Positions 1 to 64,000 of a stretch of 64,000 nt of DNA are shown here, piece by piece; within the stretch, counting starts at the first letter, position 1, and each line of letters begins with the position of its first letter. The notes under the pieces are model-generated. The model worked only from the letters and a program-made list of their open reading frames with translations. It made no database searches and had not been told where the DNA came from. Source of the DNA: Chlamydiota bacterium. Lineage in GTDB: Bacteria; Auribacterota; JACPWU01. The translations under genes and the position numbers were made by a program. The stretch covers positions 77,325 to 141,324 of the forward strand of contig JACOUC010000035.1 of NCBI GenBank assembly GCA_016178055.1, read 5' to 3'.

Positions 1-117
1 AACAGTTATTGCCCGCTGTACACCCATTTCATGAAGACTTGCCTTTTCTTCTAAAATACCAGCGACATGACGCAATATTTGAGCCGTCTTAGAAACAACT
101 TTTTGGACTCTTTTCAT
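1..117 (-). CDS. Hypothetical protein, 5' part only (gene runs off the window start). The ATG at 117 overlaps the stop of the upstream gene as ATGA.
   Basis: Minus-strand frame is open from the ATG at 115-117 to position 1 and reads MKRVQKVVSKTAQILRHVAGILEEKASLHEMGVQRAITV. Start/stop overlap suggests translational coupling with 114..2024. Confidence 0.4.
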   Translation of the reverse strand, partial: MKRVQKVVSKTAQILRHVAGILEEKASLHEMGVQRAITV

Positions 118-2024
118 ACGAGCACTTCTTGATAAACCTTTCGAGAAGAGTCTTTAGATTCTAAAAACGCAGAAACCGTTTCTTCATTAAGAGGAGACAG
201 GCATTCTTCTCTCATTCTTTCTGACCATGCATTCAAGCGCTCTTGCTCCTCTTTTGAGAGAGATAATTTCTTGAGCACTTGCTCACGCAATTCCTCTACC
301 GAATATGCAGGTGGATCAAACTCTGAAAACCACTCCAGAGGATTCATATTAAAATCCGTTTCTCGCCCAACGGAAATGACAGGAGTTCCTGTAAGGGCAA
401 CCTCAAGGGCAGACGTCGATGCTGAAACGACCGCACATCTAACTTTATCTAACCATTCCTCCATGATGCCTTCTACAAAGACCATATGCCCGGGCAAAGC
501 AAATTCTCTGGACCAAGAAGTAAGACATTCTTTAGAAGTCATCGGATGTGGTTTAAGATAGAATATGATTCCTTCTTTTGCAGAGAAAGCCCTAACCAAT
601 TTATGAAGCAATTCATAAGACGCAATATCTTCCAAAGATAGGACAACCAACACCTTCCCATTCACATCAGTCCCATTAACCAAACCCCGAAAGAGATGTA
701 AATATCTCAAAGAAGGACCTACCCGAAGTTTATCTTGAGAGAAACCTTCTGACACCATCAGATTTCGTGTAAATAGAGAGTTGCAAACAATCACATCAGG
801 ATAGAACATGGCCCGATCTTCTCCAGATGAGCAAAACAGACAAAGCCAAAGGGGATAAGGTGCAAGATAATGCTGATAACCTACCTGTAACACATGGGGC
901 ATAAATTGGCGGAAAGCCAATGATGCAGGTTTTTCAGAAATCATATTTTCAAATGTATCAATAAATATATCGATCTTAATATCTTGAGCACGTAACTTTT
1001 TTATAAGGCGATAATGGAGAATAAACTGCGCAGAACTTCGATCAAGACATTGCTCCCGACAGGCCTCTCTAAAAAGGGCCCGCGTATCCATTCCATCAAA
1101 TATTTTATCTTTGAGAGGCAATGCCACCTGAGAAATAGCAATTCCCATAGCCCAGAGATAATCGCCAAGGGAATAAAAATCTTCAGGAATAATATATTCA
1201 TTTTTAAATTGCCTAAACCACTGAAACGCATCTTTACGAGATCGTTGAATGTTGGACAAGATCGGCAGATAAGCTACTTCATAACCTTTTTTACAAAGCT
1301 CTGTGGGGAGCATTCGAAAATAACGGTCTCGTTTAGAAAGATCAGACACAAAATGCGTTTCATCAACCCATGAACGAATCAAAACGCGGGGACGATCCGT
1401 GGACTCCTTCGTACGATCATTCACTTGGCGTGTCTTCCTTGCATCCCTTCTTGCCCTCATACCCTCCCATAAATAATCAAACCACGAAAGCCACATTTGA
1501 ATACTCCATTTGAGCCAGACCTTGAACCTACCTTCTCGCTTAATAACATAAACTTTATGAACAGCACTTAAAGACCTTTCGAGAGACTGTAAAACCGCTC
1601 GGCTCTCCACAACCATCAAGAGTGACTCAGTGGCATGATTTCCATAATCCTCTCCCATCTTCACATAACATATCTTATGATAAAGGGAATCTAACGCTGT
1701 ATTCTGCTCGGAAACACGCGAGCTTAAAAAGCGCAAGGTGGGATGAGATATTCTCAAACGACCTATCCAATCGAGAAATGGCCTTCTTAATTTCATTGCA
1801 ATATCTTGGAACACCTTTCCTGAATGAATTCTTTCCAATCCTCTTTGACTGAGCATTTCCTCCCAAAGACACATACGAAAATAATCACGCCCCAGATAAA
1901 GCCATTGAGAAGGTAGGTTCCGTTTTTGAATAGACAACGCCTTGAGCCTTTCCAGAGCACGTTCGAGTTTGAATCGAGCAGGGACGAGAAACACGACAGA
2001 AGATCTTAAAGGAGATGGCATCAA
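114..2024 (-). CDS. Large uncharacterised GT-B-like glycosyltransferase candidate with a K-x-HP motif (KpsC/KpsS/TagF-like?). Paralog of 6278..8416.
   Basis: 636-aa ORF. Its C-terminal 120 aa are about 70% identical to the 712-aa ORF, with shared GRETDFNM.PLEWFSEFDPP.YSVEEL. A conserved KPHPM motif is reminiscent of CMP-ulosonate or CDP-glycerol-dependent HP-motif transferases. Confidence 0.6.
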   Translation of the reverse strand: MMPSPLRSSVVFLVPARFKLERALERLKALSIQKRNLPSQWLYLGRDYFRMCLWEEMLSQRGLERIHSGKVFQDIAMKLRRPFLDWIGRLRISHPTLRFLSSRVSEQNTALDSLYHKICYVKMGEDYGNHATESLLMVVESRAVLQSLERSLSAVHKVYVIKREGRFKVWLKWSIQMWLSWFDYLWEGMRARRDARKTRQVNDRTKESTDRPRVLIRSWVDETHFVSDLSKRDRYFRMLPTELCKKGYEVAYLPILSNIQRSRKDAFQWFRQFKNEYIIPEDFYSLGDYLWAMGIAISQVALPLKDKIFDGMDTRALFREACREQCLDRSSAQFILHYRLIKKLRAQDIKIDIFIDTFENMISEKPASLAFRQFMPHVLQVGYQHYLAPYPLWLCLFCSSGEDRAMFYPDVIVCNSLFTRNLMVSEGFSQDKLRVGPSLRYLHLFRGLVNGTDVNGKVLVVLSLEDIASYELLHKLVRAFSAKEGIIFYLKPHPMTSKECLTSWSREFALPGHMVFVEGIMEEWLDKVRCAVVSASTSALEVALTGTPVISVGRETDFNMNPLEWFSEFDPPAYSVEELREQVLKKLSLSKEEQERLNAWSERMREECLSPLNEETVSAFLESKDSSRKVYQEVLV

Positions 2025-2025
2025 A

Positions 2026-2919
2026 TTATTTTTTCACCCGGCCAGAAACTCGCCATGCCTCAAAACGATGTTCTTGATTAGCAAAACGATCAGAGCCTAA
2101 ACTCCTTCTTGTCCCCATATCCGCATCATAATATTTAAAAAAGAGATCATCGCGATAGGAATGCCGATAGCTCGAGGCTAAGTTTTCAAGTTTCTTCCAA
2201 TGCTTTTCTAAATATTCCTCTGCAGCTCGATAAAAAGGGGTGCCGCGGTTGTCTTCAAATTTAACATCCGATAAACCCATCTTACGCCTCAGCACATTCA
2301 CAATAAACTCGTTCGTATGAATGAAATCGTATTGTGCATCATCAATCGCCACAACACTTCCATCCCCCAAGAGAAAGTCTACTGCGTTTAACTCCTTGAT
2401 AATGGTGTTCCAAACATGATCTCCATCGTGAAAGAAGCAATCGATATGGTCGACCATGCCCTTAAGAATGGGAAGTCCTAACTCGTTAGAAACACTATCG
2501 TAAGGGATCAAATGCCAGGAGGAACTCATCTCCTTATGGAACATCTGACCCAAAGTTTCTACACAAACTCCTCTGATTTGAGATGCCTTTTCAGGGTTCA
2601 AGTCCCATGTATAAACGTGTCCACCATGTTTAAGAGCACTATAGATAAAGACAATCGTACTGGCCCCTACTCCCGTTTCAGCAATCACAAGCTTTCGTCC
2701 CTTGAGTTTCGTTTCTTCCGCTAGCGTTTCTGTAATCTTAAACAAGGCTAAAAATTCGCAGTCAGGGATACCGTTTAACCATTTTGGAAGCAATCGCTTA
2801 ATTGAAATAAGGTATTCTGCCTCATTCTCAATGATTTTTTCCAAAGTCCCCATATAATAGTCATACATAAAACATCTCCTTATTTCTATCTTTGACCCTT
2901 CAACAGTTCTTCGTACCAA
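2026..2919 (-). CDS. Class I SAM-dependent methyltransferase (TylF/Methyltransf_24-like).
   Basis: ETGVGASTIVF glycine-rich SAM-binding motif. The probable start is at the MGTLEK Met. The 1-nt gap to the downstream gene indicates an operon. Confidence 0.7.
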   Translation of the reverse strand: MVRRTVEGSKIEIRRCFMYDYYMGTLEKIIENEAEYLISIKRLLPKWLNGIPDCEFLALFKITETLAEETKLKGRKLVIAETGVGASTIVFIYSALKHGGHVYTWDLNPEKASQIRGVCVETLGQMFHKEMSSSWHLIPYDSVSNELGLPILKGMVDHIDCFFHDGDHVWNTIIKELNAVDFLLGDGSVVAIDDAQYDFIHTNEFIVNVLRRKMGLSDVKFEDNRGTPFYRAAEEYLEKHWKKLENLASSYRHSYRDDLFFKYYDADMGTRRSLGSDRFANQEHRFEAWRVSGRVKK

Positions 2920-3725
2920 TGACGGGCCGTGTCAAATCCATCCCGTAATATGGCACAGTCGACACGATATGAAATGAATCGAAACCCCGACTCAAAAAGA
3001 AATTGCAAATAATTCTTATCCCAAGCAATTGAGCCGGCAACCCTTCTATGGGCCTCAATGAGCTTGACACATTCTTTCACAAGCTTCAGAACTTTAGGAT
3101 GAGTTAACTCTCCAGGGATACCTACCGCCTGAGAGATATCATAGAGCCCAAGATAAATGAGATCCAGACCCGGCACTTGTGCAATCTCCTCGAGATTCCT
3201 AATTCCCTCTTCTCCCTCGACAAGAATTCCTACAAACAACTGATCATTCGCATACCGAAGCTTTGGAGCTAACTCAATATCCGAATAGCCATGGTTACGC
3301 GTAAAGGGGGATAGCCCTCGATTACCCTCTGGAAAATATTTAGTTGCCTGAACAATCCTCAAAGCTTCTTGAGCAGTGGACACGTGGGAGACTAAAAGTG
3401 CCTTTACCCCAATCTCCAACGCATGAAGAATGGTCAATTCATTTCCTTCTCCAAGGCGGATAATCGGTGTACATCCCGAGGATTCAGTCGCATAGATTTG
3501 ACTCTCCGCAGTCTCAAAGGACATGGGACCATGCTCCATGTCGATAATCACAAAGTCTAGACCTGCATGGCCAATCGCATTCATGACAGATGGCGAGGCG
3601 AGCATAGACCAGGTTCCAAAGACCCGTCCCCCAGCTTTAAGCTTGGTCTTAATTTTGTTTTCTGTCACGATCGCCTGCCAACATTTCTTGTCTTCGACCG
3701 GCATAAGAAGGATAAAACTCATCAC
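2886..3725 (-). CDS. HpcH/HpaI-family class II pyruvate aldolase.
   Basis: GGRVFGTWSML...GLDFVIIDMEHGP...GNRGLSP motifs typical of HpcH/HpaI/GarL aldolases. The true start is probably internal, at MPVEDKK. Confidence 0.8.
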   Translation of the reverse strand: MMSFILLMPVEDKKCWQAIVTENKIKTKLKAGGRVFGTWSMLASPSVMNAIGHAGLDFVIIDMEHGPMSFETAESQIYATESSGCTPIIRLGEGNELTILHALEIGVKALLVSHVSTAQEALRIVQATKYFPEGNRGLSPFTRNHGYSDIELAPKLRYANDQLFVGILVEGEEGIRNLEEIAQVPGLDLIYLGLYDISQAVGIPGELTHPKVLKLVKECVKLIEAHRRVAGSIAWDKNYLQFLFESGFRFISYRVDCAILRDGFDTARHWYEELLKGQR

Positions 3726-4473
3726 GCCGCATTGCCCTTTCAGCTTCCTGTCTGTCTGGCTCTGTATCTACGGAAACACTCCGATAAGGGGACTTCGCTG
3801 TTCTGACCTTGATCCCATGCTCAACCGCCCGAAGCAATTCAATGGACTCGGCAATTTCGTAAGGGGTCGCAGACATTTCTTGAAAGTCTAGGAGAAACTT
3901 TTTCCTGAATGGCATGATGGCAACCTGTTTAAGGCGAGGCCCAATTCTATCCCGTATATTCGATGGAATCGAGCTGCGAGACATGAATAAAATATCTTCC
4001 CTCTCGTCCACGACAACCTTCACCTCGTTGGGGTCTAACCACTCCTTCTCATTGGCATCCGCTACCAATGTGAGAATCTGTACCTTGGGGTCGGCGAGGA
4101 GGGGAGCAATGGCTAGATCAATCATCCCTGGATGAATCAGAGGTTCATCCCCTTGAACCACAACCACGATGTCGTCATCAGCTAAATTTTGCTTTCTACA
4201 AGCCTCTGCCACACGCAGCGCAGGTCTAGAAATCTCCTGATGTGTCATGTATACCTTTCCCCCAAATCCTAGAACAGTCTGGCGAATTGCTTCATCACAG
4301 GCAGCGACAAACACATCGTCCACATGTTTCACAAGCAAGCACCGCTTGTAAACATGCTCGATCATGGATATTCCAAGAATTTTCGCCAACGGCTTTCCAG
4401 GAAATCGCGAGGAACCCATCCGAACAGGTATGCCAATCACTACTTTCACAGAGTTCCCATTCTTTTTAGACAT
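3649..4473 (-). CDS. CMP-3-deoxy-2-ulosonate cytidylyltransferase (KdsB/NeuA family).
   Basis: N-terminal IPVRMGSSRFPGKPL and VVVQGDEPL motifs characteristic of CMP-Kdo/CMP-NeuAc synthetases. Confidence 0.85.
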   Translation of the reverse strand: MSKKNGNSVKVVIGIPVRMGSSRFPGKPLAKILGISMIEHVYKRCLLVKHVDDVFVAACDEAIRQTVLGFGGKVYMTHQEISRPALRVAEACRKQNLADDDIVVVVQGDEPLIHPGMIDLAIAPLLADPKVQILTLVADANEKEWLDPNEVKVVVDEREDILFMSRSSIPSNIRDRIGPRLKQVAIMPFRKKFLLDFQEMSATPYEIAESIELLRAVEHGIKVRTAKSPYRSVSVDTEPDRQEAERAMRRDEFYPSYAGRRQEMLAGDRDRKQN

Positions 4474-5410
4474 TCTGCAATTTCCAGTCTTGCCTGACCC
4501 AACTGGCCATCTCTGCTAAACCCTCCTCTAATCTCACCGTGGGTTTCCAACCCAAATCCTCTTGAAGCAAAGATGAATCTCCATAGATTCCAAACTGGTC
4601 GCGACGTGTTGGATCACCTTGTATGATAGGGTAATTCTCTGAATGTCCAAAAACTTGAATGATCTCTTTCAATAAGTCCGATACATAGGTCTTGCGACCC
4701 GTCGAAACATTGTAAACCTTCCCATAAGCTCGCTCATTTCCCACACATCGAACAAAGGCATCCACAATATCTTTGATAAAGACAAAGTCTCGAAAACGCT
4801 CTTTCGAGCCGCGTACCAAGATGGGCTCCCCTCGAGCTACATAAGCCATATAAATGCTCACCATACCTTGCTTTAAATTATCCATATCCTGCATCGGTCC
4901 ATAGACATTAAAAAGACGCAAGCTTGTCGTGTTCACTCCAAAACCCTGATAGATCTGGCAAAGGTATTCGGAGGCAATTTTACCAACCGCATACGGTGAA
5001 GGAGGTCGAACGGGACTAGACTCTGTTACAGGAAGCATTGAAGGATCTCCATACACGTTCATCGAGCTGGCAAAGACAAACTGCTTGACCTGATGCTTCA
5101 AACACCATTGGAGAAGAAGCAATGTAGAAAAGGCATTGGCCTTAAGATCGAAGACAGGGCGCTCAAACGACAGCTCCTGTCCCACATGAGAAGCCAAATG
5201 AAAAACAACATCAACACCCTCTTTTGGAAGCTCTAGAGCTGTGTCCTCATCTGTAAGATCAAGCCACTTGAATACGACTCCGGTAGGAAGATTGCGAATA
5301 TAACCTGAAGATAGATTATCGACCGCTAGAACAGAGTGTCCGTCCTTTAACAAGCGACGACATAAATGAGAACCGATAAAACCTGCGCCCCCTGTGACAA
5401 TCACTCTCAT
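4466..5410 (-). CDS. NAD-dependent epimerase/dehydratase (extended SDR).
   Basis: MRVIVTGGAGFIGSHL Rossmann motif and a YxxxK region. Confidence 0.85.
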   Translation of the reverse strand: MRVIVTGGAGFIGSHLCRRLLKDGHSVLAVDNLSSGYIRNLPTGVVFKWLDLTDEDTALELPKEGVDVVFHLASHVGQELSFERPVFDLKANAFSTLLLLQWCLKHQVKQFVFASSMNVYGDPSMLPVTESSPVRPPSPYAVGKIASEYLCQIYQGFGVNTTSLRLFNVYGPMQDMDNLKQGMVSIYMAYVARGEPILVRGSKERFRDFVFIKDIVDAFVRCVGNERAYGKVYNVSTGRKTYVSDLLKEIIQVFGHSENYPIIQGDPTRRDQFGIYGDSSLLQEDLGWKPTVRLEEGLAEMASWVRQDWKLQNV

Positions 5411-6354
5411 CGTGAATCCTTTCGCCGAGATGGTCCAACCACATACTGGCCTTCAAGAGAATCCTCCATACCCGATCTACCCTTCACAAAAAACTGGTTC
5501 GTCAATTCTCCCAACCCCTCCACACGTGCCGTGTAGATATCCCCATGCTGGACAAAATGCATCCCCACCGTATCGGGCGGATTCCCTGTCAGAATAACAT
5601 CCCAAGGCTCAAGGGTGATCCAAGTCGAGAGCCAGGACACAATCTTAGGCCATTGCCAAACCTGTGCACTCGAACGAGCACGCCGAATGACCTCACCATT
5701 TTGAATCGCTTCAATCAGGCAGTCAGACGGGTCAAAATCTGTATCGATCCAAGGACCGATCGGACAGAATTGATCCGGACATTTTGATCGAGCGAGATGA
5801 TGGTCCCGATGATCCACGTTTTCTACGGTCACATCATTTCCAATGGTAAATCCTAAAATTCCTTCTCTCACCTGATTTTCTAAAATATTCTTGAGCGGTT
5901 TTTTAATCACGACTGCCAGTTCTGCTTCTCCCCACCAGGGAAGAGCTGGAAACGGGTTTATGACCGCTTCACCAGGACCGCACACACTTGTTGAGGATTT
6001 CAAAAAAACAAGAGGTTCGTTCATCATCGACGAATAGCCATCAATCCCTGGAAAATTGATCGCGATGGCTAAAATTTTATTGGGACGACACGGGGCAAGC
6101 AACGAAACCAAATCTAAAGTTCCAACTTTTTCCTTCCTTTCTACTTTGACAAGAGGATCTCCTGAAACCCGATAAACGTCAGAGCCTTCTACACATCCAT
6201 ACTCTGGATGACCCTCATTACTTTTGTATCGAACAAGTCTCAAATTTTTACTGTTAAAAAAACTCTTGGATTTTTTTTCATGCAAGTGCTTCTTGAAAAA
6301 TCTTTTGGGAGGAAGCCTCTTTAGGCTTGACAAATGCAGAGATTGTATCTTCAT
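5407..6354 (-). CDS. Fumarylacetoacetate hydrolase (FAH) family hydratase/isomerase (HpcG/HpaH-like).
   Basis: KILAIAINFPG, EAELAVVI, GFTIGNDVT and GDVILTGNP motifs. The first ~40 codons are probably not translated. A TTG at about 6235 would give MRLVRYKS.... Confidence 0.8.
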   Translation of the reverse strand: MKIQSLHLSSLKRLPPKRFFKKHLHEKKSKSFFNSKNLRLVRYKSNEGHPEYGCVEGSDVYRVSGDPLVKVERKEKVGTLDLVSLLAPCRPNKILAIAINFPGIDGYSSMMNEPLVFLKSSTSVCGPGEAVINPFPALPWWGEAELAVVIKKPLKNILENQVREGILGFTIGNDVTVENVDHRDHHLARSKCPDQFCPIGPWIDTDFDPSDCLIEAIQNGEVIRRARSSAQVWQWPKIVSWLSTWITLEPWDVILTGNPPDTVGMHFVQHGDIYTARVEGLGELTNQFFVKGRSGMEDSLEGQYVVGPSRRKDSR

Positions 6355-8416
6355 TGATGGTCGAAAGGCATTCTTTTTTCATCTCTTCGGCCCAAATCTT
6401 CAAACGTGTCCGTTCCTCTTCTGAGAAAGATAATTTCTTGAGCACTTGCTTACGCAATTCCTCCACTGAATAAACAGGCGGATCAAATTCCGAAAACCAT
6501 TCCAGAGGATCCATATTAAAATCTGTTTCACGCCCCACACGAACACACGGTACTGCAGCCAATGCAATTTCAAGAGAAGCGGTCGTAGAGGCAGCAATAA
6601 CAGCACACGCCGCTCGTGAGAGCCAATCAGAGATTGCCCCTCCTACACAAATCATGTGAGAAGGCAAAGTCTCCATTCCTAGCCCGCATTTCTCATCAGA
6701 TTTCGTCACGAGAGCGTCGAGTCCGCTTTGGATGCGAGGAAGACGACCGAGGCCATGCGAGGCATACTTTGCAGTATGTTGAGTGTGGCCGACCGAGTCT
6801 GCACGGAGAGACGAGGCGGAATCGGCGCTCGCAGTAGAAATGTGATGAGAAATGCGGGCTAACAGAGTGTGGAATCCCTTTTCCGACATCATCGGATGAC
6901 GTTTCACCCAAAATCGAATCCCCTCGTCTCGTGGGAAAGTGCTGACAAGCTTTAACAAAACTTCCAGGGTCGCCATTCTATCCAAAGATAGAACAACCAG
7001 CACGGTATTAGGCTCTGGAGCCTTTTTAGAATCCTTTGAGAAGAAGTGAAGATATCGAAAGGAGGGCCCTACCCGCAATTTACCTGAAGGAAAACCTGCC
7101 TTCTGCATCTGAGCAACCATGAATGGAGAATTACAAACAATCACATCTGGATGAGGAGAAATCGTGAGCTCTTTGGGCGTTGTGTATTTTGACATCATGA
7201 ACGGCTCCATTGCAATATAATGCTCAAACCCTACCGTCATTGTTTTGGGCATCCACTGTCGAAAGGCGATCACTTGAGGCTTTTCATTCAGCATGTTTTC
7301 AAACATATCGATAAAGATATCAATGGAGAAACCTTTCTTAGATAATTTCTTGATCAAACGATAATATAAAATGAACTTTACTCCTCCCTTATGGCAAGCC
7401 TGGTCACGACAAAATTCTCGAACAAGGGAAGAGATATTTAATCCCTCAAAGGAGTGTTTACCCAAGACCAACCAAGCCTGACGGATGACAACAGAGGCAG
7501 CCCAAACGTAATCGAAAATTGAATAAAAATCTTCAGGAATTAAATAGTGTCCTGGGTGGGCATGAAACCATTCGAAGGCACTTCGCAAAGATCTTTGAAT
7601 TTGCGAGAGCCATGGAATGACGAGCACCTCATAGCCGCGCTTCCTTAGGAGCTCCGCAAGCCCTGAAAAATAACGATCTTGAGGAATATTATTGCTAAAA
7701 TAGCTTTCGTCAATACACGTATGGATCACAACACGCTTCTGAAAACTTCCGCTTGATGAAGGGAAGCTCTCTCTCTCGCCTGCGTCACGTGCATCTTGTA
7801 GAACTTTCCGGGCATTTAAAAGAAACCGTATCCATATCCGGACCCAACGATAAAACCAACGGAATCTCGGAAGGTTTCCCTTTAAGGAACGATGAGGGCA
7901 AACACGTTTCCTCAATTCAGGAATATCGGCAAGGGCCCTCAACACAGAATCATGTTCGGCTACGATCAGAATAAGTGAAAAATCACTCTGGGTTTCGTCA
8001 AATGCAATGCGTAGATAGCACATCCGATGGAACAATGAATCAATCATGGTATCACGCTCTGCAATCTTGGAACTCCACCAGACAAAAGAATTATTTTTTT
8101 CTCCCAATTCGGCAATCCATTCCAAATAAGGTTGTTTCCAGCGTCTCGCAAGCCCTTGAAGTTTGGAGGCATAATTCACACGCTCAAAATTTTCACCTAG
8201 CAAGGACTCCCACGCTAGCATCCTCTCGTAATTTCTTCCTAAGTAAATCCACTTCTGTTTCAAGTCCGACGAAGAATGAATGATGCCCAACTTTTCTTTC
8301 AACTTTTTGCGTTGAAAATGGTCTAAATCCTCCGCCAAGAACAAATAAATTTTAGATTGCATAGGCCATGATCTCCCGCACAGGTTTTGCAAGTTCAAGT
8401 CCCGCAATCGCAGCAC
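6278..8416 (-). CDS. GT-B-like glycosyltransferase candidate with HP motif, paralog of 114..2024. It carries an in-frame 182-bp repeat-element insertion.
   Basis: 712-aa ORF. It shares GRETDFNMDPLEWFSEFDPP and the KRHPM motif with the 636-aa paralog. The extra ~61 aa (ARISHHISTASADSASSLRADSVGHTQHTAKYASHGLGRLPRIQSGLDALVTKSDEKCGL) are encoded by the element at 6680..6861. Confidence 0.7.
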   Translation of the reverse strand: MLRLRDLNLQNLCGRSWPMQSKIYLFLAEDLDHFQRKKLKEKLGIIHSSSDLKQKWIYLGRNYERMLAWESLLGENFERVNYASKLQGLARRWKQPYLEWIAELGEKNNSFVWWSSKIAERDTMIDSLFHRMCYLRIAFDETQSDFSLILIVAEHDSVLRALADIPELRKRVCPHRSLKGNLPRFRWFYRWVRIWIRFLLNARKVLQDARDAGERESFPSSSGSFQKRVVIHTCIDESYFSNNIPQDRYFSGLAELLRKRGYEVLVIPWLSQIQRSLRSAFEWFHAHPGHYLIPEDFYSIFDYVWAASVVIRQAWLVLGKHSFEGLNISSLVREFCRDQACHKGGVKFILYYRLIKKLSKKGFSIDIFIDMFENMLNEKPQVIAFRQWMPKTMTVGFEHYIAMEPFMMSKYTTPKELTISPHPDVIVCNSPFMVAQMQKAGFPSGKLRVGPSFRYLHFFSKDSKKAPEPNTVLVVLSLDRMATLEVLLKLVSTFPRDEGIRFWVKRHPMMSEKGFHTLLARISHHISTASADSASSLRADSVGHTQHTAKYASHGLGRLPRIQSGLDALVTKSDEKCGLGMETLPSHMICVGGAISDWLSRAACAVIAASTTASLEIALAAVPCVRVGRETDFNMDPLEWFSEFDPPVYSVEELRKQVLKKLSFSEEERTRLKIWAEEMKKECLSTINEDTISAFVKPKEASSQKIFQEALA
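6680..6861. mobile_element. MITE-like 182-bp element with 19-bp perfect terminal inverted repeats (TAGCCCGCATTTCTCATCA ... TGATGAGAAATGCGGGCTA), inserted in-frame in a coding gene.
   Basis: Terminal inverted repeats read directly at 6680-6698 and 6843-6861. The internal ~125 bp is about 90% identical to 45378..45520. The insert is read through in the host gene's frame. Confidence 0.6.
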
Positions 8417-9338
8417 GCCCCATTGCTAAAATCCCTTCTTCCGTGCTTCCTCCAATATGAGGAGTCGCAATAAAATTGGGTAGCCGTAACAACTCCGTAT
8501 CCGTAGGCGGTTCCATTCTAAAAACATCAAAAGCAGCTCCCGCCAAGCGTTCCTCTTTCAACATCATCTTCAGCGCCTCCTCATCTACAAGTCCTCCCCT
8601 AGAAGTATTGATAAGAATGGCCGTAGATTTCATAAGAGAAAGTCGCTTTTTATCTAGAATATTTTGCGTCGTTTCAGTCAAAGGAAGATGAAGTGAAACG
8701 ACATCGGATTGCGTCAAAAGTTTTTCGAGGGAAACATACTGCACTCCAAATTGATGAATAAGATGTGCATCCTCTCGTAAATCATGGCACAAAATCCGGC
8801 ACTGAAAGGGTTGAAGAAGCTCTATCAAATCCTTTCCCACATAACCACATCCCACAACACCGATGGTACGACCTGTGAGGTATTGTCCTTTCCTCTGCTG
8901 CCATTTTCCAGAACGTACCTCTTGATGAAGAAGAGCAAGATGCCTTAACAGAACTAACGTAAAGCCTAGAACGAGTTCCGAAACAGATCTCCGATTAACG
9001 CCCGGAGTCCATGAAAGTTCGATTTTGTGTCGCGAAAGCGCCTCAAGATCCAGCCTATCTAATCCCACCCCAAACTTCGAGATCACCTTGAGATCTGGCA
9101 AAAAGGAAAGAATCTCTTCTTTCAACACCTCCAGCGCTATAATGGCCTTTACCTGCCCTTTCAAAAAAGACACGAGGGCGTCACCGGAAAGGGAAATTCC
9201 CCCATCATTGAAACGCACATGAGAATACTTCTCAGACAGTTCAGCCCTTAAAATCGGATGTTTTGAAAAAGACCGCGAAGTGACCGCAATCGGTGATGGA
9301 TCTTTCATTGACGCACTCGATGAAAATACTCGGAACAA
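8352..9338 (-). CDS. D-isomer-specific 2-hydroxyacid dehydrogenase (NAD-binding).
   Basis: GVVGCGYVGKDL Rossmann motif, INTSRGGLVDEEAL, the catalytic FDVFRMEPP region and ATPHIGGST. Confidence 0.85.
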   Translation of the reverse strand: MFRVFSSSASMKDPSPIAVTSRSFSKHPILRAELSEKYSHVRFNDGGISLSGDALVSFLKGQVKAIIALEVLKEEILSFLPDLKVISKFGVGLDRLDLEALSRHKIELSWTPGVNRRSVSELVLGFTLVLLRHLALLHQEVRSGKWQQRKGQYLTGRTIGVVGCGYVGKDLIELLQPFQCRILCHDLREDAHLIHQFGVQYVSLEKLLTQSDVVSLHLPLTETTQNILDKKRLSLMKSTAILINTSRGGLVDEEALKMMLKEERLAGAAFDVFRMEPPTDTELLRLPNFIATPHIGGSTEEGILAMGRAAIAGLELAKPVREIMAYAI

Positions 9339-10387
9339 ATGTCGTGAAAACGCTCATCGTTAGATACACCCTTCTTAACGATGCATGCTACGGCATCTGG
9401 CAAGATGAGCGTCAAATGAGAATTTGTATTTTTCTTATCTTTCCCCAAGGCATCCAGAAAAGGATTGAATGGAATATCTATATTCTCATACCCTTGATAA
9501 TTCATTTTTAAAATAGGGTGCACACGATCAAAATGTTCCTGCTTCATATTCCCCAACTGGACAGAGACAAAGTTGGCCATATCCATTCCCATGCTAACAG
9601 CAATTCCGTGTGGAATCGCGAAGTCTGTAGCTGATTCAATGGCATGGCCAAAGCTATGTCCATAATTCATAATGTTGCGAATTCCCTGATCAAATTCATC
9701 TACTTCAATGATGCGTTGCTTAATCTTTAAAGATTGATAGATGTTTTTTTCCAAAAGGGCACGATCCTTTAAAAGAAAAGGATAATCCGCTGCAATTTGA
9801 TCAAAGGTGCGGGGACCCTCAATCAGAGAAACCTTAAGCATCTCGCCAATTCCAGATCGTAAATCGCGTTCATCCAGAGAATCAAGGAATCGAAGGCTCA
9901 CCACAATCTTACGCGGAGGGGTAAAAGTCCCAACAATGTTTTTAATCTTACCGACATTAATAGAGCTCTTAGATCCAATGCAGGAATCAGCCTGAGCCAA
10001 AAGTGTTGTAGGGAAAAAATACCAATCGAGGCCCCGCAAGAGAACGGCTGCGAGAAAGCATGTGATATCTTGGATAATACCCCCACCTATGGCAATCAAC
10101 AAATGTCCGCGCCGAATGTTTTGTCTCACAAGATGTTCAATATAATCACAAAATTGATCCAGTGATTTATTCATCTCCGTTGCGGGTATGAGCAGGATCG
10201 AAGGGGATTTTAAAATATGATTTAATTCTTGCGCATACAGACTCGCAACCTTTTCATCCACGATAAAGTGTGTGGAACTTGAAATGAGATCGTTTAAAAA
10301 TGAAAAGGGATCGTCTTTGAAATGAACCGTATAAGGCCCTCGATGAGACTGGATGGTGATGGGCTCAAACACGTGTAAATCCACCAT
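9305..10387 (-). CDS. 3-dehydroquinate synthase family sugar-phosphate cyclase (DHQS-like).
   Basis: IAIGGGIIQDITCFLAAVLLRGLDWYFFPTTLLAQADSCIGSKSSINVGKIKNIVGTFTPP matches the DHQS glycine/Lys-rich core. A metal-binding HxxxH-type region (NYGHSFGHAIES) is present. Confidence 0.8.
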   Translation of the reverse strand: MVDLHVFEPITIQSHRGPYTVHFKDDPFSFLNDLISSSTHFIVDEKVASLYAQELNHILKSPSILLIPATEMNKSLDQFCDYIEHLVRQNIRRGHLLIAIGGGIIQDITCFLAAVLLRGLDWYFFPTTLLAQADSCIGSKSSINVGKIKNIVGTFTPPRKIVVSLRFLDSLDERDLRSGIGEMLKVSLIEGPRTFDQIAADYPFLLKDRALLEKNIYQSLKIKQRIIEVDEFDQGIRNIMNYGHSFGHAIESATDFAIPHGIAVSMGMDMANFVSVQLGNMKQEHFDRVHPILKMNYQGYENIDIPFNPFLDALGKDKKNTNSHLTLILPDAVACIVKKGVSNDERFHDICSEYFHRVRQ

Positions 10388-11084
10388 CGATCACAATATT
10401 TTGACCACTGATGTAGGTATTTTCACGACTCACCAACCAGGCGACAAGTTTCGCAACCTCTTCTGGTTTTCCCAATCGTTTCATCGGAACTCGGGATACG
10501 ATGTCCCTCATCTCACCCTCATCTAAAACTGAGCGCGTAAGCTCTGTATCAATAAAGCCAGGCGAGACGCAATTGGCAAGGATTCCTTCCTGAGCTACCT
10601 CAGCCGCAAGGGCCGCCGTCATCCCATCCAGGGCAAACTTGCTGGCAGAATAAGACGCTCGAAACTCCTTGCTGACAATTCCAAAAATAGAGCTCATATT
10701 GACAATACGACCCCACTTTTTCTTTCGCATGTAAGGAATAACTGCACGGCATAAAAGAAACGGGGCATGTAAATTGACTGACTGAATCTGATTAAAGTCT
10801 GTCCTGTCAATCTTTTCAAAAGAGCTGATTCGATTCATTCCTGCATTGTTGACTAAAATATCGATCGTGAGTTTTGAAATTTCTTTTTCAAAATTTTGAA
10901 ATGAAATATCGTCAGAAAAATCAACGGCGCGATAGGTACATCCTGACGGAACATCCACATTTAATTTTCTCCCTGTGAAGAAAACGCTTACCCCGGCTGA
11001 ACATAATTCATCTACAATGGCTCGCCCAATACCACGTGTCCCCCCTGTAACAAGGGCCGTCAAACCTTGGAGAGAATTTTGCAC
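10365..11084 (-). CDS. SDR family oxidoreductase (FabG-like).
   Basis: TALVTGGTRGIGRAI, NNAGM and YSASK motifs. Confidence 0.85.
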   Translation of the reverse strand: MQNSLQGLTALVTGGTRGIGRAIVDELCSAGVSVFFTGRKLNVDVPSGCTYRAVDFSDDISFQNFEKEISKLTIDILVNNAGMNRISSFEKIDRTDFNQIQSVNLHAPFLLCRAVIPYMRKKKWGRIVNMSSIFGIVSKEFRASYSASKFALDGMTAALAAEVAQEGILANCVSPGFIDTELTRSVLDEGEMRDIVSRVPMKRLGKPEEVAKLVAWLVSRENTYISGQNIVIDGGFTRV

Positions 11085-12133
11085 ACGAACTCCTCTGAAA
11101 TGGTATCACTCAATTGATAACGCTCCTTCCATTTAGAATCTGCACAATAAATTCGATAGACCAAATGCATGGTTTTTAAAGCTTCGAGCGACGATCCGTG
11201 AATGATCGGTTTATCGTAAAGAATGGCATCTGCAAATTCGAAAATTTCATTTTTCCAGGAATGATCTTGATTGTAGCGCGTCGTCTGTTCACGAGGATCT
11301 CCACCATCGTTCTCAGTCGCATAGACCACCGTCATTGTCTCCGCACCGTAACTCTTAGAACCTGACAAAAGACCTGACAAAATAATCGCACCCTGCGAAA
11401 GCGTGATTTCCAGACTAAAGCGATGACGCCACTGGGTTGCTGATGAATGAAGAAAAGCAACAATACCATCTTCAGTCCGCATCAAGGCATAGGCATTATC
11501 CTCTACATCATGCTTCCAATGGTCATTCGATACAAAACTATAAACATCCTTAAACTCACCTGCAAAAAGGCGCATCATATCAACCATATGAATCCCCTGG
11601 TCTAGTAAAATTCCCCCTCCAGCCATGGAACGCTTGGTACGCCAATCTGAGTCGAAGCGGATAATCTTAGACTTCCCATAAACCCCCCTCATGTTCATCA
11701 CCTTACCCAATTCGCCAGACCGAACAATACCTAAGGCATCATGGACAGAATCGTGATAACGATGATTGAATCCATACTTTAATTTACATTGGGGATGCTG
11801 ACGTTCACACTGGATCACACGAACAACATCATTTAAATCTCGACCCGGTGGCTTCTCGCAAAAGACATGAAGCCCTCTTTCCAATCCTGCCATCGTGACC
11901 TCTGGTGCAACATCATTGGTCATACAAACAAAAAGGGCATCCAAATCCTCCCCCACTAATTGATGATAATTGTTAAAACAACGCACGCCATCTTGAGAAA
12001 CTCCATCCCCGCTGAAAGTCCGATCACAAACAGCTACCGTTTCTAAATGGGGGTGTTGATCAATAAATTCCCTACGGCGCTTCCCTACAACGCCATAGCC
12101 TGCAATTCCAACTTTGAGCTTTCCTTGCTTCAT
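11060..12133 (-). CDS. Gfo/Idh/MocA family sugar oxidoreductase.
   Basis: KVGIAGYGVVGKRR Rossmann motif and the EKPPG motif. Confidence 0.85.
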   Translation of the reverse strand: MKQGKLKVGIAGYGVVGKRRREFIDQHPHLETVAVCDRTFSGDGVSQDGVRCFNNYHQLVGEDLDALFVCMTNDVAPEVTMAGLERGLHVFCEKPPGRDLNDVVRVIQCERQHPQCKLKYGFNHRYHDSVHDALGIVRSGELGKVMNMRGVYGKSKIIRFDSDWRTKRSMAGGGILLDQGIHMVDMMRLFAGEFKDVYSFVSNDHWKHDVEDNAYALMRTEDGIVAFLHSSATQWRHRFSLEITLSQGAIILSGLLSGSKSYGAETMTVVYATENDGGDPREQTTRYNQDHSWKNEIFEFADAILYDKPIIHGSSLEALKTMHLVYRIYCADSKWKERYQLSDTISEEFVCKILSKV

Positions 12134-12912
12134 AAAACAGCGGATCCTAGATATCGAGGGAGAAGCAGGTCCTCGGATATGAGTTTTTCAACACGGGCAA
12201 GATCTTCAGGCGTATCGACTCCGATAGAAACACCCTCTACAAGAACCATCCTTACAGAATCTCCATATTCGAGGACACGCAACATATCCACCGACTCGAT
12301 CATTTCTAAAGGAGAAGGAGAAAGTGACACATATTTTGCAAGGTAGCTACGACGAAAGGCAATGAGTCCAAGCTGTTTAAACATCGGAATAGATCGATTC
12401 CATTTTTTTCTGGAAGGGATCCGTTCACGGGAAAAATAAAGAGCATTTTGATTTAAGCCCACAACCAACTTCACTACATTGGGGCTACTGAAATCCTCTT
12501 CATTGGTAATGGCCGCCATTAAATTGACAACATTCAGTGTTGACTCCTCCTTGAGAGGAGTCATAGCCCGTTCCAGCAACTCAGGCTGCAATAACGGCTC
12601 ATCCCCTTGAATCATCATGACCCTATCAATCGACTGTCCAGAAAGGGCTTCAATTTTTTCAACAGCTTCCGCCGTTCGTTCGCTTGCACGTTCGTGCTTG
12701 TAAGAGGTCATGACACAAGGAGCCCCAATCGATACTGCATAATCCTGAATCGCCTTATCACAGGTCGCAATAAAAACCCCTTCTAAAAGCGAGCAGAGCT
12801 TGCTTCGAAAATAAACATGACCAATCATAGGAAGGCCTAGAATTTTTGCTAGGGGTTTTCCAGGAAAGCGTGTGGAAGCCATGCGGGCAGGAATAACACC
12901 GATGATTTTCAT
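12130..12912 (-). CDS. CMP-3-deoxy-2-ulosonate cytidylyltransferase (KdsB/NeuA family), second copy.
   Basis: MKIIGVIPARMASTRFPGKPLAKILGLPMI and MMIQGDEPL motifs. Confidence 0.85.
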   Translation of the reverse strand: MKIIGVIPARMASTRFPGKPLAKILGLPMIGHVYFRSKLCSLLEGVFIATCDKAIQDYAVSIGAPCVMTSYKHERASERTAEAVEKIEALSGQSIDRVMMIQGDEPLLQPELLERAMTPLKEESTLNVVNLMAAITNEEDFSSPNVVKLVVGLNQNALYFSRERIPSRKKWNRSIPMFKQLGLIAFRRSYLAKYVSLSPSPLEMIESVDMLRVLEYGDSVRMVLVEGVSIGVDTPEDLARVEKLISEDLLLPRYLGSAVL

Positions 12913-12954
12913 GATCAGAAAATTCCTAAAGAATTGAAACCCATTCGCGCATTT

Positions 12955-13830
12955 TTACATGCGTGTAAAAATAATATTTGACATTGATTCTCGTATTAAA
13001 TGCCTTGATTTAATTCCAAAACCAGCCCCTTCAAGAAATTGCACAAGTCTCTGTCCCTTTGACAAACCCTCGTTTATCTCAACCAACAAGCTTTTAACTT
13101 CTGGGTTCGAAAGGGTCTCCTTACCGCCTTCTAAGATTTCTAATTCATGACCGTCCACATCCAATTTAATATAATTGGGAATTGGAAGCAAAAACTCTTG
13201 AATAAGATCGTCCAACCTAAATCCCATCAATTTCTGATGCCAAAAAGGGATAAATGGTTTTCCATTTTCATCAACACATTCCCCCAAGCTGTGCAAAGCC
13301 CCCCCTGGCTCAATCCCTTCTAGAGAACTATAATTAAATGCCTCTAATCTTGTCTTATTTGAGAGGGCAATTTGCAAGGGCGTAATGCTATCTGAACACT
13401 GATTAAGATAAATATTCTTGCAGAGCTGAGAGAAGGATGAAAACCCTGGCTCAAACGAAAAAATCTTTCCATCCCCCCCCATTGACTTCGCTGCAATCAG
13501 TGAATACACACCCACATTAGCTCCAATGTCGTAAAAGACCTCTCTTCCTCCTATAAATGTTTCTATCCAATGTACTGTCTCTGGCTCTTTTTTACATGAG
13601 TGTAATCGAGTAAAAAATTCATAACCAGATTCAATATCAAGATATATATCCCGTCGGGGGTAATCCATCTTCTGAACAATTTTAAATTTCCCCTTTATCG
13701 AAACAGCCGTCCTTGGACTCACCTGACACAGCATCCGAGTCATCCAAGCCCCGGTGTTTTCCACAACCTTTCTATAATGAAAGACGAACTTTTTAAAAAT
13801 GTTTTTTACGAATTTCCTAAGAAAAGTCAT
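12955..13830 (-). CDS. FkbM family methyltransferase.
   Basis: FYDIGANVGVYSL...FSFEP, the typical FkbM SAM-binding region. Confidence 0.8.
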   Translation of the reverse strand: MTFLRKFVKNIFKKFVFHYRKVVENTGAWMTRMLCQVSPRTAVSIKGKFKIVQKMDYPRRDIYLDIESGYEFFTRLHSCKKEPETVHWIETFIGGREVFYDIGANVGVYSLIAAKSMGGDGKIFSFEPGFSSFSQLCKNIYLNQCSDSITPLQIALSNKTRLEAFNYSSLEGIEPGGALHSLGECVDENGKPFIPFWHQKLMGFRLDDLIQEFLLPIPNYIKLDVDGHELEILEGGKETLSNPEVKSLLVEINEGLSKGQRLVQFLEGAGFGIKSRHLIRESMSNIIFTRM

Positions 13831-13837
13831 GCGATTT

Positions 13838-14632
13838 TTAGGTTATTTTCTTCTTCATAAACGCAAGTCCACTCCGACATGTCACATCCAACATTCGAAT
13901 ATCCAAACTATAGGCAAGAAAATGAAAGCCTTCTTTGACACGCCTCTTAAGCTCTTTGGGGTCGGGTTCAATGATATGAATACCTCCCGGTTTTTTCATC
14001 TTGGCAGCTACTTGTTTTATTCTTCTAAGAGCCCTTAATACCTTTGGATGAGTAAACTGTCCTGGAACCCCAAGCGAACCGGAAAGATCATAAGGTCCAA
14101 TCATGTAACCGTTAACCCCAGGAACAGAAAAAATCTCTTCAAGATTTTCAACTGCATCAATATGTTCAATTTGGACAATAACAATTGCCTCATTTTGCAA
14201 CCACTTTAAATAGTCCTGAAAGCGTGTACCATAGCCCTGTGCACGGGCAAGTCCTACCCCACGTCGCCCCCTAACTGGATAATGTACCGCGCAGACAGCA
14301 GCTTCAGCTTGTTCTCTAGAATTGACCATCGGTACAATGACGCCGTGCGCCCCAGCATCCATCACACGCTTAATTTGGTTCGGATCATTCGAAGTCAATC
14401 GAACCAAAGGCGTCACACCGCAAAGACCTATCACACGAATCAATTCCTCTGCCTCTCGAATGGTAATCACACTGTGCTCTAAATCCACGGCAAGCCAATC
14501 AAACCCTGCTTTTGCCATAATCTCAGCAATTCCAGTATGAGCAAGGGTGATCCAAGAGCCAATAGTAAGCTGGTTTGAAAACAATTTCTGTTTTAAGGAT
14601 TTTTTTTTGGAACCTATTTTTGTTTTACTCAT
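13838..14632 (-). CDS. HpcH/HpaI-family class II pyruvate aldolase, second copy.
   Basis: IGSWITLAHTGIAEIMAKAGFDWLAVDLEHS...VRL...GAHGVIVPMV motifs. Confidence 0.8.
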   Translation of the reverse strand: MSKTKIGSKKKSLKQKLFSNQLTIGSWITLAHTGIAEIMAKAGFDWLAVDLEHSVITIREAEELIRVIGLCGVTPLVRLTSNDPNQIKRVMDAGAHGVIVPMVNSREQAEAAVCAVHYPVRGRRGVGLARAQGYGTRFQDYLKWLQNEAIVIVQIEHIDAVENLEEIFSVPGVNGYMIGPYDLSGSLGVPGQFTHPKVLRALRRIKQVAAKMKKPGGIHIIEPDPKELKRRVKEGFHFLAYSLDIRMLDVTCRSGLAFMKKKIT

Positions 14633-14639
14633 TTTCTCC

Positions 14640-16529
14640 CTACATCAATTCAACAAGTTCATTTACGGCCCGCTCTGCGGAGCGCCTATCATCTTTATAA
14701 GAACCATATGCGTTAAAAAATTCTCTATCGAGAGGCCGCGGAAGCGCAACCTCAGATTTTCGCAATGCAACTTCTATATCTTTTAGAAATTGTTCCTTAG
14801 TTTCAGAAAAAACAACACGTTTTTTTAATTGTTTAACCGCCTTGGGATCAAATTGAATAAAAGGATTTCCCGAAAAGACAATCACTTTTTTATCCGTCAA
14901 AAGAGATTGCAAAAGGGTTGTGCTTGGACAGTCGATAATAAATAAGTCCCCTAATTTCAACATTTCTGAAAAGCTAATCGAACGAATGATCACACAATTT
15001 GATATCTTTTCTCTTCGAAGCCACTCGTCAACAGGATGATAGACGCGATCTCCTGAATGAAATTTAGCTAGAACGTAAACATCTTGGAATTTGCTACAAA
15101 CACGTATAACTTCTTGTTGCAAACGCCAGTACCAAATATCAGGGTAAGAATGATGTGTAAAATATCGCGTCTGCCCCATAAGATTTGTATTGACATAAAT
15201 GACAATTTTTTTGTTTTTTGGCAAGTTTGAAGCGATCTCGCTAAGAACTTTTGAATTTAAATCGGCTTCATTCTTACTTAAAACATCCAGAGAAATCGAA
15301 CCCACAGGGATAATCTTCGCTCTTCTTTTTTCGCTCGCTCGATATGCTGAGGGAGTAGCCTCTCTCAAAGAATCACGGACACCTTCTCCATAGCAGAAAA
15401 AGTAGTTCGCTGCATACAAATCATGATGTTCAATAATAGGGTAGTCCACATATCCATACATTCCTCCGTGCTGATAGCAAACCACAGGGATTTTCAAAAA
15501 ATGCCCGGCGATAGCGCATGCGATTTGTCCCACTTCAGCATATTGACTGCCCAAAATAACAGCTTTGCTTCCATGAGGAATCTTTTTAGAAATCGTATCG
15601 GTCATTGTAAGACATCGAGGTATAACAAAGGTAATAAAGTGTTTAAGACGTGTCTCAACAATCGAAAAGTAATTCTTGTTTCCCACTGTGAAAAAAGACT
15701 TGAAATTTTCATCCTTTGATAACCTCTCCCAAAGAAGATGGCAAAGTTGTAGCGTGTCCCTCTGAGGTAAATCTCCTCTAACTCCGCTCAAGAGATCTTT
15801 TAAATTTATCACCTTTCCTGTCCCCCGCTTTAACCATAATTCTCCAAGGGGCTTACTATCTGCATAGAGATCTGTCAGAATGAGAGATGGCATTCCATTG
15901 AATGAAAAATTCATATCTGATGAGATATTTTCCCATCGTCTTGACAAGCTGGCCAAACCTTTTAACCCCGTGCGAAAAGTCGAACGCAAGCGCCGAAACG
16001 GTGCAAGAGCTGTTGAAAACGCAGTATAAGTGCAGTTTAGGTCCTTTAAAAAAAGAGGTAACAAACGCGATGAAAGAGATTCGTCACGGAAAAATAAATT
16101 ATCTTCGATCCGGTCGGGACGTGTATCAAAAAAAAGAACTCGTGTAGGTTTTAATTCTAACAATGCCCGACAAATTCTAAGTTCGTAATTCAAAACAGCA
16201 TCGAAGAGAACCTTAAGATAAAAAAAGAAAAAATGTGAAGAAAATGCCTTTCCACATCGATAATCGGAAAGGATTGAACGCTTCAAGGAGCTATCCAAAT
16301 AATCACAAAACGCCTGCACACGTTCATAGTTACGTAAACCCATTTCAATAAGTTCTGTCTCATCATGAAAGTCATCAATGATGTGATATGCTAAACCAAG
16401 CTTTTCAGCAGCATAATCCGCCTCTGGGGTTAAAGCTACGTATGTTGGCTTTAAATAATTTTGAGCACTATACCGTAGGAGAAACTTCAACTGATCCTGC
16501 GTCTCAAAAAATGCAACGATAGCCGACAT
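14640..16529 (-). CDS. Large hypothetical protein, putative glycosyltransferase-like (GT-B-like, HP motif).
   Basis: 629-aa ORF in operon context. Its C-terminal half resembles a nucleotide-sugar transferase fold (VYHPVDEW). No firm family assignment. Confidence 0.55.
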   Translation of the reverse strand: MSAIVAFFETQDQLKFLLRYSAQNYLKPTYVALTPEADYAAEKLGLAYHIIDDFHDETELIEMGLRNYERVQAFCDYLDSSLKRSILSDYRCGKAFSSHFFFFYLKVLFDAVLNYELRICRALLELKPTRVLFFDTRPDRIEDNLFFRDESLSSRLLPLFLKDLNCTYTAFSTALAPFRRLRSTFRTGLKGLASLSRRWENISSDMNFSFNGMPSLILTDLYADSKPLGELWLKRGTGKVINLKDLLSGVRGDLPQRDTLQLCHLLWERLSKDENFKSFFTVGNKNYFSIVETRLKHFITFVIPRCLTMTDTISKKIPHGSKAVILGSQYAEVGQIACAIAGHFLKIPVVCYQHGGMYGYVDYPIIEHHDLYAANYFFCYGEGVRDSLREATPSAYRASEKRRAKIIPVGSISLDVLSKNEADLNSKVLSEIASNLPKNKKIVIYVNTNLMGQTRYFTHHSYPDIWYWRLQQEVIRVCSKFQDVYVLAKFHSGDRVYHPVDEWLRREKISNCVIIRSISFSEMLKLGDLFIIDCPSTTLLQSLLTDKKVIVFSGNPFIQFDPKAVKQLKKRVVFSETKEQFLKDIEVALRKSEVALPRPLDREFFNAYGSYKDDRRSAERAVNELVELM

Positions 16530-17390
16530 TTACCAACAGGTCCTTCCACCATCTATCGTAAGAAGAGATCCCGTCATATAGCTCGACGCATCTGAAACGA
16601 GAAAGACAATGGCTGCCTTATATTCATCTTGGCTCGCCATGTGACCTAACGGAATAAGCTCAGAAAGACGCTTCACGAATCCCTCATCTTGTTGATCATA
16701 AACCCCACCGGGGCATAAGGCATTCACGCACACACCTCGATCGGCCCAATAGGTCGCCAAATAACGGGTTAACCCGAGAAGTCCTGATTTGACCACAGAG
16801 TAACTCACAGGCTTCACGGGTTGTTCATTTTCAGGGGAGCCGGGCCGACGATAAATTCTTTGATCAGGACCAATCAAAGCAAGATCAGAAGCAATGTTAA
16901 GAATAACGCCCTTACCTCTTCTTGCCATTTCAGTTCCAATGATCCGGCTACATAGAAATGCACCTGTAAGCCCTACCGCTATGTCTTGATTCCAAATCTC
17001 TAGTGGAAAATTTTCTAACCTAGACCCCTGAAATTTAGAATGATCTTTGGACTCAACTTTTGGATTATTTGCGGCATTATTAACCAAAATATCAATTCGT
17101 TTAAATGTACTTATAATTTTTTTGAGCGCACTGGAAATCTGCATTTCTTGAGAAATATCGACGGCTAAACCCATTGCTGGGACATGGTATTTTTTTTCTA
17201 ATTCTTTTGCGCAAGCTTTTGTCTTCTCTAGATCCAAATCGAAAAGAACAGGCACCCCACCCATTTCTGCGATGGCCTCGGCATGTTTAAACCCAAGCAA
17301 ACCCGTGCCGCCCGTAATCACAGCAACACGACTTGTTAAATCAAAAGCCTGTTTCACAGATTTCATTTCAAATAACCCGCGTTTGTCCAC
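16530..17390 (-). CDS. SDR family oxidoreductase.
   Basis: VAVITGGTGLLG and the YSVVKSGL YxxxK motif. Confidence 0.8.
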   Translation of the reverse strand: MDKRGLFEMKSVKQAFDLTSRVAVITGGTGLLGFKHAEAIAEMGGVPVLFDLDLEKTKACAKELEKKYHVPAMGLAVDISQEMQISSALKKIISTFKRIDILVNNAANNPKVESKDHSKFQGSRLENFPLEIWNQDIAVGLTGAFLCSRIIGTEMARRGKGVILNIASDLALIGPDQRIYRRPGSPENEQPVKPVSYSVVKSGLLGLTRYLATYWADRGVCVNALCPGGVYDQQDEGFVKRLSELIPLGHMASQDEYKAAIVFLVSDASSYMTGSLLTIDGGRTCW

Positions 17391-18141
17391 CGTCTACAAC
17401 CAGACAAGCCCCTGTTATAAAGGAAGCTCTTTCAGATGCCAGAAATGTAACTGCATCGGCAATTTCTTCGGCTCTACCGAAACGTTGCAAGGGAACTTCT
17501 GTGTTGATATATTGCTCAAAAAAATCTTTTCGTTCGGCGAGCTTGGCCTCCCAAGTCCCACCCGGAAACAGGATATTTCCAGGAGAAACGGCATTCACAC
17601 GCACTCCCTGAGAGCCTACCATGCGAGATAAATTTTTCATTGCACTGTGAAGGGCCGCCTTTGCTGCACTGTAGGGAATAGGGGCAGGAATAGCTTCATT
17701 TCCAGCAATAGAGCTGATGAAAATTAAATTACCACGGCTTTGAATTAAATGGGGAAGGGCAGATTTTGCAAACGCCATTCCCCCTAACAAATTTACATTC
17801 AACATCTGTTGCCACTCGTCCCTAGATAAATCCCAACCACTTTTACCTACGCCGCTTCCTATATTTGCAATAGCAATATCAATTCTTCCAAATTTTTCAC
17901 ACGTATTTTGAAGAACACGATGAATCTCTGCCTCGAGGGTCATATCTGCACAAAAGGAAGCAACACGATGAGAACGTCCCTTTTTCACGAGGAACGACTC
18001 CGCATTTTTTACATTTTTTTCATCGCGGCCAGTCAGAATGACTTGAGCTTCTTCTTCTAAAAATGCCTCTGCAATAGCAAGCCCAATTCCGCGGCTGGAC
18101 CCTGCAATCAATACAACTTTATTTTTTAATCCAAGATCCAT
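17368..18141 (-). CDS. SDR family oxidoreductase.
   Basis: VLIAGSSRGIGLAIA, NIGSG and YSAAKAAL motifs. Confidence 0.85.
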   Translation of the reverse strand: MDLGLKNKVVLIAGSSRGIGLAIAEAFLEEEAQVILTGRDEKNVKNAESFLVKKGRSHRVASFCADMTLEAEIHRVLQNTCEKFGRIDIAIANIGSGVGKSGWDLSRDEWQQMLNVNLLGGMAFAKSALPHLIQSRGNLIFISSIAGNEAIPAPIPYSAAKAALHSAMKNLSRMVGSQGVRVNAVSPGNILFPGGTWEAKLAERKDFFEQYINTEVPLQRFGRAEEIADAVTFLASERASFITGACLVVDGGQTRVI

Positions 18142-18983
18142 TAGGTTCTAGACATCACAAAGCCAAGATGCCTTTCTACAAATTGGCGATTCTGTTTCGC
18201 TAACTCCATCTCGCCTACCTCGAGATTGCGCGCTGCTTGCAAGATAAACGGCCCTTGGAATCCGGCTCCCTGAATCAACCGAAAGCAGGTTGGAAAATCA
18301 GCATGGCCACTTCCTAAGAGTACCGTTCCTCCCCCCAAAAGGCGGTCTTTGACATGAACACTTCCCAGCCAAGAACCTAAGAGTGAAAGTTCTTCTGAGG
18401 GGTCATGTCCTAAAGAGGCCGCGTTTCCAATATCATAATTCATTTTGATCCATTGGAAAGAAACGCGCTCAAGAAGCTTCAACAAGGTTTGGGGAGATAA
18501 ATCTGTCTCCAGATGTAGCTCTACTTTTTTTTCTTTTAAAAGAGGAAGAAGCCCCTTTAAAATAATGACTAAACTCTCTAAGGCCTCAGGAGATTTAAGG
18601 GAAGAGGCATCCACAAAAGGTAAAACCATATAGCGGACTTGTAAGGCATTGGCTCGACTGATTAATCCTTTTAAATGTTCAACAACTTTAGGCTGACTCC
18701 TTCCATCGGATAAAATTAAATGCTGTGTCATGTAGTGATCAGCACAGATAGACCAAACTTGAACTCCAGACTTCTGAATTAACTTTTTAATTTCATGAAT
18801 ACCTTCTGGAGTCCTTAAAGGATTTTCACTTTCCGTCTCATATTCATAAATCCATTCGATACAAGCGAGACCCGCTTCTTGAGCCTTAAAAAATTCATTA
18901 CGCCAAGTATGGACGGGAAAAGACTGAATACGCCCATCACGAGGGGGAGAAAGTCGACCTTGCATAATTCCAATCGGATTCAT
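18141..18983 (-). CDS. Sugar phosphate isomerase/epimerase (xylose-isomerase-like TIM barrel).
   Basis: EWIYEYE...HLETD...NYDIGN pattern of the AP-endonuclease-2/xylose-isomerase TIM-barrel family. Confidence 0.7.
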   Translation of the reverse strand: MNPIGIMQGRLSPPRDGRIQSFPVHTWRNEFFKAQEAGLACIEWIYEYETESENPLRTPEGIHEIKKLIQKSGVQVWSICADHYMTQHLILSDGRSQPKVVEHLKGLISRANALQVRYMVLPFVDASSLKSPEALESLVIILKGLLPLLKEKKVELHLETDLSPQTLLKLLERVSFQWIKMNYDIGNAASLGHDPSEELSLLGSWLGSVHVKDRLLGGGTVLLGSGHADFPTCFRLIQGAGFQGPFILQAARNLEVGEMELAKQNRQFVERHLGFVMSRT

Positions 18984-19993
18984 TATTTCTGCTTAAATGC
19001 GTAAGGGGATGGAGCATTTGAAACTTTTTCTCCCCTTTGGGCATCCCATTTTTTGATTTGACCAACAATATCTACACCTACATTCTCACTCCACGCATTC
19101 AAAAGTTTCTTTGTCATATTCCCCATTTTCCCATCTCCAATTTTTGTACCATTTAAAGATGTCACGGGAAGAAGGCAAAAAGGAGTTCCTGTCATGAAAG
19201 CTTCGTCTGCCGTCATCACATCATAAGGCTCAATATTTTTTTCAACGGACTTTAACCCTAATTGACAAGCCAGTTCAGAGAGAACATAAGCTCGACTAAT
19301 CCCTCTTAAAATATTGCGTCCCTCCGGGGTTACAAGAACCCCATCCTTTACGATAAAAAAGTTATCCCCTGTCCCCTCTGCGATAAAACCATCTGGATCT
19401 AAAAGTAAAGCCCAATTGTTTTCACCTTCACATTGAGAAACTTCAATATTGGCCATCATATAATGAAGCCGACTTCTATTCTTAACCTTGGGTTCCAAGA
19501 GAGAAGCCGGAATGGCCCGCTGAGAAGGAATAACTGCATTGATTCCCTTATCAAAAAGAACCCCCATCCCAGCAACCGTCCAACGAAGTGGAAAATCTGC
19601 AATGATCACATTTGCACCCCGAGGAAGGCCTACGATACCTTCATAAATAGAAAGAGTACCTCGAGAAACATCAATCAACAAACGATGTTCATCGTCGTGG
19701 GAGAAAACAGATTCATTCGCTTCGATGGTCTTATAAATAGCCTTTTCCATATCATCCAAAGACATCTTCAAAGGAATTCGGACAAATTTGATGGAGGCGT
19801 ATAATCTTTCTAAATGTTCTCGAAGCTTGAATTGTTTCTTATTAAAGGACCGAGTCATTTCAAAAACCATGTCCCCGAACATTAAAGCCGAATCATAGAT
19901 AGAAAGTTTCGCCTCAGCTTCAGGAACAAACTCACCATTCAAATAAACCACCCTTCCTTTGCCATTGTTCATGGATTCATCCCCTCTCGACAC
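18983..19993 (-). CDS. Class IV (BCAT/D-amino-acid) PLP-dependent aminotransferase.
   Basis: Fold-type IV features: EGTGDNFFIVKDGVLVTP, RGISRAYVLSEL and TGTPFCLLPVTSLNG. Confidence 0.8.
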   Translation of the reverse strand: MSRGDESMNNGKGRVVYLNGEFVPEAEAKLSIYDSALMFGDMVFEMTRSFNKKQFKLREHLERLYASIKFVRIPLKMSLDDMEKAIYKTIEANESVFSHDDEHRLLIDVSRGTLSIYEGIVGLPRGANVIIADFPLRWTVAGMGVLFDKGINAVIPSQRAIPASLLEPKVKNRSRLHYMMANIEVSQCEGENNWALLLDPDGFIAEGTGDNFFIVKDGVLVTPEGRNILRGISRAYVLSELACQLGLKSVEKNIEPYDVMTADEAFMTGTPFCLLPVTSLNGTKIGDGKMGNMTKKLLNAWSENVGVDIVGQIKKWDAQRGEKVSNAPSPYAFKQK

Positions 19994-20280
19994 ATCCAGT
20001 CGCTTAAATTAAGAGCCTTATCATCAATATAAAGATCTGCTGTGGGCTTTCCCATATAAAGTTGGTGATAAGTTACTTTCCACTTTCGAAGCTGCTCCTC
20101 TGTCAGGGGACGCCAATTTATTCCCGTTGTTGCGCCTCGTGCCGTATAAAGAAGGACTGTGTGCCCTTCTTGATAAATCTGATTCACTCGCGTGATCACA
20201 GAATAGATCGGCTCTGCCTTTTCATATTCTCCATCCGTATTCGTGCACAAAGTTCCATCAATGTCGAAACAATAAATCAC
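19969..20280 (-). CDS. Small HAD-superfamily phosphatase (KdsC/NeuAc-9-P phosphatase-like).
   Basis: FDIDGTL motif I and a GKP...DD region. Lies in a NeuB/NeuA-type module. Confidence 0.6.
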   Translation of the reverse strand: MIYCFDIDGTLCTNTDGEYEKAEPIYSVITRVNQIYQEGHTVLLYTARGATTGINWRPLTEEQLRKWKVTYHQLYMGKPTADLYIDDKALNLSDWMCREGMNP

Positions 20281-21020
20281 ACGCGTTCCTTCTTAAAAAT
20301 TTCATCATACCACTGGACAATGTCCACAATGTTAAAATGGGGATGACGCGGGTACAAGTATTCATAAAGCTCTTTCATAAAGACGTACTCGTCCCATGTG
20401 TTTACATCTAAGACAAGATCCGGTCGCCGAAATGCAAGGGGGCATTGAACCGTTCCGACCCGATAACGTTTATCCATCGCTTTTTGTGTTTTATAATCAA
20501 AAAAATTCAAATGCGGATGTTCTCTTTTGTAAAAATCTTGAACCTCTTTCCAAACGGTTTCTAAGGCCTCAAAGTTAAACACCTCCGCCCCAATTCCATC
20601 AGGATAACCATTTCCAAATACAGGGGCAAGGTTTGAGGAAAAATCGCTTTGGCCAGTCAGATGATAATCGACGATGCGATCGATTTCTCCAGGCTCTGGA
20701 ACAGGATTATCTGCGGGAAGACGAACAATCACTTGGGCTTCGTATTCCTTTGCTGCCTGGTAATAGCGATCGACTAAATCATTTTCAGAACCTCGAAAGG
20801 ATTTCACTCGATAAGTTTCAGCAAGCGTTTGAAGAACATCATCCTCTGCCTTTTCAGTCGTAGCCAAGACAATCTCATCCATACTTTTACAACGCTTTAC
20901 ACGCTCTAAAACGCGTCCGACCAAAGGAGCACCCGCCAAATCCAACATAGATTTCCCCGGCAAACGCGTGGAACCCATCCGGGCTTGCAGAATCAAGACA
21001 ACTCTAGGTTTTTGGATCAT
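20277..21020 (-). CDS. Acylneuraminate-type cytidylyltransferase (NeuA/PseF-like), third cytidylyltransferase.
   Basis: ILQARMGSTRLPGKSML N-terminal motif. Confidence 0.8.
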   Translation of the reverse strand: MIQKPRVVLILQARMGSTRLPGKSMLDLAGAPLVGRVLERVKRCKSMDEIVLATTEKAEDDVLQTLAETYRVKSFRGSENDLVDRYYQAAKEYEAQVIVRLPADNPVPEPGEIDRIVDYHLTGQSDFSSNLAPVFGNGYPDGIGAEVFNFEALETVWKEVQDFYKREHPHLNFFDYKTQKAMDKRYRVGTVQCPLAFRRPDLVLDVNTWDEYVFMKELYEYLYPRHPHFNIVDIVQWYDEIFKKERV

Positions 21021-21026
21021 TATTCT

Positions 21027-21965
21027 TTAAACTTTTTGAGGCTTAGGAGCCGCGGAAGGTTTCTCTCCATTAGAAGGTGTCCAGTATCTCAATTTCTTTG
21101 CATTGGCAAGTTCCGAGGAGAGAACGCGCTTAATTCCATCTCCCATGACCGTTGGAATGGTGCGAACATAACCGACCATCATTTCTAATCCTCTCTTCTC
21201 CAATGAAGCGGCTTGATCACTCCCATACATCGCCCGATCCAGCGTGATATGACGTTCAATCGCCACAGCGCCCATCATGGCAGCAAGGACACCTGGAACC
21301 ATGGTCACTTCATGACCACTGTATCCAACAGGGCATTGATATTTTTTTCTTAATTCAACAATACATTTTAAATTCAGCGCCTCCTCAGGAACTGGATAGG
21401 CAGAAATACAATGCATAAGGACAAAAGGACAATCATAATTTCTAAAAATCTCAACCGCCCGATCAATGTCCTCGTAAGTGCTCATCCCTGTCGAAATAAA
21501 GGTGAGTTTTTTCTCCTGAGCAACCGCTTCTAAAAGATCCAGATGCGTCATCATAGGAGATGCAATTTTGTTATATTTAAGATTGTATTGCCGCATAAAA
21601 TGCTGGCTCTCAACATCCCAGGCAGAAGCAAACCACTCGATTCCAAATTTCTTACAATAAGCGTCAATCTCATCATATTCTCTTTTTCCAAACTCTAAGC
21701 CTTCCTTTTGCGCTCTTTGTGTTTTCCCCCACGGACTTTCTCGAGGTGAATCTAAAACCTCTTTGGAATAAACAATATCTATCGTGCGCTTCTGAAATTT
21801 TACCGCGTCACAACCTGCCTCTTTAGCCATATCGATTAATTGCTTGGTAATCCCTAAATCTCCATTGTGGTTAATACCAATTTCGCCAATAATAAATACA
21901 TGTTTAGCAATGGGCCAAGGGTTTTCTTGAATCAGGTCGCTTAAAAACTGAAAACCGTTATTCAT
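21027..21965 (-). CDS. NeuB family ulosonic/nonulosonic acid synthase (PEP-dependent).
   Basis: IIGEIGINHNGDLGITKQLIDMAKEAGCDAVKFQKR matches the NeuB/PseI core. Confidence 0.85.
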   Translation of the reverse strand: MNNGFQFLSDLIQENPWPIAKHVFIIGEIGINHNGDLGITKQLIDMAKEAGCDAVKFQKRTIDIVYSKEVLDSPRESPWGKTQRAQKEGLEFGKREYDEIDAYCKKFGIEWFASAWDVESQHFMRQYNLKYNKIASPMMTHLDLLEAVAQEKKLTFISTGMSTYEDIDRAVEIFRNYDCPFVLMHCISAYPVPEEALNLKCIVELRKKYQCPVGYSGHEVTMVPGVLAAMMGAVAIERHITLDRAMYGSDQAASLEKRGLEMMVGYVRTIPTVMGDGIKRVLSSELANAKKLRYWTPSNGEKPSAAPKPQKV

Positions 21966-21988
21966 TTGTCCCTCCCTGAATAAATATT

Positions 21989-23845
21989 CTACCGCCCCTC
22001 ACGTAGAGGCTGCATGGATTGTTCATTAACAGATGTCGCAACTTGACCAACCTCTTGCATAATCTTACGTAATGACTTATTGATCTCTTGCGATTTTTTC
22101 CTTTTGAACTTCATGATGTGGAGGCATCTGATCTGAAAAAATTCACTCAAACGGAGAATAAACACCTTTTTAGGAAGCCTTAGAAATTCTGATCTCAACA
22201 ACTGATACCAAATAATAAACGTTCTAAAACGGTATAAATAAACAAGGGCAGGATAGTACCAATAGCCTGTTGAAAAGTTAAAATAACCCCCTCTGGAATA
22301 GTCGTCCGATGACACCTTGTCTTGAACCTTCAGCTTTTTCCAATTCTGAAACTTGCTAGGCCAAAAAAACTTCAACATCAATGGATATAAGAAATCATTC
22401 ATAAATCCTTTTACACTCAAACGAACCATGTTGTTATATTTTAAATAATGAGCCATCACTTCAAAAACCAATCTGCGCCTCCAAGACTGGACAGTAAAAT
22501 AATCGGTGTCTGTAAAATTCAAGAATTTGGTATCATCACGGGCGTCGACATTAGAAATGAGCATCAAATATTTTTCTTCATCTTCAAGCGTTTTACCCAG
22601 GAATCCTTTCACCCTTGCGTTTTCATAAACAGGCGTTCCAGGCAAAGCTTGAATGTAATTACAACTGATCCTATTCTGAGGATACTCTGGTAAAAATTGT
22701 GTGACTGATTTCATAAAATCAGTGGTTTCAGAAATCGTCTGCGGAGTTTCACCCGGCATCGCCAAAACCAATTGATAAGTTGTATAAATTCCCGCCTCGA
22801 ATGTCCAGCGAGCCGCATGATAATTCATATCCACTGTTGCTCCCTTCTCCATCACTTTGAGAATGGTTGGGCTCCCCGTTTCCATCCCATAATATACCGC
22901 CACACACCCGCTTTTTTTCAACCTCTTAAGTAAATCCAAATCCACGGAACGAACTCTCACTCCTGAGACAATGTATAAAATATCTAGCGACTGAACCAAT
23001 TCTATCAATTCATCCAGCGCTCGTCTGTCTGATCCAAAATTCTCATCGGCAAAATTGATAAAACCCACATTGTATCGATCCATAAGATACTTAATTCTGG
23101 AGATAATTTTTCCAGGCGGAAAATGGCGATACCCCTTATCCCAACGGTGACAAAAGGTACATCGAGCAACACAACCTTTCGCAGAGAGGACATTGCCCAT
23201 TTTCTTCCCATGGCGATGACTCTCTCGGCTCCGAGGATCCCGCGCAAAATCCTCCCTCCTTGTAAGAGGGTCCTTCACAAAATTATCAATTTTTGAAAAC
23301 TTTTCTAGAATAGTATAGTCAGGATCAAATAACTGGTCGGCAGCAATCGCCGTCTCATAACCCGTAAAAATAAAATCTCCTTTCCTATCTAAAAAAGAGA
23401 TTCCTTTAATTTGCCGAAGTGTTAAATCATCAAATGATGTACCTCGATTCTCAATATATCGCATGAGATTCACAATGACTTTCTCGCCTTCCCCAATGAC
23501 ACAAAAATCTACTCCACATAATCGATGAAGGATTTCTGCACTTGCGGCAAGATTACCACCGACAACAATCGTTACGTTAGGAACAACTTTGCGCAAGGCC
23601 TTCGCAAGTCTTTTAGTATACTCATAGGCGGTTGAAACCACAGCGCTGATACCAACCACGTCGGGTTGCTGCTCTTCAAAAAATCTAACCACTTCATCAA
23701 ACGTTGGCCTTAACCCATCAATATCATAGAAATAGATATCATGATAACCATGGGATTGAAGAGATTGAATAATGGCCATCGAACCAAAAGGAGGATAATC
23801 CGTCGGAACAGGGCGAATGGGAGTTGTACAAATTGTGATTTTCAT
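21989..23845 (-). CDS. B12-binding radical SAM enzyme (class B).
   Basis: N-terminal B12-binding-like region followed by a CVARCTFC CxxxCxxC cluster. 618 aa. Confidence 0.8.
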   Translation of the reverse strand: MKITICTTPIRPVPTDYPPFGSMAIIQSLQSHGYHDIYFYDIDGLRPTFDEVVRFFEEQQPDVVGISAVVSTAYEYTKRLAKALRKVVPNVTIVVGGNLAASAEILHRLCGVDFCVIGEGEKVIVNLMRYIENRGTSFDDLTLRQIKGISFLDRKGDFIFTGYETAIAADQLFDPDYTILEKFSKIDNFVKDPLTRREDFARDPRSRESHRHGKKMGNVLSAKGCVARCTFCHRWDKGYRHFPPGKIISRIKYLMDRYNVGFINFADENFGSDRRALDELIELVQSLDILYIVSGVRVRSVDLDLLKRLKKSGCVAVYYGMETGSPTILKVMEKGATVDMNYHAARWTFEAGIYTTYQLVLAMPGETPQTISETTDFMKSVTQFLPEYPQNRISCNYIQALPGTPVYENARVKGFLGKTLEDEEKYLMLISNVDARDDTKFLNFTDTDYFTVQSWRRRLVFEVMAHYLKYNNMVRLSVKGFMNDFLYPLMLKFFWPSKFQNWKKLKVQDKVSSDDYSRGGYFNFSTGYWYYPALVYLYRFRTFIIWYQLLRSEFLRLPKKVFILRLSEFFQIRCLHIMKFKRKKSQEINKSLRKIMQEVGQVATSVNEQSMQPLREGR

Positions 23846-23846
23846 T

Positions 23847-25013
23847 TTAAACCTGAGAATGGGCCATCATCAGTGATGGATCAGTAGATCTGAAATAATT
23901 TGGAACGAGCTTTCCCCTACTTTCAAGCATATGAAACATCATGTCAAATTGCTGTTGAATAAAGGGCGCATCGCCCTTCGTCCCGAAAATTTTTTGATAT
24001 TGACTCGCCCATGGAAATTGTAAATCGGGTGTCATTCCGTACAGTTCGATATTCAATTGAGCACTAAAATATTCGTTGTCAAAGCCAAACATCAAATAAG
24101 GGGTATCCTCAAGGTATATAGGCACTGCCGATCCAATGCACTGTCCCATGATTAAAGACGCTCTTTGGGTGAGTGCAACCCGATATTTTGTTGACATCGT
24201 CGCCTCCACGGACACCTCGATCTTTTCCCTCAAATCTTCAGGGATGGATACAGGATTCCAAAAATCATTCACAAGAAAGAACTTTACATTGTACTGATTC
24301 AATACCTTTCGCATAAAACTAAACCAAGTTGGCAAATCCGTGTTTCGACCAGGATGAGTCTTTGAATTCCGAATAAAAATAACAACAGGAATGAGGGGAT
24401 AACTTCTCTCAAGAAAATATTTTTCTGCCCACTCTAAGAGAACTTGACTCGATTGAAACTTTGGCACATAGCCCGTGCTTCGATAATAATCAGAAACAGT
24501 CTTCAAATGGCTCGCTTTCCGAGGTCTATAGACAAATCCATTCTCTGGATAGATCTGATGGGAATGCCGCACCCTTTGATAAAACGACAAAAATTTCATG
24601 CGGTCATCAAATATCACAAGCGTACTGACGCTTCTAAGAAGGTCTGCACATTCCGCTAAATTCATAATCCAATTTCTAAAAGTCGCTTCATTAACTTCGG
24701 GTTGATCTCCTCGATGTTTTTTATCACGGTCAGCAACAAGAACAACATCCATGTAGAAAAGAGAACGTTTGACTCTGGCCATTTCACTACTCGCAAGAAA
24801 TTCGGCAACACTATGATCGTAAGGATTCCCCGCAAAATCATAAATTGCTAACAGGGAATTTTTGTAGGCCCGTCCTGACCTAAAAAAACAACTCGTATTT
24901 TTAAGACAATTCTTAAGAGAATCAAAGGAACCTTTTACACGTTGCTTAACCTTAGAGTAAGTTATCCTTTTCAAAGAGGGACTCCTCCTTCTATTGAACA
25001 ACAAGAACATCAT
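23847..25013 (-). CDS. Hypothetical protein (possible glycosyltransferase).
   Basis: 388-aa ORF coupled to neighbours. No recognisable motif. Confidence 0.5.
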   Translation of the reverse strand: MMFLLFNRRRSPSLKRITYSKVKQRVKGSFDSLKNCLKNTSCFFRSGRAYKNSLLAIYDFAGNPYDHSVAEFLASSEMARVKRSLFYMDVVLVADRDKKHRGDQPEVNEATFRNWIMNLAECADLLRSVSTLVIFDDRMKFLSFYQRVRHSHQIYPENGFVYRPRKASHLKTVSDYYRSTGYVPKFQSSQVLLEWAEKYFLERSYPLIPVVIFIRNSKTHPGRNTDLPTWFSFMRKVLNQYNVKFFLVNDFWNPVSIPEDLREKIEVSVEATMSTKYRVALTQRASLIMGQCIGSAVPIYLEDTPYLMFGFDNEYFSAQLNIELYGMTPDLQFPWASQYQKIFGTKGDAPFIQQQFDMMFHMLESRGKLVPNYFRSTDPSLMMAHSQV

Positions 25014-25071
25014 TATTTAATTTATTGTCATTGTACATCATCAAAGGCAATCGCTCCACACTCACCTTAAA

Positions 25072-26112
25072 TCAATCCTCCATCTTAATCATGATACGCC
25101 CTGCATTTCCTTGTTCCAACTCTTTCAATGCTTGATTAATATCCTGAAGTCCATATTCATGCGTAATCATGCTCTTTAAGGGCAAATCTCCTGATAAAAA
25201 AAGGTTTGCGTAAAAAGGAATATCCTCATCTGTCTGGGCAGAGCCACCCCAAGAACCCAATATTTTTTTACCCTTAATTAAATCCATGGGATCAATCAAA
25301 ATCAAATCACCTTGAGATAAGTTACCCGCAATGACACAGATTCCTCCCTGGTCTCTTACAGATCGGAAAGCAGCCTCCATCGCCTGTTTTTTCCCCGAAG
25401 CTTCTATCGCATAATCCACACCCAATCCATTCGTCATATTGAGGATTTCAATTGCCACATCGCAAGACATTCCATTAATCGTGTGAGTTGCACCCAATTG
25501 TTTCGCTTGTTTTAATTTATGATCAAAAATATCGACCGCAATAATTTTATGAGCCTTAACAAAAGAAGCCGCCATCAAAGCACTCAAGCCCACTCCTCCA
25601 ATACCAAAAATAGCAACGCTCTCTCCCTCAGAAATCTTGGCCACTTTCAAAACGATTCCTGCACCCGTGGGAATCGCACAACCCAGAAGAGCAGCCTCTC
25701 GCAACGGCATAGAATCCAAAATAGGCGTAAGACGATTCTCGCAAGTAATGGTCCGCCTCATAAAGGTGCTAATTGCCCCAGAATTAACAGGACCTTCATC
25801 ACTCTGGTAAACCATCGAGGGGACATCCTTCCCTTTACCTTTAATCCAAGAAAGAACCACTCGATCGCCAGGTTTCACCTTCACAACATCGGAGCCCACT
25901 TCCAAAACTGTTCCAGAGCCCTCATGACCTAGGGTGTGAGGAAGAAAACGATCCGGTCCTCGTTTACCTAAAACTTCTAGAAGTTGACTGTGGCAAATAC
26001 TGCTATATGCAACATCCACAAGAACCTGTCCGGATTTAAGACTGGGTATCGTGACAGGAATAAGCTGCAGAGGTTTGCAAACTTCGAAAAGAACAGCTGC
26101 TTGGGTTTTCAT
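25072..26112 (-). CDS. Zinc-binding MDR-family alcohol dehydrogenase.
   Basis: CHSQL...GHEGSGTV zinc-ligand motif and a GxGxxG NAD region. Confidence 0.85.
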   Translation of the reverse strand: MKTQAAVLFEVCKPLQLIPVTIPSLKSGQVLVDVAYSSICHSQLLEVLGKRGPDRFLPHTLGHEGSGTVLEVGSDVVKVKPGDRVVLSWIKGKGKDVPSMVYQSDEGPVNSGAISTFMRRTITCENRLTPILDSMPLREAALLGCAIPTGAGIVLKVAKISEGESVAIFGIGGVGLSALMAASFVKAHKIIAVDIFDHKLKQAKQLGATHTINGMSCDVAIEILNMTNGLGVDYAIEASGKKQAMEAAFRSVRDQGGICVIAGNLSQGDLILIDPMDLIKGKKILGSWGGSAQTDEDIPFYANLFLSGDLPLKSMITHEYGLQDINQALKELEQGNAGRIMIKMED

Positions 26113-26190
26113 AAGAATGGGTGAGTGGTTACTGATATCTCTACTTATTATTCATACCCCTCACTCATAACCTCTCACCCCTCACCAAAT
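26113..26190 (-). promoter_or_regulatory. Conserved ~75-bp leader element immediately upstream of the ADH start codon (copy a).
   Basis: Shares GTGAGTGGTTA and CCCCTCAC(C) blocks with 40747..40807 and contains an inverted repeat. Confidence 0.4.
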
Positions 26191-26194
26191 AATA

Positions 26195-26863
26195 TTATTC
26201 CGCAATAAACCAATAATAATCGCCTGTATATCCGACTTCCTGAAAGAGTTTCTTCCAATCATTCACATGCATCATGGTTTCAGCGGTCAAAACCCATTTG
26301 TAAAGTTGTTCTTGCTCTTTTTCATTTCTCCAAGCATCCATGGTGATATAGCTGTGGCCACGGCTGACCCTCTGAATTTCTCTAAGGGCCTTCTTCAAAG
26401 GCTCAAGAGAAAGGTTGTGGATAGAATTGATAGAGATTACGAGATCAAAGCTTTTATCTGGAAAGGGTAAGCTTTCTGCACTCGCTACTTTAAGAAATGG
26501 TTTCACTGTAGGTATGGCGTGTTCAATGGCATATTCGCTCACGTCCACCCCTGCAACTTGGCATTCAGGCATGAGCTCTCTAAAATCATGCAACAAAAAT
26601 CCCTTTGCACATCCAATGTCTAAAACAGCAGCATTCTCTGGCAAACGATAATGATCGCGAAATCGTTTTGCGATATCTTTCCAACGCCCATCATATTTAT
26701 AGCCTCCATATCCCATCACACGAGGACCATCAAAAAACTCCCGACCAAATTGTTTAGCAATTCGGATAATTTCGGAAGTTTTCTCTTTGGCCCTTTGATC
26801 GTAATCACGAAGAGCTTTAGGGTGAGAATTTAAAAGATTAATTTCTGCCATCACGAAGGGCAA
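26195..26863 (-). CDS. Class I SAM-dependent methyltransferase.
   Basis: VLDIGCAKGF motif I. Confidence 0.8.
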   Translation of the reverse strand: MPFVMAEINLLNSHPKALRDYDQRAKEKTSEIIRIAKQFGREFFDGPRVMGYGGYKYDGRWKDIAKRFRDHYRLPENAAVLDIGCAKGFLLHDFRELMPECQVAGVDVSEYAIEHAIPTVKPFLKVASAESLPFPDKSFDLVISINSIHNLSLEPLKKALREIQRVSRGHSYITMDAWRNEKEQEQLYKWVLTAETMMHVNDWKKLFQEVGYTGDYYWFIAE

Positions 26864-26923
26864 TCCCTAATCCAAATAAACAATGCGCCATGGGTTCATA
26901 CCCGGTATGAACGACTTCATCAT

Positions 26924-27979
26924 TCATGACTTCTTCGCCTTTTCTACACCTTTGCTGAGCTCTTTTTCAAGCTCCTTAATCGCTGGAAAGCTTGATTTCA
27001 ATTTCTTCGGCAACGCATGCGTTAATTTATACTCTGATACCCCAATGGGTTTATGGATATCACTCATGGCATATTCTGCAACCAACTTATCCCGCCTCTT
27101 ACAAAGTAGAAGGCCGATTGTTGGGAGGTCCCCAACTTTACGCAACTGACTGTCCATCGCCTTGATATAAAAATTAAGTTTGCCAGCAAACTCCGGTTCG
27201 AAGTCCCCTGTTTTCAGTTCAACCACAACATAGCAATGCAAGCGAGTATGATAAAAAAGAAGATCTATAAAAAACTCTCGGTCCCCCACTTGAACAGGAA
27301 TTTGCCTGCCGATAAAAGCAAAACCGGCACCCAACTCCAGAAGAAAGCTCGTAAGATGATCTATGAGCTTATGTTCAAGCTCTCGCTCGCTAGAATCTGT
27401 AGACATGTTCAAAAAGTCAAAGATATAGGGATCCTTCAATGTTTGTTGAGCAAGATCGCCTTGGGGTTTAGGCAGCGTTAAATGAAAATTGCTAACGGCT
27501 TTCCCTTCCCGTTCAAAAAGACCGCTCTCTATCTGATGAACAAGAACGTTACGACTCCAATTATGCCTGATCGTGCCCTGCACGTAAAACATAGCTTCAC
27601 AGACGTCTTTGCATTTAGAGATAATGGCAATGTTATGTCCCCAGGGGATAGAGGTAATTTGGCCAACAACTTGTTGGCTAATTTGCTCTTCTTGGCTGTA
27701 AAATAAGTGCCACTGTTTGATATACTTTAAATTACTAAGTGAAAATCCTTTCATATCAGAAAATTCTGCCATCAAGTCCTTGCTGAGCCGAGGCAATAGA
27801 CCCTCTCCCCATTTTACGCTTTTTTGCCTGACAACAATATCCACGCCCATATCCCAATAAAGCTTTAACAGTTCAGTGTTTACACTGATCGCAGCTTTAA
27901 TCTGAGCACTGCGGACTCTCTTCTTAATATCCGAAAGCCAGGACTTGTATTCCTCGTCGCTCGTCAAATAATCTTTCAT
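26924..27979 (-). CDS. YhcG/DUF1016 family protein (PD-(D/E)XK nuclease-like C-terminus).
   Basis: FIDLLFYHTRLHCYVVVELKTGDFEPEFAGKLNFY matches the DUF1016 core. Flanked by ~50-bp direct repeats at 26871-26921 and 28033-28083. Confidence 0.8.
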   Translation of the reverse strand: MKDYLTSDEEYKSWLSDIKKRVRSAQIKAAISVNTELLKLYWDMGVDIVVRQKSVKWGEGLLPRLSKDLMAEFSDMKGFSLSNLKYIKQWHLFYSQEEQISQQVVGQITSIPWGHNIAIISKCKDVCEAMFYVQGTIRHNWSRNVLVHQIESGLFEREGKAVSNFHLTLPKPQGDLAQQTLKDPYIFDFLNMSTDSSERELEHKLIDHLTSFLLELGAGFAFIGRQIPVQVGDREFFIDLLFYHTRLHCYVVVELKTGDFEPEFAGKLNFYIKAMDSQLRKVGDLPTIGLLLCKRRDKLVAEYAMSDIHKPIGVSEYKLTHALPKKLKSSFPAIKELEKELSKGVEKAKKS

Positions 27980-28078
27980 ATTCTTAATGTCACAACCATC
28001 ATCGCTTTTTACGCATACAATCCAACACCGATGCCAAATAAATAATGGGCCATGGGATAATATCCTGTATGAACGACT

Positions 28079-28249
28079 TCATCGCCCATCATACCTATAG
28101 CCTCCGTATCCCATGATCCGAGGACCATCGAAAAATTCTGGTCCAAACTGTTTCGCAATTCGAATAATTTCTGGGGTCTTTTCCTTAACCCTTTGATCGT
28201 AATCCCGAAGGGTTTTAGGTTGGGAGTTTAAAAAATCAATTTCTGACAT
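28079..28249 (-). pseudogene. Remnant 5' fragment (56 codons) of the SAM methyltransferase gene, a duplicate of 26683..26863.
   Basis: Translation MSEIDFLNSQPKTLRDYDQRVKEKTPEIIRIAKQFGPEFFDGPRIMGYGGYRYDGR stops, whereas the intact gene reads MAEINLLNSHPKALRDYDQRAKEKTSEIIRIAKQFGREFFDGPRVMGYGGYKYDGRW. Confidence 0.6.
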
Positions 28250-28258
28250 TTGAAATTT

Positions 28259-30133
28259 CTATTTGACACGAGACGATTCCACAGAAAAATCTTTTAAGGA
28301 TATTTCCATGGGTTGAATCGTCATATTTTCAAGAAATTCTTTTCTTTCCAATAACGGATCTGCATCCTCATTGGGTCTCCCAAACTTCACTTGAGGAACG
28401 ACTCTTTCTTTGGAAGCAATTTCAACATTACAAAATACAGGACCTTTCGTCCTCAAAACCTCTTTAATACCATCTTCTAGTTGTTGAGTGCTAGAAAGGC
28501 AAACTGTCTTGTATCCATAAGCTTGTGCCACCTTTAAAAAATCAGGAAAAGCCAATCCTCCTTCAATAGAGGAGGCAAAATAATTTCCTTCTAACCATTG
28601 ATCCTGAGTTTGCTGAATCATGCTATAACCATGATTATTGATTAAAAAGATTTTAATGGGCAGTTGATAACGTAAAACGGTTGATAGCTCTTGGATATTC
28701 ATTTGCAAACTTCCATCTCCTGTCACACAAATTACAGATTTTTTTCCAAGCGCTAGAGAACCTCCTATGCTTGCTGGCAAAGCCCAACCCATCGCTGTAT
28801 TATTGCAATCATGATATAACCTTTGATCTGCTTTAAAATCAAATGCCTGCATCATCCAAGCTACAGCACAACCTGTATCTACAAACAAGGCGCTTCCTTT
28901 CTCGCAAGCTTGAGAAAGAGCTTTTACGAAAACATATGGATTAATTTCTTTTTGCCGATAATACTCGTCAGGACAAATAGGATACTTTTCTTTCCAGAAA
29001 GCAATTTGCTCTCTCCATGACGAGATATCACTTTTAGAGAAATTGACCATGTGCTGATTCAATTGTAATAAAAAATCCTTAGCATTTGCATGGATGAGTT
29101 GTTCTATTTTCAACCCAAACCTTTCAAATTTTTTTAATTCACTCAGATCAATATCGACAACTATTTTTTTGGCTGCCCTCGCAAAACTATAAGGAGGGCT
29201 TCCTGTGGCTTTTGTATCTAAACGCGTTCCTATCGCTAAAATTAAATCTGCATTTTGGACAGCAAAATTAGCGTATCGAGTCCCATGGGTTCCAAAGGTA
29301 CCGATTAAAAAAGGATAATCTGATTCAAAGAGATCTGCCATCGCCCATGTAGGAGCAACTGGGAAACCGAATTGCTCTACTAAATTTTTTGCTTCTTCCT
29401 CAGCTTTGGCCAAACGAACCCCCCATCCTAAAATAACCACAGGACGCTTGGCTTCTTTTAAAAGCTGCAGGCATTGATCGATATTAAAATTAGATTTTCT
29501 AGGAGCTTTTCCCTGATCCAAAACAAAAGGCTCAAGTAACGCTGGATTAATTTCCTCCCTTTGAATATTGTCGGGAATATCAATCACCACAGGTCCGGGT
29601 CGATCTGATTTTGCAATATGGCAGGCTTTTCCCAATTCATATCTTATTTTCATTGCATCGAGAATCTGTACAGCATATTTTGTGACGGATTTATAAATAC
29701 CAATCGTATCTGTTTCTTGAAAACCCATTTGTCGAACACCCGTATCTTTTTTCATTCTAAATGTCGAAACCTGACCTGTAATATAAATGACAGGTACAGA
29801 GTCATAATAGGCACAGCAAACTCCGGTCAGCATATTGGTAGCGCCAGGGCCACTTGTTGAAATGGCCGCTCCTAAATTCCCCGTAAGGCGAGAATACCCA
29901 TCAGCCGCCATGGCTCCTGCCTGTTCATGCTGAGGACAAATAAATTCAATACCTTCGGTTTCTGCAAGAGCATGAATGAGATGAAGGGAGGCGCCACCAG
30001 AAACAGCAAAAACATGGCGAATGCCCTGTTGGGCTAAAAATCTTGCGACATAATCAGAGAGCTTCATGCCAAGGCATCTCCAATTTAGATGTGATAAAAA
30101 GTGTTCCCTCACGATAACTGGTTGGCATGTCAT
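28259..30133 (-). CDS. Thiamine-diphosphate enzyme of the acetolactate-synthase/YerE family.
   Basis: N-terminal MKLSDYVARFLAQQGIRHVFAVSGGASL...GPGATN and a C-terminal ThDP-binding GDGS region. The probable start is the internal MKLSDY Met, at about 30067. Confidence 0.85.
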   Translation of the reverse strand: MTCQPVIVREHFLSHLNWRCLGMKLSDYVARFLAQQGIRHVFAVSGGASLHLIHALAETEGIEFICPQHEQAGAMAADGYSRLTGNLGAAISTSGPGATNMLTGVCCAYYDSVPVIYITGQVSTFRMKKDTGVRQMGFQETDTIGIYKSVTKYAVQILDAMKIRYELGKACHIAKSDRPGPVVIDIPDNIQREEINPALLEPFVLDQGKAPRKSNFNIDQCLQLLKEAKRPVVILGWGVRLAKAEEEAKNLVEQFGFPVAPTWAMADLFESDYPFLIGTFGTHGTRYANFAVQNADLILAIGTRLDTKATGSPPYSFARAAKKIVVDIDLSELKKFERFGLKIEQLIHANAKDFLLQLNQHMVNFSKSDISSWREQIAFWKEKYPICPDEYYRQKEINPYVFVKALSQACEKGSALFVDTGCAVAWMMQAFDFKADQRLYHDCNNTAMGWALPASIGGSLALGKKSVICVTGDGSLQMNIQELSTVLRYQLPIKIFLINNHGYSMIQQTQDQWLEGNYFASSIEGGLAFPDFLKVAQAYGYKTVCLSSTQQLEDGIKEVLRTKGPVFCNVEIASKERVVPQVKFGRPNEDADPLLERKEFLENMTIQPMEISLKDFSVESSRVK

Positions 30134-30950
30134 CTACATGGCTCACCCGTTTCCAACCCGTTTTTTGAGAAAAAAGACGAACACCCGTTTTTTGGAAATG
30201 TTCATAAATAGCCGTTGCATTGTTTGGATTACCCACTTCAATGAGACCATCTGTATTTGCCCAATGATCCCGATGGGTCCCCAACAGAACTTCTTTCTCG
30301 TGTCCTTCAATGTCTAATTTAACTAAATCAGCCCAGGAAAGAAGGGCATTCATGGCTTCAACCTTCACAGGAAATCTTTCAAGCTCGCCATAAGGATGAG
30401 CTTTCGCACCCGCCAGATGACTCCCGGTTGTATTTCCTAACACCCTCACAAATTCCATCTCTCCCGCTTGAGTCGAAACAGCTGTATTAAAGGCGTGAAT
30501 ATTCGAACAATGATTAAAGTCTAAATTTCTTTTAAAAATTTCAAAATGCTTGGGATCCGGTTCATAGGCATGCACTTCAAATCCACATTTGCTTAAGATG
30601 ATGGAATGAAGTCCAATATTGGCCCCAATATCAAGAACCCGTCGATAAGAACGACGATGCATCCAATAAAAACTAAAAATAATCAACTCATCCAGATCAA
30701 ACAAATTGAGAGAATCAACCGCGCCCATGTTATGGTAAGGAAAGGTTAAACTTCCAAAAGGTTTAAAATCTACAGGAACTCCATCATTATTTAGAAAAAG
30801 ATTTTCTATTTCACGACGCGCAATCTTCTTGAAAAAAGAATACAACGATGAGCCGGGTGCATGAAGAGCGCTCAAAGAAGGCAATGTTAACAAGAGTTCT
30901 TCAAGAACGAAAGTCGAAGAGACATTGACCGCCTGTAGACTAGGAGCCAT
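30054..30950 (-). CDS. FkbM family methyltransferase.
   Basis: VLDIGANIGLHSI...YEPDP. Confidence 0.8.
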   Translation of the reverse strand: MAPSLQAVNVSSTFVLEELLLTLPSLSALHAPGSSLYSFFKKIARREIENLFLNNDGVPVDFKPFGSLTFPYHNMGAVDSLNLFDLDELIIFSFYWMHRRSYRRVLDIGANIGLHSIILSKCGFEVHAYEPDPKHFEIFKRNLDFNHCSNIHAFNTAVSTQAGEMEFVRVLGNTTGSHLAGAKAHPYGELERFPVKVEAMNALLSWADLVKLDIEGHEKEVLLGTHRDHWANTDGLIEVGNPNNATAIYEHFQKTGVRLFSQKTGWKRVSHVDDMPTSYREGTLFITSKLEMPWHEAL

Positions 30951-31890
30951 TTTTCAAAACCCAATCATTGCCAAACCTTCTTAATTTATACATATGCGGC
31001 TCTTCTGTTAGTTTCTTGGCCAAAATCTCATTCCCCCACGGATCATAAACCACACTAAAATTGCGGCCGCTGACTACTTCCCGAGGAGAATCCACCAACC
31101 AATCACAACAAGCGACGATCCTTTCGAAAGAAGTACACTCATCGCTCGCCAATTTATCAAGAGTCTTCTGGTAACTAGGACCTGCTCGTACACCCGCTTT
31201 CAAAGTTGATTCATGGATCTTGGTTTTAACCCAACCAGGTCCCACAATGACAAAACGGCAATCTGGAATCTCAGCATCCAAAAGTTCACACATCTTGATC
31301 AAAGCAATTTTAGAAACCGTGTACGCCGAATAATTGACAGTCGCATTGTTGGTCCCACCCCCTGCAAAAAAAAGAACGCAAGAACCTAATTTCGAATCGA
31401 CTCGACGGGTTGGAAGAAGTTCGCGAACGATTCTCATCGGACCTGTAAAATTGATCTTCAAAGATTCTTCCCATTCATCAAAATTGCACTCCTGAAAAGC
31501 ACTTACAGGATCTTGAGTCCCGGGACATAGGACCAACGCATCCCATTGGGGACAAAGGGCTCGAAGATTCACACAAGCATCCAATATCGATCTCTGATTT
31601 GAGAGATCGCAACGACCCATTTTCATGCCCCAACTGCTTAACTCCTCAACAGCCTGAGATTCTGTCCGATAGGTTCCAAACAAATTCCAGCCCCTCTCTA
31701 TCCATGATCTGCCGATAGCACTTCCAATATCACTGGACGCAGATATGATAATAGCTGAACTTCCAACACTCTCTCCTCTCACAAACATATTAAACTCCCT
31801 ATCAACCAAAGAGTTAAAAGGCTGATCGGTGTTTCCCCCCATTGACATGAAAACACGAGCCAGTAATCCATGCAGATTTATCAGAAGCAA
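30940..31890 (-). CDS. Atypical SDR-like NAD(P)-dependent oxidoreductase.
   Basis: AIIISASSDIGSAIG glycine-rich motif. The start is probably internal. Confidence 0.55.
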   Translation of the reverse strand: MLLINLHGLLARVFMSMGGNTDQPFNSLVDREFNMFVRGESVGSSAIIISASSDIGSAIGRSWIERGWNLFGTYRTESQAVEELSSWGMKMGRCDLSNQRSILDACVNLRALCPQWDALVLCPGTQDPVSAFQECNFDEWEESLKINFTGPMRIVRELLPTRRVDSKLGSCVLFFAGGGTNNATVNYSAYTVSKIALIKMCELLDAEIPDCRFVIVGPGWVKTKIHESTLKAGVRAGPSYQKTLDKLASDECTSFERIVACCDWLVDSPREVVSGRNFSVVYDPWGNEILAKKLTEEPHMYKLRRFGNDWVLKNGS

Positions 31891-32626
31891 GGAATGTAAC
31901 TAAACCCGCTACGTCGTCCCCTTGACCTATTCTACCCAAGGGAATTCTGGCCGCACCCTGAGCATCTATCTTGATTCTAGCATTGATGAGAGAAATTTCT
32001 TCCTCGTAAGCAACCTGTTTGGCTAATTGATCTCTTCCATCAGAATGCACCTGCCCCACACAAATAACATTGACCAAAACACCGTCACTTCCTAACAAAT
32101 TAGCCAAGTGCTTACTCAAATTAATCACCGCTGCCTTGCTTGCACAATAATGAGGGATTAAAAGACCAGGTTCTACCCCTGAAATGGACGCTATATTAAT
32201 AATACGTCCCACTTTTGATTTTTTGAGCCACGGCAAGGCCTGCTGTACAAAGTGAACCACTGTCATCACATTCAGATCAAATGCGGATATCCAATCATCA
32301 CGGTTTAAGTCATAAAATTTTGTTATTTTATTTACCCCACCAACGTTATTAACAAGAATATCTAGCCTGCCGAATCTCTGAATCGCATCCCCAACAACTC
32401 GCTGCACAGATTGAGGATCCGTAGCATCAGCAGCCACAGCAAAAGCTTTTCCTGGAAGTCTTTCAAATTCTTGCACAGTCGCCTCGAGCACGACAGGATC
32501 ACGAGCTGTCAAAACAACATCTGCACCTTCCTGAGCAAGGGACTGAGCAATAGCTTTACCAATGCCTTTGCTGCTTCCCGTGATAAGAGCCACTCGACCC
32601 GTCAAAGTTAAGTGAGTGTTTTCCAT
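31814..32626 (-). CDS. SDR family oxidoreductase.
   Basis: VALITGSSKGIGKAIA, NNVGG and YCASKAAV. Confidence 0.85.
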   Translation of the reverse strand: MENTHLTLTGRVALITGSSKGIGKAIAQSLAQEGADVVLTARDPVVLEATVQEFERLPGKAFAVAADATDPQSVQRVVGDAIQRFGRLDILVNNVGGVNKITKFYDLNRDDWISAFDLNVMTVVHFVQQALPWLKKSKVGRIINIASISGVEPGLLIPHYCASKAAVINLSKHLANLLGSDGVLVNVICVGQVHSDGRDQLAKQVAYEEEISLINARIKIDAQGAARIPLGRIGQGDDVAGLVTFLASDKSAWITGSCFHVNGGKHRSAF

Positions 32627-32684
32627 CCACCTTCCTTAAGTGTTGAACTGTCACAAATTGAAGCCCACGAAAGCTGAAAGGGCA

Positions 32685-34748
32685 TCAACCCAAGGGGAAA
32701 GACCCAAGGCTTGCCACAATATCTTCCGCAGCTGGAACAACTTCTCGAAACAATCGTTTGATAGGTGATACTCGCATCAAAATTCGACTCATTCCATCTA
32801 ACGATGTGCCGTACTGTTTAACATATCCTTCTATCAAAGTCTTTTGCTTATCCGTGTGCGCAAAGAGAAAGTTGCAAGGTTTATCCAGTAAATAAAGAGA
32901 GGGATCCACATTGTAGTTTTGTTCCCCAATGGCTGAAAAATCAAAATGAAGAAGACGATTAAACCGTCTTTCTGCATTAGTCAAATCTACTTTTCTAAGC
33001 AAGCCATATTCTTTCAATTCTTCCAAATACAGTTCTTTAATCTCATCCAGACGCTCAGACTCTTTGAGCATCGTTTTCATGATCGCAAACAATGCGTTAT
33101 GCAAATCAACCTGCAAATTTAAAAATGCTACGGCCTTACCATTGGACATTTCATTGGTACTACTTTCACTGCTGAAAAAGGCATCCATGTTTTCACGCAC
33201 ATAAGCTGCTAGATCTTCTCGCCTATCCCAGAGGCGGCTGATTGTCTCGGCACGAAACGAATCATACAAATGAATCAACCCCTCAGTGAAAGACCGCCGC
33301 GTGTTGTGAAAACGCATGATGAAATCAAACCAGGGAAAGCCTGCCCATTTACATAACCCCCATAACTCGGCAAAAGTCCTCCCATTGTGCACAATTTCTA
33401 CCGTGAGATCTAATTCTCGACATTCAATATACTCTTCAAAACTCAAACTATGAGTCTGAATACAAATTTCTTCAGATTCAACAGAGCTGAAAATTTCATC
33501 TTGAAAATCATATTTACCAAAAGACCGCGGCATGATGCGATATTTCGTCTTCATCGCATATTGGTTTCGAGTTTTGGGAGTGTTAAGTTCAGTTTGAGGA
33601 AGCATAATAAGCTGATACATTCTCAAAACTCCTAGATTGGCTTCTACCACATCGCGTAGAGAGTGCATGTGTTTTTCCATCGTATCCCCTGGCAAACCTA
33701 AAATAATTTCAGAATAAGTGTCCGCACTCGTTTTATTAGCCTGCTGAGCCATGGTACTTAGGGCATCCAGAGAAATATTAGATCGCTGAATATTGCTGAG
33801 CACCGTTTGATCCGTAGATTGTAACGATGCAGCAATATTCAGCGCACCATTGAGCATAGATGCAACTTCGATCACGTGTTCCTTCCGGTTCTTTCCAGTT
33901 GAGACAACCACTCGCTGTGGCCAACCATATTTATCCTGGATAGAGGCAATGATGCCTGCCTTTGCTTTGTCCTCTTTATACATTCCAAAATTAGCATCTG
34001 TAAGGTATAAATCAGGGACACTCCCAACACGCTGCGCAATGTACTCTAGCTCATCCTTTAAATCAATTCTTTGTGCAACTTTAGAATAATAGGATGACCC
34101 TTCAGAACAAAACGTACAAGTAAAGGGGCAACCCCGTGTTGTGTGAACCATGGGTGATAAAACTTGATCGAAAAACTTATCCATCAACCCCATCAAGTAT
34201 GGAGAGGACAATTCCCCCAAATCTTTGATTCTGGGAAGCATTTCTCCAATCATCATCTTGCCATTAGACCAATAATGACAGTTGGGAAGTAGCCTCTGAT
34301 CCCGTTTTAAGGCGAGTACATCATAATTTACCTCGTGCAATGCTTTAACCAGCTCAATCATTGCCAATTCACCTTCCTTGACAACATAAAAGTCAAGAAG
34401 CGGAAACCGATTCCAAAATGCCAGCATTTCTTCTTCTGTCAGACCATAATTAGGACCTCCAAACACAATCACGGTATCTGGAAAACTTTTCTTTATGCGG
34501 CTTGCATATTGATAAGACAAGTCACAGTTCCACGAGTAGTTTGTAAAACCAGCGATTCGAGGCATACGCCGCCGAAGAGAACGAGACAAATCTTGAGGAT
34601 ATTTAAAAACTTCCACCTCGACAATCTCAGGCAGGCTTCTTAGCAATTGCGCCCCAATCAAACCACCCGCCAAGGGATGTACATTGGATGAAATAACCGA
34701 TCCAGTATGCGTAAGATCTGATAAATAGATTAGAGTCTTTGCAATCAT
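32685..34748 (-). CDS. B12-binding radical SAM enzyme (class B), second copy.
   Basis: TTRGCPFTCTFC CxxxCxxC motif after an N-terminal B12-binding-like domain. 687 aa. Confidence 0.8.
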   Translation of the reverse strand: MIAKTLIYLSDLTHTGSVISSNVHPLAGGLIGAQLLRSLPEIVEVEVFKYPQDLSRSLRRRMPRIAGFTNYSWNCDLSYQYASRIKKSFPDTVIVFGGPNYGLTEEEMLAFWNRFPLLDFYVVKEGELAMIELVKALHEVNYDVLALKRDQRLLPNCHYWSNGKMMIGEMLPRIKDLGELSSPYLMGLMDKFFDQVLSPMVHTTRGCPFTCTFCSEGSSYYSKVAQRIDLKDELEYIAQRVGSVPDLYLTDANFGMYKEDKAKAGIIASIQDKYGWPQRVVVSTGKNRKEHVIEVASMLNGALNIAASLQSTDQTVLSNIQRSNISLDALSTMAQQANKTSADTYSEIILGLPGDTMEKHMHSLRDVVEANLGVLRMYQLIMLPQTELNTPKTRNQYAMKTKYRIMPRSFGKYDFQDEIFSSVESEEICIQTHSLSFEEYIECRELDLTVEIVHNGRTFAELWGLCKWAGFPWFDFIMRFHNTRRSFTEGLIHLYDSFRAETISRLWDRREDLAAYVRENMDAFFSSESSTNEMSNGKAVAFLNLQVDLHNALFAIMKTMLKESERLDEIKELYLEELKEYGLLRKVDLTNAERRFNRLLHFDFSAIGEQNYNVDPSLYLLDKPCNFLFAHTDKQKTLIEGYVKQYGTSLDGMSRILMRVSPIKRLFREVVPAAEDIVASLGSFPLG

Positions 34749-34760
34749 AAGAATTTCTCC

Positions 34761-35603
34761 TTAAATTGGGACCGAGCTCTCATCATGTCTCTTCTGAAAA
34801 TGAAGCATCAAACTAAATTGTTCCTGCACAGACATTCCACCATCCATCACAATACATTGACCAGAAATATAGGATGCGTTGGGTGAACAAAGAAACAGCG
34901 CCGCATGAGCAACATCATCAGAACGCCCTGGCTGTCCCATCGGATGGCAAAATTCAACCAGTTCTCGATAACCTTGATTGTCATCTTGCCTATAACGATC
35001 AAGATCTTCATCCCGAATAATAACGCCAGGCAATAATGCATTAACTCGAACACCTTCTGCACCTCCTCGAACAGCAAAATAGCGAGTCATCTGAGTCAAT
35101 CCCACTTTCGCAATTTGATAGACAGGAGAAACTTCACGTGCAGAAAGCAGTCCTGTGATTGAACTGATGTTAACAATGCTTCCCCCGCCATTTTTTGCCA
35201 TTGTAGAAATAGCTGCCTGAGACGCAAAGAACGCAGCCCGAAGATTAACAGCCATTTCGAGATCCCAACTTTCTTCATCATCCGATTTGTCCCGAGAACG
35301 GACAGCCCTTGCATTATTCACCAAAACATCAATCTTTCCATAACTCCTGACAATCTGACGAATCATCTCTTGTGGTGTCCCCTTCTCACTTAAATCAACT
35401 TTCAAAAACGTAGAAGAGAGCTTTCGATCACGTAAATCTGTTACGGTTGTATGTCCCTCTTTATCATTGAGATCGCAGACAATAACCATCGCGCCTTTTT
35501 GAGCAAATGCATTAACAATGTTTTTACCAATACCTCGTGCGCCTCCTGTAACAGCAACTATTTTCCCTTCAAAAAGAGATAGAGAATCAGGCGTGATGGA
35601 CAT
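34761..35603 (-). CDS. SDR family oxidoreductase.
   Basis: VAVTGGARGIGKNI, NNAR and YQIAKVGL. Confidence 0.85.
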   Translation of the reverse strand: MSITPDSLSLFEGKIVAVTGGARGIGKNIVNAFAQKGAMVIVCDLNDKEGHTTVTDLRDRKLSSTFLKVDLSEKGTPQEMIRQIVRSYGKIDVLVNNARAVRSRDKSDDEESWDLEMAVNLRAAFFASQAAISTMAKNGGGSIVNISSITGLLSAREVSPVYQIAKVGLTQMTRYFAVRGGAEGVRVNALLPGVIIRDEDLDRYRQDDNQGYRELVEFCHPMGQPGRSDDVAHAALFLCSPNASYISGQCIVMDGGMSVQEQFSLMLHFQKRHDESSVPI

Positions 35604-35811
35604 ATTCCAAGGGCTCCTTTACAATTTGATCCCAATATTTTTCTATCCAGGCAACAACACCTCCAACACCTTCATTCAAAGAGATTTTATTTGACCATCC
35701 TAATGTCTTTCTCGCCTTCGTCGAATCAATCACATAAGCTTGATCTTGTCCCAAGCGCTCCGGTGCAACAACCGTAACATCCTCAAAAGATTTTCCTAAA
35801 ACAAATGTCAC
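35587..35811 (-). pseudogene. Orphan C-terminal fragment of an NDP-sugar 4,6-dehydratase/epimerase.
   Basis: ...VAPERLGQDQAYVIDSTKARKTLGWSNKISLNEGV... is a dehydratase C-terminus. A second copy of the same 3' end is found at 38272..38424. Confidence 0.55.
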
Positions 35812-36620
35812 GCAACCATTCGTGGGGGCTTATTTCCAGGAACAAGAAGCCTATTATTTTTTTTTAAAACCTTCAATTCATCAATGATAGGCGCCCAATA
35901 GATACGATCCCTTCTTCGTGATTCTTCTATTTCCAATGCCATTTCTTGAGAAGCCTCTTTAAGATGTACCGCTTTTCTATGATCCTGTAGCAATGCTTGT
36001 AAACACAGAGATAAGCATTTTCTAGAAAGATGTGCACCTATTGTTTTAGCTGTTTCATCCGACTGAAGGTAATCAAGTATATCCTCAACCTCAAAACTAT
36101 TTTTTAATATCCATTTCCAGTCATTCATTTTCAATTTTCTTTCAGAAAGATTCCTGGATTCGATTCGAACAAGATTTGAAATGATCGGGTAGTCTTCCAA
36201 ACGTCTCGTTTTTTTTATTTCCACCAAATCTCTTATTGCAACTACAGGAATTTTGCCCCAATCTGTCATTGGGTATTTTACACGCTTGAAAGAATCATCA
36301 TAATCCCCAACCCGAGGGGCTACTCCCATAACATCCAAAAACCAAAAAGGAATATTTTTGTCTTCATCTGGAATCTGAAAATGAAAACCATGCCCTTGAG
36401 AGATCCATTTCATTGAAATGGGCGGCGTTAATTTGTATATCACTGCACCCACACTTCCAAGCACCTTTAGAAATCTGTTCCAGTTCTCTTTCACTGGTTG
36501 AACCCACAGATCAATATCTTCTGAAAAGGTGGCGGCTCCATAAATCACAGAAGCCTGCCCGCTAATCAACATATAAGAAACGCCTGAAATATTAAGGTCT
36601 TGGAAAAATCTTTTTATCAT
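35808..36620 (-). CDS. Nucleotidyltransferase-like hypothetical protein (paralog family A/B/C, with 47300..48082 and 53349..53939).
   Basis: ISGQASVIYGAATFSEDIDLWV resembles a minimal NTase G[GS]...D.D motif. IPVVAIRDLVEIKKTRRLEDYPI is shared with 47300..48082. Confidence 0.5.
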   Translation of the reverse strand: MIKRFFQDLNISGVSYMLISGQASVIYGAATFSEDIDLWVQPVKENWNRFLKVLGSVGAVIYKLTPPISMKWISQGHGFHFQIPDEDKNIPFWFLDVMGVAPRVGDYDDSFKRVKYPMTDWGKIPVVAIRDLVEIKKTRRLEDYPIISNLVRIESRNLSERKLKMNDWKWILKNSFEVEDILDYLQSDETAKTIGAHLSRKCLSLCLQALLQDHRKAVHLKEASQEMALEIEESRRRDRIYWAPIIDELKVLKKNNRLLVPGNKPPRMVA

Positions 36621-36894
36621 GGATTTCCTCTATGTTTTTGAGTCTTAGGCGAAGCGCACAAGAACGGCGAAGCCTTCCTCGAGCCGTCATTTTCTGCCAA
36701 GCAGTTCTCTGAAATGTCCCAATAAGCGATTCATTAAGGTATATCATTTTTCTCATGTTTTGAATTACTCGTCCCTGCTTTAATTTACGAGACAGTGTTT
36801 CGTGAATTGAAGCAATTCTGGATAACACCCAAAGGTTTAAGACGACTCTTATCCACCGCCACTCCTTTTCGGCTTCTTATCCCGTCAAGACCGA

Positions 36895-37077
36895 TCAAAG
36901 TGCTTCATGAATGATGGGGTCCATTGACTTACTAAGTTTCGCCAGCATCCAAAGGTCTTTAGAAGTGGCGACCGAATTAACGCGAATGTTTCCAAATTCC
37001 AATGTTTCGGACAGCAGTTGGGTTCTTAAGAAGAAAATATATTTGGCACGGTCATAGGGCTGTTTAAAATCCATCAA
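36895..37077 (-). CDS. Small hypothetical ORF with an ATGA overlap to the YhcG stop.
   Basis: 60-aa ORF only. Weak. Confidence 0.25.
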   Translation of the reverse strand: MMDFKQPYDRAKYIFFLRTQLLSETLEFGNIRVNSVATSKDLWMLAKLSKSMDPIIHEAL

Positions 37078-38108
37078 TTTTTCATCTCCTCTAGAAGCTG
37101 GCTTTTCAGTTCTTTTTCAGGAGGTAAAATTTTCTTAAGATCTGATGGAATTTTATTTGTTAAATGATATTGAGACACACCCATAGGGTTCTTAACACTT
37201 CGAAGGGCATATTCTACAACGATATTTTTCTTCTCGGCGCAAAGGATAATACCAATGGAAGGATTTTCATCTTTGAAACGCACTTTATCATTCAATAAAT
37301 GAAGATAAAAATCCATTTTCCCTGCATATTCAGGCTGAAATTTTCCTGTTTTCAGCTCAATGGCAACAAGGCATTTGAGCTTTCGGTTAAAGAAAAGCAA
37401 ATCTATGAAATATTCTTCCCCGTCTATCTCAAGCCGGTATTGATTACCGATAAATGAAAACCCGGCACCAAGCTCAAGAATAAAATGTTTCATTTTTTCA
37501 ATAAGCCGTTTTTCAAGCTCCCGCTCCACAAAAGGTCTGGTTATCCCAAGAAAATCAAGGTTGTAGACGCTTTTAAGTGATTCATCGGCCTGTTCTGCCA
37601 AATATGCTGGTAAAACTTTCTCGTAATTGTGTTGTTTTTTCTTCAAGTGGAGTCGATAGGCATCAGCTTTGATTTGATTCAAAAGAACATTTCTTGACCA
37701 TCCTAATTTGGATGATTCGTTAATATAATATTCCCGTTCTTTGAGATCCTTAATTTTCTGCATAATAAGAATATTATGACCCCATGGAATTTCTGGCACA
37801 AGCTGTGCCAGTTTTACATCATCCTTGTATTCAAGATAAAACATTCGCATCCGCCATAGATTATCCGGTGAAAAGCCTTCCAAACTTGGATACTCACGGT
37901 TAAGGTCATGGGATAATTGTTCAACAACCCTTTGCCCCCATTTATATTTTTCCTGGCGCTCAACAATGCTCTTGCCAATATCCCAGTATAGTTTAATAAG
38001 ATCTTTATTAATCGAGCGTGCGGAACCAATGCGGGCAGAAACAATGCGTGATTTGATTTCATGCAGGAATTGACCATAGGCTTTTGAAGTGATCTCGCCA
38101 GATTTCAT
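37074..38108 (-). CDS. YhcG/DUF1016 family protein, second copy.
   Basis: FIDLLFFNRKLKCLVAIELKTGKFQPEYAGKMDFY. About 45% identical to 26924..27979. Confidence 0.8.
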   Translation of the reverse strand: MKSGEITSKAYGQFLHEIKSRIVSARIGSARSINKDLIKLYWDIGKSIVERQEKYKWGQRVVEQLSHDLNREYPSLEGFSPDNLWRMRMFYLEYKDDVKLAQLVPEIPWGHNILIMQKIKDLKEREYYINESSKLGWSRNVLLNQIKADAYRLHLKKKQHNYEKVLPAYLAEQADESLKSVYNLDFLGITRPFVERELEKRLIEKMKHFILELGAGFSFIGNQYRLEIDGEEYFIDLLFFNRKLKCLVAIELKTGKFQPEYAGKMDFYLHLLNDKVRFKDENPSIGIILCAEKKNIVVEYALRSVKNPMGVSQYHLTNKIPSDLKKILPPEKELKSQLLEEMKN

Positions 38109-38271
38109 TCAAATACTCCTTGATTTCCCATAAATGCGAAGGTACATTCGTCCTTCACCCCCAGATGTTTCGTCCAGCTAATTTCTTCAACCAGTGGTTG
38201 GAGATTTGCGTTTTTTTGACATGCATCATCTCCTGCTTCAGACACATCACTCATAATCAGATTTTTGAAAT

Positions 38272-38940
38272 TAGGGCTTGTGAACATAATCCAAAGGCTC
38301 CTTCGTAACTTGATCCCAAAATTGATCAATCCAATTCACAACCCCTTTAAGACCTTCTTCGAGAGAAATTCTTGAAGACCACCCTAAAGTTTTCCTCACT
38401 TTTGTCGAATCAATCACATAAGCTTTATCTTGTCCCAAAGGCAGCGTAGGGAGTCGAGGGATTCATGGGAGAAGTCTCTGTCACATTCCCCTCACAGGTT
38501 CCATAAACCTCGGGAGAAGAAATATGTACATATCGCTTCAAATATTTCTTATCTTTGAGATGATGAATTAATTGCGCCAAGGCCACGGTATTGGTCTGAA
38601 ACCAATGATGAGGATTTTCCCAACTTGGAGCCACTTCGCTTTGCGCTGCAAAATTAACGATGTATTCTGGCTGAAACTGATCCAAAGTTTCTAAAATACG
38701 CGACATGTCTTTATTAAAATCCAATTGATGAAATTTAAAATTCCCATTTACAGAGTGGCGTTTATAGGGCAAAAAAAGCTCCGTCTTTTCTGGAGAACGG
38801 CTCGCCCCCATCACTTCGAAACGCCCTTCCTCTAAAAGCAAATCTATAAAATCACTTCCAGAGAAAGAATTGCTTCCAAGGACTGCAACCTTTTGTCTTC
38901 TGTGTTCTGTCTTCTGTATTCTGTCTTCTGTATTCTGCAT
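38272..38940 (-). pseudogene. NDP-sugar 4,6-dehydratase gene with a large internal deletion and frameshift.
   Basis: The N-terminal 171 codons (VLGSNSFSGSDFIDLL...PYAA) stop at 38425. The C-terminal ~45 codons (LGQDKAYVIDSTKVRKTLGW...) continue in another frame, and about 130 central residues are absent. Confidence 0.6.
38893..38940. repeat. Imperfect 7-bp (CTGTNTT) / 14-bp tandem repeat, ~3 x 14 bp, at the 5' end of the dehydratase pseudogene.
   Basis: ttgtcttctgtgtt ctgtcttctgtatt ctgtcttctgtatt ctgcat read directly from the sequence. Confidence 0.6.
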
Positions 38941-38942
38941 TT

Positions 38943-39839
38943 TTAAAAAGGCCCTCGAAACGCAGGATCTGGAACATCCAAATGAATCGCCGAGAACGGA
39001 ATCTCCTCTTCAAGATGATCTCTTTGAAACATTTCACGTGTTGCTGCAACCATCTCAGTGGCTCGGGGATAAAATCGTTTTGCGAGAGTGGGCGTCGTAG
39101 GAGTGGGGACATCTGGAAGGGCAACGCGTTTTGGAGCACATTTGAGTTCGTTCATGGCTTTTTCAGCAACCAAGGCAATAATCTCTGCAGAAGCTCCAAA
39201 AGATTTCCAGCTCGTATCTGCAACAATTAATCGTCCTGTTTTCCGCACTATATTGTGCAGCCATCGATGCTCAATAAAAATGACAGGATTATTGTCCTCA
39301 ATGCTTGAAATCAAAAGGCCCTTTGCATCATAAGGAGTGACCGGCATGACCACTTTCAAACCTGGCACATGTGCAAACCAAGACTGAAGGCTTTGTGAAT
39401 GCTGAGGCCCTTGCCCCCAACCTCGACCTATAATTAAGCGAACTACCAAGGGAACATGGGCTTCGCCTCCAAACATGTAATGCCATTTAGCGGCCTGATT
39501 CACCATTGGCTCCATGGCAAGCATGGCAAAATCAATTCGCTGATGCGTTAGAATCGGTCTCATCCCCACAAGGGCTGAACCGATCGCAACGCCCGTCATC
39601 CCATTTTCTGAAACGGGCATATCCATCACACGCCCATTTCCAAACTTTTCTTGTAGGCCTGAAGTCGTCCCAAAAATACCTTTCGGATCCGGCACTCCCA
39701 ATCCCATGATATAAACGCTCGGATTGCTCTCCATGCAAAGCGTGGTCGCTTCGCGAATGGCTTCAAAAAATTTAAGTTCTCTAGGCATAGACATTCTCAT
39801 AAAGCGCTGATTCTTCTGGAAAAGGACTTTGTTTAGCAA
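38943..39839 (-). CDS. Pyruvate/2-oxoacid dehydrogenase E1 component, beta subunit (transketolase-like).
   Basis: Pyrimidine-binding domain (PVSENGMTGVAIGSALVGMRPI). The probable start is at MSMPREL. Confidence 0.85.
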   Translation of the reverse strand: MLNKVLFQKNQRFMRMSMPRELKFFEAIREATTLCMESNPSVYIMGLGVPDPKGIFGTTSGLQEKFGNGRVMDMPVSENGMTGVAIGSALVGMRPILTHQRIDFAMLAMEPMVNQAAKWHYMFGGEAHVPLVVRLIIGRGWGQGPQHSQSLQSWFAHVPGLKVVMPVTPYDAKGLLISSIEDNNPVIFIEHRWLHNIVRKTGRLIVADTSWKSFGASAEIIALVAEKAMNELKCAPKRVALPDVPTPTTPTLAKRFYPRATEMVAATREMFQRDHLEEEIPFSAIHLDVPDPAFRGPF

Positions 39840-40746
39840 ATTGAACCGATCCTTCTACCTCATCATCAATCAATTTTGCCATTTGATTTAATTCTTCTTC
39901 CGTAATACTGTTTTCGTTTAGTAATTTTTTTCGGAAATTTTCAAGAGGACATTTCTTTTTCCAAATTTCAAATTCTTCAGGCGTTCGATAACCCAAGTCA
40001 TTGTCAAAATTTGGACCGCAATGCTCGCGCCAGCGGTAGGTCGTAAACTCAAGAAAAGAGGGGCCTTTGCCTTCACGTGCCTTCTGAATGGCTTTTTGGG
40101 CAAGCGTAAAAACCGCCACGACATCATTGCCATCCGCTTTATGGCTTTCAATGCCGTACCCGCACACCAGTTCAAAAACTTCACGATTTTCGGGCTGGCG
40201 AACTTCCAGAGGCGAATAGACAGAATATAAATTATTTTCACAAATAAAAATCACCGGCAGTTTTTTCAAAACAGCAAAATTAATACTCTCATGAAACACA
40301 CCTTCTTCAGTCGCCGCCTCTCCAAAGAAAACCGTGGTCACACGAGATTCTTTTTTCATTTGAGTCCCCAAGGCGGCTCCAACCCCAATAGGAATCGTAC
40401 TTCCCACAATGGGCGTAGACCCCAGAAAACCAACTGAAAGATCAATCAAATGCATGGACCCGCCCTTACCTTTTGAGCAGCCCGTCCCCTTTCCATAAAG
40501 CTCCGCCATCATTTTTCTAAGATCCCCACCCTTAGCTAAATAATGGCCGTGAGCACGATGACCGCTCATCGCATAATCTCCCTGGGTCAACGCCTGACAA
40601 ACACCGACAGCAACGGCTTCCTGACCAATACAAAGATGTATCGGACAACGCATTTCCTGTTCTGGATAAAGCTCCGCAATCTTTTCCTCGATTTTGCGAA
40701 TGCGGAGCATTTGGTAGTATAGTTTTTTTAGAATTTGGACTTCCAT
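39781..40746 (-). CDS. Pyruvate/2-oxoacid dehydrogenase E1 component, alpha subunit (ThDP-binding).
   Basis: IHLCIGQEAVAVGV and GKGGSMHL motifs. Confidence 0.85.
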   Translation of the reverse strand: MEVQILKKLYYQMLRIRKIEEKIAELYPEQEMRCPIHLCIGQEAVAVGVCQALTQGDYAMSGHRAHGHYLAKGGDLRKMMAELYGKGTGCSKGKGGSMHLIDLSVGFLGSTPIVGSTIPIGVGAALGTQMKKESRVTTVFFGEAATEEGVFHESINFAVLKKLPVIFICENNLYSVYSPLEVRQPENREVFELVCGYGIESHKADGNDVVAVFTLAQKAIQKAREGKGPSFLEFTTYRWREHCGPNFDNDLGYRTPEEFEIWKKKCPLENFRKKLLNENSITEEELNQMAKLIDDEVEGSVQFAKQSPFPEESALYENVYA

Positions 40747-40807
40747 AGGGTAATAAGAGTGAGTGGTTATTGGTGAGAGGTACTTTTACCACTCACCACT
40801 CTACCCC
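40747..40807 (-). promoter_or_regulatory. Conserved leader element immediately upstream of the E1-alpha start (copy b).
   Basis: GAGTGAGTGGTTA...ACCACTCACC inverted repeat plus a CCCCTCACC block, shared with 26113..26190. Confidence 0.4.
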
Positions 40808-41797
40808 TCACCTCAACTGCATTTTTTGCATGGTCTTAATATTGTAGTAGCGTGGGTCCGTCATAGAATCAGGAATTTTGTTTGCTTGAAATGCTTCAAC
40901 CAAATCTCTCACCGCATCCTCAATCGTATGCTTTGGAATAAATCCCAATTCTCTTTTAATTTTTTCTGAAGAAACATGGTAAGACCGATTGTCGTCCGTA
41001 GGTGTTGTCACCACCTTTACATCTTGGCCCACAATTTTCTTCACCATTTGAGCAATGTCCATCACCTTGCGGTTGTCATAACCTGCGTTAAAAATTTTTC
41101 CATCTATTTTTTCATCCGGCCATTCTAAAGACTTCACATAGAGGTCTGTCATGTCTTCAATATGAATATTAGGACGAAGTTGATCCCCTCCAAAAACCTT
41201 AATCACCCGATTCGTAAAGGCATGATTGGTTAAAATATTTACGGTTAAATCTAAACGTAAACGCGGAGAATAGCCACAAACCGTTGCGGGTCTTAAAATC
41301 AAGGTGACAAAATCTTTTGTTCTCTCTTTGAGCAAAACCTCTTCGCACAACGCCTTATATTTTGAATAATCCGTGAGGGGCATGAGAGGTAAATCCTCTG
41401 TTACATCTCCTTCTTTAATTCCATAAACGCTGGAAGAAGAAGCATAAACAAATCGCTTCACGCCACTTTCTTTAGCAATTTTGACAAGATGAACAAAGGC
41501 ATCATAATTGATGGATTTTCCTAAAGCGGGATCCAATTCAAAACTGGGGTCGTTGGAGATACAAGCCAAATGAATCAGGGCATCTGCGCCTGGCACTGTC
41601 TTCTTCAAAAGAGCCTGATCTCTGATATCTCCCTTGATGATTTCTAGATTAGAATGATTTTTGACAGAATCAAAAACATGATCTCCATAGATGAAAAGAT
41701 CAATCACTTTAACACGATACCCCCTGCCTAAAAGCTTAGGAACAAGAACCGACCCCACGTATCCGGCACCGCCTGTGATATAAACTGTTTGGATCAT
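40808..41797 (-). CDS. NAD-dependent epimerase/dehydratase (extended SDR).
   Basis: VYITGGAGYVGSVLV and a YxxxK region. Confidence 0.85.
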   Translation of the reverse strand: MIQTVYITGGAGYVGSVLVPKLLGRGYRVKVIDLFIYGDHVFDSVKNHSNLEIIKGDIRDQALLKKTVPGADALIHLACISNDPSFELDPALGKSINYDAFVHLVKIAKESGVKRFVYASSSSVYGIKEGDVTEDLPLMPLTDYSKYKALCEEVLLKERTKDFVTLILRPATVCGYSPRLRLDLTVNILTNHAFTNRVIKVFGGDQLRPNIHIEDMTDLYVKSLEWPDEKIDGKIFNAGYDNRKVMDIAQMVKKIVGQDVKVVTTPTDDNRSYHVSSEKIKRELGFIPKHTIEDAVRDLVEAFQANKIPDSMTDPRYYNIKTMQKMQLR

Positions 41798-41798
41798 A

Positions 41799-42179
41799 CT
41801 ATTTCACTAACGCGTGAGGAAAATTTGGACTTTCCGGGTTAACCACAAGCTTGCGATGAGCGGGGGATACGATTAAATCCATATCCTCCATGGGCACAGC
41901 TCCCAACAGAACTTCATCACCTATCACAAGGGCCCCAACAAAACAATTACGATTCTCAAATATTACCTCTACAGGTCCAACATACGAAACCAGATGCCGT
42001 TTTCCGTCAGCAGTCGTCACTTCCCTTTTGTTATTTTCCTCGAGCTTCAACTGCAACGCAACATGTTCCGGAATACAAAGCGTTAAGGCGCCTGTATCCA
42101 CCATGGCCTTTGTTAATACCACCTTTAACTTTGGCAACCGTGGATTTTTAAGTTGAATTTCTGCATGGATATAACCCAT
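41799..42179 (-). CDS. Retropepsin-like (clan AA) aspartic protease domain protein.
   Basis: VDTGALTL D-T-G-A catalytic motif in a 126-aa protein. Paralog of 48917..49279. Confidence 0.55.
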   Translation of the reverse strand: MGYIHAEIQLKNPRLPKLKVVLTKAMVDTGALTLCIPEHVALQLKLEENNKREVTTADGKRHLVSYVGPVEVIFENRNCFVGALVIGDEVLLGAVPMEDMDLIVSPAHRKLVVNPESPNFPHALVK

Positions 42180-42257
42180 AGTATCCCCTTCTCAGACAGA
42201 CCAATTCTACCATTTATCCAAAAAACTTCGAATCTTTTCGGATAAAAGAGATGAACG

Positions 42258-43841
42258 TTATTTCAAAAGGGTTTCCATACTTTTCAGGAGTCCAATCTTC
42301 GAAATGGCCAGCCCTGTCCCCATGACACCCACCTTTTCAGCCGCCGCAAGATTACCGAGCAGCAAGGAAAGATCGGTAGGAAGGCCTCCTCCAAAGCAGG
42401 CAGACGTAATCCCGAGCAACGTGTCTCCAGCCCCAATACGGTCCACCACTTTATTTGCAAAGGGTGGACAACTTAAGAAACCCTCTTCTTCCCGATAAGC
42501 CAAAGCCCCTTTCACACCTCTGGTCATGACAACGGTTTCACATCCCATCCGGCGATAAAGTTGTTCAACCAGAACTTTTTCATCCTTGGTTCGTGTTCTA
42601 TATTCATGACGCAATTCCCCCTCGTGAATACAAACATAATCTGCTCGGGGATATTTTGAAATGGTGTGATAACCAATGTTAGAAGCATTTACCTGAGTAT
42701 TAACAGCTAAAAATTTTTTCTCCTTCATTAAAAACTCTACAATCTTCTCTGAAATTAAGCCATGCCCATAGTCTGCCACAATGATAAGGTCATGATCTGG
42801 TAAATGCTGCTTCAATTTTGAGAGAAGAACATCTTCTTCATCACTTGTGATCAGTTCATCATTGATTTCATAAACTCCGAAAAGCTTAGACTTCGTATAA
42901 GCATCCACATAACGCGTTTTCACAAGAGTCGGGGAATTGGATTTTGTGATGCAATCTAGATGAACATTGGGTTTCAGATGATTTAAAACAAAATCGTTTC
43001 GATCTCGAGTATTGCCCTCATAACTCGCAATGGTGATTTTCTGGCAAAAATCTGACAGGTGATTCGCGATCGCTAACACGCCCCCTGCATAAGCCTCTGT
43101 TTGAAGTTTTTGCATGACCAGCATCGGTTCTTTTGCAGACTTCCCAATGGCATTACAAAAAACATATTCATCTATAATGGCTTCACCGATTAAAAGAACT
43201 CTAAGACTGGATAATTGGCTCAAATATTCTCTAATGGCCTGGGAAGAATATTTCCCTTTGATCCGATCGAGATACTCCATTTGCTCTCTCGTATAAAGGG
43301 GAAAATGCTGATTTAAAAGAGCTGACGAGCTAAACGTAACATCATTCGTATACCGAATTTCTCCATTCACAAAGCGTACCGACTCCTCTTCGAGGCCAAT
43401 CATCCCCGTCACATCCTTTTGATGATCGCGATAGTCAGGCCCCTTTACATAAATATGAGGCTTCAAACACCGAATCGTTTCCACTGCGGTAGGCCATTCG
43501 TTGATGGCCACGTGATCAACAACATCTAAACTGGCGATCATTTCTGCGCGATGGTCCTGCGTAAAAACCGGGCGCATCGGACCCCTATTCACAAATCGGT
43601 CAGGCGTTAACGTGACCACCAAAATATCTCCCATGGCCTTGGCCTCTTTAAAATATCGCAGATGTCCCACATGTAATAAATCAAAGACTCCATGGCAGTG
43701 AACGATTTTTTTATCTTGCAAACGAAGGGCTTCAAGCTCTTGCGCTAAAACATCAAGGGTTTTAATTTTTCCATCTTTCAGTTGTAACATAAACTTATCC
43801 ACGGAGATGATCTTGAATACAATCTGCAATTTTCGAAACAA
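42258..43841 (-). CDS. Bifunctional sugar nucleotidyltransferase / PfkB-family kinase (HldE/RfaE-like, but with domain order reversed).
   Basis: N-terminal cytidylyltransferase-like HxGH (CHGVFDLLHVGHLRYF) and C-terminal ribokinase-family DRIGAGDTLLG. Confidence 0.8.
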   Translation of the reverse strand: MFRKLQIVFKIISVDKFMLQLKDGKIKTLDVLAQELEALRLQDKKIVHCHGVFDLLHVGHLRYFKEAKAMGDILVVTLTPDRFVNRGPMRPVFTQDHRAEMIASLDVVDHVAINEWPTAVETIRCLKPHIYVKGPDYRDHQKDVTGMIGLEEESVRFVNGEIRYTNDVTFSSSALLNQHFPLYTREQMEYLDRIKGKYSSQAIREYLSQLSSLRVLLIGEAIIDEYVFCNAIGKSAKEPMLVMQKLQTEAYAGGVLAIANHLSDFCQKITIASYEGNTRDRNDFVLNHLKPNVHLDCITKSNSPTLVKTRYVDAYTKSKLFGVYEINDELITSDEEDVLLSKLKQHLPDHDLIIVADYGHGLISEKIVEFLMKEKKFLAVNTQVNASNIGYHTISKYPRADYVCIHEGELRHEYRTRTKDEKVLVEQLYRRMGCETVVMTRGVKGALAYREEEGFLSCPPFANKVVDRIGAGDTLLGITSACFGGGLPTDLSLLLGNLAAAEKVGVMGTGLAISKIGLLKSMETLLK

Positions 43842-44179
43842 TCTTCATGCATTGGATACAAACCCTCTCGTCTGGCTCGAAGTTTGGAAGGACACTGCTG
43901 AGAGGATATTTTGATGGAAGATAAATCGAAATCTAGTAAATCACATTCATCTTCGGAAACAACTATTTCTTTTCCTGCTTTTCTAAGCAACATTATTAAT
44001 TCATGTATGTTATGAGTCTTCTTTAAACCCATCGACAATTCTATACACAACGCCTTGAGATATTTTTCTGAAGATTGTTGTAAGTTTTGAAGACAGGGGT
44101 TGTAAAGATGGCTTTTAAGCAATATCTTTGCTGCCTCAAGATTCTCTTCAGCATATTTGGAGCCAATCATGAGTTTCAT
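43778..44179 (-). CDS. HEPN-domain protein (toxin-like partner of the upstream nucleotidyltransferase).
   Basis: 133-aa helical protein with a KKTHNIHEL R/K-x4-6-H-like motif, overlapping the MNT gene by 4 nt. Confidence 0.55.
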   Translation of the reverse strand: MKLMIGSKYAEENLEAAKILLKSHLYNPCLQNLQQSSEKYLKALCIELSMGLKKTHNIHELIMLLRKAGKEIVVSEDECDLLDFDLSSIKISSQQCPSKLRARREGLYPMHEDCFENCRLYSRSSPWISLCYN

Positions 44180-44481
44180 CGTTCATAGACAATCTCCCCC
44201 CTATTTATTTCCGATAAAAAGAAATCATTTTGTACATGGGGTCTTACCGGGATGATGTCTACAGCGATTTTAAGAAGCACAGGACGTATTTGCTTTCTAT
44301 ATTTTAAAGCTAGTTGTAGATATGATTTGTTGCTGCTTTGAAATATTGCTACATCCATGTCATGCGGATTTTCTGATTTTAAAAATGAACCAAATATAAC
44401 AATACGCTGAATCTCTTTGTCGGATGAAAGACAGGAAACAAGTTCTTTCGTCAATTCTTTTTTTAAAGGGGCCGTAAACAT
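44176..44481 (-). CDS. Minimal nucleotidyltransferase (MNT) domain protein.
   Basis: IVIFGSFLKSENPHDMDVAIF (GS...D.D). Confidence 0.7.
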   Translation of the reverse strand: MFTAPLKKELTKELVSCLSSDKEIQRIVIFGSFLKSENPHDMDVAIFQSSNKSYLQLALKYRKQIRPVLLKIAVDIIPVRPHVQNDFFLSEINRGEIVYER

Positions 44482-44543
44482 ATTTTTCTAATCCACGTTT
44501 GCCAAAAATTACTCCATTCTCCTAAAACAAACTTCCTAATCTG

Positions 44544-45580
44544 TTAACCCAGATGCTTAAACCAATCTTTCGTCGCAACTTCAATAGAATCTTTATCCCA
44601 GAGCGGGGCATCCCGCCACGCGTCAATGTGATCCAGCATGATGCGAACACCCTTTTGAAAGGAAACTTTGGGTTGCCAGTGTAAAATCCGCTTTATTTTA
44701 TTGATATCCGCAAAGGTACAATTGGGTTCTCCAGGTCGTTTGGGAATATGAATCACATCCCCGCCCAATAATTCTACCAACTCGTTCACACGATAAGTAT
44801 TCCCAGACCCCACATTAAAAATCTCGCCTGACACATTTGATTCGGCTGCCCGAAGAAGTGCATCCGCTACATCCGTGACAAAAGTAAAATCTCTGGTTTG
44901 ATTACCATCTCCCACAACGGTGAAGGGTTTCCCCGCTAATTTCTGGGCCAGAAAAACACCAAAAACCGCCCCATAAGTTCCTGTTGTCCTAGACCGAGGA
45001 CCATACACATTAAAAAATCGAAGAGAAACGGCAGGCATCTTGTAAGTCTTCTCCCAGTGAAGCACATATTGTTCACCCAAATATTTGGTTAAAGCATAAG
45101 GGTACATCGGTCGAATCGGCGCCGTTTCTGGCGTAGGATATTGATCGGGAATTCCATAACAAGAAGAAGAAGCTACGTAGATAAAGCGTTTGACACCTGA
45201 CAAGCGTGCTGCCTCTAAAACGGAGACTGTTCCATCGACATTTGATCGATGATATTTGAGAGGTTCTTGAATTGAAGGGACAATATCAGCCAAGGCAGCT
45301 AAATGAAAAACCCAGTCTATGTTTTGAAATAAAGGCCTTATGTCAATCACATTTTCGACACCCATTTTATAAATCTTTAGCCCGCATTTCTCATCAGATT
45401 TCGTCGCGAGAGCGCCGAGTCCGCTTTGGATGCGAGGAAGACGACCGAGGCCATGCGAGGCATACTTTACAGTATGTTGAGCGTGGCCGACCGAGTCTGA
45501 CGAAGCAGACGAGGCGGAAGCAGACGTTCGACCAGATGACTTCCGATAAAACCAGCTCCTCCTGTAACCAAGCAACGCAT
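44544..45580 (-). pseudogene. NAD-dependent epimerase/dehydratase gene disrupted by a truncated copy of the MITE-like element.
   Basis: ATG at 45580 gives MRCLVTGGAGFIGSHLVERLL, then runs into the element and hits TAA. The rest of the protein (KIYKMGVENVIDIRPLF...HLAA...YxxxK...) is in a different frame, and about 35 residues of the Rossmann region are replaced. Confidence 0.6.
45378..45520. mobile_element. Truncated second copy of the MITE-like element (left terminal inverted repeat present, right one absent).
   Basis: tagcccgcatttctcatcagatttcgtcgcgagagcgccgagtccgctttggatgcgaggaagacgaccgaggccatgcgaggcatacttt... is about 90% identical to 6680..6820. Confidence 0.55.
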
Positions 45581-45581
45581 C

Positions 45582-46940
45582 TTAATAAACTCCCTCAACA
45601 GCTGTTCTCTCACCGAGAAAATCTGTACTCCAAGCTAGACGAGGTCGAACAGTACCACACCATCTCCCATAATATTCTTTCCTCATTTCACCTGTATCGT
45701 GAACATTAAATGACAGAACATAATCTTGAAGAATTTGTGTATCCGAAATCCCTTTACCAATAATGGCCGCAATACTATAGAGTCCTTCATTTAAAAAATT
45801 ACCGGGTATGATACATACAGTCTGAAACAGACCCACCGGATAAGGTTGTCCGCTCCATGGGTCTTCGGTCAATGAAATGGATCTATGATTACTAGAAGAA
45901 AGAACGTAAGTTCCGACCGGATCTCGTAGCCAAATTGCTGCATACAATTTTGTTTGCGATTTCAAATTCCAATAGGTAATCTCAATTCGAATTTCCTTCG
46001 ATATATCTACATCTGCCGTAGGTCCTTCCACCCCATCCTGAAAAATTCGTACTGAATGAAGACGAACAAGGTCATTCCCGGGAGCATTCGCAACATCTGG
46101 CCAAACCATCTCTCCTCCTAAAGAGCGAGCCACGGCCAGATACTCCTGAACAACTTCAGCGGCAGATCCATTTTTAACCACTTCTCCTTCTTTTAAGAGA
46201 AGAGCTCTCGGGCACAAATTCATAATGCTCGGCATATTGTGAGATACAATCACAACCGTGCGCCCCTCTTTCGCAACATCCCCCATTTTTCCCAAACACT
46301 TCTTCTGAAATTCGGCGTCGCCAACAGCAAGAACCTCATCCACCAAAAGCACCTCAGGCTCCAGATGTGCCGCAACAGCAAACGCTAACCGCACATACAT
46401 TCCGCTTGAATAGCGTTTGACAGGCGTATCGATAAACTTCTCCACTTCAGCAAAAGCAACAATTTCATCAAATTTTCTTCGAATTTCGATTCGTTTCATC
46501 CCCATGATCGCGCCATTGAGAAAAATATTTTCTCGCCCCGTAAGCTCTGGATGGAAGCCCGTCCCCACTTCCAAGAGGCTTCGAACACGACCGTGAATTT
46601 CCGCCCTGCCCTCTGTGGGCTCTGTAATGCGGGAAAGAATTTTGAGGAGCGTACTTTTCCCGGCGCCATTGCGACCAATGACACCAACGACCTCGCCTTG
46701 CTTGATTTCAAAAGAGACATCTTTCAACGCCCAAATTTCATTATCGTTCAAAGGTTCAAAGGTTGAAGAGTTCAAAGATTTTCCAAAGTTCTGTAATCTT
46801 CTGATCTTCGAGTTGGCGAAACGAAAAGGGGCTGTAGCAAGCTGCGTTAAACGATCGCGAAAACTATAGTAACACTCCCGCTCCCCAATTTTGTAGAGCT
46901 TCCCTACATTTTCAACCCGAATGGCGATGTTGTCAGACAT
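45582..46940 (-). CDS. wzt: O-antigen/polysaccharide ABC exporter ATP-binding protein (Wzt-like, with a C-terminal glycan-binding extension).
   Basis: Walker A GRNGAGKST, signature SGM, Walker B LLVDEVLAVGD, and a ~200-aa C-terminal beta-rich domain. Confidence 0.85.
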   Translation of the reverse strand: MSDNIAIRVENVGKLYKIGERECYYSFRDRLTQLATAPFRFANSKIRRLQNFGKSLNSSTFEPLNDNEIWALKDVSFEIKQGEVVGVIGRNGAGKSTLLKILSRITEPTEGRAEIHGRVRSLLEVGTGFHPELTGRENIFLNGAIMGMKRIEIRRKFDEIVAFAEVEKFIDTPVKRYSSGMYVRLAFAVAAHLEPEVLLVDEVLAVGDAEFQKKCLGKMGDVAKEGRTVVIVSHNMPSIMNLCPRALLLKEGEVVKNGSAAEVVQEYLAVARSLGGEMVWPDVANAPGNDLVRLHSVRIFQDGVEGPTADVDISKEIRIEITYWNLKSQTKLYAAIWLRDPVGTYVLSSSNHRSISLTEDPWSGQPYPVGLFQTVCIIPGNFLNEGLYSIAAIIGKGISDTQILQDYVLSFNVHDTGEMRKEYYGRWCGTVRPRLAWSTDFLGERTAVEGVY

Positions 46941-46970
46941 AAGTTATTGTTAAAAGTCTAGGAATACTTT

Positions 46971-47171
46971 TCACTTCGAAACTAACTCTCGAATCGTTTT
47001 AGCCTTGATTCTGCCCAATCTGGGTATTTGCATTAACTCTTCCTCTGTTGTAAGAGCAATGTCATATTTCTTCGTCAGAATATCCCCTATGCCAGCATCG
47101 TTCTCTCGAAAATCCATTCTGATATTCAACGGCAAATACCCCATGAGAGTATGAATTCTTATCGTATTCAT
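46971..47171 (-). CDS. Small helix-hairpin-helix-like protein (hypothetical).
   Basis: ELMQIPRLGRIKAKTIRE HhH-like motif. Overlaps another small ORF (47062..47340), so the boundaries are uncertain. Confidence 0.3.
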   Translation of the reverse strand: MNTIRIHTLMGYLPLNIRMDFRENDAGIGDILTKKYDIALTTEEELMQIPRLGRIKAKTIRELVSK

Positions 47172-47299
47172 TTGTTAATTGTGCTTGCTCTAGCCACATA
47201 TCCCAATAGGCAAAGAGCTCTTCCTCCGATAAATTGCGCAAATCAAGATCTTCTTCACTTAAGAATTCGTCTTTTATTTTTTCCATCATCAAATCCTCC

Positions 47300-48082
47300 T
47301 CAAACTGAAAACGGCAGCACCCCAGATGCCCGAGTTGCAATTAGATGATGCGCTTCAAGAAGAGGATATCCTCGCACCTCTTTCTCCACTTGAATCCACA
47401 TCTTTGACCATTCCTCAGCCGCTTTCATGTAGGCCTCTAGTCGCGCTTCATTTGCATGAATAAGATGTCGTTTCTCCTCATCAAGTGCTTGTTCAAGAGC
47501 TAACCTGCCTTGCGAAATTTTACCCAGGAGAGGGCGTTCGATTACAAGCTCTAACAAAATTTCAGGATGTTTTGCTGCAAGCATCATAATATCTCTTGCA
47601 CTCCTTGAGTAAAGCATTTGATCCTTTGCACTGGAGAGCATCCGAGCCAGTTCCCCAATCACAGCATAATCCTTCTCCCGATTCGTCTCTTTTATTTCTA
47701 TCAAGGTCTTAATATCCACAAAAGGAATATCCTTTCCTTCTTGTTCTACCCATAGTCTATCCAAAGCAACTTGGGGTATTCTCGGGGGACGCGTAACAAA
47801 ATCCGTCCTTACTCGTAAATTGTTATAGCCAAATTCCAGATGAGAACTCCAACCACCCGATAGCCATCGAACATCCAAGGGTGCTCCAAATCGGTATTGT
47901 GCCCCATACTGGGACAAAACTTGCAAAACATGCCCCAGGGTCTCAAGTTCTTCTTTGAGTATCCAATCACCATCCTTACTCATCACAGCAAGATGGTGTA
48001 ACACGACGGCCTGACCCGAGGAAAGAACTGCCCGCAGTTTTCCTTCATTAAATCGTTCCGTCAATTCAACATAGATATTCAT
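47300..48082 (-). CDS. Nucleotidyltransferase-like hypothetical protein (paralog B, probably a degenerate active site).
   Basis: LSSGQAVVLHHLAVMSKDGDWIL and IPFVDIKTLIEIKETNREKDYAV align with 35808..36620. Confidence 0.5.
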   Translation of the reverse strand: MNIYVELTERFNEGKLRAVLSSGQAVVLHHLAVMSKDGDWILKEELETLGHVLQVLSQYGAQYRFGAPLDVRWLSGGWSSHLEFGYNNLRVRTDFVTRPPRIPQVALDRLWVEQEGKDIPFVDIKTLIEIKETNREKDYAVIGELARMLSSAKDQMLYSRSARDIMMLAAKHPEILLELVIERPLLGKISQGRLALEQALDEEKRHLIHANEARLEAYMKAAEEWSKMWIQVEKEVRGYPLLEAHHLIATRASGVLPFSV

Positions 48083-48110
48083 TTACACCCCATCCACAAA
48101 AAATCGGTCC
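48083..48110. repeat. Degenerate copy 4 of the wzm 3'-end motif (TTACACCCCATCCACAAAAAATCGGTCC).
   Basis: Aligns with 50005..50036. Confidence 0.5.
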
Positions 48111-48116
48111 ATCTTT

Positions 48117-48539
48117 TCAAACTTCCAAGAACACCGTCTTAATCCCCAATGCATTTGCGGATTTTGAAAAGGCCCGGTCTGCGGTCAAGGGGGTTAAATC
48201 TTCTGACACGGCAACGGCCAAATGCAGCGCATCGAAACTTCTCAGAGGCGTGCTAAACTCTCCAAGCCAATCCCTGGCCAGCCGATAATGGTGAGTCTCA
48301 ATGGCAACCTTCAAATAAAAACTTCCCTCAGCATGAGAAAGATATCTTGCAAGAACTCGCCTGCCATCTGTGGACTGCATTTGTCCTTCACGAATCTTTC
48401 TGGACACCGCTGAAAATAATTCTACCTCCGTCAAAGGGCTGATGACAGATTGTCCCCTCATGAGATAATGTTCCACTTTATCGCTCAAAGCTTCAGGGCA
48501 ATAGTAGGCGACCAAAACGCTCGTATCGATATAAAACAT
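48117..48539 (-). CDS. vapC: PIN-domain ribonuclease toxin (VapC-like).
   Basis: MFYIDTSVLVAY and the DALHLAVA acidic residues. Confidence 0.8.
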   Translation of the reverse strand: MFYIDTSVLVAYYCPEALSDKVEHYLMRGQSVISPLTEVELFSAVSRKIREGQMQSTDGRRVLARYLSHAEGSFYLKVAIETHHYRLARDWLGEFSTPLRSFDALHLAVAVSEDLTPLTADRAFSKSANALGIKTVFLEV

Positions 48540-48790
48540 TAACAGCGTTCCTCACCTCTGGCTCGAATCACAAGAGAACTTAAGGATTCACCCTTCATGC
48601 GAATCGTCGAGCGAAACGCCTTTAGACTTGGCAGATGCCGAACTCCTCTTTGAGGAGGAATGAGACGAGCCACCTCCTTACCATGACGAAGAATACTCAC
48701 CTCATCCCCTTCCTGAACCCGGTTTAGCAAGGAAGCAAACTGATTCCTCGCCTCTTTAACATTGATATTCACGATTGTCCTCCTCTCCAA
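48539..48790 (-). CDS. Type II antitoxin (Phd/YefM- or VapB-like).
   Basis: 83-aa protein with a 1-nt overlap to the PIN gene. N-terminal KEARNQFASLL...ARLIP. Confidence 0.65.
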   Translation of the reverse strand: MERRTIVNINVKEARNQFASLLNRVQEGDEVSILRHGKEVARLIPPQRGVRHLPSLKAFRSTIRMKGESLSSLVIRARGEERC

Positions 48791-48854
48791 CTATGTACAC
48801 AATAAGAGTACACTATTCTGAAGAGGATGTAAAGCAAATTAAACCCATGTTCTC

Positions 48855-48886
48855 TTACACTACATCCGCAAAAAAACGCTCCGTTC
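48855..48886. repeat. Copy 3 of the wzm 3'-end motif (TTACACTACATCCGCAAAAAAACGCTCCGTTCC).
   Basis: Aligns with 50005..50036. Confidence 0.55.
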
Positions 48887-48916
48887 CTTTCTGATATTCA
48901 AAATGTGGTACCTCCC

Positions 48917-49279
48917 CTACACCGCGAGTGTCGTCGTTGCAACAAATCGATGCGCAATATTATCTACCATGACCCCAAAACCTTCTAACGTACGCACTCC
49001 AAGAAGATGCATATCCCCCTTTTCAGCAAAGACAACTTCGTCAATGGTTTCAAAGCCCTCAACACGCAAAACCGCATAGCCCACTTCTCTTTCGACAAGT
49101 TGCTTGGTTGCCGTTTGAAAACTTCGTTTTCGAAGAGGTAAAACCCCTATTCCCATCAGGACCTCTGCCGGTAACCAGGTCAGCTCTGAGCCTGTATCTA
49201 CGAGCACCTCAAGAGGCAAGGTGCTCTTTTTCAAATCAGATGGATGAAGCGCAATCACATTGACTTTAAATATACTCAT
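48917..49279 (-). CDS. Retropepsin-like (clan AA) aspartic protease domain protein, second copy.
   Basis: VDTGSELTWLP D-T-G-S motif in a 120-aa protein. Confidence 0.55.
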   Translation of the reverse strand: MSIFKVNVIALHPSDLKKSTLPLEVLVDTGSELTWLPAEVLMGIGVLPLRKRSFQTATKQLVEREVGYAVLRVEGFETIDEVVFAEKGDMHLLGVRTLEGFGVMVDNIAHRFVATTTLAV

Positions 49280-49361
49280 ACACAGACCTCCCTCACCAGC
49301 ATTTTAGCATGTATCAGATTCCTGGACTCGATTTAGCAAAGAAGCAAATTGACCCCATTTT

Positions 49362-49388
49362 TTACACCACATCCGCAAAAAATAGTTC
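49362..49388. repeat. Copy 2 of the wzm 3'-end motif (TTACACCACATCCGCAAAAAATAGTTC).
   Basis: Aligns with 50005..50036. Confidence 0.55.
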
Positions 49389-49411
49389 TTTTCTTCTAAA
49401 GTAAGACATAT

Positions 49412-49651
49412 TTATCTTTGCACCTTGTCATGAAGAAACTCAGGAGCCAGATCCAAACCATTTTCCCAAACGATGGTATCCATTTCTACTTTAAACTTCT
49501 TAAACCTCTTTTCATCTTTTAACTCCTTGACGATCGACCTATGATCATGATGAACCATCTCATGCAAATCCACAATCCCCTCGATTTTATCATTAAAAAA
49601 AACCCTTATTTTAAAATTCTCTACATATTCTGCCTTGACAACCCAATACAT
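49412..49651 (-). CDS. DUF2442-like small protein.
   Basis: 79-aa protein ending in ...WENGLDLAPEFL, typical of DUF2442. Confidence 0.55.
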   Translation of the reverse strand: MYWVVKAEYVENFKIRVFFNDKIEGIVDLHEMVHHDHRSIVKELKDEKRFKKFKVEMDTIVWENGLDLAPEFLHDKVQR

Positions 49652-49786
49652 TTTTATGCCCTCCTAAACCAATTGTATTGAACATGAAAATGGGGAGGAG
49701 AATGATCATTGAAGTACATACAAATAACCATCCCAAGAAACCTGCTTATTTCTGGCATCTCATACCCTCTTCTATAATTTTATTTT

Positions 49787-49919
49787 AGGCATATGCACTT
49801 GACTTAAAGATGTCGTCCATTTGTAGTCACCCCATTTATGGGGCCATGCATGGATTGCCCGATAAATCGGGCGACTACGCTTGACGGATCAAGAATACTT
49901 GAGTCAAGTGTATATGCCT
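49787..49919. repeat. 133-bp nested palindromic element. Outer inverted repeat AGGCATATGCACTTGACTT/AAGTCAAGTGTATATGCCT, with a 56-bp core GTAGTC-[hairpin]-CATGCATGG-[hairpin]-GACTAC.
   Basis: Read directly. Inner hairpins are GCCCCATTTATGGGGC and GCCCGATAAATCGGGC. Related to the element at 62492..62774. Confidence 0.55.
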
Positions 49920-50004
49920 TTTTTATTTTAATAAAACAATCCCTGTTTTCACCAAGTTTCGCCTTTGTCCATTCATGCTATTGATCCTGAGCACTCGCCT
50001 ATCC

Positions 50005-50036
50005 TTACACCACATCCGCAAAAAAGCGCTCCGTCC
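50005..50036. repeat. Master copy of the motif TTACACCACATCCGCAAAAAAGCGCTCCGTCC, which is the last 9 codons plus stop of wzm.
   Basis: Encodes RTERFFADVV* of the Wzm permease. Confidence 0.6.
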
Positions 50037-50859
50037 TACGAAAATAAAAAAGTCCGCCCACAAAAATAATAACGGCCACAGCAACAGAAATTCCTAAAGA
50101 GCCCCAATGAATGGGTTGATGTGCGAGGAAACAGGCCCGATGGGCCTCGATTAAACCACTCATGGGATTGAGCATCAAAAGCCAGCGATATTTTTCTGGC
50201 ACCATTGAAGCGGGATAAATGACCGGCGTTGCGAAGAGCATCAACTGAATAAAAAAGGGAAGCGCATATTGAATGTCCCGATATTTCACATTAAGCGCGG
50301 AAAGCCAAAGCCCCCACCCTGTCGCAGCGATCATCGAGAAGAAAACAATCGCGGGGAGCATGAGAAAAGACACACTGGGAGGAAAGCCGTAGTAAAACAT
50401 CATGCCCAGGAGAATAACCACCGCAATGGCATAGTCCATCAATCCCGAAAGAGTGGCTGAAAGAGGGATCACAAGTCGTGGGAAATACACCTTGGTCAAG
50501 AGATTTGAACTCCCCACGAGACTCGCCCCTGAGTGAGAGAGGGCTCCTGAAAAATAAGTCCAAAGAAGAAGCCCTGAATAAGAAAAAATAGGATAAGGAA
50601 CGCCATCCGAGGGAAGGCGGGCAATTTTTCCAAAGAAAATGGTGAATACGACCATGCTAAAGAAAGGTTGGATAATCGCCCAAAGAGCCCCCAAAACCGT
50701 TTGCTTATACCTGACCTTGATATCCCGCCAGGTCAGAAAATAGAGAAGCTCCCTAAAATCCCACAAGGCCTTCCAATCAATGGGAACCCATCCCTTGGAA
50801 GAACGAATGATGATTTTGGGAATAGAAGAAACCGATGAAGCTGATATTTCCTGAGCCAT
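50005..50859 (-). CDS. wzm: ABC-2 type polysaccharide exporter permease (Wzm-like).
   Basis: About 6 predicted TM helices and ABC-2 family features in a 284-aa protein. Confidence 0.85.
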   Translation of the reverse strand: MAQEISASSVSSIPKIIIRSSKGWVPIDWKALWDFRELLYFLTWRDIKVRYKQTVLGALWAIIQPFFSMVVFTIFFGKIARLPSDGVPYPIFSYSGLLLWTYFSGALSHSGASLVGSSNLLTKVYFPRLVIPLSATLSGLMDYAIAVVILLGMMFYYGFPPSVSFLMLPAIVFFSMIAATGWGLWLSALNVKYRDIQYALPFFIQLMLFATPVIYPASMVPEKYRWLLMLNPMSGLIEAHRACFLAHQPIHWGSLGISVAVAVIIFVGGLFYFRRTERFFADVV

Positions 50860-50890
50860 TATTCTCTTTTCATCTTTTTGAATTCATGAT

Positions 50891-53296
50891 CTATTTCTTG
50901 AGCGCCTCTGCCAGAACATTCCAAACGTGGTTCAATTTGTTCAAAACTTCCTCATTAGGAAGCGGAATTTTTAAAATAGGCCGCCCGGTGTTCTGATCCT
51001 TTTCAACAAAAGATGAAAAAGAAGTTGATCCCGAAGAAGATTTTGAAATGACGTCTCTCAATTTTTCGAGCAGTGTAACACCCGCCGTCATCAGTTCATG
51101 CATGGGTTGAAGGGGCGCCTCAGCTCCCTCGGATTCTTGTTCCTCTCTTTCAAACTCTGAACCGGTGTCTTGCGTGACCTCTTTAGGCTCAAGCTTGGGG
51201 GCGACCCCAGAAGAAGACTTTGCCACAAGCTCCACCGTCTTCATAAAGCGCTTAAACCTGTCTTCTCCCATAAAGACCTCGCTTTGACCCCCATCCAAAA
51301 CCCCTTCGAAAAGGGATCTCTTAAATTTGAGAAGTTTCAGCAACTCCTCTTCAATGGTCCCTGAAGAGATAAAGTGAACCACATGAACAGGTTTCTTTTG
51401 CCCCAGCCGATGAACCCTCGCGATACGCTGCTCCAAAACAGCCGGGTTCCAGGGACAATCCAAATTGATGACCATGGAGGCACATTGTAGATTGAGCCCC
51501 ACACCCCCTGCGTCTGTGGAGAGAAACACTCTTGCCTTAGGATCGTGATGAAACCGGTGCAAGAGATCCTTGCGCTGCCGACTCGGCACCCCGCCATGCA
51601 AAGATTCAAATCCAACTCCAATCTCTTCGAGTCGTTCCGCTACCAAACGCGTCATCCTTTCCCACTGACTGAAGATCACGACCTTTTCTTCCTCTCGCTC
51701 AAATACCTCTTTTAGAAATGTCATCATCTCATCAATTTTAGGCCCTTTGCGAGTCTTCTCATCCAAAATAAACGTGTTATTACTCACCATGCGCATGGAA
51801 TTGAGGCAAATCATCAAGATCTGCCGATCCTTTTCAGACAAAAATTTAAACCGCCGCCATTTGTTGACCAAACGACAAACGGTCTCGTAATTTTCCTGAT
51901 GAATTTTCCATTGTTCTTCTGTGACCGGAACAAAAAAATGCTTCTCGATTCGGGGCGGCAACTGCTCAAGCACCTCTTTTTTGTGACGACGGATGAGAAT
52001 AGAAGAGAGGCTCGAGCCAATTTCATGCAAGGACCGGTAGCCCACCACCTTTCCATTTTCATCCAAAACTTGATGCTTCTCCAAAAATCGAAAGAGCGGC
52101 CCCAATTTAAAACGATCCACAAATTCCACAATCGAGTGAAGTTCTTCAAGACGGTTCTCCAGAGGCGTTCCCGTAAGAACAAGCGCATAAGGAGATGCGA
52201 TTCTCTTAATATTTCGAGCCGTTCTGGTTTTCCAATTTTTAATGCGCTGGGCCTCATCCAAAATCACCAAATCCGGGGAAAATTTTTGAATAACCTCTAA
52301 ATCATTTTGAACCGCATGATAGGTCGCGATCTTAAAAAATTCAGGCCCCAAATATTGCTCTCTTCTCTTAAGAAAAGATCCCTCAATGGCGCATGCGGAC
52401 CGCGTTGTAAACTTTTCTATCTCCGAGAGCCATTGATACTTTAAAGACGTTGGGCAAATGACAAGAACCTTCTCAATCCCAAATTCTTTCGCCATCAACT
52501 CGGCTGCCCCCATCGCTTGAATCGTCTTCCCTAACCCCATGTCATCCGCGATCAGGGCACGGCCTGCCTTTGCCGCAAAGAGAATGCCTTCCTTCTGATA
52601 GGGATAAAGCGAGGTCTTAAGAAGCGCATCCAAACGAGGGTCATGAACCCCTTGTGAATACCGCTCCTCTATCAAACGCCGTCTGCGACGATCCTCCCTC
52701 ATCTCAACAATAAATTGAAACGCATCAGAGTAACAGCGGAATTGCGGATCGAGTCTTAGTACCGCCTCCAGGAATTTTTCGAAGTGATCGTAGGCCTGGG
52801 GGAGAAGGACATGATTCTCATCAAAATATCCTGAGGCGAGCTTCTTCAAAGAATCGATCTGGCGAAGTCCTATCCTCAAGACAACTTTCCTTTCCATCCC
52901 ATACCTCAAAGAGATAGAAGAATAAGACGGCGTAAAACCCTGCTTAAAAATGGCAGAGGCCCCGCGCTTTCTTTTGAGCTGATGAAGCGTGTACTCAATA
53001 TGCTTACAGGTGCCCAACGTATTGATTTTAAAATCGGGGCAGGAACAATAATTAAGACCGATCTTTTCGCTTCGAATCGCGACCTTGTAAACTTTTTGAT
53101 TTTGAGGATTCGTCACCTCAAAATCAGAAAAGACAGGATGCCCATTGAGATTCTTAACCTTGAAATTCTGATCCAACGCATACTGCCGCCGCAAGGCCTT
53201 CTGCCAATCCTCATAAGAGAGATTGGCCGGCTTAAAATAATAGGGGACTCTTTCTGATGACGTGATACGAGATTTCTTAGATTTTTTAGCGATCAT
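50891..53296 (-). CDS. SNF2-family helicase with an N-terminal SWIM zinc finger.
   Basis: CSCPDF...CKH SWIM, DDMGLGKTIQ, DEAQRIKN and a helicase-C region with HRLGQKKPV. Confidence 0.85.
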   Translation of the reverse strand: MIAKKSKKSRITSSERVPYYFKPANLSYEDWQKALRRQYALDQNFKVKNLNGHPVFSDFEVTNPQNQKVYKVAIRSEKIGLNYCSCPDFKINTLGTCKHIEYTLHQLKRKRGASAIFKQGFTPSYSSISLRYGMERKVVLRIGLRQIDSLKKLASGYFDENHVLLPQAYDHFEKFLEAVLRLDPQFRCYSDAFQFIVEMREDRRRRRLIEERYSQGVHDPRLDALLKTSLYPYQKEGILFAAKAGRALIADDMGLGKTIQAMGAAELMAKEFGIEKVLVICPTSLKYQWLSEIEKFTTRSACAIEGSFLKRREQYLGPEFFKIATYHAVQNDLEVIQKFSPDLVILDEAQRIKNWKTRTARNIKRIASPYALVLTGTPLENRLEELHSIVEFVDRFKLGPLFRFLEKHQVLDENGKVVGYRSLHEIGSSLSSILIRRHKKEVLEQLPPRIEKHFFVPVTEEQWKIHQENYETVCRLVNKWRRFKFLSEKDRQILMICLNSMRMVSNNTFILDEKTRKGPKIDEMMTFLKEVFEREEEKVVIFSQWERMTRLVAERLEEIGVGFESLHGGVPSRQRKDLLHRFHHDPKARVFLSTDAGGVGLNLQCASMVINLDCPWNPAVLEQRIARVHRLGQKKPVHVVHFISSGTIEEELLKLLKFKRSLFEGVLDGGQSEVFMGEDRFKRFMKTVELVAKSSSGVAPKLEPKEVTQDTGSEFEREEQESEGAEAPLQPMHELMTAGVTLLEKLRDVISKSSSGSTSFSSFVEKDQNTGRPILKIPLPNEEVLNKLNHVWNVLAEALKK

Positions 53297-53348
53297 AAAA
53301 CACCCCTGCTATCAATAGTCAACACACCCTGAGAATATAAATTCTTAT

Positions 53349-53939
53349 TTAAACACCCAACCCCGCTTCGCAAAATGCCTTTTCAAGCAAATCATCTACC
53401 TTAAGTTTTTTTGCCCAATCTCTAAGATAAGGGACCTGAAGTTCTTTACCTTGCACCTTCATCACACCGAGAACATCCGACCACTGACGATCTGAAATTC
53501 TACCCGACATGTTATACCATTCTAGCTTATTAAGAATAACATCCTCAGCGGAGGCAAAATAGCACTCTAACCCGCCAGATTCCTGTCCCAAAACATCTTT
53601 TTCTTTTCTTCGAAAAGCCTCATAATCGTATTCACGGTCCTTTAAAATAAAAATATCTATCTTCATCATTGTTTGCAAATGTATCAGGTTAAATGAAGAC
53701 CTGTTTTGAATAGCCTCGACCATGGATTCTTCCGAAATATAGTATTGATCTGATAAGCGCTTAATTAAAGGTTGAATCTGTGCCTTGCAAATGTTAGCTA
53801 CTAGATCAATATCTAGGGTCGTACGTGGCACACCACAAACAGAACTAGCCACTGAACCCCCTATTTGATAAGAAACATCCAACGCCTCAAAAGCAGTGAT
53901 CACGTTTCGAAGCGCCAAAAGAATATCCGAATTATCCAT
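53349..53939 (-). CDS. Nucleotidyltransferase-fold protein (paralog C).
   Basis: QIGGSVASSVCGVPRTTLDIDLV matches the minimal NTase motif. Confidence 0.6.
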   Translation of the reverse strand: MDNSDILLALRNVITAFEALDVSYQIGGSVASSVCGVPRTTLDIDLVANICKAQIQPLIKRLSDQYYISEESMVEAIQNRSSFNLIHLQTMMKIDIFILKDREYDYEAFRRKEKDVLGQESGGLECYFASAEDVILNKLEWYNMSGRISDRQWSDVLGVMKVQGKELQVPYLRDWAKKLKVDDLLEKAFCEAGLGV

Positions 53940-54186
53940 GTTTGGCTATTTGCTGATATCGCTTCACACGTTCGGATAATTCGGGGCCATAATTCAACGA
54001 CAGAAAAAGAAGATTCCTTTCCTCCGATGCCATCTCGGGATTCCGTCTGGCGATCGCTCTTCTGGAAAGTTGATTTATGAAATGAGTCAAAGAACACATG
54101 ATTTCAAAACGACGAGGCCTTCCAGCCTCCCGCAAAAGCTTGATCTGCACCCTCTCTGCGTCAGGACTCGTATCGGTAAATTTCAA
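53932..54186 (-). CDS. Small hypothetical protein overlapping the NTase start by 8 nt (possible cognate partner).
   Basis: 84-aa ORF with no motif. Confidence 0.35.
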   Translation of the reverse strand: MKFTDTSPDAERVQIKLLREAGRPRRFEIMCSLTHFINQLSRRAIARRNPEMASEERNLLFLSLNYGPELSERVKRYQQIAKHG

Positions 54187-54211
54187 ATTTGTAGCCTATT
54201 TTTTAATCCTT

Positions 54212-54865
54212 TCAAAATTCTCTCCCCCCTTTCTCACTCAAAAGCACCGTTTCCCGATCGGATGAATATTCAGCTTTTCCAATGATAAGATCGACAACAG
54301 CCAAAAGCCAAAGCTGATGAATTGTTTCGACAATATTATAGGCCTTACTCCCAACCCATAAATTGATATCCCCCAACTGCCTTAAGGGATTATCAGGCTC
54401 AAATCCTGAAAGCGTTATAATTTTTCCACATTGCTTTTGACGAGCCGCTTGACAACCATTTAAAATATTCTTAGATCGTCCGCTGGAAGAAATCACAATT
54501 AAAGTATCGCCAGGTTCGCCATAAAAATAGACCGCCTTTTCCACCCAGCGTTCATAGCCGTAATCATTTGAGAAGCAAGTAATGAGTCCCGCCTCATTAA
54601 AATTGATACACCGTACACCTGCACTTTTCGTGAGATCAACGCTCAAATGCCCTGCAATTCCGGCGCTTCCGCCATTTCCCGCGACCATCACCTTCTTCCC
54701 AGCCCGCTGAGTCTCTTCCAAAACTTCTTTTATCGAAACAAGAGTATCTAAAACCTCAAACCCTGGGACCAAGGAGGCAGCGGCCATCTCAAAATATTTT
54801 TCTAAGAAGATGCGAGGTTCACCTGGAGTGAACACCCTTTCTTTTTTTTCGGACACTGGACTCAC
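54212..54865 (-). CDS. gmhA: SIS-domain sedoheptulose-7-phosphate isomerase (GmhA-like).
   Basis: VMVAGNGGSAGIAGHLSVDL and IVISSSGRSKNIL. Confidence 0.8.
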   Translation of the reverse strand: MSPVSEKKERVFTPGEPRIFLEKYFEMAAASLVPGFEVLDTLVSIKEVLEETQRAGKKVMVAGNGGSAGIAGHLSVDLTKSAGVRCINFNEAGLITCFSNDYGYERWVEKAVYFYGEPGDTLIVISSSGRSKNILNGCQAARQKQCGKIITLSGFEPDNPLRQLGDINLWVGSKAYNIVETIHQLWLLAVVDLIIGKAEYSSDRETVLLSEKGGREF

Positions 54866-55317
54866 TTCCTTCTTTTAACCTTCTTAGCAAGAACTTTTTC
54901 TGAAACGCAATAATGCTTCAAGAGAGTCTTAGTAAAATCTTCCAAATCCTTCAAATGGTTCTGAAGAATTTTTTTTAATATGTCAACATTCAACTCCTGA
55001 TATTGATGAACAGCAATATTGCGAAATCCAACCATCGCTTGAAGATGCTTCGATAAAGAAGCATCGATTATTTTACCCTCGGCAAGAAATTTAAACTGAT
55101 CTTTAAGGCTGGTTGGCATCCCGAGTTTTTCTTCCGAGACAACATGGGCCGCCAAATCCATGGCGGCTTGAATGGCCCTTTGCAAATTCAAAACGAAAGC
55201 GTCCTGAATCATCATGTCATCCAATTTAGAAGCCTTTAATCCTGTCATCTCGACAATACGCTTCAAACAACGATGAACAATGGCCGATTTTTCTAAAATG
55301 ATGTCTGCGTCAATCAT
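54862..55317 (-). CDS. HepT-like HEPN toxin (DUF86).
   Basis: RNIAVHQY R-x4-HxY motif. Confidence 0.75.
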   Translation of the reverse strand: MIDADIILEKSAIVHRCLKRIVEMTGLKASKLDDMMIQDAFVLNLQRAIQAAMDLAAHVVSEEKLGMPTSLKDQFKFLAEGKIIDASLSKHLQAMVGFRNIAVHQYQELNVDILKKILQNHLKDLEDFTKTLLKHYCVSEKVLAKKVKRRK

Positions 55318-55789
55318 AAATGCTCCATTTCACCAACGCCTTTTCAACAGGGAGGCGAACTTGTTTTAAATCAAAATACTCATTCAAAGCCCTGATGAAA
55401 AATTCCTGAGCGATCCGCGGCTTCTTGACCATTAAACACTTTCCGTATTTAATGACCTGATGCTTCAAAATGGGTGAAACCTCATCCAAATTAACCAAGT
55501 CCACATCTCGATTAAACTTTTCTGAAAGCTCCATCTTCATTTGAACGAGCTCTCTATACGATGGATCCTTTCCCCTCTCGTACAAAAGGCCCATATCAAT
55601 ATCACTCCAACGATTCTGCTGACTTTTAGCAAAAGAACCATAGAGATAGACGGCCACAAGATGCGTACGCGGACGCCTTTTGAAATAAACTGAAACCTCC
55701 TTTTCAATCTTTTCGGAATTCATCACGCCGCCGCCTCTTGCCGGGGATATCTCCAATAAAGCCCATCGGCAATTCCTTTCGAAAGCCAT
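55310..55789 (-). CDS. MntA-like nucleotidyltransferase antitoxin.
   Basis: VYLYGSFAKSQQNRWSDIDMGLL. Confidence 0.75.
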   Translation of the reverse strand: MAFERNCRWALLEISPARGGGVMNSEKIEKEVSVYFKRRPRTHLVAVYLYGSFAKSQQNRWSDIDMGLLYERGKDPSYRELVQMKMELSEKFNRDVDLVNLDEVSPILKHQVIKYGKCLMVKKPRIAQEFFIRALNEYFDLKQVRLPVEKALVKWSIYD

Positions 55790-56964
55790 TGGGCAAAAGG
55801 AAGCGCCGAGGTCATTCCGGGAGAGACCACATTCAAGAGATGAATGGAACGGCGAGTCGTTTCAACTACCAAATCATCTTGAAATTGGCCGTCCGATCGA
55901 ATGAGCTGGGCCCGAATTCCAACTCTTTTGGCTAAAGTTAAATCTTCTAATCGAAGTCCATCCACTAGTCGGCTTGCCTCTTTTAAAAAATGTTTTTTGC
56001 TGCACGAATTTTTTAATTCACTCCAAGCGACCTCCCTTAAGAGGCGATTTGTTCGAAGGGCCTTCCAAAGTCCGCGATGAAAAATCATTTGAGAAAAATC
56101 TTTCAAATTAAAACTCCATTTACTGTAGGCCTCTCTTCCAAAGGCTGGAACGGCATTGGGCCCAATGAGAATCGAACCTGCAATAGTTTTAGTGAGATGA
56201 ACTCCCAAAAAAGGAAATTCAGGATTGGGAACGGGATAAATCATGGAATTGATAATGGAGACGCTTTTTCCTCCCACTACAAAGTACTCCCCTCGAAAAG
56301 GATTAATCATATATTCCCGACCCACCTTCATTAAGTGGGCCAAGCGATCGGCATGAAGGCCCGCACAATTAATCAACAATTGAGCCTGATACGTCCATCG
56401 ATTTGTTGAAACCTTAACCTCGTCTTTTCTTTCCTTAATGTGCATCACTTCTTCCCCAAATCCAAAACCAACCCCCAACCGCTCGGCATCGTCACGCAAG
56501 GCTTGGGCAAATTTTACTGAATCGACAATGGCGCCCGTAGGGGAAAAAAGGGCCGCAAGACCCTTGACATTGGGCTCACGACGACGTACTTCTTCGATGG
56601 AGAGGATTTCAATTCCAGGAACCCCATTTTTATCTCCCTTCGCCTTTAATTGATGAAGACTAGGGAGCTCCTCCTCGCGGGTTGCAACCACATAAGTTCC
56701 CACCTCTTCACAAGGAATCTGTCTTTCCTTGCAATAAGCCCGAGTCTGACGATTTCCATCCACACAAAGCTGGGCCTTTAATGTACCGGGCTTTTGATTA
56801 AATCCAGAATGAATGACACCGCTATTGCGCCCGCTGGTATGAAAGGCAACGCCATTTTCTTTTTCCAAGACGAGCACGCGATCAAAACGCCGCCCTAATT
56901 CTTTTGCGAGAGAACACCCCACAATCCCTCCCCCCACAATAAGAATGTCATAGAGACGGTTCAC
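55723..56964 (-). CDS. FAD-dependent L-2-hydroxyglutarate oxidase/dehydrogenase-like (LhgO family).
   Basis: YDILIVGGGIVGCSLA dinucleotide motif and overall LhgO-like length and architecture. Confidence 0.75.
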   Translation of the reverse strand: MNRLYDILIVGGGIVGCSLAKELGRRFDRVLVLEKENGVAFHTSGRNSGVIHSGFNQKPGTLKAQLCVDGNRQTRAYCKERQIPCEEVGTYVVATREEELPSLHQLKAKGDKNGVPGIEILSIEEVRRREPNVKGLAALFSPTGAIVDSVKFAQALRDDAERLGVGFGFGEEVMHIKERKDEVKVSTNRWTYQAQLLINCAGLHADRLAHLMKVGREYMINPFRGEYFVVGGKSVSIINSMIYPVPNPEFPFLGVHLTKTIAGSILIGPNAVPAFGREAYSKWSFNLKDFSQMIFHRGLWKALRTNRLLREVAWSELKNSCSKKHFLKEASRLVDGLRLEDLTLAKRVGIRAQLIRSDGQFQDDLVVETTRRSIHLLNVVSPGMTSALPFAQWLSKGIADGLYWRYPRQEAAA

Positions 56965-57350
56965 AAACGACTCTCTAAAAGATTCAGTAATCTTTTCATC
57001 AAAGGGGCATAAATTTTAACATCTTTATAAATCTCTTCTGCTATATTTTCATCGTAAGTATGTGAAGTTTTATTTCTACTATCTGTCATCTTCAATAAGA
57101 GTTCTGTGTCTTCAGCCGTGGTAAGCCCCGCTGAAAAAACTTCTCTGAAACATGATTTAGGCGAGTTAGTCTCACTCCCTTCTTTCTCTCTGAGATAAGA
57201 CCGCATCAATTTCCAAAACACTTCGAAGGTATACTCAAATCTCTGAATGGTTGCGTCTCTCACAATGACGGAGTAGCGCTCTTTGAGAATCGCTTCTAAA
57301 GTCTTGAACGCTTTTTTAGCACTCTGATACTTTAAATCTAATTCTTCCAT
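56961..57350 (-). CDS. HEPN nucleotidyltransferase substrate-binding protein (HI0074-like).
   Basis: RNKTSHTYDE R-x4-H motif. Confidence 0.7.
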   Translation of the reverse strand: MEELDLKYQSAKKAFKTLEAILKERYSVIVRDATIQRFEYTFEVFWKLMRSYLREKEGSETNSPKSCFREVFSAGLTTAEDTELLLKMTDSRNKTSHTYDENIAEEIYKDVKIYAPLMKRLLNLLESRL

Positions 57351-57658
57351 ATCACGGCATCCTTCATGACTGCTCTCTTAAACCGCGGAGAGGCCTCTTT
57401 CAAATTCACAACATCCACTTTGTAAGGAATCGTTGACTCTTCAATTTTCTCCCTCAGAAGAAAAATCTTTATCTCCTGCTTCCCCTTTGGAATAATCCCA
57501 ATATCCACATCCGAAGTTGCGTGATGTGTTCCTCTTGCTCGTGAGCCATATAGAACAACCTTGGCATCCTCCCCTTTGAAAAAATCAGTGACCATCTCTC
57601 TGAGACGAACCAGATATTTGTCTTCCTTTAAACTCATAGTCTCTCCCTCTGAAGACAC
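57338..57658 (-). CDS. Minimal nucleotidyltransferase (HI0073-like).
   Basis: VVLYGSRARGTHHATSDVDIGII. Confidence 0.75.
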   Translation of the reverse strand: MSSEGETMSLKEDKYLVRLREMVTDFFKGEDAKVVLYGSRARGTHHATSDVDIGIIPKGKQEIKIFLLREKIEESTIPYKVDVVNLKEASPRFKRAVMKDAVIWKN

Positions 57659-57828
57659 AGAGCTCCGCCCTTTCAGTCACATCTTTTTTCCTGAATGTGA
57701 CCTAGCATTTTTTTCAACGTTTTATCTTGTGCTTCCAAAAATTCCTAATGCTATTGCGAAGGAGACATTTTAAGTTTTACATTGTCCGACAAGATTTTTG
57801 ATGTTTGATTTTTGGATTTTCATTATTT

Positions 57829-58461
57829 TCATATCATCTCAATATTTGCTTCATCAATCTCGATCGATATGGACTTCATAATGAGATCAAATGAAACCAC
57901 CAAACGACAATTTTTATCCTTTCTCACCACAAAACCTTCTACCCCTTTAAAGGGACCCGACTTCACTCGAACAGGCTCTCCAACTTTTAAATAGGGAAAG
58001 GGGTCGATTCGAATCTCCTCTTCAACAAATTTTTGAATCGCCAAAATCTCTGCCTCAGGAACTTGAACAGCAATCTCATCTCTATCTCCAACAAAACGAA
58101 CAGCTCCTTTGGTATTTAAAATTTTATCGCGATTGATAAAAGGAAAGTGAACAAAAATGTAACTTCTAAATAGAGGTTCTTCAATGATGATTCTCCGATC
58201 CGACCATTGCTTTTTGATTTTGCGCAGAGGAAGAAAACATTCAATCCCCTTTTTTTGCAATTCTTGACTCAGAAATTTCTCATGACGGGACCGTGTATAA
58301 AGCGCATACCAAAAAGGGGTAAACCACATCGGGTCAAGATCCAAATCAGAAAAATTATAATCGAAAATCTCCTCGCGGGAAGATAAAACTCGAGATGAAG
58401 GGACTTCTAATACCGACCCATTAGGCAACTCTTGAAAACGTTCTTGAATCAGAGAATCCAT
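57829..58461 (-). CDS. NusG-family specialised transcription antiterminator (UpxY/RfaH-like).
   Basis: NGN domain (WYALYTRSRHE) plus a C-terminal KOW (VGEPVRVKSGPFKGVEGFVV). It is the first gene of the unidirectional locus. Confidence 0.8.
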   Translation of the reverse strand: MDSLIQERFQELPNGSVLEVPSSRVLSSREEIFDYNFSDLDLDPMWFTPFWYALYTRSRHEKFLSQELQKKGIECFLPLRKIKKQWSDRRIIIEEPLFRSYIFVHFPFINRDKILNTKGAVRFVGDRDEIAVQVPEAEILAIQKFVEEEIRIDPFPYLKVGEPVRVKSGPFKGVEGFVVRKDKNCRLVVSFDLIMKSISIEIDEANIEMI

Positions 58462-58828
58462 CTGACTCCAAACTAATTTGATTTAACCCAGAATTTGCAA
58501 TAGGCCGCGGAATTCGACGCAAGATCTTGGCCACCTTGGCCTTCAGAAAGCCTCGACAGACATCTGTCAATGTATGCCTACGTTTCCCCCTTCGGGGACC
58601 TTGTCTTCAGGCCAATCTGGCTCAAGCTCTTGCTCTTGAGTTCTCGCGTCTATTGCAAAATCTGGGTTTAGTTAAAAGCGCACCATCCAAATCAAAATCG
58701 GGACCATTTCCAAAGAGTATCAGAGTATTCTTGGTAGAATGATATGTCCAGCTTATTACTAAAAATAATCCAACGGAGTGTAACAAAAAATGAATCTCCC
58801 TTTCAAATGATTTCGAATTTTTTTATAA

Positions 58829-60040
58829 CTAAAGATACGAAAGGGCCTCGCAAGGATCTAAACGGGACGCCTTGGAGGCTGGATAAAGGCCAAAGATCAG
58901 TCCCATCCAAAGGGTAAAATGAAGGGCTGCCCCCACGGTATTCCAAGAAAATACGGCCTCCCACCTCTCAGTCCCTGGAAGCCACACATTCAAAGACCAT
59001 GCCACAGAATCTCCCACCCAAATCCCTAACAAAATTCCAATTCCGGCCCCCATAAAAGTCAAAAAGAGTGACTCAAATATAAATTGAAACAAAATATCCC
59101 ACGATGTTGCGCCCACAGCCTTGCGAAGACCAATTTCTTTCACCCGCTCTGCAACTGAAACTAAAAGAACATTCATCATCCCAATTCCCCCAATCAAAAG
59201 ACTCACAAAAGCAATGGCCCCGAGCGCCCATTGAAAAGCTCGCGTCATTCGACTTTTCTGTGAAAGAAGGGCCTCCTGATTCCAAATCTCGATATCTTGA
59301 CGATTTAAAAGACGTCGCGTTTGATCCATCACTTGTTGCGTTAAATCGGACTCCTGGGCCCGAATCCATATCCCTTGAATTTCCCGAAAATGCCCTTGAA
59401 TCTCCTGTAAAGAAGAAAGAGGCATTAAAATCTGATGATCAAAATCGACCCCGACCGTTCTGCCCTTTTTCTCCAAGACCCCAACAATTTGAAAACTTCC
59501 TTCCCAGATATGAAGAATTTGCCTTAACGGGTTCTGAGAGTGAAAAAGTTCTCTTGCCAAATCTGAACCGATAACGACTACTCTCTTCTGATTTTCCAAA
59601 TCTTGATCCGCCAAAAATCGGCCCGATGCCATTTTTAATTCCCGCACTATTTGATAAGAGGATGTCACCCCTTCCACGGTCATGGCCCGATCCACATTCT
59701 CGATTCTCATCAATAAAGCCGAACTTAAAGTTGGGGCATAAGCTGAAATCCCTTTCAATTGAGACAGGCGTTCACCCTCGGCTTCAGTCAAGGGCAAATA
59801 GTCTAAATGTCCTCCCTCTTGCAAAGTGGGACGAGCCGATACATAAATCAAATTGGCCCCCATGGACTCAACCGTTTTCATGATTTTACGCCGTGTTCCC
59901 TCCCCAATCGCCAAGGTCACCAAAAGAGCCAATATTCCAAAAACAATTCCAATAATGCTTAAAATCGACCTCAATTTATGAGACAAAAGCATTTGGCAAG
60001 AAACTTTGAAATTGTCCCTAAACATCATAAAAAATGTCAT
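58829..60040 (-). CDS. ABC transporter permease with an FtsX-like domain (MacB-type).
   Basis: N-terminal TM, a periplasmic domain, and C-terminal FtsX-like helices. Confidence 0.8.
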   Translation of the reverse strand: MTFFMMFRDNFKVSCQMLLSHKLRSILSIIGIVFGILALLVTLAIGEGTRRKIMKTVESMGANLIYVSARPTLQEGGHLDYLPLTEAEGERLSQLKGISAYAPTLSSALLMRIENVDRAMTVEGVTSSYQIVRELKMASGRFLADQDLENQKRVVVIGSDLARELFHSQNPLRQILHIWEGSFQIVGVLEKKGRTVGVDFDHQILMPLSSLQEIQGHFREIQGIWIRAQESDLTQQVMDQTRRLLNRQDIEIWNQEALLSQKSRMTRAFQWALGAIAFVSLLIGGIGMMNVLLVSVAERVKEIGLRKAVGATSWDILFQFIFESLFLTFMGAGIGILLGIWVGDSVAWSLNVWLPGTERWEAVFSWNTVGAALHFTLWMGLIFGLYPASKASRLDPCEALSYL

Positions 60041-60071
60041 GATACGGATTCCCCTGAATCATTTTATCCAC

Positions 60072-60806
60072 CTATTTTTCCATTCTTCCATCTCTTAAAT
60101 AGATCTTCCGCTCGGCCTCATGGGCAATGGAAGCATCGTGTGTCACCAGGACAAGCGTTACGCCCTTTTGATGAAAGGTCTTTAACACTTCCAAAATCTC
60201 TTTTCCCGTCTGGCTGTCCAAATTTCCAGTGGGTTCATCCGCTAAGATCAGGGAAGGAGAACTGACCAAGGCCCGCGCAATCGCAACTCTCTGGCACTCT
60301 CCTCCTGATAATTGTCTTGGAAAATGATCCTGTCGATCAAGAAGGTTCACTTTCTCCAGAGCCTCCAACGCTCTTGCCCTTCTTGTTTTGAACCCTACAT
60401 GCTGATAAATCAAGGGGAGCTCAACATTTTCTAAAGCTGAAAGAGTCGGCAACAAATGAAAGGATTGAAAAACAAAACCTATTTTCTGACTCCGAAGAGA
60501 GGCCAACTTTTTCTCTCCTAATGAAGAAATATTTTCACCTCTAAAAACAACCGCTCCTTCACTCGGACGGGCCAGAAATCCTAAAATATGAAGAAGCGTA
60601 CTTTTTCCAGATCCACTCGGCCCTAAAACAGAAATAAATTCTCCATCATAAACCTCAAGGGTAATACTTTTAAGCGCTTCCACCTTTTTCTGAGCTAGAA
60701 AAAAGGTTTTGGAAACCGCTTTTAAAGAAACCAGAACTGAACGAGGAGGTTTTTTTGAAATAGGCTTCGACAGGGTAGAAAATTCTTTTAGAATGGCTGT
60801 TTGCAT
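60072..60806 (-). CDS. ABC transporter ATP-binding protein (MacB/LolD-like).
   Basis: GPSGSGKSTLL, LSGGECQRVAIARAL and LILADEPTGNLD. Confidence 0.9.
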   Translation of the reverse strand: MQTAILKEFSTLSKPISKKPPRSVLVSLKAVSKTFFLAQKKVEALKSITLEVYDGEFISVLGPSGSGKSTLLHILGFLARPSEGAVVFRGENISSLGEKKLASLRSQKIGFVFQSFHLLPTLSALENVELPLIYQHVGFKTRRARALEALEKVNLLDRQDHFPRQLSGGECQRVAIARALVSSPSLILADEPTGNLDSQTGKEILEVLKTFHQKGVTLVLVTHDASIAHEAERKIYLRDGRMEK

Positions 60807-60887
60807 ACAATTATAATACCCCTTTTAATTCCCCTTTGAACTAAAAGGGAAGATTCTTTTCTTATAATACTTAATCTAATGAACTCC

Positions 60888-62132
60888 TTAATTTTGATTT
60901 TTGACTTTTGATATTTGATTTTCTTCACTAGGGAGCACCACTTCTTCCCCCTCTTTCAGCCCCTCAACAATCTCAATCTGTACATCATCGCTCATTCCAG
61001 TTTTAATGGGTCTAAACTCTTTTTTGCTATTCTTCAGGGTCCAAACGCCTGTCTCCTCGGCCTTACGAACCACAAACTGAATAGGTAAGGTCAGAACGTG
61101 AATTCGCTCATCCCTTAAAATTTCATAATCAGCTCCAACCCCTAGACGAACCGGGCCTTCTATTTGTTTCTCCAGAGAAAGTTGAACTGAGAATTTACGT
61201 GTATTGGCAAAGCTTTTTGCAACCAGAGAAACCTCCGTCACTTTGGCCTCCCGTCTTTCGCTCTCTCCTAAAAGCTTGACCCAGGCCGTGTCTCCCTTTT
61301 TAATTTTATGAACATCCCCCTCATAAACCTCGCTCTGAACAACCCAAGGGTCCTCAGTATTGACCAAATTGACAATTCCATCCCCCAGAGAAAGCGTATC
61401 CCCTTCCTTTTTCAAAATATCCACCACCCAAGCATCAAAAGAGGCCTTCACTTCATGTCCCTTCCATTGCTCCTTAAGATGCTTCCATTCCGATCTCATT
61501 TTATAAAGCTCGGCCTTTTTTAAGGCAATCTCTTGAGGTGAGGGCCCCTTGGAAAACGTCTCATACCTTTTAACCGCTAAAGTAGCCTCTCGCTCGGCCG
61601 TCTCAAATTTATTTTCAAACTCATCTAAACTTTTTTTAGAAATAAACCCTTTTTCATAAAGCTCTTTCTCATCGTGAAATTCCTTTTTTGTTTCCTCGGA
61701 TGACCGCTCGGCTTTTTCTAAAGCCTCTTTGGCTTCGAATAAAGAAGTATTTTCTGAAGGGGATTGAACACGTTTTAACTCCGCTTTAGCTTGTTCAATC
61801 TTTGCCTTCAGAAGCCTCATATCCTGGCTAAAACCCTCATTTTTAATTTTAAAAAGGAGTACATCTTTATGAAGCGTTTGTCCTTTTTCACAATAGACCT
61901 TTTCTAAAATGCCGGGGAAACTGGCCTTTAACGAAATCACATCCTTTGCATCCAAAATACCGACCCCACGAACCACTTGACGAATATCTCCATAGATGAC
62001 TTGTCCCTTGATTAAATCTGAGACCGGTTCATGAAAAGATTGAGAAATCCAAAATCCCGAAATGCCAAGAACACCAATGGGAAGAATCCACCACATGACT
62101 TTAACGGGTCTCATTGTCATTAGGAAAACCAC
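60888..62132 (-). CDS. Periplasmic adaptor (membrane fusion protein, HlyD/MacA-like).
   Basis: N-terminal TM, a coiled-coil region and a beta-barrel C-terminus. Confidence 0.8.
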   Translation of the reverse strand: MVFLMTMRPVKVMWWILPIGVLGISGFWISQSFHEPVSDLIKGQVIYGDIRQVVRGVGILDAKDVISLKASFPGILEKVYCEKGQTLHKDVLLFKIKNEGFSQDMRLLKAKIEQAKAELKRVQSPSENTSLFEAKEALEKAERSSEETKKEFHDEKELYEKGFISKKSLDEFENKFETAEREATLAVKRYETFSKGPSPQEIALKKAELYKMRSEWKHLKEQWKGHEVKASFDAWVVDILKKEGDTLSLGDGIVNLVNTEDPWVVQSEVYEGDVHKIKKGDTAWVKLLGESERREAKVTEVSLVAKSFANTRKFSVQLSLEKQIEGPVRLGVGADYEILRDERIHVLTLPIQFVVRKAEETGVWTLKNSKKEFRPIKTGMSDDVQIEIVEGLKEGEEVVLPSEENQISKVKNQN

Positions 62133-62213
62133 ATCACTTATTTTTAATCCAATTAGAAATGGAAGACTTTAGCTCGTTAGATTTGAGAGGAAATCATACA
62201 AATCAACCAGTCA

Positions 62214-62492
62214 TCATAAACGCCTGGAAGTTTTCTCTGAATAAAGAAAGGGTTCTTCCTCCATCCCCCTCAGTGCTTGAGAGAGGGCGAGGTTACTCCA
62301 CAAATTATTATTTTCCATTTCTGTCTTACTCTCCAAATACTCGACAAAGTCAAGTATTTCAGCTTGAAGAGGTTCGGGTAAGTGTCGAACATGTTCTGTA
62401 ATCTTCTCGCTAACAGTCATAAGCGTCCCCTTCCACAGCAATTCCAACGATCTTTCGAGATCATCGTGTGCGATGAAAGTTCTCTCCATCAT
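62214..62492 (-). CDS. DUF2281-like small protein (antitoxin-type fold?).
   Basis: HLPEPLQAEILDFVEYL motif. The upstream Mets in the ORF track run into the palindromic element, so the start is placed at MMERTF. Confidence 0.45.
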   Translation of the reverse strand: MMERTFIAHDDLERSLELLWKGTLMTVSEKITEHVRHLPEPLQAEILDFVEYLESKTEMENNNLWSNLALSQALRGMEEEPFLYSEKTSRRL

Positions 62493-62774
62493 GCTTTTTC
62501 TGTAGTCGCCCGATTTATCCCCCCACCCCATATGGATGACTGGCCTTTCCTGATGAGATTTGGTTTACTCATTATGAAGGGTTCAACCAAAAAACAGCAG
62601 CTAAAAAAAGAAAGGAACAGTCACCCATCCATTCTAATCCAGTTGTTATCTTTAGCACGTTCGTAAGCTTATGACTCGTGCATTGATCGCTAAACAATCC
62701 CGCCACCTTCGATAGATTGGGTGGGGGGATAAATCGGACAATTCATGCAACAGCCCCATAAATGGGGCGACTAC
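62492..62774. repeat. 283-bp element bounded by inverted repeats: GTAGTCGCCCGATTTATCCCCCCACCC ... GGGTGGGGGGATAAATCGG...GCCCCATAAATGGGGCGACTAC.
   Basis: Shares its terminal structure with the 56-bp core at 49823..49878. Confidence 0.5.
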
Positions 62775-62874
62775 AAAATGAGCCTCACTCCCATATCAAA
62801 GGCTATCATAAAAACAGATTCATTTCAATTCCCTGAATGATATTGCTACTCAGGTATTGGGAGTCGCTCAAAGA

Positions 62875-62908
62875 AATGAGTTTCCCAGATTTTTCTGGGA
62901 AACTCATT
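62875..62908 (-). terminator. Rho-independent terminator downstream of the FG-GAP gene.
   Basis: 15-bp perfect stem AATGAGTTTCCCAGA/TCTGGGAAACTCATT with a TTTT loop, followed on the minus strand by TTCTTTG. Confidence 0.55.
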
Positions 62909-62946
62909 GGAGCTTTTCAAAAACACTCAACTAAAGTGAGCAAGGT

Positions 62947-63966
62947 CTATTCCTCTAACTCAACAATATAGGCCGCCCCATTTGGGATATCATTTGGGTA
63001 GGTAGAAGCACCAATGATTGCCCTTGTGCCCCTTATCTCGACTGCTTCTCCAAAATATCCCTCATCAGAACCTCCGTCATAAGTATTTTCCTCTACCCAC
63101 TGACCCTCTACCAAACGATAGAGGTAAACCAATTGGGAATTAGAATTAGGGACTCCCACAAGCATCCTATTTCCACTCATCGAAATGCTTTGTCCAAAGG
63201 ATCCATCTTCTGACAACTCCTGAACAAGGCTCCATGCAGTCTCATCCCAATTATAAATATAGACTTTACCCTCAGAAAACTCTCCTATAGCAATGACGTT
63301 ACCAGAAATTCCAGTGGCATATCCACAGTTTGTGAAAGTCTTTTGAGTCTCTGGATAAACCGAAGCTGTTTGCAACCATCGCGTCGCGGTCCTCGTAAAA
63401 ATGTATGCACCTCCATAGTAGTTATTTATAAAAGGATTTCCTACAACCATCTTTTTCCCACTAAAGCAAACGTTATACCTTCCCAAACGATCACTATTGT
63501 CTGAATCATCATCTTTTGCCTTGATTTTTTGATAAGAAACCCAACTTCCATTTTTAGAGCGTTTGTACGCATAAATGGAGCCTTCATTGGTATCATAGTT
63601 GGCACTGACCATGGCCTGATCTCCATCCAAGAAAAGAGGCGCTCCATACTCTTGGTAATTGGATTGCCCCGTAACCAGTTTTTGAACATTTTTCCACTCC
63701 CCTTCCGAAATTCGTTCATAGACATAAACGGCACCTTCGTTGTAAGCCGTTGGATCCCCTTCATAGGAAATATCCTCAGCATAAGCTCCTACAAATAGGG
63801 TCGATCCGCTGACTGAGACGGAAGACCCAAAATACTGATATTGTTGCTTAACTTCAGGAGGAACCAGCTTTGTGACAAGCATCCAAGACCCATCAGCCTG
63901 TTTTTCGTAAACGTAAGCAGCTCCAACACTTAAAAGTCCATCTTGAATATCATAAGGTGCCCCCAC
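62947..63966 (-). CDS. FG-GAP repeat (integrin-alpha-like beta-propeller) protein. 3' portion only; the gene continues beyond the window end.
   Basis: Repeated FG.SVS.SG..L.VGA...GAVYVY units. Confidence 0.7.
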   Translation of the reverse strand: MGAPYDIQDGLLSVGAAYVYEKQADGSWMLVTKLVPPEVKQQYQYFGSSVSVSGSTLFVGAYAEDISYEGDPTAYNEGAVYVYERISEGEWKNVQKLVTGQSNYQEYGAPLFLDGDQAMVSANYDTNEGSIYAYKRSKNGSWVSYQKIKAKDDDSDNSDRLGRYNVCFSGKKMVVGNPFINNYYGGAYIFTRTATRWLQTASVYPETQKTFTNCGYATGISGNVIAIGEFSEGKVYIYNWDETAWSLVQELSEDGSFGQSISMSGNRMLVGVPNSNSQLVYLYRLVEGQWVEENTYDGGSDEGYFGEAVEIRGTRAIIGASTYPNDIPNGAAYIVELEE

Positions 63967-64000
63967 AACTGCATAATTCTTATCAATAGAGACTGTTGCT

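Follow-up and report, generated by a model that had tools for sequence, protein, structure and literature searches.

Two pairs of a pyruvate aldolase and a Kdo-type CMP-activating enzyme in a surface-sugar locus belong to a conserved, apparently undescribed cassette

Where a KdsB-type cytidylyltransferase is paired with an aldolase, how might the keto-sugar acid that it activates be made? The question is raised by the 64,000-nucleotide stretch of DNA analysed here (the window), in which two such pairs occur. The open reading frames named in the original prediction are all present where it placed them, on the minus strand, and the other features catalogued below between 114 and 16529 lie on that strand too. 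Profile checks with Pfam and NCBIfam bore out the family assignments: HpcH/HpaI for both aldolases, KdsB type for their two cytidylyltransferases, and the FAH family for a protein of the first pair's cassette.

Aldolase A (2886..3725; PF03328 HpcH_HpaI, 1.8e-28) and aldolase B (13838..14632; PF03328, 2.5e-34; match to HpaI, 2v5j, 1.2e-41) are, judged by their sequences, true class II pyruvate aldolases of the HpaI/GarL/RhmA group. The six catalytic residues (D42/E44/H45/R70/E149/D175 in aldolase A, invariant within its clade) are invariant for both aldolases across 240 homologues (120+120). The objection that these proteins might be PEP mutase or citrate-lyase-type enzymes fails on this point, and we rejected that identity in view of the HpaI-type family matches and the complete set of catalytic residues. 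The 446 homologues of aldolase A reach 60-77% identity in the best cases and are ∼261-272 aa long; the called reading frame is probably too long upstream, with the true start at 3704 or further downstream. For aldolase B the homologues number in the thousands (best identity ∼70%), and those at 57-72% identity were followed in 80 genome loci, which represent more than 12 phyla. Fold, family, and metal-binding and catalytic residues are the same as in the catabolic aldolases HpaI/HpcH, GarL and RhmA (YfaU), yet aldolases A and B fall far below the equivalog cutoffs of all three (158-193 bits against 369-441), and each clade has Y in place of A174 of HpaI and L in place of P71. The context also differs: HpaI, GarL and RhmA belong to aromatic or sugar-acid catabolism, whereas aldolases A and B sit among glycan biosynthesis genes and presumably work in the synthetic direction.

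Cytidylyltransferase A (3649..4473; PF02348 CTP_transf_3, 2.7e-42) and cytidylyltransferase B (12130..12912; PF02348, 8.6e-45) share 38% identity. The former passes only the NCBIfam KdsB subfamily model NF003952 (229 against a cutoff of 193), while the latter passes TIGR00466 (179.9 against 155.2), NF009905 and NF003952, and matches E. coli KpsU at 4.3e-41. Since it passes the NCBI KdsB cutoffs, cytidylyltransferase B could simply make CMP-Kdo. Both KdsB-like enzymes might then be ordinary extra CMP-Kdo synthetases serving a Kdo-containing O-antigen or capsule, as with KpsU, and supplied with Kdo by the housekeeping KdsA pathway; the aldolases would have another task, either providing an acid substituent that is not a sugar, salvaging free ulosonic acid, or epimerising C4 by retro-aldol/aldol chemistry. 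The matches of KpsU and other solved KdsB enzymes (∼1e-41 to 1e-39) fit such a role, as does the source, taken to be a Chlamydiae MAG, given that Chlamydiae have a Kdo-rich LPS. We nonetheless think this explanation unlikely. The KdsB catalytic residues R10, R15, K19, Q96, D98, E99 and D225 are retained in 67+7 cytidylyltransferase orthologues, but both clades have in common the replacements D51C, S75R, H172Q, Y176I/M and Q202M/L, at sites where three solved KdsB enzymes show no variation; cytidylyltransferase A itself keeps its catalytic residues with the pocket positions altered. A third cytidylyltransferase (20277-21020; PF02348, 3e-30) adjoins NeuB (21027-21965) and is likely its partner, so the objection that the cytidylyltransferases act only on the NeuB product finds no support.

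The original prediction had each aldolase adjacent to its cytidylyltransferase. This describes pair A, whose genes overlap or abut, but pair B is split by an FkbM-family methyltransferase gene (12955..13830; Pfam and TIGR01444), an insertion that recurs in L029, L031, L036, L072 and L074. Co-occurrence of HpcH and KdsB genes in other taxa was confirmed by examining neighbourhoods: in 45 of 83 loci a KdsB-like gene adjoins aldolase B on the same strand, and in 22 more it lies within 6 kb, a total of 67/83. These loci span more than 12 phyla, including monoderm or CPR lineages, and because the co-location recurs so widely it is far above chance. That the pairing extends to lineages without LPS (Nealsonbacteria, L070; Dehalococcoidales, L066; Peptococcaceae, L043) argues against extra CMP-Kdo synthetases. 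A KdsB-like gene is missing from 15 of the 83 aldolase-B loci, which counts against the route that we favour; in several of them the sequence is truncated, but about eight have long flanks. Close orthologues of aldolase A with both flanks all lie within FAH-(Epi)-Cyt-Ald-GFO-SIS... cassettes, which in L092 and L090 are extended by ...SDR-AroB-like-HADH-GT-B protein.

To define the cassette, we clustered all open reading frames within 7 kb of the aldolase-B loci, 52 of which had full flanks. The conserved core consists of the aldolase, the cytidylyltransferase, a PGDH-like 2-hydroxyacid dehydrogenase and one phosphate-removing enzyme. Exactly one of HAD (22), AroB-like (14) or IMPase (7) was found in 43 of the 52 loci and two in none (Fisher p = 9e-5, for loci that are not phylogenetically independent). 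A single phosphate-removing enzyme per cassette supports a phosphorylated intermediate, and a cassette with its own such enzyme is what a self-contained pathway would be expected to have, again in disfavour of extra CMP-Kdo synthetases. It is important to note that, as the loci are not independent, HAD, AroB-like and IMPase genes could exclude one another because each of three cassette types was inherited separately, and not because the enzymes are equivalent in function. No conserved PEP-dependent synthase emerged from the clustering within 7 kb, a NeuB-like match being present in only 16/52 loci, nor did the window reading frames that were scanned include a gene of the KdsA or DAHP-synthase families. 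The cassettes do often lie beside NeuB clusters, as in the window.

The dehydrogenase of the window, HADH (8352..9338; Pfam 2-Hacid_dh_C, 9.7e-57), has phosphoglycerate dehydrogenases as its closest solved structures, and its presence in 46/52 full-flank loci makes it a core member, as constant as the cytidylyltransferase. The route that we favour does not account for this constancy, which counts against that route and is in favour of another proposal, in which aldolase, dehydrogenase and phosphatase form a self-contained route from 3-phosphoglycerate and pyruvate. Here 3-phosphoglycerate would pass through phosphohydroxypyruvate to hydroxypyruvate or tartronate semialdehyde, and the aldolase, acting as a reverse GarL or with hydroxypyruvate as donor, would give a 3-deoxy-hexulosaric acid or a 3-hydroxylated 2-ulosonic acid for CMP activation. 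The aldolases also match GarL models, the Arg gained through S75R is invariant and could, speculatively, bind a second acid group, and the short cassette variant, found in the streamlined marine lineages SAR86 and Ca. Pseudothioglobus, would then require central metabolites only. Such a route leaves the AroB-like, GFO and SIS members in the window unexplained, however, and is a variant of our favoured explanation more than a true alternative to it; of the readings weighed here we find it the most doubtful.

The phosphate-removing enzyme of the window is an AroB-like sugar-phosphate phospholyase (9305..10387; TIGR04425, 481.8 against a cutoff of 400), accompanied by the FabG-like SDR1 (10365..11084; Pfam adh_short_C2, 2.6e-51), an SDR being its constant partner (14/14 loci). 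Among known systems the AroB-like protein comes closest to 3-dehydroquinate synthase (DHQS) and the sugar phosphate cyclases: it can be aligned with DHQS from end to end, keeps the Zn, NAD and substrate motifs, and has true DHQ synthases as its closest solved structures. It nevertheless scores below the aroB cutoff (283 bits against 305) and, within a glycan cassette, occupies the slot of the phosphatases. The near-cutoff score, together with a retained DHQS motif (RNxxNxGHSxGHAIE), suggests that its substrate may resemble DAHP in being the phosphate of a 2-keto-3-deoxy acid.

Carried through to its end, a DHQS-type reaction would yield a carbocycle rather than a sugar, a poor fit with glycosyl transfer that also tells against our favoured explanation. 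If the AroB-like enzyme did cyclise a DAHP-like aldolase product, the KdsB-like enzyme might cytidylylate the tertiary alpha-hydroxy acid of a quinate-like carbocycle; alternatively, a cyclitol ketone and pyruvate might give a bicyclic acid. Either would result in a CMP-activated carba- or bicyclic ulosonic acid. Consistent with this are the affinity to true DHQ synthases, the word "cyclizing" in the NCBI family name, the IMPase-family phosphatases that replace AroB-like and SDR genes in seven loci, and the distant likeness to IolG of GFO, a Gfo/Idh/MocA oxidoreductase (11060..12133; Pfam) whose orthologues (300-570 bits) occur in the I and L cassette variants and in aldolase-A cassettes. The S and I variants, however, do without an AroB-like enzyme, although in their aldolases and cytidylyltransferases they closely resemble the AroB-like-bearing cassettes. 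Furthermore, ordinary glycosyl transfer needs a ring oxygen, which a carbocyclic CMP ester would not have, and we know of no carba- or bicyclic ulosonic acid as a glycan constituent. We regard a carbocyclic product as distinctly improbable.

Cassette A has further members. The FAH-family protein (5407..6354; PF01557 FAA_hydrolase, 8.9e-39, and Rv2993c_N) is of the HpcE/HpaG/Rv2993c/Cg1458/FAHD1 type by its profiles and PDB neighbours; its called start is probably too far upstream, homologues having ∼259 aa. Wherever a close aldolase-A orthologue has sequence upstream, an FAH gene is present there. The original prediction took it for a hydratase beside the first pair. It does belong to the same cassette, but the gene for EpiA, an extended-SDR epimerase/dehydratase (4466..5410; Pfam Epimerase, 3.9e-55), lies between. 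An HpcG/MhpD-type hydratase identity is unsupported, the type indicating an isomerase, decarboxylase or diketone hydrolase, and the idea of a re-used hydratase-aldolase couple is thus unsupported. EpiA is closest to solved UDP-glucose 4-epimerases and UXS, and its orthologues occur in aldolase-A and some aldolase-B cassettes. A methyltransferase (2026..2919; Methyltransf_24, Pfam 1.5e-08) is likely a tailoring enzyme of cassette A; the related cassettes L088-L090 also have methyltransferases, but of other Pfam families.

Beside the cassettes lie large GT-B proteins in which a His-Pro motif is invariant; they are candidate transferases for the activated acid. GTA2 (114..2024; 636 aa) matches TIGR04326 weakly and had no match in a Pfam search; its AlphaFold2 model (pLDDT 92.6) has a GT-B fold, K-x-H-P is invariant in 50 homologues, and its orthologues share contigs with those of aldolase A. 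Its paralogue GTA1 (6278..8416; 712 aa; 42% identity) also matches TIGR04326 weakly, and in L034, L057 and L092 its orthologues come after the gene for the dehydrogenase. A 629-aa LIC12162-family protein (14640..16529; TIGR04331 weak match; PF27859 recorded for the identical gene in L001) has YHPVD followed by PSTT, and one protein elsewhere (P0296) is a HAD-GT-B fusion. Both LIC12162 and TIGR04326 proteins are on record as neighbours of neuABC (PMC6679464), and the HP histidine is the phosphate-protonating residue in sialyl- and beta-Kdo transferases (PMC9587256). Against a transferase role, a fold search gave generic GT-B matches only, with the closest CMP-sugar enzyme domain (WaaA) at rank 39.

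From the family memberships, intact catalytic residues and conserved synteny with its three variants established here, we propose the following route, in an inferred order. The C-C bond would be formed by the class II metal-dependent aldolase, working synthetically to add an enolate of pyruvate (or of a 3-substituted pyruvate) to an aldehyde in place of the PEP-dependent KdsA/NeuB-type synthase. The probably phosphorylated intermediate would lose its phosphate through the AroB-like NAD-dependent phospholyase and FabG-like reductase in the window locus, or through a HAD or IMPase-type phosphatase in other genomes. The KdsB-type enzyme would next attach CMP, and the TIGR04326-like and LIC12162-like GT-B proteins, with this sugar as presumed donor, may transfer it. 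It counts against the route that HpcH aldolases are known as catabolic enzymes and that synthesis is not favoured by the aldol equilibrium alone, although CMP attachment would draw the reversible reaction forward. The PGDH-like dehydrogenase and GFO may serve in substrate supply or tailoring, and branch A would add the FAH-family enzyme, epimerase/dehydratase and methyltransferase. As to the sugar, pyruvate and a tetrose 4-phosphate might yield a C7 acid of the 3-deoxy-heptulosonate type, which is the candidate that we prefer, perhaps in a 7-deoxy or carbocyclic form wherever the AroB-like enzyme acts.

The proposed logic resembles that of the CMP-Kdo pathway (KdsD, KdsA, KdsC, KdsB): build a keto-acid sugar, dephosphorylate it and add CMP, with a KdsB-family activating enzyme whose catalytic Arg, Lys and Asp are conserved, and with an SIS isomerase and a HAD phosphatase likewise present in related cassettes. 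The cassettes differ in lacking KdsA, the bond being predicted to come from a class II aldolase and pyruvate rather than PEP; in replacements at positions invariant in solved KdsB; in a HAD of HAD_2 type (Pfam record), whereas KdsC is of another subtype; and in the constant PGDH-like, GFO and AroB-like members. The nonulosonic acid pathways (NeuB/PseI/LegI with NeuA/PseF/LegF) likewise yield CMP-activated alpha-keto acid sugars for surface glycans, as predicted here, but use a PEP-dependent NeuB instead of an aldolase, and NeuA-, PseF- or LegF-type cytidylyltransferases instead of a KdsB type (the PseF model gives only 43 bits). Laboratory one-pot syntheses artificially combine the class I aldolase NanA with CMP-sialic acid synthetase and sialyltransferase. 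A reversible pyruvate aldolase is there, as proposed here, pulled by CTP-dependent activation and transfer, whereas the present system is an apparently natural conserved operon with a class II enzyme.

The aldolase/KdsB pairing of the original prediction therefore stands, while the PGDH-like dehydrogenase, AroB-like enzyme, GFO, SDR and GT-B transferases had been missed. Our literature search found no paper describing the pathway. We conclude that the two pairs are members of a conserved, apparently undescribed cassette of more than 12 phyla, and consider it rather probable from these sequence comparisons that a widespread, uncharacterised, aldolase-dependent route leads to CMP-activated ulosonic-type acids, with two branches in the window. 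Such cassettes probably make activated keto-sugar acids without the usual PEP-dependent synthase.

Both aldolases in the window, aldolase A (2886-3725) and aldolase B (13838-14632), belong to the HpcH/HpaI class II family to which they had been assigned: against a cutoff of 25 bits, the Pfam model PF03328 (HpcH_HpaI) matches aldolase A with 99.7 bits (1.8e-28) and aldolase B with 118.9 bits (2.5e-34). In an alignment of 120 aldolase-A-type and 120 aldolase-B-type homologues with E. coli HpaI, the HpaI residues D42, E44, H45, R70, E149 and D175, described in the HpaI literature as metal ligands and catalytic residues, are invariant, while the changes A174Y and P71L relative to HpaI are common to both clades. 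The case that would undo the assignment, namely that these proteins are of PEP mutase or citrate lyase type, was checked by NCBIfam and PDB searches. The NCBIfam matches of both proteins are to HpaI, GarL and RhmA only, and in the PDB both come closest to HpaI, YfaU, GarL and related aldolases. Given this, and given the intact catalytic residues, we rejected an identity as citrate lyase beta/malyl-CoA lyase or PEP mutase. Neither aldolase reaches equivalog status for HpaI, GarL or RhmA (119-193 bits against cutoffs of 369-441), no specific NCBIfam model exists for either, and the two share 30% identity. On the strength of the intact residues and the exclusively HpaI/GarL/RhmA-type matches, we predict that both are competent class II pyruvate aldolases, representing two new subfamilies. 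A protein identical to aldolase B is already on record under the name "2,4-dihydroxyhept-2-ene-1,7-dioic acid aldolase".

The aldolases lie in a very large glycan locus (G+C ∼0.42) in which every large ORF is on the minus strand, and which holds many SDRs and methyltransferases, two B12-radical-SAM enzymes, ThDP enzymes, an HldE-like gene, an ABC ATPase gene (45582-46940), an ABC-2 gene (50005-50859) and NeuB (21027-21965), the last adjoining a cytidylyltransferase (20277-21020). No member of the KdsA/DAHP-synthase family turned up in a scan of every window ORF of 150 aa or more and of one 103-aa ORF. All ORFs named in the original prediction are present, yet the arrangement it described stands only in part. 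Aldolase A is indeed adjacent to cytidylyltransferase A (3649-4473), but aldolase B is separated from cytidylyltransferase B (12130-12912) by an FkbM methyltransferase gene (12955-13830). Likewise, the FAH-family gene (5407-6354) is near the first pair, but an EpiA epimerase/dehydratase gene (4466-5410) intervenes. The true starts of aldolase A and of the FAH protein are probably downstream of their longest-ORF starts.

The claim of three cytidylyltransferases in the window is borne out, in that 3649-4473, 12130-12912 and 20277-21020 all match CTP_transf_3 (Pfam), with A and B falling into KdsB subfamilies of NCBIfam. Cytidylyltransferase B exceeds three KdsB cutoffs (TIGR00466, 179.9 against 155.2; NF009905, 288.5 against 255; NF003952, 272.7 against 193) and matches E. 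coli KpsU at 4.3e-41, while A, 38% identical to B, clears NF003952 alone (229.1 against 193), falling short of TIGR00466 (142.2 against 155.2). The enzyme beside NeuB is a distant relative of both. One rival reading of such matches is that the locus carries out plain CMP-Kdo synthesis, to which the aldolase is unrelated. The nucleotide- and Mg-binding residues of KpsU (R10, R15, K19, D98 and D225) are kept in 67 B-type and 7 A-type orthologues; however, D51C, S75R, N94M/V, H172Q, Y176I/M and Q202M/L, at sites invariant in three solved KdsB structures, are common to both clades.

Also bearing on that rival is how often the two genes are found together in other taxa. Aldolase B has thousands of homologues, the top ones at ∼70% identity, and a scan limited to one genome per species turned up 80 loci with 57-72% identity. 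These come from Gamma- and Betaproteobacteria (including Nitrosomonas europaea ATCC 25978 and N. eutropha), Desulfobacterota, Nitrospirota, Bacteroidia, Elusimicrobia, Planctomycetes, Chloroflexota, Nealsonbacteria (CPR), Omnitrophota, Bdellovibrionota and Leptospirales. Carriers include the LPS-free lineages Nealsonbacteria, Dehalococcoidia and Peptococcaceae. Searching the window proteins against six-frame ORFs of all loci, we found co-occurrence: a KdsB-like gene is the same-strand neighbour of aldolase B in 45 of 83 loci and is within 6 kb in another 22. Of the 52 loci with at least 6 kb of sequence on each side, 46 have the cytidylyltransferase and 46 have a PGDH-like 2-hydroxyacid dehydrogenase, and these layouts were confirmed by Pfam records of independent contigs. 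No aldolase-cytidylyltransferase fusion protein was found in 131 loci, a 529-aa apparent fusion ORF in one of them (L046) being a shadow-frame artefact. The recurrent dehydrogenase, present in the window at 8352-9338, is the point at which a second rival enters, a route from 3-phosphoglycerate via hydroxypyruvate.

Four loci are organised differently. L047, L051, L067 and L078 (from Desulfobacteraceae, Ca. Desulfaltia, Desulfatitalea and Chloroflexota) carry an aldolase-B orthologue with a dehydrogenase and a HAD gene, three of the four also having a PF04199 'cyclase', and have no KdsB-like gene within 10 kb of the aldolase. Either another nucleotidyltransferase is used in these loci or their product is not CMP-activated.

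Of the 52 fully flanked loci, 43 encode exactly one phosphate-removing enzyme: 22 have a HAD phosphatase, 14 an AroB-like enzyme and 7 an IMPase-family phosphatase. Two such enzymes never occur together (0 of 52; Fisher p = 9e-5 for HAD against AroB-like). A first clustering had suggested co-occurrence of HAD and AroB-like genes in five loci, but this was a shadow-ORF artefact, and the phmmer count is zero. A FabG-like SDR is present wherever the AroB-like gene is, and a Gfo/Idh/MocA-family gene (GFO) and a SIS isomerase gene go with the AroB-like and IMPase variants. Window genes 8352-14632, which include the SDR (10365-11084) and the GFO gene (11060-12133), form the AroB-like ("L") variant without a SIS gene; the SIS gene elsewhere in the window (54212-54865) is not that of the cassette (57 bits).

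The AroB-like enzyme itself (9305-10387) scores 481.8 bits against TIGR04425 (cutoff 400) and narrowly misses aroB equivalog status (283 against 305), and among solved structures it is closest to true DHQ synthases. On inspection by eye, its sequence retains the DHQS motifs DSxIGxK, GxxExxK, RNxxNxGHSxGHAIE, HG and DKK, among which are the residues that bind the phosphate and carboxylate of DAHP in the A. nidulans enzyme. Retention of these motifs suggests that the substrate is a 2-keto-3-deoxy acid phosphate, exactly the kind of compound that a pyruvate aldolase would form from an aldose phosphate. A caveat here is that some S7P cyclases are likewise DHQS-like (PMC5133447), and a third rival reading has the product carbocyclic or bicyclic. 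Replacement of the IMPase by an AroB-like enzyme and SDR suggests that the product of the "L" variant is a deoxy or cyclised analogue of that of the IMPase ("I") variant.

Aldolase A belongs to a smaller family (446 matches, the top ones at 60-77% identity), and a metagenome scan with it returned few close orthologues (4 of 41 loci). Where both flanks are present, close orthologues of aldolase A show the order FAH-(methyltransferase)-(epimerase)-cytidylyltransferase-aldolase-GFO-SIS, which in the loci L090 and L092 extends to an SDR, an AroB-like enzyme, a dehydrogenase and a ∼600-aa protein, so that the single cassette of L092 has the gene set of the window. From these layouts, therefore, a single GFO-SDR-AroB-like-dehydrogenase set appears to serve both aldolase-cytidylyltransferase pairs of the window. 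KdsB-like genes sometimes adjoin HpcH proteins that are further removed from aldolase A (36-46% identity) as well (L100, L102, L103, L105 and L110).

Conservation of the FAH protein within cassette A, the genes around aldolase A, is real, although its description as a hydratase is not upheld. The protein matches FAA_hydrolase with an Rv2993c-like N-terminal domain (Pfam), and its nearest relatives are HpcE/HpaG isomerase-decarboxylases, mycobacterial Rv2993c-like proteins, Cg1458-type entries (4dbf), L-2,4-diketo-3-deoxyrhamnonate hydrolase and FAHD1, rather than the 2-oxo-hept-4-ene-1,7-dioate and 2-keto-4-pentenoate hydratases of HpcG/MhpD type. The hydratase label is therefore unsupported; the protein may catalyse a decarboxylation, a tautomerisation or the hydrolysis of a diketo acid.

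Candidate transferases for an activated sugar acid are at hand in three proteins. Two of these (114-2024 and 6278-8416) are GT-B paralogues with 42% identity, of a family weakly related to TIGR04326, and the third (14640-16529) is of the LIC12162 family. An AlphaFold2 model of 114-2024 (pLDDT 92.6) has a GT-B fold. Its family has an invariant K-x-H-P (50 homologues) with A-S-S/T downstream, and in the LIC12162-family protein YHPVD precedes PSTT; both are candidate counterparts of the HP motif of sialyltransferases. In those enzymes the histidine of the motif protonates the phosphate, and beta-Kdo transferases conserve it too (PMC9587256). A profile of the GT-B family gave marginal matches only among PDB sequences (GT28, 7e-4; KpsC, 0.34), and fold searches with the model gave generic GT-B matches only, so the sugar donor is something that we infer. 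Orthologues of the family are on the same contigs as aldolase-A orthologues, and one homologue of 114-2024 (P0296, 815 aa) has a HAD_2 phosphatase domain fused to the GT-B family, which links the phosphatase step of the cassette to the candidate transferase. Both TIGR04326 and LIC12162 have been reported beside neuABC in Herbaspirillum (PMC6679464).

Several other features of the locus deserve mention. NeuB and its divergent cytidylyltransferase directly adjoin a B12-binding radical-SAM enzyme (21027-23845 block), with a second such enzyme 9 kb away (32685-34748). If these enzymes C-methylate a nonulosonic acid, this would agree with a 2026 preprint in which Magnetospirillum is reported to have CMP-activated ulosonic acids of more than nine carbons (10.64898/2026.04.20.719630). 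Between a class IV aminotransferase gene and the NeuB-linked cytidylyltransferase is a 103-aa ORF (19969-20280) with a weak HAD/PNKP-phosphatase match (2e-4), which may provide the nonulosonic acid branch with a small phosphatase. An acetolactate-synthase-like ThDP enzyme (28259-30133), a split E1 alpha/beta ThDP pair (38943-40746) and a xylose-isomerase-like TIM-barrel protein (18141-18983), together with the GFO protein and a PfkB domain (42258-43841), are reminiscent of inositol catabolism (IolD/IolE/IolG/IolC-like) or of branched-sugar chemistry of the YerE-like kind. Two YhcG/DUF1016 PDDEXK-nuclease paralogues (26924-27979 and 37074-38108) may mark junctions of acquired gene blocks, and a 171-aa ORF (38425-38940) in which an NAD-dependent epimerase/dehydratase is represented by its N-terminal half alone is probably a pseudogene or a truncated gene. 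An 801-aa SNF2-family helicase gene (50891-53296), unusual in a polysaccharide locus, separates the ABC-2 permease gene from the remaining window; beside the GmhA-like SIS gene (54212-54865) is a HepT/MNT toxin-antitoxin pair (54862-55789), comprising a HepT-like ribonuclease and a Pol-beta-type nucleotidyltransferase. Just upstream, in the sense of transcription, of the long minus-strand glycan array is the gene for a protein of 210 aa (57829-58461) whose N-terminal domain is that of NusG, and which may be a specialised RfaH/LoaP-like antiterminator for the ∼55-kb locus.

Our most economical reading of the gene content is an aldolase-dependent pathway to CMP-activated ulosonic-type acids. In such a pathway, the aldolase would build the carbon skeleton, phosphate would be lost either through hydrolysis or through AroB-type elimination and a subsequent reduction, the KdsB-like enzyme would activate the acid and so draw the equilibrium forward, and the GT-B proteins would transfer it. 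The product we favour, with low confidence, is a C7 acid made from a tetrose 4-phosphate. As a wider proposal, to which we give a little less than even credence, this would be a natural pathway in more than 12 phyla, cultured Nitrosomonas included, in which a class II pyruvate aldolase replaces the PEP-dependent synthase on the way to CMP-activated ulosonic acids. It would exist in three forms that differ in how phosphate is removed, one using a HAD phosphatase, another an IMPase-type phosphatase, and the last an AroB-like phospholyase plus a reductase. The last form would lead to terminal-deoxy or even carbocyclic ulosonic acids. Bacterial surface sugars would thereby gain a new class, and GT-B transferases a new family, marked by the HP motif.

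No established route known to us does without a PEP-dependent synthase in making CMP-activated keto-acid sugars (Kdo, sialic, pseudaminic, legionaminic and Kdn acids), and in the literature library that we searched, no paper connects HpcH-type aldolases with cytidylyltransferases or with glycan synthesis. The proposed pathway would be CMP-ulosonic acid biosynthesis with a different, and widespread, synthase logic. The idea is directly testable because cultured organisms (Nitrosomonas europaea, N. eutropha, Bacteriovorax and Hydrosulfovibrio) carry the cassette. If true, a conserved aldolase route would be a second biosynthetic logic for these sugars, with enzymes possibly useful in the chemoenzymatic synthesis of ulosonic-acid analogues. 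It would give functions to several large families that at present are "hypothetical" or mis-named, among them TIGR04425, TIGR04326 and LIC12162 as well as proteins that carry the annotation "2,4-dihydroxyhept-2-ene-1,7-dioic acid aldolase" or "3-deoxy-manno-octulosonate cytidylyltransferase". It would also predict unknown acidic sugars on many environmental bacteria, LPS-free lineages included.

Follow-up and report, generated by a model that had tools for sequence, protein, structure and literature searches.

How does a gene come to carry a 60-codon block that its relatives lack, and still read straight through it? The question is posed by an open reading frame in the window, a 64,000-nt stretch of Chlamydiota DNA. 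An earlier note had described here a 182-bp MITE-like element, adding about 61 residues to a 712-aa GT-like protein and absent from a paralogous gene, and had likened it to the in-frame palindromic elements of Rickettsia (RPE). The event is real, but of an already known kind: a MITE has inserted in frame.

The insert and its host protein

The host reading frame (Table 1) runs uninterrupted through the element (...HPMMSEKGFHTLL-ARISHH...SDEKCGL-GMETLPSHM...), so that, as the earlier note had claimed, the insert is translated in frame and both terminal repeats are coding sequence. The length of 712 aa given there holds for translation from a GTG start, whereas the NCBI annotation (P0001, HYS07_04890) uses a later start and arrives at 694 aa; in the longer form the insert comprises residues 520-579. 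A database search gathered, with the host protein and its paralog, 54 other homologs, nearly all of them 586-666 aa long. The BLASTP alignment of host and paralog breaks exactly at the insert, where 69 host residues stand against 9 in the paralog. In a 24-sequence alignment the 60-residue block is present in the host alone and missing from all the others, the paralog and 22 homologs besides it, and the host linker minus the insert has precisely the linker length of these other proteins. The linker sits 10 residues past the invariant KxHPM motif. All 31 invariant family residues, as well as the nearly invariant ones, are kept in the host, and there is no frameshift or stop codon outside the insert. 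Judged by these alignments, the 60-aa segment is evidently an insertion and not an ancestral part of the protein; absence from the paralog, the point from which the earlier note had argued, thus extends to every homolog aligned.

In gene orientation the insertion site reads CTG-[TTA G]...[CTA G]GA-ATG. Since both target versions encode Leu followed by G, the protein before insertion read ...HTLLGME..., and an empty or excised allele would join ...CACACTCTG-YTAG-GAATGGAG.... This empty-site pattern gave 0 matches in the JGI metagenomes, as did a flank-only control pattern, so the locus is absent from that collection and the zero for the empty site is uninformative.

An AlphaFold model of the host, built from the 24-sequence alignment (mean pLDDT 85, pTM 0.86), resembles GT-B glycosyltransferases and UDP-GlcNAc 2-epimerases, in agreement with the earlier description of the gene as GT-like. 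The insert follows strand 501-505, which carries the K-x-H-P-M motif, and the helix beginning at residue 512, and precedes strand 588-591. Its first ten residues prolong the native helix in the model (pLDDT ~89), and residues 541-581 fall below a pLDDT of 50. A loop had been envisaged for the insert, and in the model it does map to one: it is predicted to be a partly disordered loop, in which Ser, Ala, His, Gly and Arg are frequent and which leads from helix to strand in the C-terminal half of the GT-B fold. The helix-to-strand turn of a Rossmann-like half-domain faces away from the substrate cleft. The insert therefore probably lies opposite that cleft, a placement drawn from such folds in general.

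Table 1. Features of the window that bear on the insertion.
Feature	Position	Strand	Basis
MITE core, 176 bp, CCCGC...GCGGG ends	6683..6858	- (strand with the sole stop-free frame, read by the host gene)	end comparison, six-frame stop count, GC, hairpin
Left terminal inverted repeat, CCCGCATTTCTCATCAGATTTC	6683..6704	+	outer 16-19 nt the same as ends at IS1380-family transposase genes elsewhere
Right terminal inverted repeat, GAAATGTGATGAGAAATGCGGG	6837..6858	+	inverted-repeat search
Target-site duplication, left, CTAG	6679..6682	+	paired variation of flanking 4-mers across the family
Target-site duplication, right, CTAA	6859..6862	+	one base different from the left copy
Host gene, GT-B-fold, surface-carbohydrate biosynthesis type	6278..8416	-	weak TIGR04326 match, model, alignment
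Paralog without insert, P0034, HYS07_04860	114..2024	-	BLASTP, database search, alignment
Second MITE copy	45381..45519	+	left end intact, TTAG before it at 45377-45380; ~40 nt at the right, including the terminal repeat, deleted
Disrupted NAD-dependent epimerase/dehydratase gene carrying the second copy	44544..45613	-	frame and Pfam profile analysis

Ends, target and relatives of the element

A repeat search delimited two inverted arms, 6680-6704 and 6837-6861, which are 25 nt long and 96% complementary; their outer 19 nt pair perfectly, as had been noticed before. With up to three mismatches, the 64-kb window has three occurrences of the 19-mer, where shuffles predict 0.03. The boundaries of the element itself were set by comparison with about 60 complete relatives, which start with CCCGC, end with GCGGG and are flanked by a duplicated YTAR. 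In 31 of 59 elements the two flanking 4-mers match exactly (CTAG/CTAG 19 times, CTAA/CTAA 7 times, TTAG/TTAG 5 times), a count that is biased, since the search pattern imposed TAG at one end. Because the flanking 4-mers vary together, the duplication is of 4 bp. A 2-bp TA duplication of the Tc1/IS630 type is ruled out by the covariation of the outer with the inner bases of these 4-mers (TTAG/TTAG, CTAA/CTAA; 12 elements).

The size and end points in the earlier note, 182 bp and about 61 aa, are corrected accordingly. As 182 nt is not divisible by three, a 182-nt unit cannot be what was inserted; the 176 bp from 6683 to 6858 together with the 4-bp duplication give a net gain of 180 nt, or 60 codons. 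The comparison with the paralog and the check for a target duplication that the note had proposed yielded the exact insertion point and the pair CTAG/CTAA. The two target copies of the window element mismatch at one base, and we count this against the origin proposed below.

The 182 nt fold into a single long hairpin, with a free energy as DNA of -52.7 kcal/mol (z = -9.2). As coding-strand RNA the fold reaches -83.9 kcal/mol (z = -6.0) with a basal stem of 25 bp, and such an RNA hairpin could lower expression of the host gene. With a GC content of 0.57 the element exceeds both the rest of the host gene (0.44) and the window (0.42). No transposase gene is contained in the 176-bp core, whose sole open frame is the host read-through. 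We also considered a ribozyme or structured RNA, suggested by CUGAUGAG and GAAA in the right repeat, which recall a hammerhead core; these motifs are not in hammerhead order, and an E-value search of positions 6500-7050 against Rfam returned only sub-threshold snoRNA and miRNA noise, with nothing near the gathering score. An intein or self-splicing intron was likewise rejected, as the insert opens with Ala and closes with Gly-Leu, Gly being the next residue, and no Rfam match approaches the gathering score.

The same ends occur elsewhere around transposase genes. In three stretches the repeat pair lies 1.7-2.25 kb apart and encloses one open reading frame of 468-647 aa (L116, 4225-5955; L058, 125-1880; L026, 2325-4574), and in a fourth, L070, a transposase gene adjoins one repeat end. 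The L116 and L058 reading frames encode IS1380-family transposases, as judged by NF033539 (378-386 bits at a cut-off of 180, E = 1e-113 to 1e-115) and PF13701 (E = 1e-151 to 1e-154); the L026 and L070 genes are homologs of these by tblastn. An annotated IS1380-family element of the Pseudomonas putida plasmid pKF715A has similar ends, CTAG|CCCGCATTTCTCAC...GTGAGAAATGCGGG|CTAG. According to ISfinder, the IS1380 family has one DDE transposase reading frame, CC ends and direct repeats of 4-5 bp. The CCCGC...GCGGG ends and the 4-bp duplication fit this definition, and IS1247 is listed with a 5-bp direct repeat (PMC3281130). Sharing its ends with IS1380 elements that carry a transposase, the window element is an IS1380-family MITE. 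For a transposase gene in the 64-kb window, tblastn gave chance-level matches only, and it found no IS1380 transposase gene in 13 sampled 8-kb blocks of the sister genome, a negative that we also count against the origin proposed below.

The transposases compared are only about 62% identical, while the terminal 19-mer is identical across many phyla; this cross-phylum identity despite such divergence is the unusual point of our finding. At least 120 stretches in the genome collection contain the exact 19-mer, TAGCCCGCATTTCTCATCA; they belong to Acidobacteriota, Planctomycetota, Gammaproteobacteria, Desulfobulbales, Chlamydiae, Omnitrophica, Verrucomicrobiota, Myxococcota and others, and among the matches listed most are elements of 50-270 bp with the same inverted ends and varied interiors. 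We did not find IS1380-derived MITEs, or the terminal sequence of this element, described in a literature search.

The second copy in the window is 97% identical to the first over 122 nt, and the epimerase gene that carries it is clearly broken: its N-terminal GxxGxxG Rossmann start (MRCLVTGGAGFIGSHLVERLL, ORF 45467..45613) is in another frame than the remainder, 44544..45575, and Pfam profile positions 20-42 are missing, with about 23-30 profile residues absent. A sister Chlamydiae genome, JACPWU01, holds copies of 90-93% identity at no fewer than 13 loci. In eight of its nine complete copies the net length is indivisible by three, and eight lack a long frame through them, the sole criterion by which we judge copies in this genome to be intergenic. 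Further copies, whose absence the earlier note would have read as a sign against mobility, abound. The element is thus short and free of a transposase gene, is bounded by terminal inverted repeats and flanked by a target duplication, is dispersed in multiple copies and has its ends in common with autonomous partners, which bears out the designation MITE-like.

Two other genes hold an element in frame. At L098 6875-7053 of the sister genome a copy with a net length of 183 nt enters an NTP_transf_5 gene 16 residues past its Met and is read in the same element frame as the window copy (LARISHH...DEKCGL). In a Pirellulaceae genome a different, 128-bp member (LARISHQ...GEKSGL) lies in frame within a sulfatase gene, which encodes 390 aa ahead of the element and 98 aa beyond it. 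Elements at L004 and L009 were rejected as in-frame cases, as each is placed just upstream of a twin-arginine signal peptide, before the gene rather than within it. A protein search with the 63-aa insert peptide matched only three short reading frames of the sister genome (74-102 aa, annotated as hypothetical proteins); this search is a weak census, since it did not return the host protein itself.

Reading frame, origin and alternatives

The host gene uses the one frame of the window copy, out of six, that is free of stop codons. With YTA as a codon, the terminal repeats read L-A-R-I-S-H and D-E-K-C-G-L directly from the sequence; in the next phase the target itself is a stop codon, TAG or TAA, and in the third the right repeat gives TGA-TGA. 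To survive in frame, an element must therefore sit in the readable phase and on the readable strand, and its length must be a multiple of three. A stop-free frame in the readable phase is found in 17 of 27 complete elements of 3n length, compared with 10.6 ± 2.2 for shuffled interiors, an excess that we treat as no more than suggestive, since related copies are no independent samples. A 176-bp family with a net gain of 180 nt and conserved internal blocks is found in Chlamydiae, Gammaproteobacteria, Acidobacteriota and Pirellulales, and shows a compensatory change in its central hairpin (ATACT..AGTAT versus GTACT..AGTAC). Its encoded peptide is not conserved, because indels shift the frames, and no long open frame traverses most such copies; conservation of the peptide across the family was rejected on the ground that frames differ after these indels.

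From what is observed, namely ends identical with those of IS1380 elements, a 4-bp YTAR duplication, an exact gain of 60 codons and a single open frame, we propose with a probability of about 0.88 that the segment is an IS1380-family MITE, mobilised in trans and inserted in frame, and that its product is a tolerated passenger loop. An IS1380-type DDE transposase made elsewhere would recognise terminal repeats of roughly 17-20 nt (CCCGCATTTCTCATCAG), cut at the CCC ends and integrate the element at a YTAR tetranucleotide, which would thereby be duplicated. The point of entry is a Leu codon (YTA|G) in the linker ...HTLL|GME... of a GT-B-fold polysaccharide-biosynthesis gene. With 180 nt net and the only stop-free strand and phase, the reading frame is kept, and 60 aa are added to the predicted protein as a loop. 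This loop would be a passenger, neutral or mildly harmful, and any loss may be compensated by the paralog, which belongs to the same cluster. In-frame copies would then be survivors of selection rather than products of targeted insertion, out-of-frame insertions into genes having presumably been purged.

It is possible, though in our judgement doubtful, that the insertion killed the gene, or entered one already dispensable, and that the frame is open by luck in a young pseudogene of a decaying polysaccharide cluster. With one of six frames stop-free, the chance of an open frame is, at roughly 1 in 6, not small; the second copy lies in the same cluster, in the plainly disrupted epimerase gene; a paralog is present; and the mRNA would carry the hairpin of -84 kcal/mol with its 25-bp basal stem. 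Against such decay stand the absence of frameshifts and stops outside the insert and the retention of the 31 invariant and the nearly invariant residues. The insert is, moreover, predicted to fall between secondary-structure elements, with the remaining model confident, and the sister NTP_transf_5 gene and the Pirellulaceae sulfatase gene, the latter with a shorter element, also hold in-frame elements with the same terminal repeats.

Another reading, which we consider unlikely, is that an old cross-phylum MITE lineage has been shaped to survive inside genes, as RPE-like selfish DNA in coding sequence outside Rickettsia and with a piggyBac-related transposase. Features that fit it are the net 180 nt, or 60 codons, recurring in the four groups named above; the two phases that a YTAR target leaves in an open frame, one of them closed by TGATGA in the right repeat; the readable phase, Leu-Ala-Arg-Ile-Ser-His... 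and ...Asp-Glu-Lys-Cys-Gly-Leu; an interior that is stop-free on one strand despite peptide-changing indels; and in-frame entries into genes in at least three genomes. If this were true, the piggyBac-related transposase might also excise the element precisely.

Co-option, in which the loop or the RNA or DNA hairpin would give the gene something new (an altered specificity, for example, or regulation, or a reversible switch worked by precise excision), appears quite improbable. The internal blocks and the compensatory hairpin change of the 176-bp family across several phyla, the excess of stop-free frames over shuffles (17 versus 10.6 ± 2.2) and the ten residues that extend the native helix at a pLDDT near 89 are what it could draw on. 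It is opposed by a peptide that is unconserved between family members, by the lack of a long open frame in most copies, which look intergenic by that criterion alone, by the predicted disorder of most of the insert, and by a peptide search that matched three short reading frames only.

A repeat misplaced into the gene during assembly is more improbable still. The sequence stems from a metagenome-assembled genome, the repeat has many copies and its junctions are known from assembly alone; yet the insertion is exact to the codon, the YTAR duplication lies at its flanks, its removal restores the linker length of the family, and the same protein is recorded on two contigs, one of them 205,580 bp long. 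Finally, an ancestral domain or loop lost by the paralog and the other homologs, for which the open reading frame and nothing else speaks, is refuted by the 55 database homologs (432-830 aa), of which the 23 aligned have no equivalent segment, by the recurrence of this DNA, with its terminal repeats and a duplicated target, at sites that are not homologous, and by its GC content of 0.57 in a gene of 0.44.

As an IS1380-family MITE inserted in frame, the window copy provides a clean, datable case in which a transposon adds a 60-residue loop to an enzyme-like protein with the frame unbroken, and such insertions are one route by which loops are gained. More broadly, small elements with identical ends across many bacterial phyla are tied here to IS1380 transposases, the bacterial relatives of piggyBac. 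Because these elements break assemblies, create spurious small reading frames (the 'hypothetical proteins' of 74-102 aa) and lengthen annotated proteins, recognising them improves the annotation of metagenome-assembled genomes.

Comparison with known mobile elements

Like other bacterial IS-derived MITEs, the window element is short and non-coding, with CCC ends, a 4-bp duplication and many copies, and its terminal repeats are identical to those of full-length elements, in this case of the IS1380 family. The ends of piggyBac also start with CCC, and precise excision is its hallmark. The duplicated target of our element, a palindrome-like 4-bp sequence centred on TA, is reminiscent of the TTAA of piggyBac, but the family target is YTAR, mostly CTAG and TTAG, and not strictly TTAA. 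In trees of piggyBac the prokaryotic IS1380 transposases are the outgroup (PMC10813416). The intragenic position of the window element is shared by ERIC, BOX and Anabaena MITEs (PMC10969869), which belong to other sequence and transposase families.

A parallel in behaviour is that with the RPEs, palindromic repeats that are often in frame within genes (Ogata et al. 2000, summarised in PMC10969869). That an open frame carried by a MITE becomes fused in frame with a host gene is not unusual, and RPEs are the extreme case (PMC10969869). The window element, too, is a palindromic repeat of ~150-180 bp that lies in frame in a protein-coding gene, adds a peptide and has an insertion point that appears compatible with the fold; the likeness is one of architecture. 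It differs in its host phylum, and also in its clear terminal repeats, its target duplication and an autonomous partner that can be identified. Whereas RPEs are often in frame in genes, only one of the nine complete sister-genome copies is in a long open frame. The earlier view of the element as RPE-like rather than an ordinary MITE therefore holds for this in-frame copy, but not for its type, which is that of an ordinary cut-and-paste MITE of the IS1380 family. The window copy behaves like an RPE, while its element family does not have the RPE habit in the sister genome: with eight of nine sister copies lacking a long frame, residence in frame is the exception and not, as for RPEs, the habit of the family.

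Conserved ends of IS1380-family elements and a conserved MITE interior

Full-length IS1380-family elements were identified in five genome stretches, originating from Omnitrophica, Acidobacteriota, Planctomycetota and Pseudomonas. All five have near-identical ends of 14-19 nt and a CTAG duplication in common, whereas the identity of their transposases is just 46-62%. The ends of these elements are far more strongly conserved than the transposase. The ~176-bp MITE family, to which the window copy belongs, ranges across Chlamydiae, Gammaproteobacteria, Acidobacteriota and unclassified bacteria. Its interior is non-coding, yet conserved between phyla, with the blocks TCTRCTGC, CTCGGTCGGCC, CTCAACRTACT...AGTAYGCC and CGGTCG, and its central hairpin displays a compensatory base change. 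At L086 (4759-4800), another genome stretch, two adjoining elements have one TTAG in common (..GAAATGCGGG-TTAG-CCCGCATTTC..), as would be expected if a duplicated target serves as a fresh target.

Features in the window and in other genome stretches (L-numbers, each with its own coordinates)
Feature	Location	Context
Full-length IS1380-family elements	L116 4225-5955; L058 125-1880; L026 2325-4574; L070 1-1503; L121 411-2073	
~176-bp MITE family members	L008 2225-2400; L011 2506-2681; L015 6833-7007; L076 5008-5184; L101 1388-1565	in addition to the window copy
128-bp member, same terminal-repeat group as the window MITE	L111 1218-1345	in frame in Pirellulaceae sulfatase gene
Window-type MITE, net 183 nt	L098 6875-7053	sister Chlamydiae genome, in frame in NTP_transf_5 gene
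Second copy of IS1380-family MITE, right end truncated	window 45381-45519	within NAD-dependent epimerase/dehydratase gene 44544..45613(-)
Terminal-repeat elements directly upstream of genes	L004 4742-4971; L009 2963-3138	genes start with twin-arginine signal peptides (RRREFL, RRDFL)
Second repeat family (GTAG-palindrome)	window 49820-49879; 62501-62777	further, nested copies in L031 (about 7180-7240) and L113
43-nt direct repeat (TTACACCACATCCGCAAAAAA...), five copies	window 44488, 48083, 48855, 49362, 50005	
Paralogous segment pairs	window 26682-26921 vs 28023-28249; 35585-35754 vs 38269-38438	

Insertions within and next to genes

In the sulfatase gene (Pfam Sulfatase E = 1e-59), the 128-bp insert lengthens the protein by 44 aa, placed after the catalytic domain and before the C-terminal part. 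The copy in the sister genome lies 16 residues past the start of its host gene, which reads the element in the same frame as is used in the window copy. Both elements upstream of the twin-arginine genes are crossed by an open frame, which could cause gene callers to lengthen the N-terminus wrongly.

The epimerase/dehydratase gene carrying the truncated copy differs in frame between its N-terminal GxxGxxG part and the remainder, and ~23-30 residues are absent. It is probably a pseudogene, located in the same polysaccharide cluster as the GT-like host gene.

Other duplications and a second repeat family

The paralogous segment pairs are 75-82% identical over 170 nt, showing that the polysaccharide cluster holds several duplicated genes beyond the GT-like pair. 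Copies of the 43-nt direct repeat are spaced 500-3600 bp apart with small ORFs nearby, one of them nucleotidyltransferase-like (window 44176..44481); the repeats may represent the conserved ends of a series of small paralogous genes.

Members of the second repeat family end in TTGTAGTCGCCCCATTTATGGGGC / GCCCGATAAATCGGGCGACTAC, where GTAG precedes a short palindrome. Copies of the IS1380 MITE in the sister genome contain insertions of this family, and window 49837-49919 is 97.6% identical to positions 4350-4432 of the genome stretch L094. By appearance, this family resembles the GTAG-tagged REP doublets (PMC3733652).

Follow-up and report, generated by a model that had tools for sequence, protein, structure and literature searches.

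A minus-strand operon in the window, by which we mean the whole stretch of 64,000 nucleotides analysed here, is best read, with reasonable though far from full confidence, as one instance of a widely transferred cassette whose product, a CMP-activated amino-ulosonic acid, goes into a surface polysaccharide. The cassette itself, of which we found no published description in the literature, is a real, widespread and previously uncharacterised variant of CMP-ulosonic acid biosynthesis. Its gene content, operon structure, conserved synteny, gene fusions and family placement are established.

In the window, the NeuB-family, CTP_transf_3, HAD, aminotransferase, TIM-barrel and two SDR genes are tightly packed on the minus strand, and a LIC12162-family gene comes next (Table 1). 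The junctions read GTGA, ATGA, TAATG, TAATG and TAAATG. Because neighbouring genes share bases at their start and stop codons or follow each other directly, the module is, as judged from the nucleotide sequence, a single translationally coupled operon. The genes named in the initial annotation are all present on this strand where it placed them, with both SDR genes lying just outside the range that it reported. The window also holds Wzm/Wzt genes, which provide a glycan context, and three CTP_transf_3 genes (3649-4473, 12130-12912 and 20277-21020), the first two of which are KdsB-like; the earlier count of three CMP-activating enzymes is thus borne out.

Table 1. Genes of the operon and its immediate neighbours in the window
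Feature	Coordinates	Strand	Evidence
B12-binding radical SAM enzyme	21989..23845	-	PF02310 and PF04055
Short NeuB-family PEP-condensing synthase, 312 aa, without SAF/AFP	21027..21965	-	PF03102, E 1.4e-68
CTP_transf_3 cytidylyltransferase, predicted CMP-activating	20277..21020	-	PF02348, E 3.2e-30
Minimal HAD phosphatase, 103 aa	19969..20280	-	Weak TIGR01689 and PF25109 matches; HAD motifs
Class IV (BCAT-like) aminotransferase	18983..19972 (ORF to GTG 19993)	-	PF01063 (Aminotran_4), E 1.4e-43
Xylose-isomerase-like TIM barrel	18141..18983	-	PF01261 (AP_endonuc_2), E 1.8e-23
Classical SDR oxidoreductase 1	17368..18141	-	adh_short_C2, E 9.8e-57
Classical SDR oxidoreductase 2	16530..17390; likely start ATG about 17366	-	adh_short_C2, E 5.4e-39
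LIC12162-family putative transferase	14640..16529	-	PF27859 LIC12162, precomputed for identical protein

Relatives of the aminotransferase at 69-77% identity occur in 304 species genomes from most bacterial phyla and some archaea, with loci from Chlamydiota, Chloroflexota, Pseudomonadota, Planctomycetota, Bacteroidota, Leptospira, Patescibacteria and methanogens. For the analysis of synteny, we took the 64 related loci whose flanks extend 4 kb or more on each side and scored the genes within 7 kb of the aminotransferase. A NeuB-family gene was found in 63 loci and a CTP_transf_3 gene in all 64. Seen again and again across many phyla, at 63-64 of 64 independent loci, the association of the three genes is far beyond chance. 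The 80 analysed loci were picked by aminotransferase similarity, and the apparent extra conservation of the aminotransferase is therefore biased. Some sources annotate the enzyme generically as a "branched-chain amino acid aminotransferase", and a housekeeping IlvE, with orthologues at the ilv locus of relatives and residing here incidentally, was the objection raised by the initial annotation itself. The probability of this explanation is practically negligible: the synteny across phyla, the ATGA overlap that translationally couples the aminotransferase to the HAD gene, scores below the ilvE equivalog cut-offs and invariant active-site substitutions all contradict it, and the aminotransferase is an integral, syntenic member of the locus.

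The core of NeuB, CMP-transferase and phosphatase was confirmed by family profile matches, whereas the label "canonical" finds no support. The NeuB homologue scores 231.4 bits against PF03102 (gathering cut-off 22.1), and its PEP- and metal-binding motifs EIGINH, KFQ, HC.S.YP, SGHE and ERH align with those of NmNeuB, PseI and SpsE. It falls below the equivalog cut-offs of both NeuB/NnaB (TIGR03569; 231.6 < 399.65 bits, with a match spanning profile positions 1-274 of 329) and PseI (TIGR03586; 179.9 < 340.25 bits), and profile searches gave zero matches to a SAF/AFP domain. In a neighbour-joining tree, the cassette NeuBs of 276-316 aa form a monophyletic clade apart from NmNeuB, PseI and SpsE. 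The cytidylyltransferase scores 106 bits against PF02348 (gathering cut-off 22.6), and its closest PDB match is 6oew, "Cytidylyltransferase". It misses the KdsB (TIGR00466; 36.8 vs 155.2 bits) and PseF (TIGR03584; 23.3 vs 205.7 bits) cut-offs and is neither NeuA-, PseF- nor KdsB-like. The small HAD protein belongs to its superfamily by the four HAD motifs (DIDGT, TAR, GKP and DDK), which are kept across 14 homologues, and lies below the TIGR01689 capsule phosphatase cut-off (36.6 < 162). At other loci, a KdsC-like phosphatase stands in for it, and one or the other is present in 40 of 82 loci. No cassette gene reached a curated equivalog threshold.

The aminotransferase probably starts at ATG 19972, and the resulting 329-aa product is identical to a public protein; among its best 120 homologues, the other 119 share 73-89% identity. 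Its score of 149.8 bits against PF01063 (gathering cut-off 28.5) places it in class IV. The earlier assignment to fold-type IV rather than DegT is upheld, and just 8/64 related loci have a DegT gene within 7 kb. The best sequence matches, at about 180 bits, are archaeal and thermophile BCATs (PDB 5mqz, 5cm0 and 5e25), with which it shares the fold, the catalytic Lys, invariant among 205 family members, and the GxGDNxF motif. The nearest characterised relatives are L-specific archaeal BCATs that act on alpha-keto acids, not sugars, and we know of no sugar aminotransferase of fold-type IV. In contrast to these BCATs, the enzyme is found exclusively in the NeuB cassette. It has three insertions relative to them and carries the family-invariant changes G38M, Y95E, Y164R and AAE to PFC at positions contacting the substrate or PLP. 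It misses the cut-offs for IlvE (TIGR01122, 184.8 < 245.55; PRK08320, 211.1 < 363; PRK12479, 174.3 < 518; PRK06606, 163 < 279), DAAT (TIGR01121, 116.8 < 277.45) and ADCL (aminodeoxychorismate lyase; 101.3 < 308). BCAT models score it above DAAT models, and ADCL models far lower.

Given that the family is nearest to amino-acid transaminases and keeps both Arg residues with which BCATs bind carboxylates, the class IV enzyme might instead make or recycle an L- or D-amino acid or 2-oxo acid for N- or O-acyl decoration, the sugar itself not being aminated. We regard this as distinctly improbable. The related loci show no conserved ATP-grasp ligase, acyltransferase or carrier protein alongside the aminotransferase, a four-gene version of the cassette (NeuB, CTP3, aminotransferase and a BtrN-like radical SAM enzyme) has no enzyme that would attach an amino acid, and the BCAT models outscore those for DAAT. 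Of the "amino or D-amino-acid decoration" suggested earlier, the amino part remains the best reading, whereas the D-amino-acid part is disfavoured by the closeness to L-specific BCATs and the lack of a conserved ligase or acyltransferase. No N-acyltransferase conserved with the cassette was found at the related loci, which is unusual for amino-ulosonic acids.

The TIM-barrel gene is present in 52/64 loci and at least two SDR genes in 44/64; SDR1 follows the TIM gene at most related loci. UlaE is the sole significant PDB match of the TIM barrel (E 6.6e-07), and the score lies below the UlaE/SgbU (L-ribulose-5-phosphate 3-epimerase) cut-off (46.2 < 317). E159, D184 and H210 are kept, whereas the Glu that serves UlaE as fourth metal ligand and second base is an invariant Gln249, which leaves the earlier term "isomerase" unproven; a metal-dependent keto-sugar isomerase or dehydratase would fit. 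All of the best NCBIfam matches of SDR2 fall below threshold and represent sugar-acid dehydrogenases, gluconate 5-dehydrogenase among them. Three loci have one SDR alone with a KdsC-like phosphatase, and some of the four-gene cassettes do without any phosphatase or isomerase.

In 11/64 loci, a single radical SAM/SPASM protein of 266-290 aa takes the place of the TIM barrel and the SDRs; across the 64 loci, this gene and the TIM gene are mutually exclusive. Its closest PDB match, along the full length, is BtrN (E 1e-10). BtrN, of the butirosin pathway, is a radical SAM enzyme that dehydrogenates an alcohol to a ketone, which then undergoes transamination, and in other pathways NAD-dependent dehydrogenases do the same job. 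Because the TIM barrel and SDRs are swapped for such an enzyme, the exchange supports a route to the amino group in which a hydroxyl is oxidised and then transaminated. The variant cassette resembles the BtrN/BtrS pair in placing a dehydrogenase next to a transaminase, but the predicted substrate is a sugar acid or sugar phosphate rather than an aminocyclitol, and the transaminase is of fold-type IV. The same neighbourhood could suggest a PLP lyase or deoxygenation partner, acting either as in DesI/DesII, where radical deamination comes after amination, or by elimination as in ADCL, and leaving a deoxygenated rather than aminated sugar: fold-type IV does contain a lyase, ADCL, the radical SAM enzyme adjoins the aminotransferase, and the equivalents of Tyr164 and Tyr95 are replaced. 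This explanation is nevertheless unlikely, as the radical SAM partner is of BtrN size and BtrN-like throughout, the partners at most loci are NAD(P) SDRs rather than radical enzymes, and ADCL models score far below BCAT models.

Transamination of an oxidised sugar thus remains our preferred reading, and a route can be proposed; its individual reactions and their order are inferred, as are the amination site and the length of the carbon chain. The short NeuB would join PEP to an aldose phosphate, the HAD phosphatase would take off the terminal phosphate, and the CTP_transf_3 enzyme would make the CMP-sugar, following the logic of Kdo/KDN synthesis. An SDR would then turn one hydroxyl into a carbonyl for transamination by the BCAT-like enzyme, with L-glutamate as the probable donor, and the TIM barrel and second SDR may alter an adjacent centre, either through isomerisation or through a dehydration with subsequent reduction. 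Alpha-keto acids are the favoured substrates of BCAT-like enzymes, and by established chemistry the NeuB product in its open-chain form belongs among them; amination at its C2 keto group would give a polyhydroxylated 2-amino acid, not a CMP-activatable ulosonic acid. Such a reaction seems very unlikely, since it would abolish the anomeric centre needed by the cytidylyltransferase found in all 64 loci and make the SDR or BtrN-like dehydrogenase superfluous.

The LIC12162-family protein would transfer the activated sugar. Its gene start abuts the SDR2 stop, and 22/64 loci have a LIC12162-like gene no more than 7 kb from the aminotransferase. The family is annotated as a transferase adjoining neuABC genes (PMC6679464), which makes this protein a candidate for moving the sugar acid onto a glycan. 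The B12-binding radical SAM gene stops 23 nt upstream of the NeuB gene, with an RBS in the gap, and is found in just 7/64 related loci; its product is an accessory tailoring enzyme outside the conserved core, probably a C-methyltransferase that adds a methyl group in the window's version of the pathway.

The cassette shares with the Kdo (KdsD-KdsA-KdsC-KdsB) and the KDN-9-P and Neu5Ac-9-P routes of Bacteroides and animals the order of sugar-phosphate isomerase, PEP-condensing synthase, KdsC/YrbI-type or HAD phosphatase and CMP-transferase. It differs in its NeuB-family rather than KdsA synthase, in the GmhA-like rather than KdsD isomerase of its relatives, and in four extra enzymes, namely the class IV aminotransferase, the TIM barrel and the two SDRs. 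Shewanella makes Kdo8N with the KdnB oxidase, which is Fe-ADH-like, and the KdnA aminotransferase of fold-type I. As there, an ulosonic acid would be aminated by oxidation and transamination, with neither nucleotide-hexose intermediates nor DegT chemistry on NDP-sugars, but in the cassette the aminotransferase is of fold-type IV and its partners are classical SDRs or a BtrN-like radical SAM enzyme. The legionaminic, pseudaminic and neuraminic pathways (NeuB/LegI/PseI with DegT) have in common with it the NeuB-family condensation, CMP activation and location in surface-glycan loci. Unlike them, the cassette lacks the set of NDP-hexose dehydratase, DegT, acetyltransferase and hydrolysing epimerase, and its NeuB, without SAF domain, falls in a separate clade.

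Two mutually exclusive candidate gene sets for heptose supply accompany the cassette. Among the short-NeuB loci, 23 encode a GmhA-like isomerase and lack a nearby heptose kinase, and in 21 of these a phosphatase of the KdsC-like or HAD type is present as well. The isomerase that we sampled can be aligned end to end with the phosphoheptose isomerase 2xbl, with sequence motifs in common; at two loci the isomerase is fused to KdsC. At a further 23 loci, Leptospira species among them, NeuB is fused to SAF and AP_endonuc_2 (TIM) domains, whereas the window NeuB is short and unfused. All 23 carry GmhB-, HddA- and HddC-like genes and none a KdsC-like or small HAD phosphatase. The same architecture was noted in Leptospira interrogans by Ricaldi et al. 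2012, who read the extra domain as a putative phosphatase and predicted Neu5Ac as the product (PMC3438082). Cytidylyltransferase-KdsC fusions (8 loci), KdsC-SIS isomerase fusions (2 loci) and the embedded GmhA-like isomerases indicate a phospho-sugar route resembling that of Kdo/KDN.

Heptose 7-phosphate may be the precursor used by the cassette. More tentatively, and with considerable doubt, NeuB could join PEP to D-glycero-D-manno-heptose, supplied as the 7-phosphate or set free from an NDP-heptose, to give a ten-carbon amino-ulosonic acid. "Higher-carbon" CMP-ulosonic acids are so far only unassigned mass-spectrometric signals (bioRxiv 10.64898/2026.04.20.719630). If true, the ten-carbon reading would provide a genetic basis for this class, as well as the first role of a fold-type IV aminotransferase in a sugar pathway.

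The class IV aminotransferase of this locus belongs to a conserved gene cassette, of which the window carries one copy. Every long ORF of the window lies on the minus strand, and the genes named in the initial annotation, a canonical ulosonic module with a fold-type IV aminotransferase, are all present there. The junctions between the cassette genes read GTGA, ATGA, TAATG, TAATG and TAAATG, and the genes are therefore translationally coupled. Three CTP_transf_3 genes occur in the window, in agreement with the earlier count. An aminotransferase identical at 100% is on record from a Chlamydiae/Chlamydiota MAG.

Positions of cassette genes and other features in the window
Feature	Position	Strand	Evidence or remark
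B12-binding radical SAM enzyme	21989-23845	-	profile matches
NeuB-family synthase	21027-21965	-	PF03102, E 1.4e-68
CTP_transf_3 cytidylyltransferase	20277-21020	-	E 3.2e-30
HAD-like protein, 103 aa	19969-20280	-	profile matches
Class IV aminotransferase	18983-19972	-	PF01063, E 1.4e-43
Xylose-isomerase-like TIM barrel	18141-18983	-	PF01261, E 1.8e-23
Classical SDRs, two	17368-18141 and 16530-17390	-	profile matches
LIC12162-family protein	14640-16529	-
First aldolase module	2886-4473
Second aldolase module	12130-14632, with 8352-12133
Heptose-type module	28259-30133, 25072-26863, 38425-43841
Further B12-binding radical SAM enzyme	32685-34748
YhcG/DUF1016 PDDEXK nucleases, two	26924-27979 and 37074-38108		apparent insertions
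Truncated epimerase fragment, 171 aa	38425-38940
Retropepsin-like aspartyl protease ORF	41799-42179		apparent insertion
HldE	42258-43841	-
HEPN + nucleotidyltransferase pair	43778-44481		apparent insertion, toxin-antitoxin-like
Wzt-like ABC ATPase	45582-46940	-
Wzm-like permease	50005-50859	-
SNF2-family helicase, 801 aa	50891-53296	-	directly adjoins Wzm-like permease
GmhA-like ORF	54212-54865	-
Unmatched ORFs, 260-712 aa	23847-25013, 114-2024, 6278-8416, 35808-36620, 47300-48082		no significant Pfam/NCBIfam match

Among 5.8 billion proteins searched, over 6,000 matched the aminotransferase. Among the top 120, the best was 100% identical and the next 119 were 73-89% identical, and the top matches were labelled Chloroflexi, Deltaproteobacteria, Dehalococcoidales and Proteobacteria in addition to Chlamydiae. 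With each GTDB species represented by a single genome, a scan detected relatives in 304 genomes. The 80 best loci (69-77% aminotransferase identity) cover most bacterial phyla; the archaea contribute three MAGs, and cultured carriers include three Leptospira species and one Daejeonella. ORFs were called in the fetched loci and scored with the window proteins and family HMMs. Flanks of 4 kb or more on either side are available for 64 loci; in these, a NeuB-family gene lies within 7 kb of the aminotransferase in 63 and a CTP_transf_3 gene in all 64, together with a TIM-barrel gene (52/64) and two or more SDRs (44/64), while a DegT aminotransferase occurs in this radius in 8 of 64. The usual order is that of the window, namely NeuB, cytidylyltransferase, (phosphatase), aminotransferase, TIM barrel, SDR, SDR. 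The refuting alternative named in the initial annotation, a housekeeping IlvE whose position is incidental, is rejected on this conserved synteny, and the aminotransferase is an integral part of the module. Its apparently stronger conservation relative to its cassette neighbours was set aside, since the loci had been chosen by similarity to this very protein. Conserved antisense ORF families in GC-rich loci (f15, f25, f29, f35 and f39) are ORF-calling artefacts over conserved genes. A blastn comparison of the copy from an Enterobacteriaceae MAG with 5,426 E. coli genomes yielded no E. coli O-antigen of known structure with the cassette, and a plasmid protein search returned only ordinary class IV enzymes of about 36% identity and no cassette aminotransferase.

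No cassette protein attains any curated equivalog threshold. NeuB scores 231.6 against the NeuB/NnaB model (cut-off 399.65) and 179.9 against PseI (340.25), and the cytidylyltransferase scores 36.8 against KdsB (155.2) and 23.3 against PseF (205.7). The window NeuB lacks the SAF domain but retains the motifs for PEP and metal binding. A neighbour-joining tree groups the cassette NeuBs of 276-316 aa in one clade, apart from NmNeuB, PseI, SpsE and the canonical NeuB paralogues of the same loci, with 6ncs, a Leptospira structural-genomics protein, near its base. The aminotransferase (211.1 against PRK08320, cut-off 363; 184.8 against ilvE_I, 245.55; 116.8 against DAAT, 277.45) has archaeal BCATs as its nearest relatives. 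When 205 family members were aligned with E. coli IlvE, the catalytic Lys and the residues matching Arg40 and Arg97 proved invariant, while G38M, Y95E and Y164R (motif KNRSR) are family-wide substitutions, the carboxylate-binding turn is changed from AAE to PFC, and three insertions are present. The 103-aa HAD protein keeps all four HAD motifs. The TIM barrel scores 46.2 against L-ribulose-5-phosphate 3-epimerase (cut-off 317) and retains E159, D184 and H210, three of the four metal ligands. The fourth ligand of UlaE, which is also its second base, is Glu there and an invariant Gln here, so that a two-base 3-epimerase is unlikely. The protein may instead be an isomerase or a dehydratase.

The variants of the cassette hint at how an amine would be introduced. 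The TIM barrel and both SDRs are missing from 11 of the 64 loci, where a radical SAM/SPASM protein of 266-290 aa follows the aminotransferase instead. Its best PDB match, over the full length, is BtrN (E 1e-10), a radical-SAM dehydrogenase of butirosin synthesis that converts a secondary alcohol to a ketone, which is later transaminated. NAD-dependent dehydrogenases catalyse the BtrN step in related pathways. Three more loci have a single SDR and a KdsC-like phosphatase. The simplest common denominator would be that a dehydrogenase, either an SDR or BtrN-like, forms a carbonyl group that the class IV enzyme then aminates, and we place moderate confidence in this oxidation-then-transamination mechanism. 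The scheme resembles that of Kdo8N formation, although the enzyme families here differ. The amino-acid decoration suggested by the initial annotation is disfavoured, since the cassette loci contain no conserved acyltransferase or ligase. The amine would then be free, methylated, or acylated via unlinked genes. SAM methyltransferases are common accessories of the cassette, and B12-radical-SAM enzymes of the window type occur in 7 of 64 loci. The polysaccharide locus of the window has two such enzymes, a pair that is unusual in O-antigen-type clusters and suggests C-methylation of sugars.

The phosphatases bear on the origin of the carbon skeleton. Of 82 loci, 40 have a small HAD or a KdsC/YrbI-like phosphatase alongside the cassette; fusions join a KdsC-like domain to the cytidylyltransferase in 8 loci and to a SIS isomerase in 2. 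The order of steps would follow the isomerase, synthase, phosphatase and CMP-transferase logic of the Kdo and KDN pathways, in which isomerization is followed by condensation of PEP with an aldose phosphate, dephosphorylation and CMP activation; our confidence in such a phospho-sugar route is moderate. A SIS isomerase is embedded in 43 of 82 loci, and two members were compared with reference sets. That of Leptospira scores just under the gmhA cut-off, and that of the Methanoregula locus can be aligned end to end with GmhA of Burkholderia, with which it shares the AQHIA.EF, STSG and IQE.H...GH motifs. PtmF of Campylobacter was dropped as a GmhA-like analogy, because a paper lists it as an oxidoreductase. 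In a second arrangement, NeuB, SAF and AP_endonuc_2 TIM-barrel domains are fused in a protein of 630-780 aa that forms a clade between the canonical and short NeuBs (L012, L023, L031, L039, L046, L050, L055, L058, L060-L063, L068, L071, L072, L074, L075, L077, L079-L081 and others). The two groups of loci are cleanly separated: all 23 fusion loci possess GmhB-, CBS-HddA- and HddC-like genes and lack both KdsC-like and small HAD phosphatases, whereas the short-NeuB loci, from which the kinase is always absent, rely on KdsC-like or HAD phosphatases instead. With the same tailoring set linked to two independent heptose supplies, the precursor may be a heptose and the product would then have ten carbons, a proposal that we infer with low to moderate confidence. 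The window cassette has no embedded isomerase; a GmhA-like ORF and an HldE gene lie elsewhere in the window.

The locus is assigned to surface-polysaccharide synthesis because of its Wzm/Wzt ABC-transporter genes, between which lie about 3 kb of unannotated ORFs. The contig, attributed to a Chlamydiae/Chlamydiota MAG, carries three ulosonic acid modules in an ABC-transporter-dependent O-antigen-type locus that exceeds 45 kb. The other two CTP_transf_3 genes are KdsB-like, each beside an HpcH/HpaI class II pyruvate aldolase. The second aldolase module adds an FkbM methyltransferase, a GFO/IDH/MocA oxidoreductase, an SDR, a 2-hydroxyacid dehydrogenase and an AroB-related 'sugar phosphate phospholyase (cyclizing)' that scores over the TIGR04425 cut-off. 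The aldolase and its cytidylyltransferase, in part with the GFO and 2-hydroxyacid dehydrogenase genes, are neighbours of the aminotransferase cassette in about 10 loci, among them L017, L033, L039, L062, L072 and L077, and may represent a route to a further CMP-sugar acid that uses an aldolase in place of KdsA or NeuB. The heptose-type module comprises HldE, extended-SDR epimerases/dehydratases, an E1 alpha/beta TPP pair, an acetolactate-synthase-like TPP enzyme, a methyltransferase and a Zn-ADH; its genes also adjoin the cassette in loci of other phyla (L003, L005, L049 and L085), and its product may be a branched or extended heptose. The truncated epimerase fragment suggests local decay. ORF 6278-8416 has only a sub-threshold Glyco_transf_4 match, and the 388-aa protein directly upstream of the B12-radical-SAM gene has its sole homologue among the fetched loci in a duplicate assembly, L001.

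To conclude, the window has a copy of an uncharacterised cassette that has spread horizontally, has a BCAT-derived fold-type IV enzyme as its constant element, and would yield a CMP-activated ulosonic acid, probably an aminated one. The gene set, operon, synteny, fusions and family placements are well supported, and the finding is wider than could be known from the sequence alone. Microbial surface glycans are capped by ulosonic acids (Kdo, sialic, legionaminic and pseudaminic acids among them), which shape host, phage and immune recognition. Our literature search found no paper that ties a class IV or branched-chain aminotransferase to NeuB, nonulosonic acids or the cassette gene set. For Leptospira, Ricaldi et al. 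2012 (PMC3438082) described a NeuB-endonuclease-like fusion of L. interrogans, read as a phosphatase, and a 2019 preprint listed a phosphoheptose isomerase, N-acetylneuraminate synthase, cytidylyltransferase and 3-oxoacyl reductase upstream of the Hardjo rfb locus, without functional analysis. In a 2026 preprint (bioRxiv 10.64898/2026.04.20.719630), Magnetospirillum is reported to contain CMP-activated ulosonic acids whose backbone is extended (C10), and the text consulted proposes no biosynthetic pathway for them. Since the cassette ranges from Leptospira to methanogens and candidate phyla, its predicted product would be a common surface sugar still awaiting chemical definition, and the cassette offers a concrete, expressible set of five to seven genes. 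It would add fold-type IV to the enzyme classes for sugar amination and is a candidate source of unexplained CMP-sugars in mass spectrometry. In the genome attributed to an environmental member of the Chlamydiota, it forms one of three ulosonic acid modules within a large locus of O-antigen-like type.
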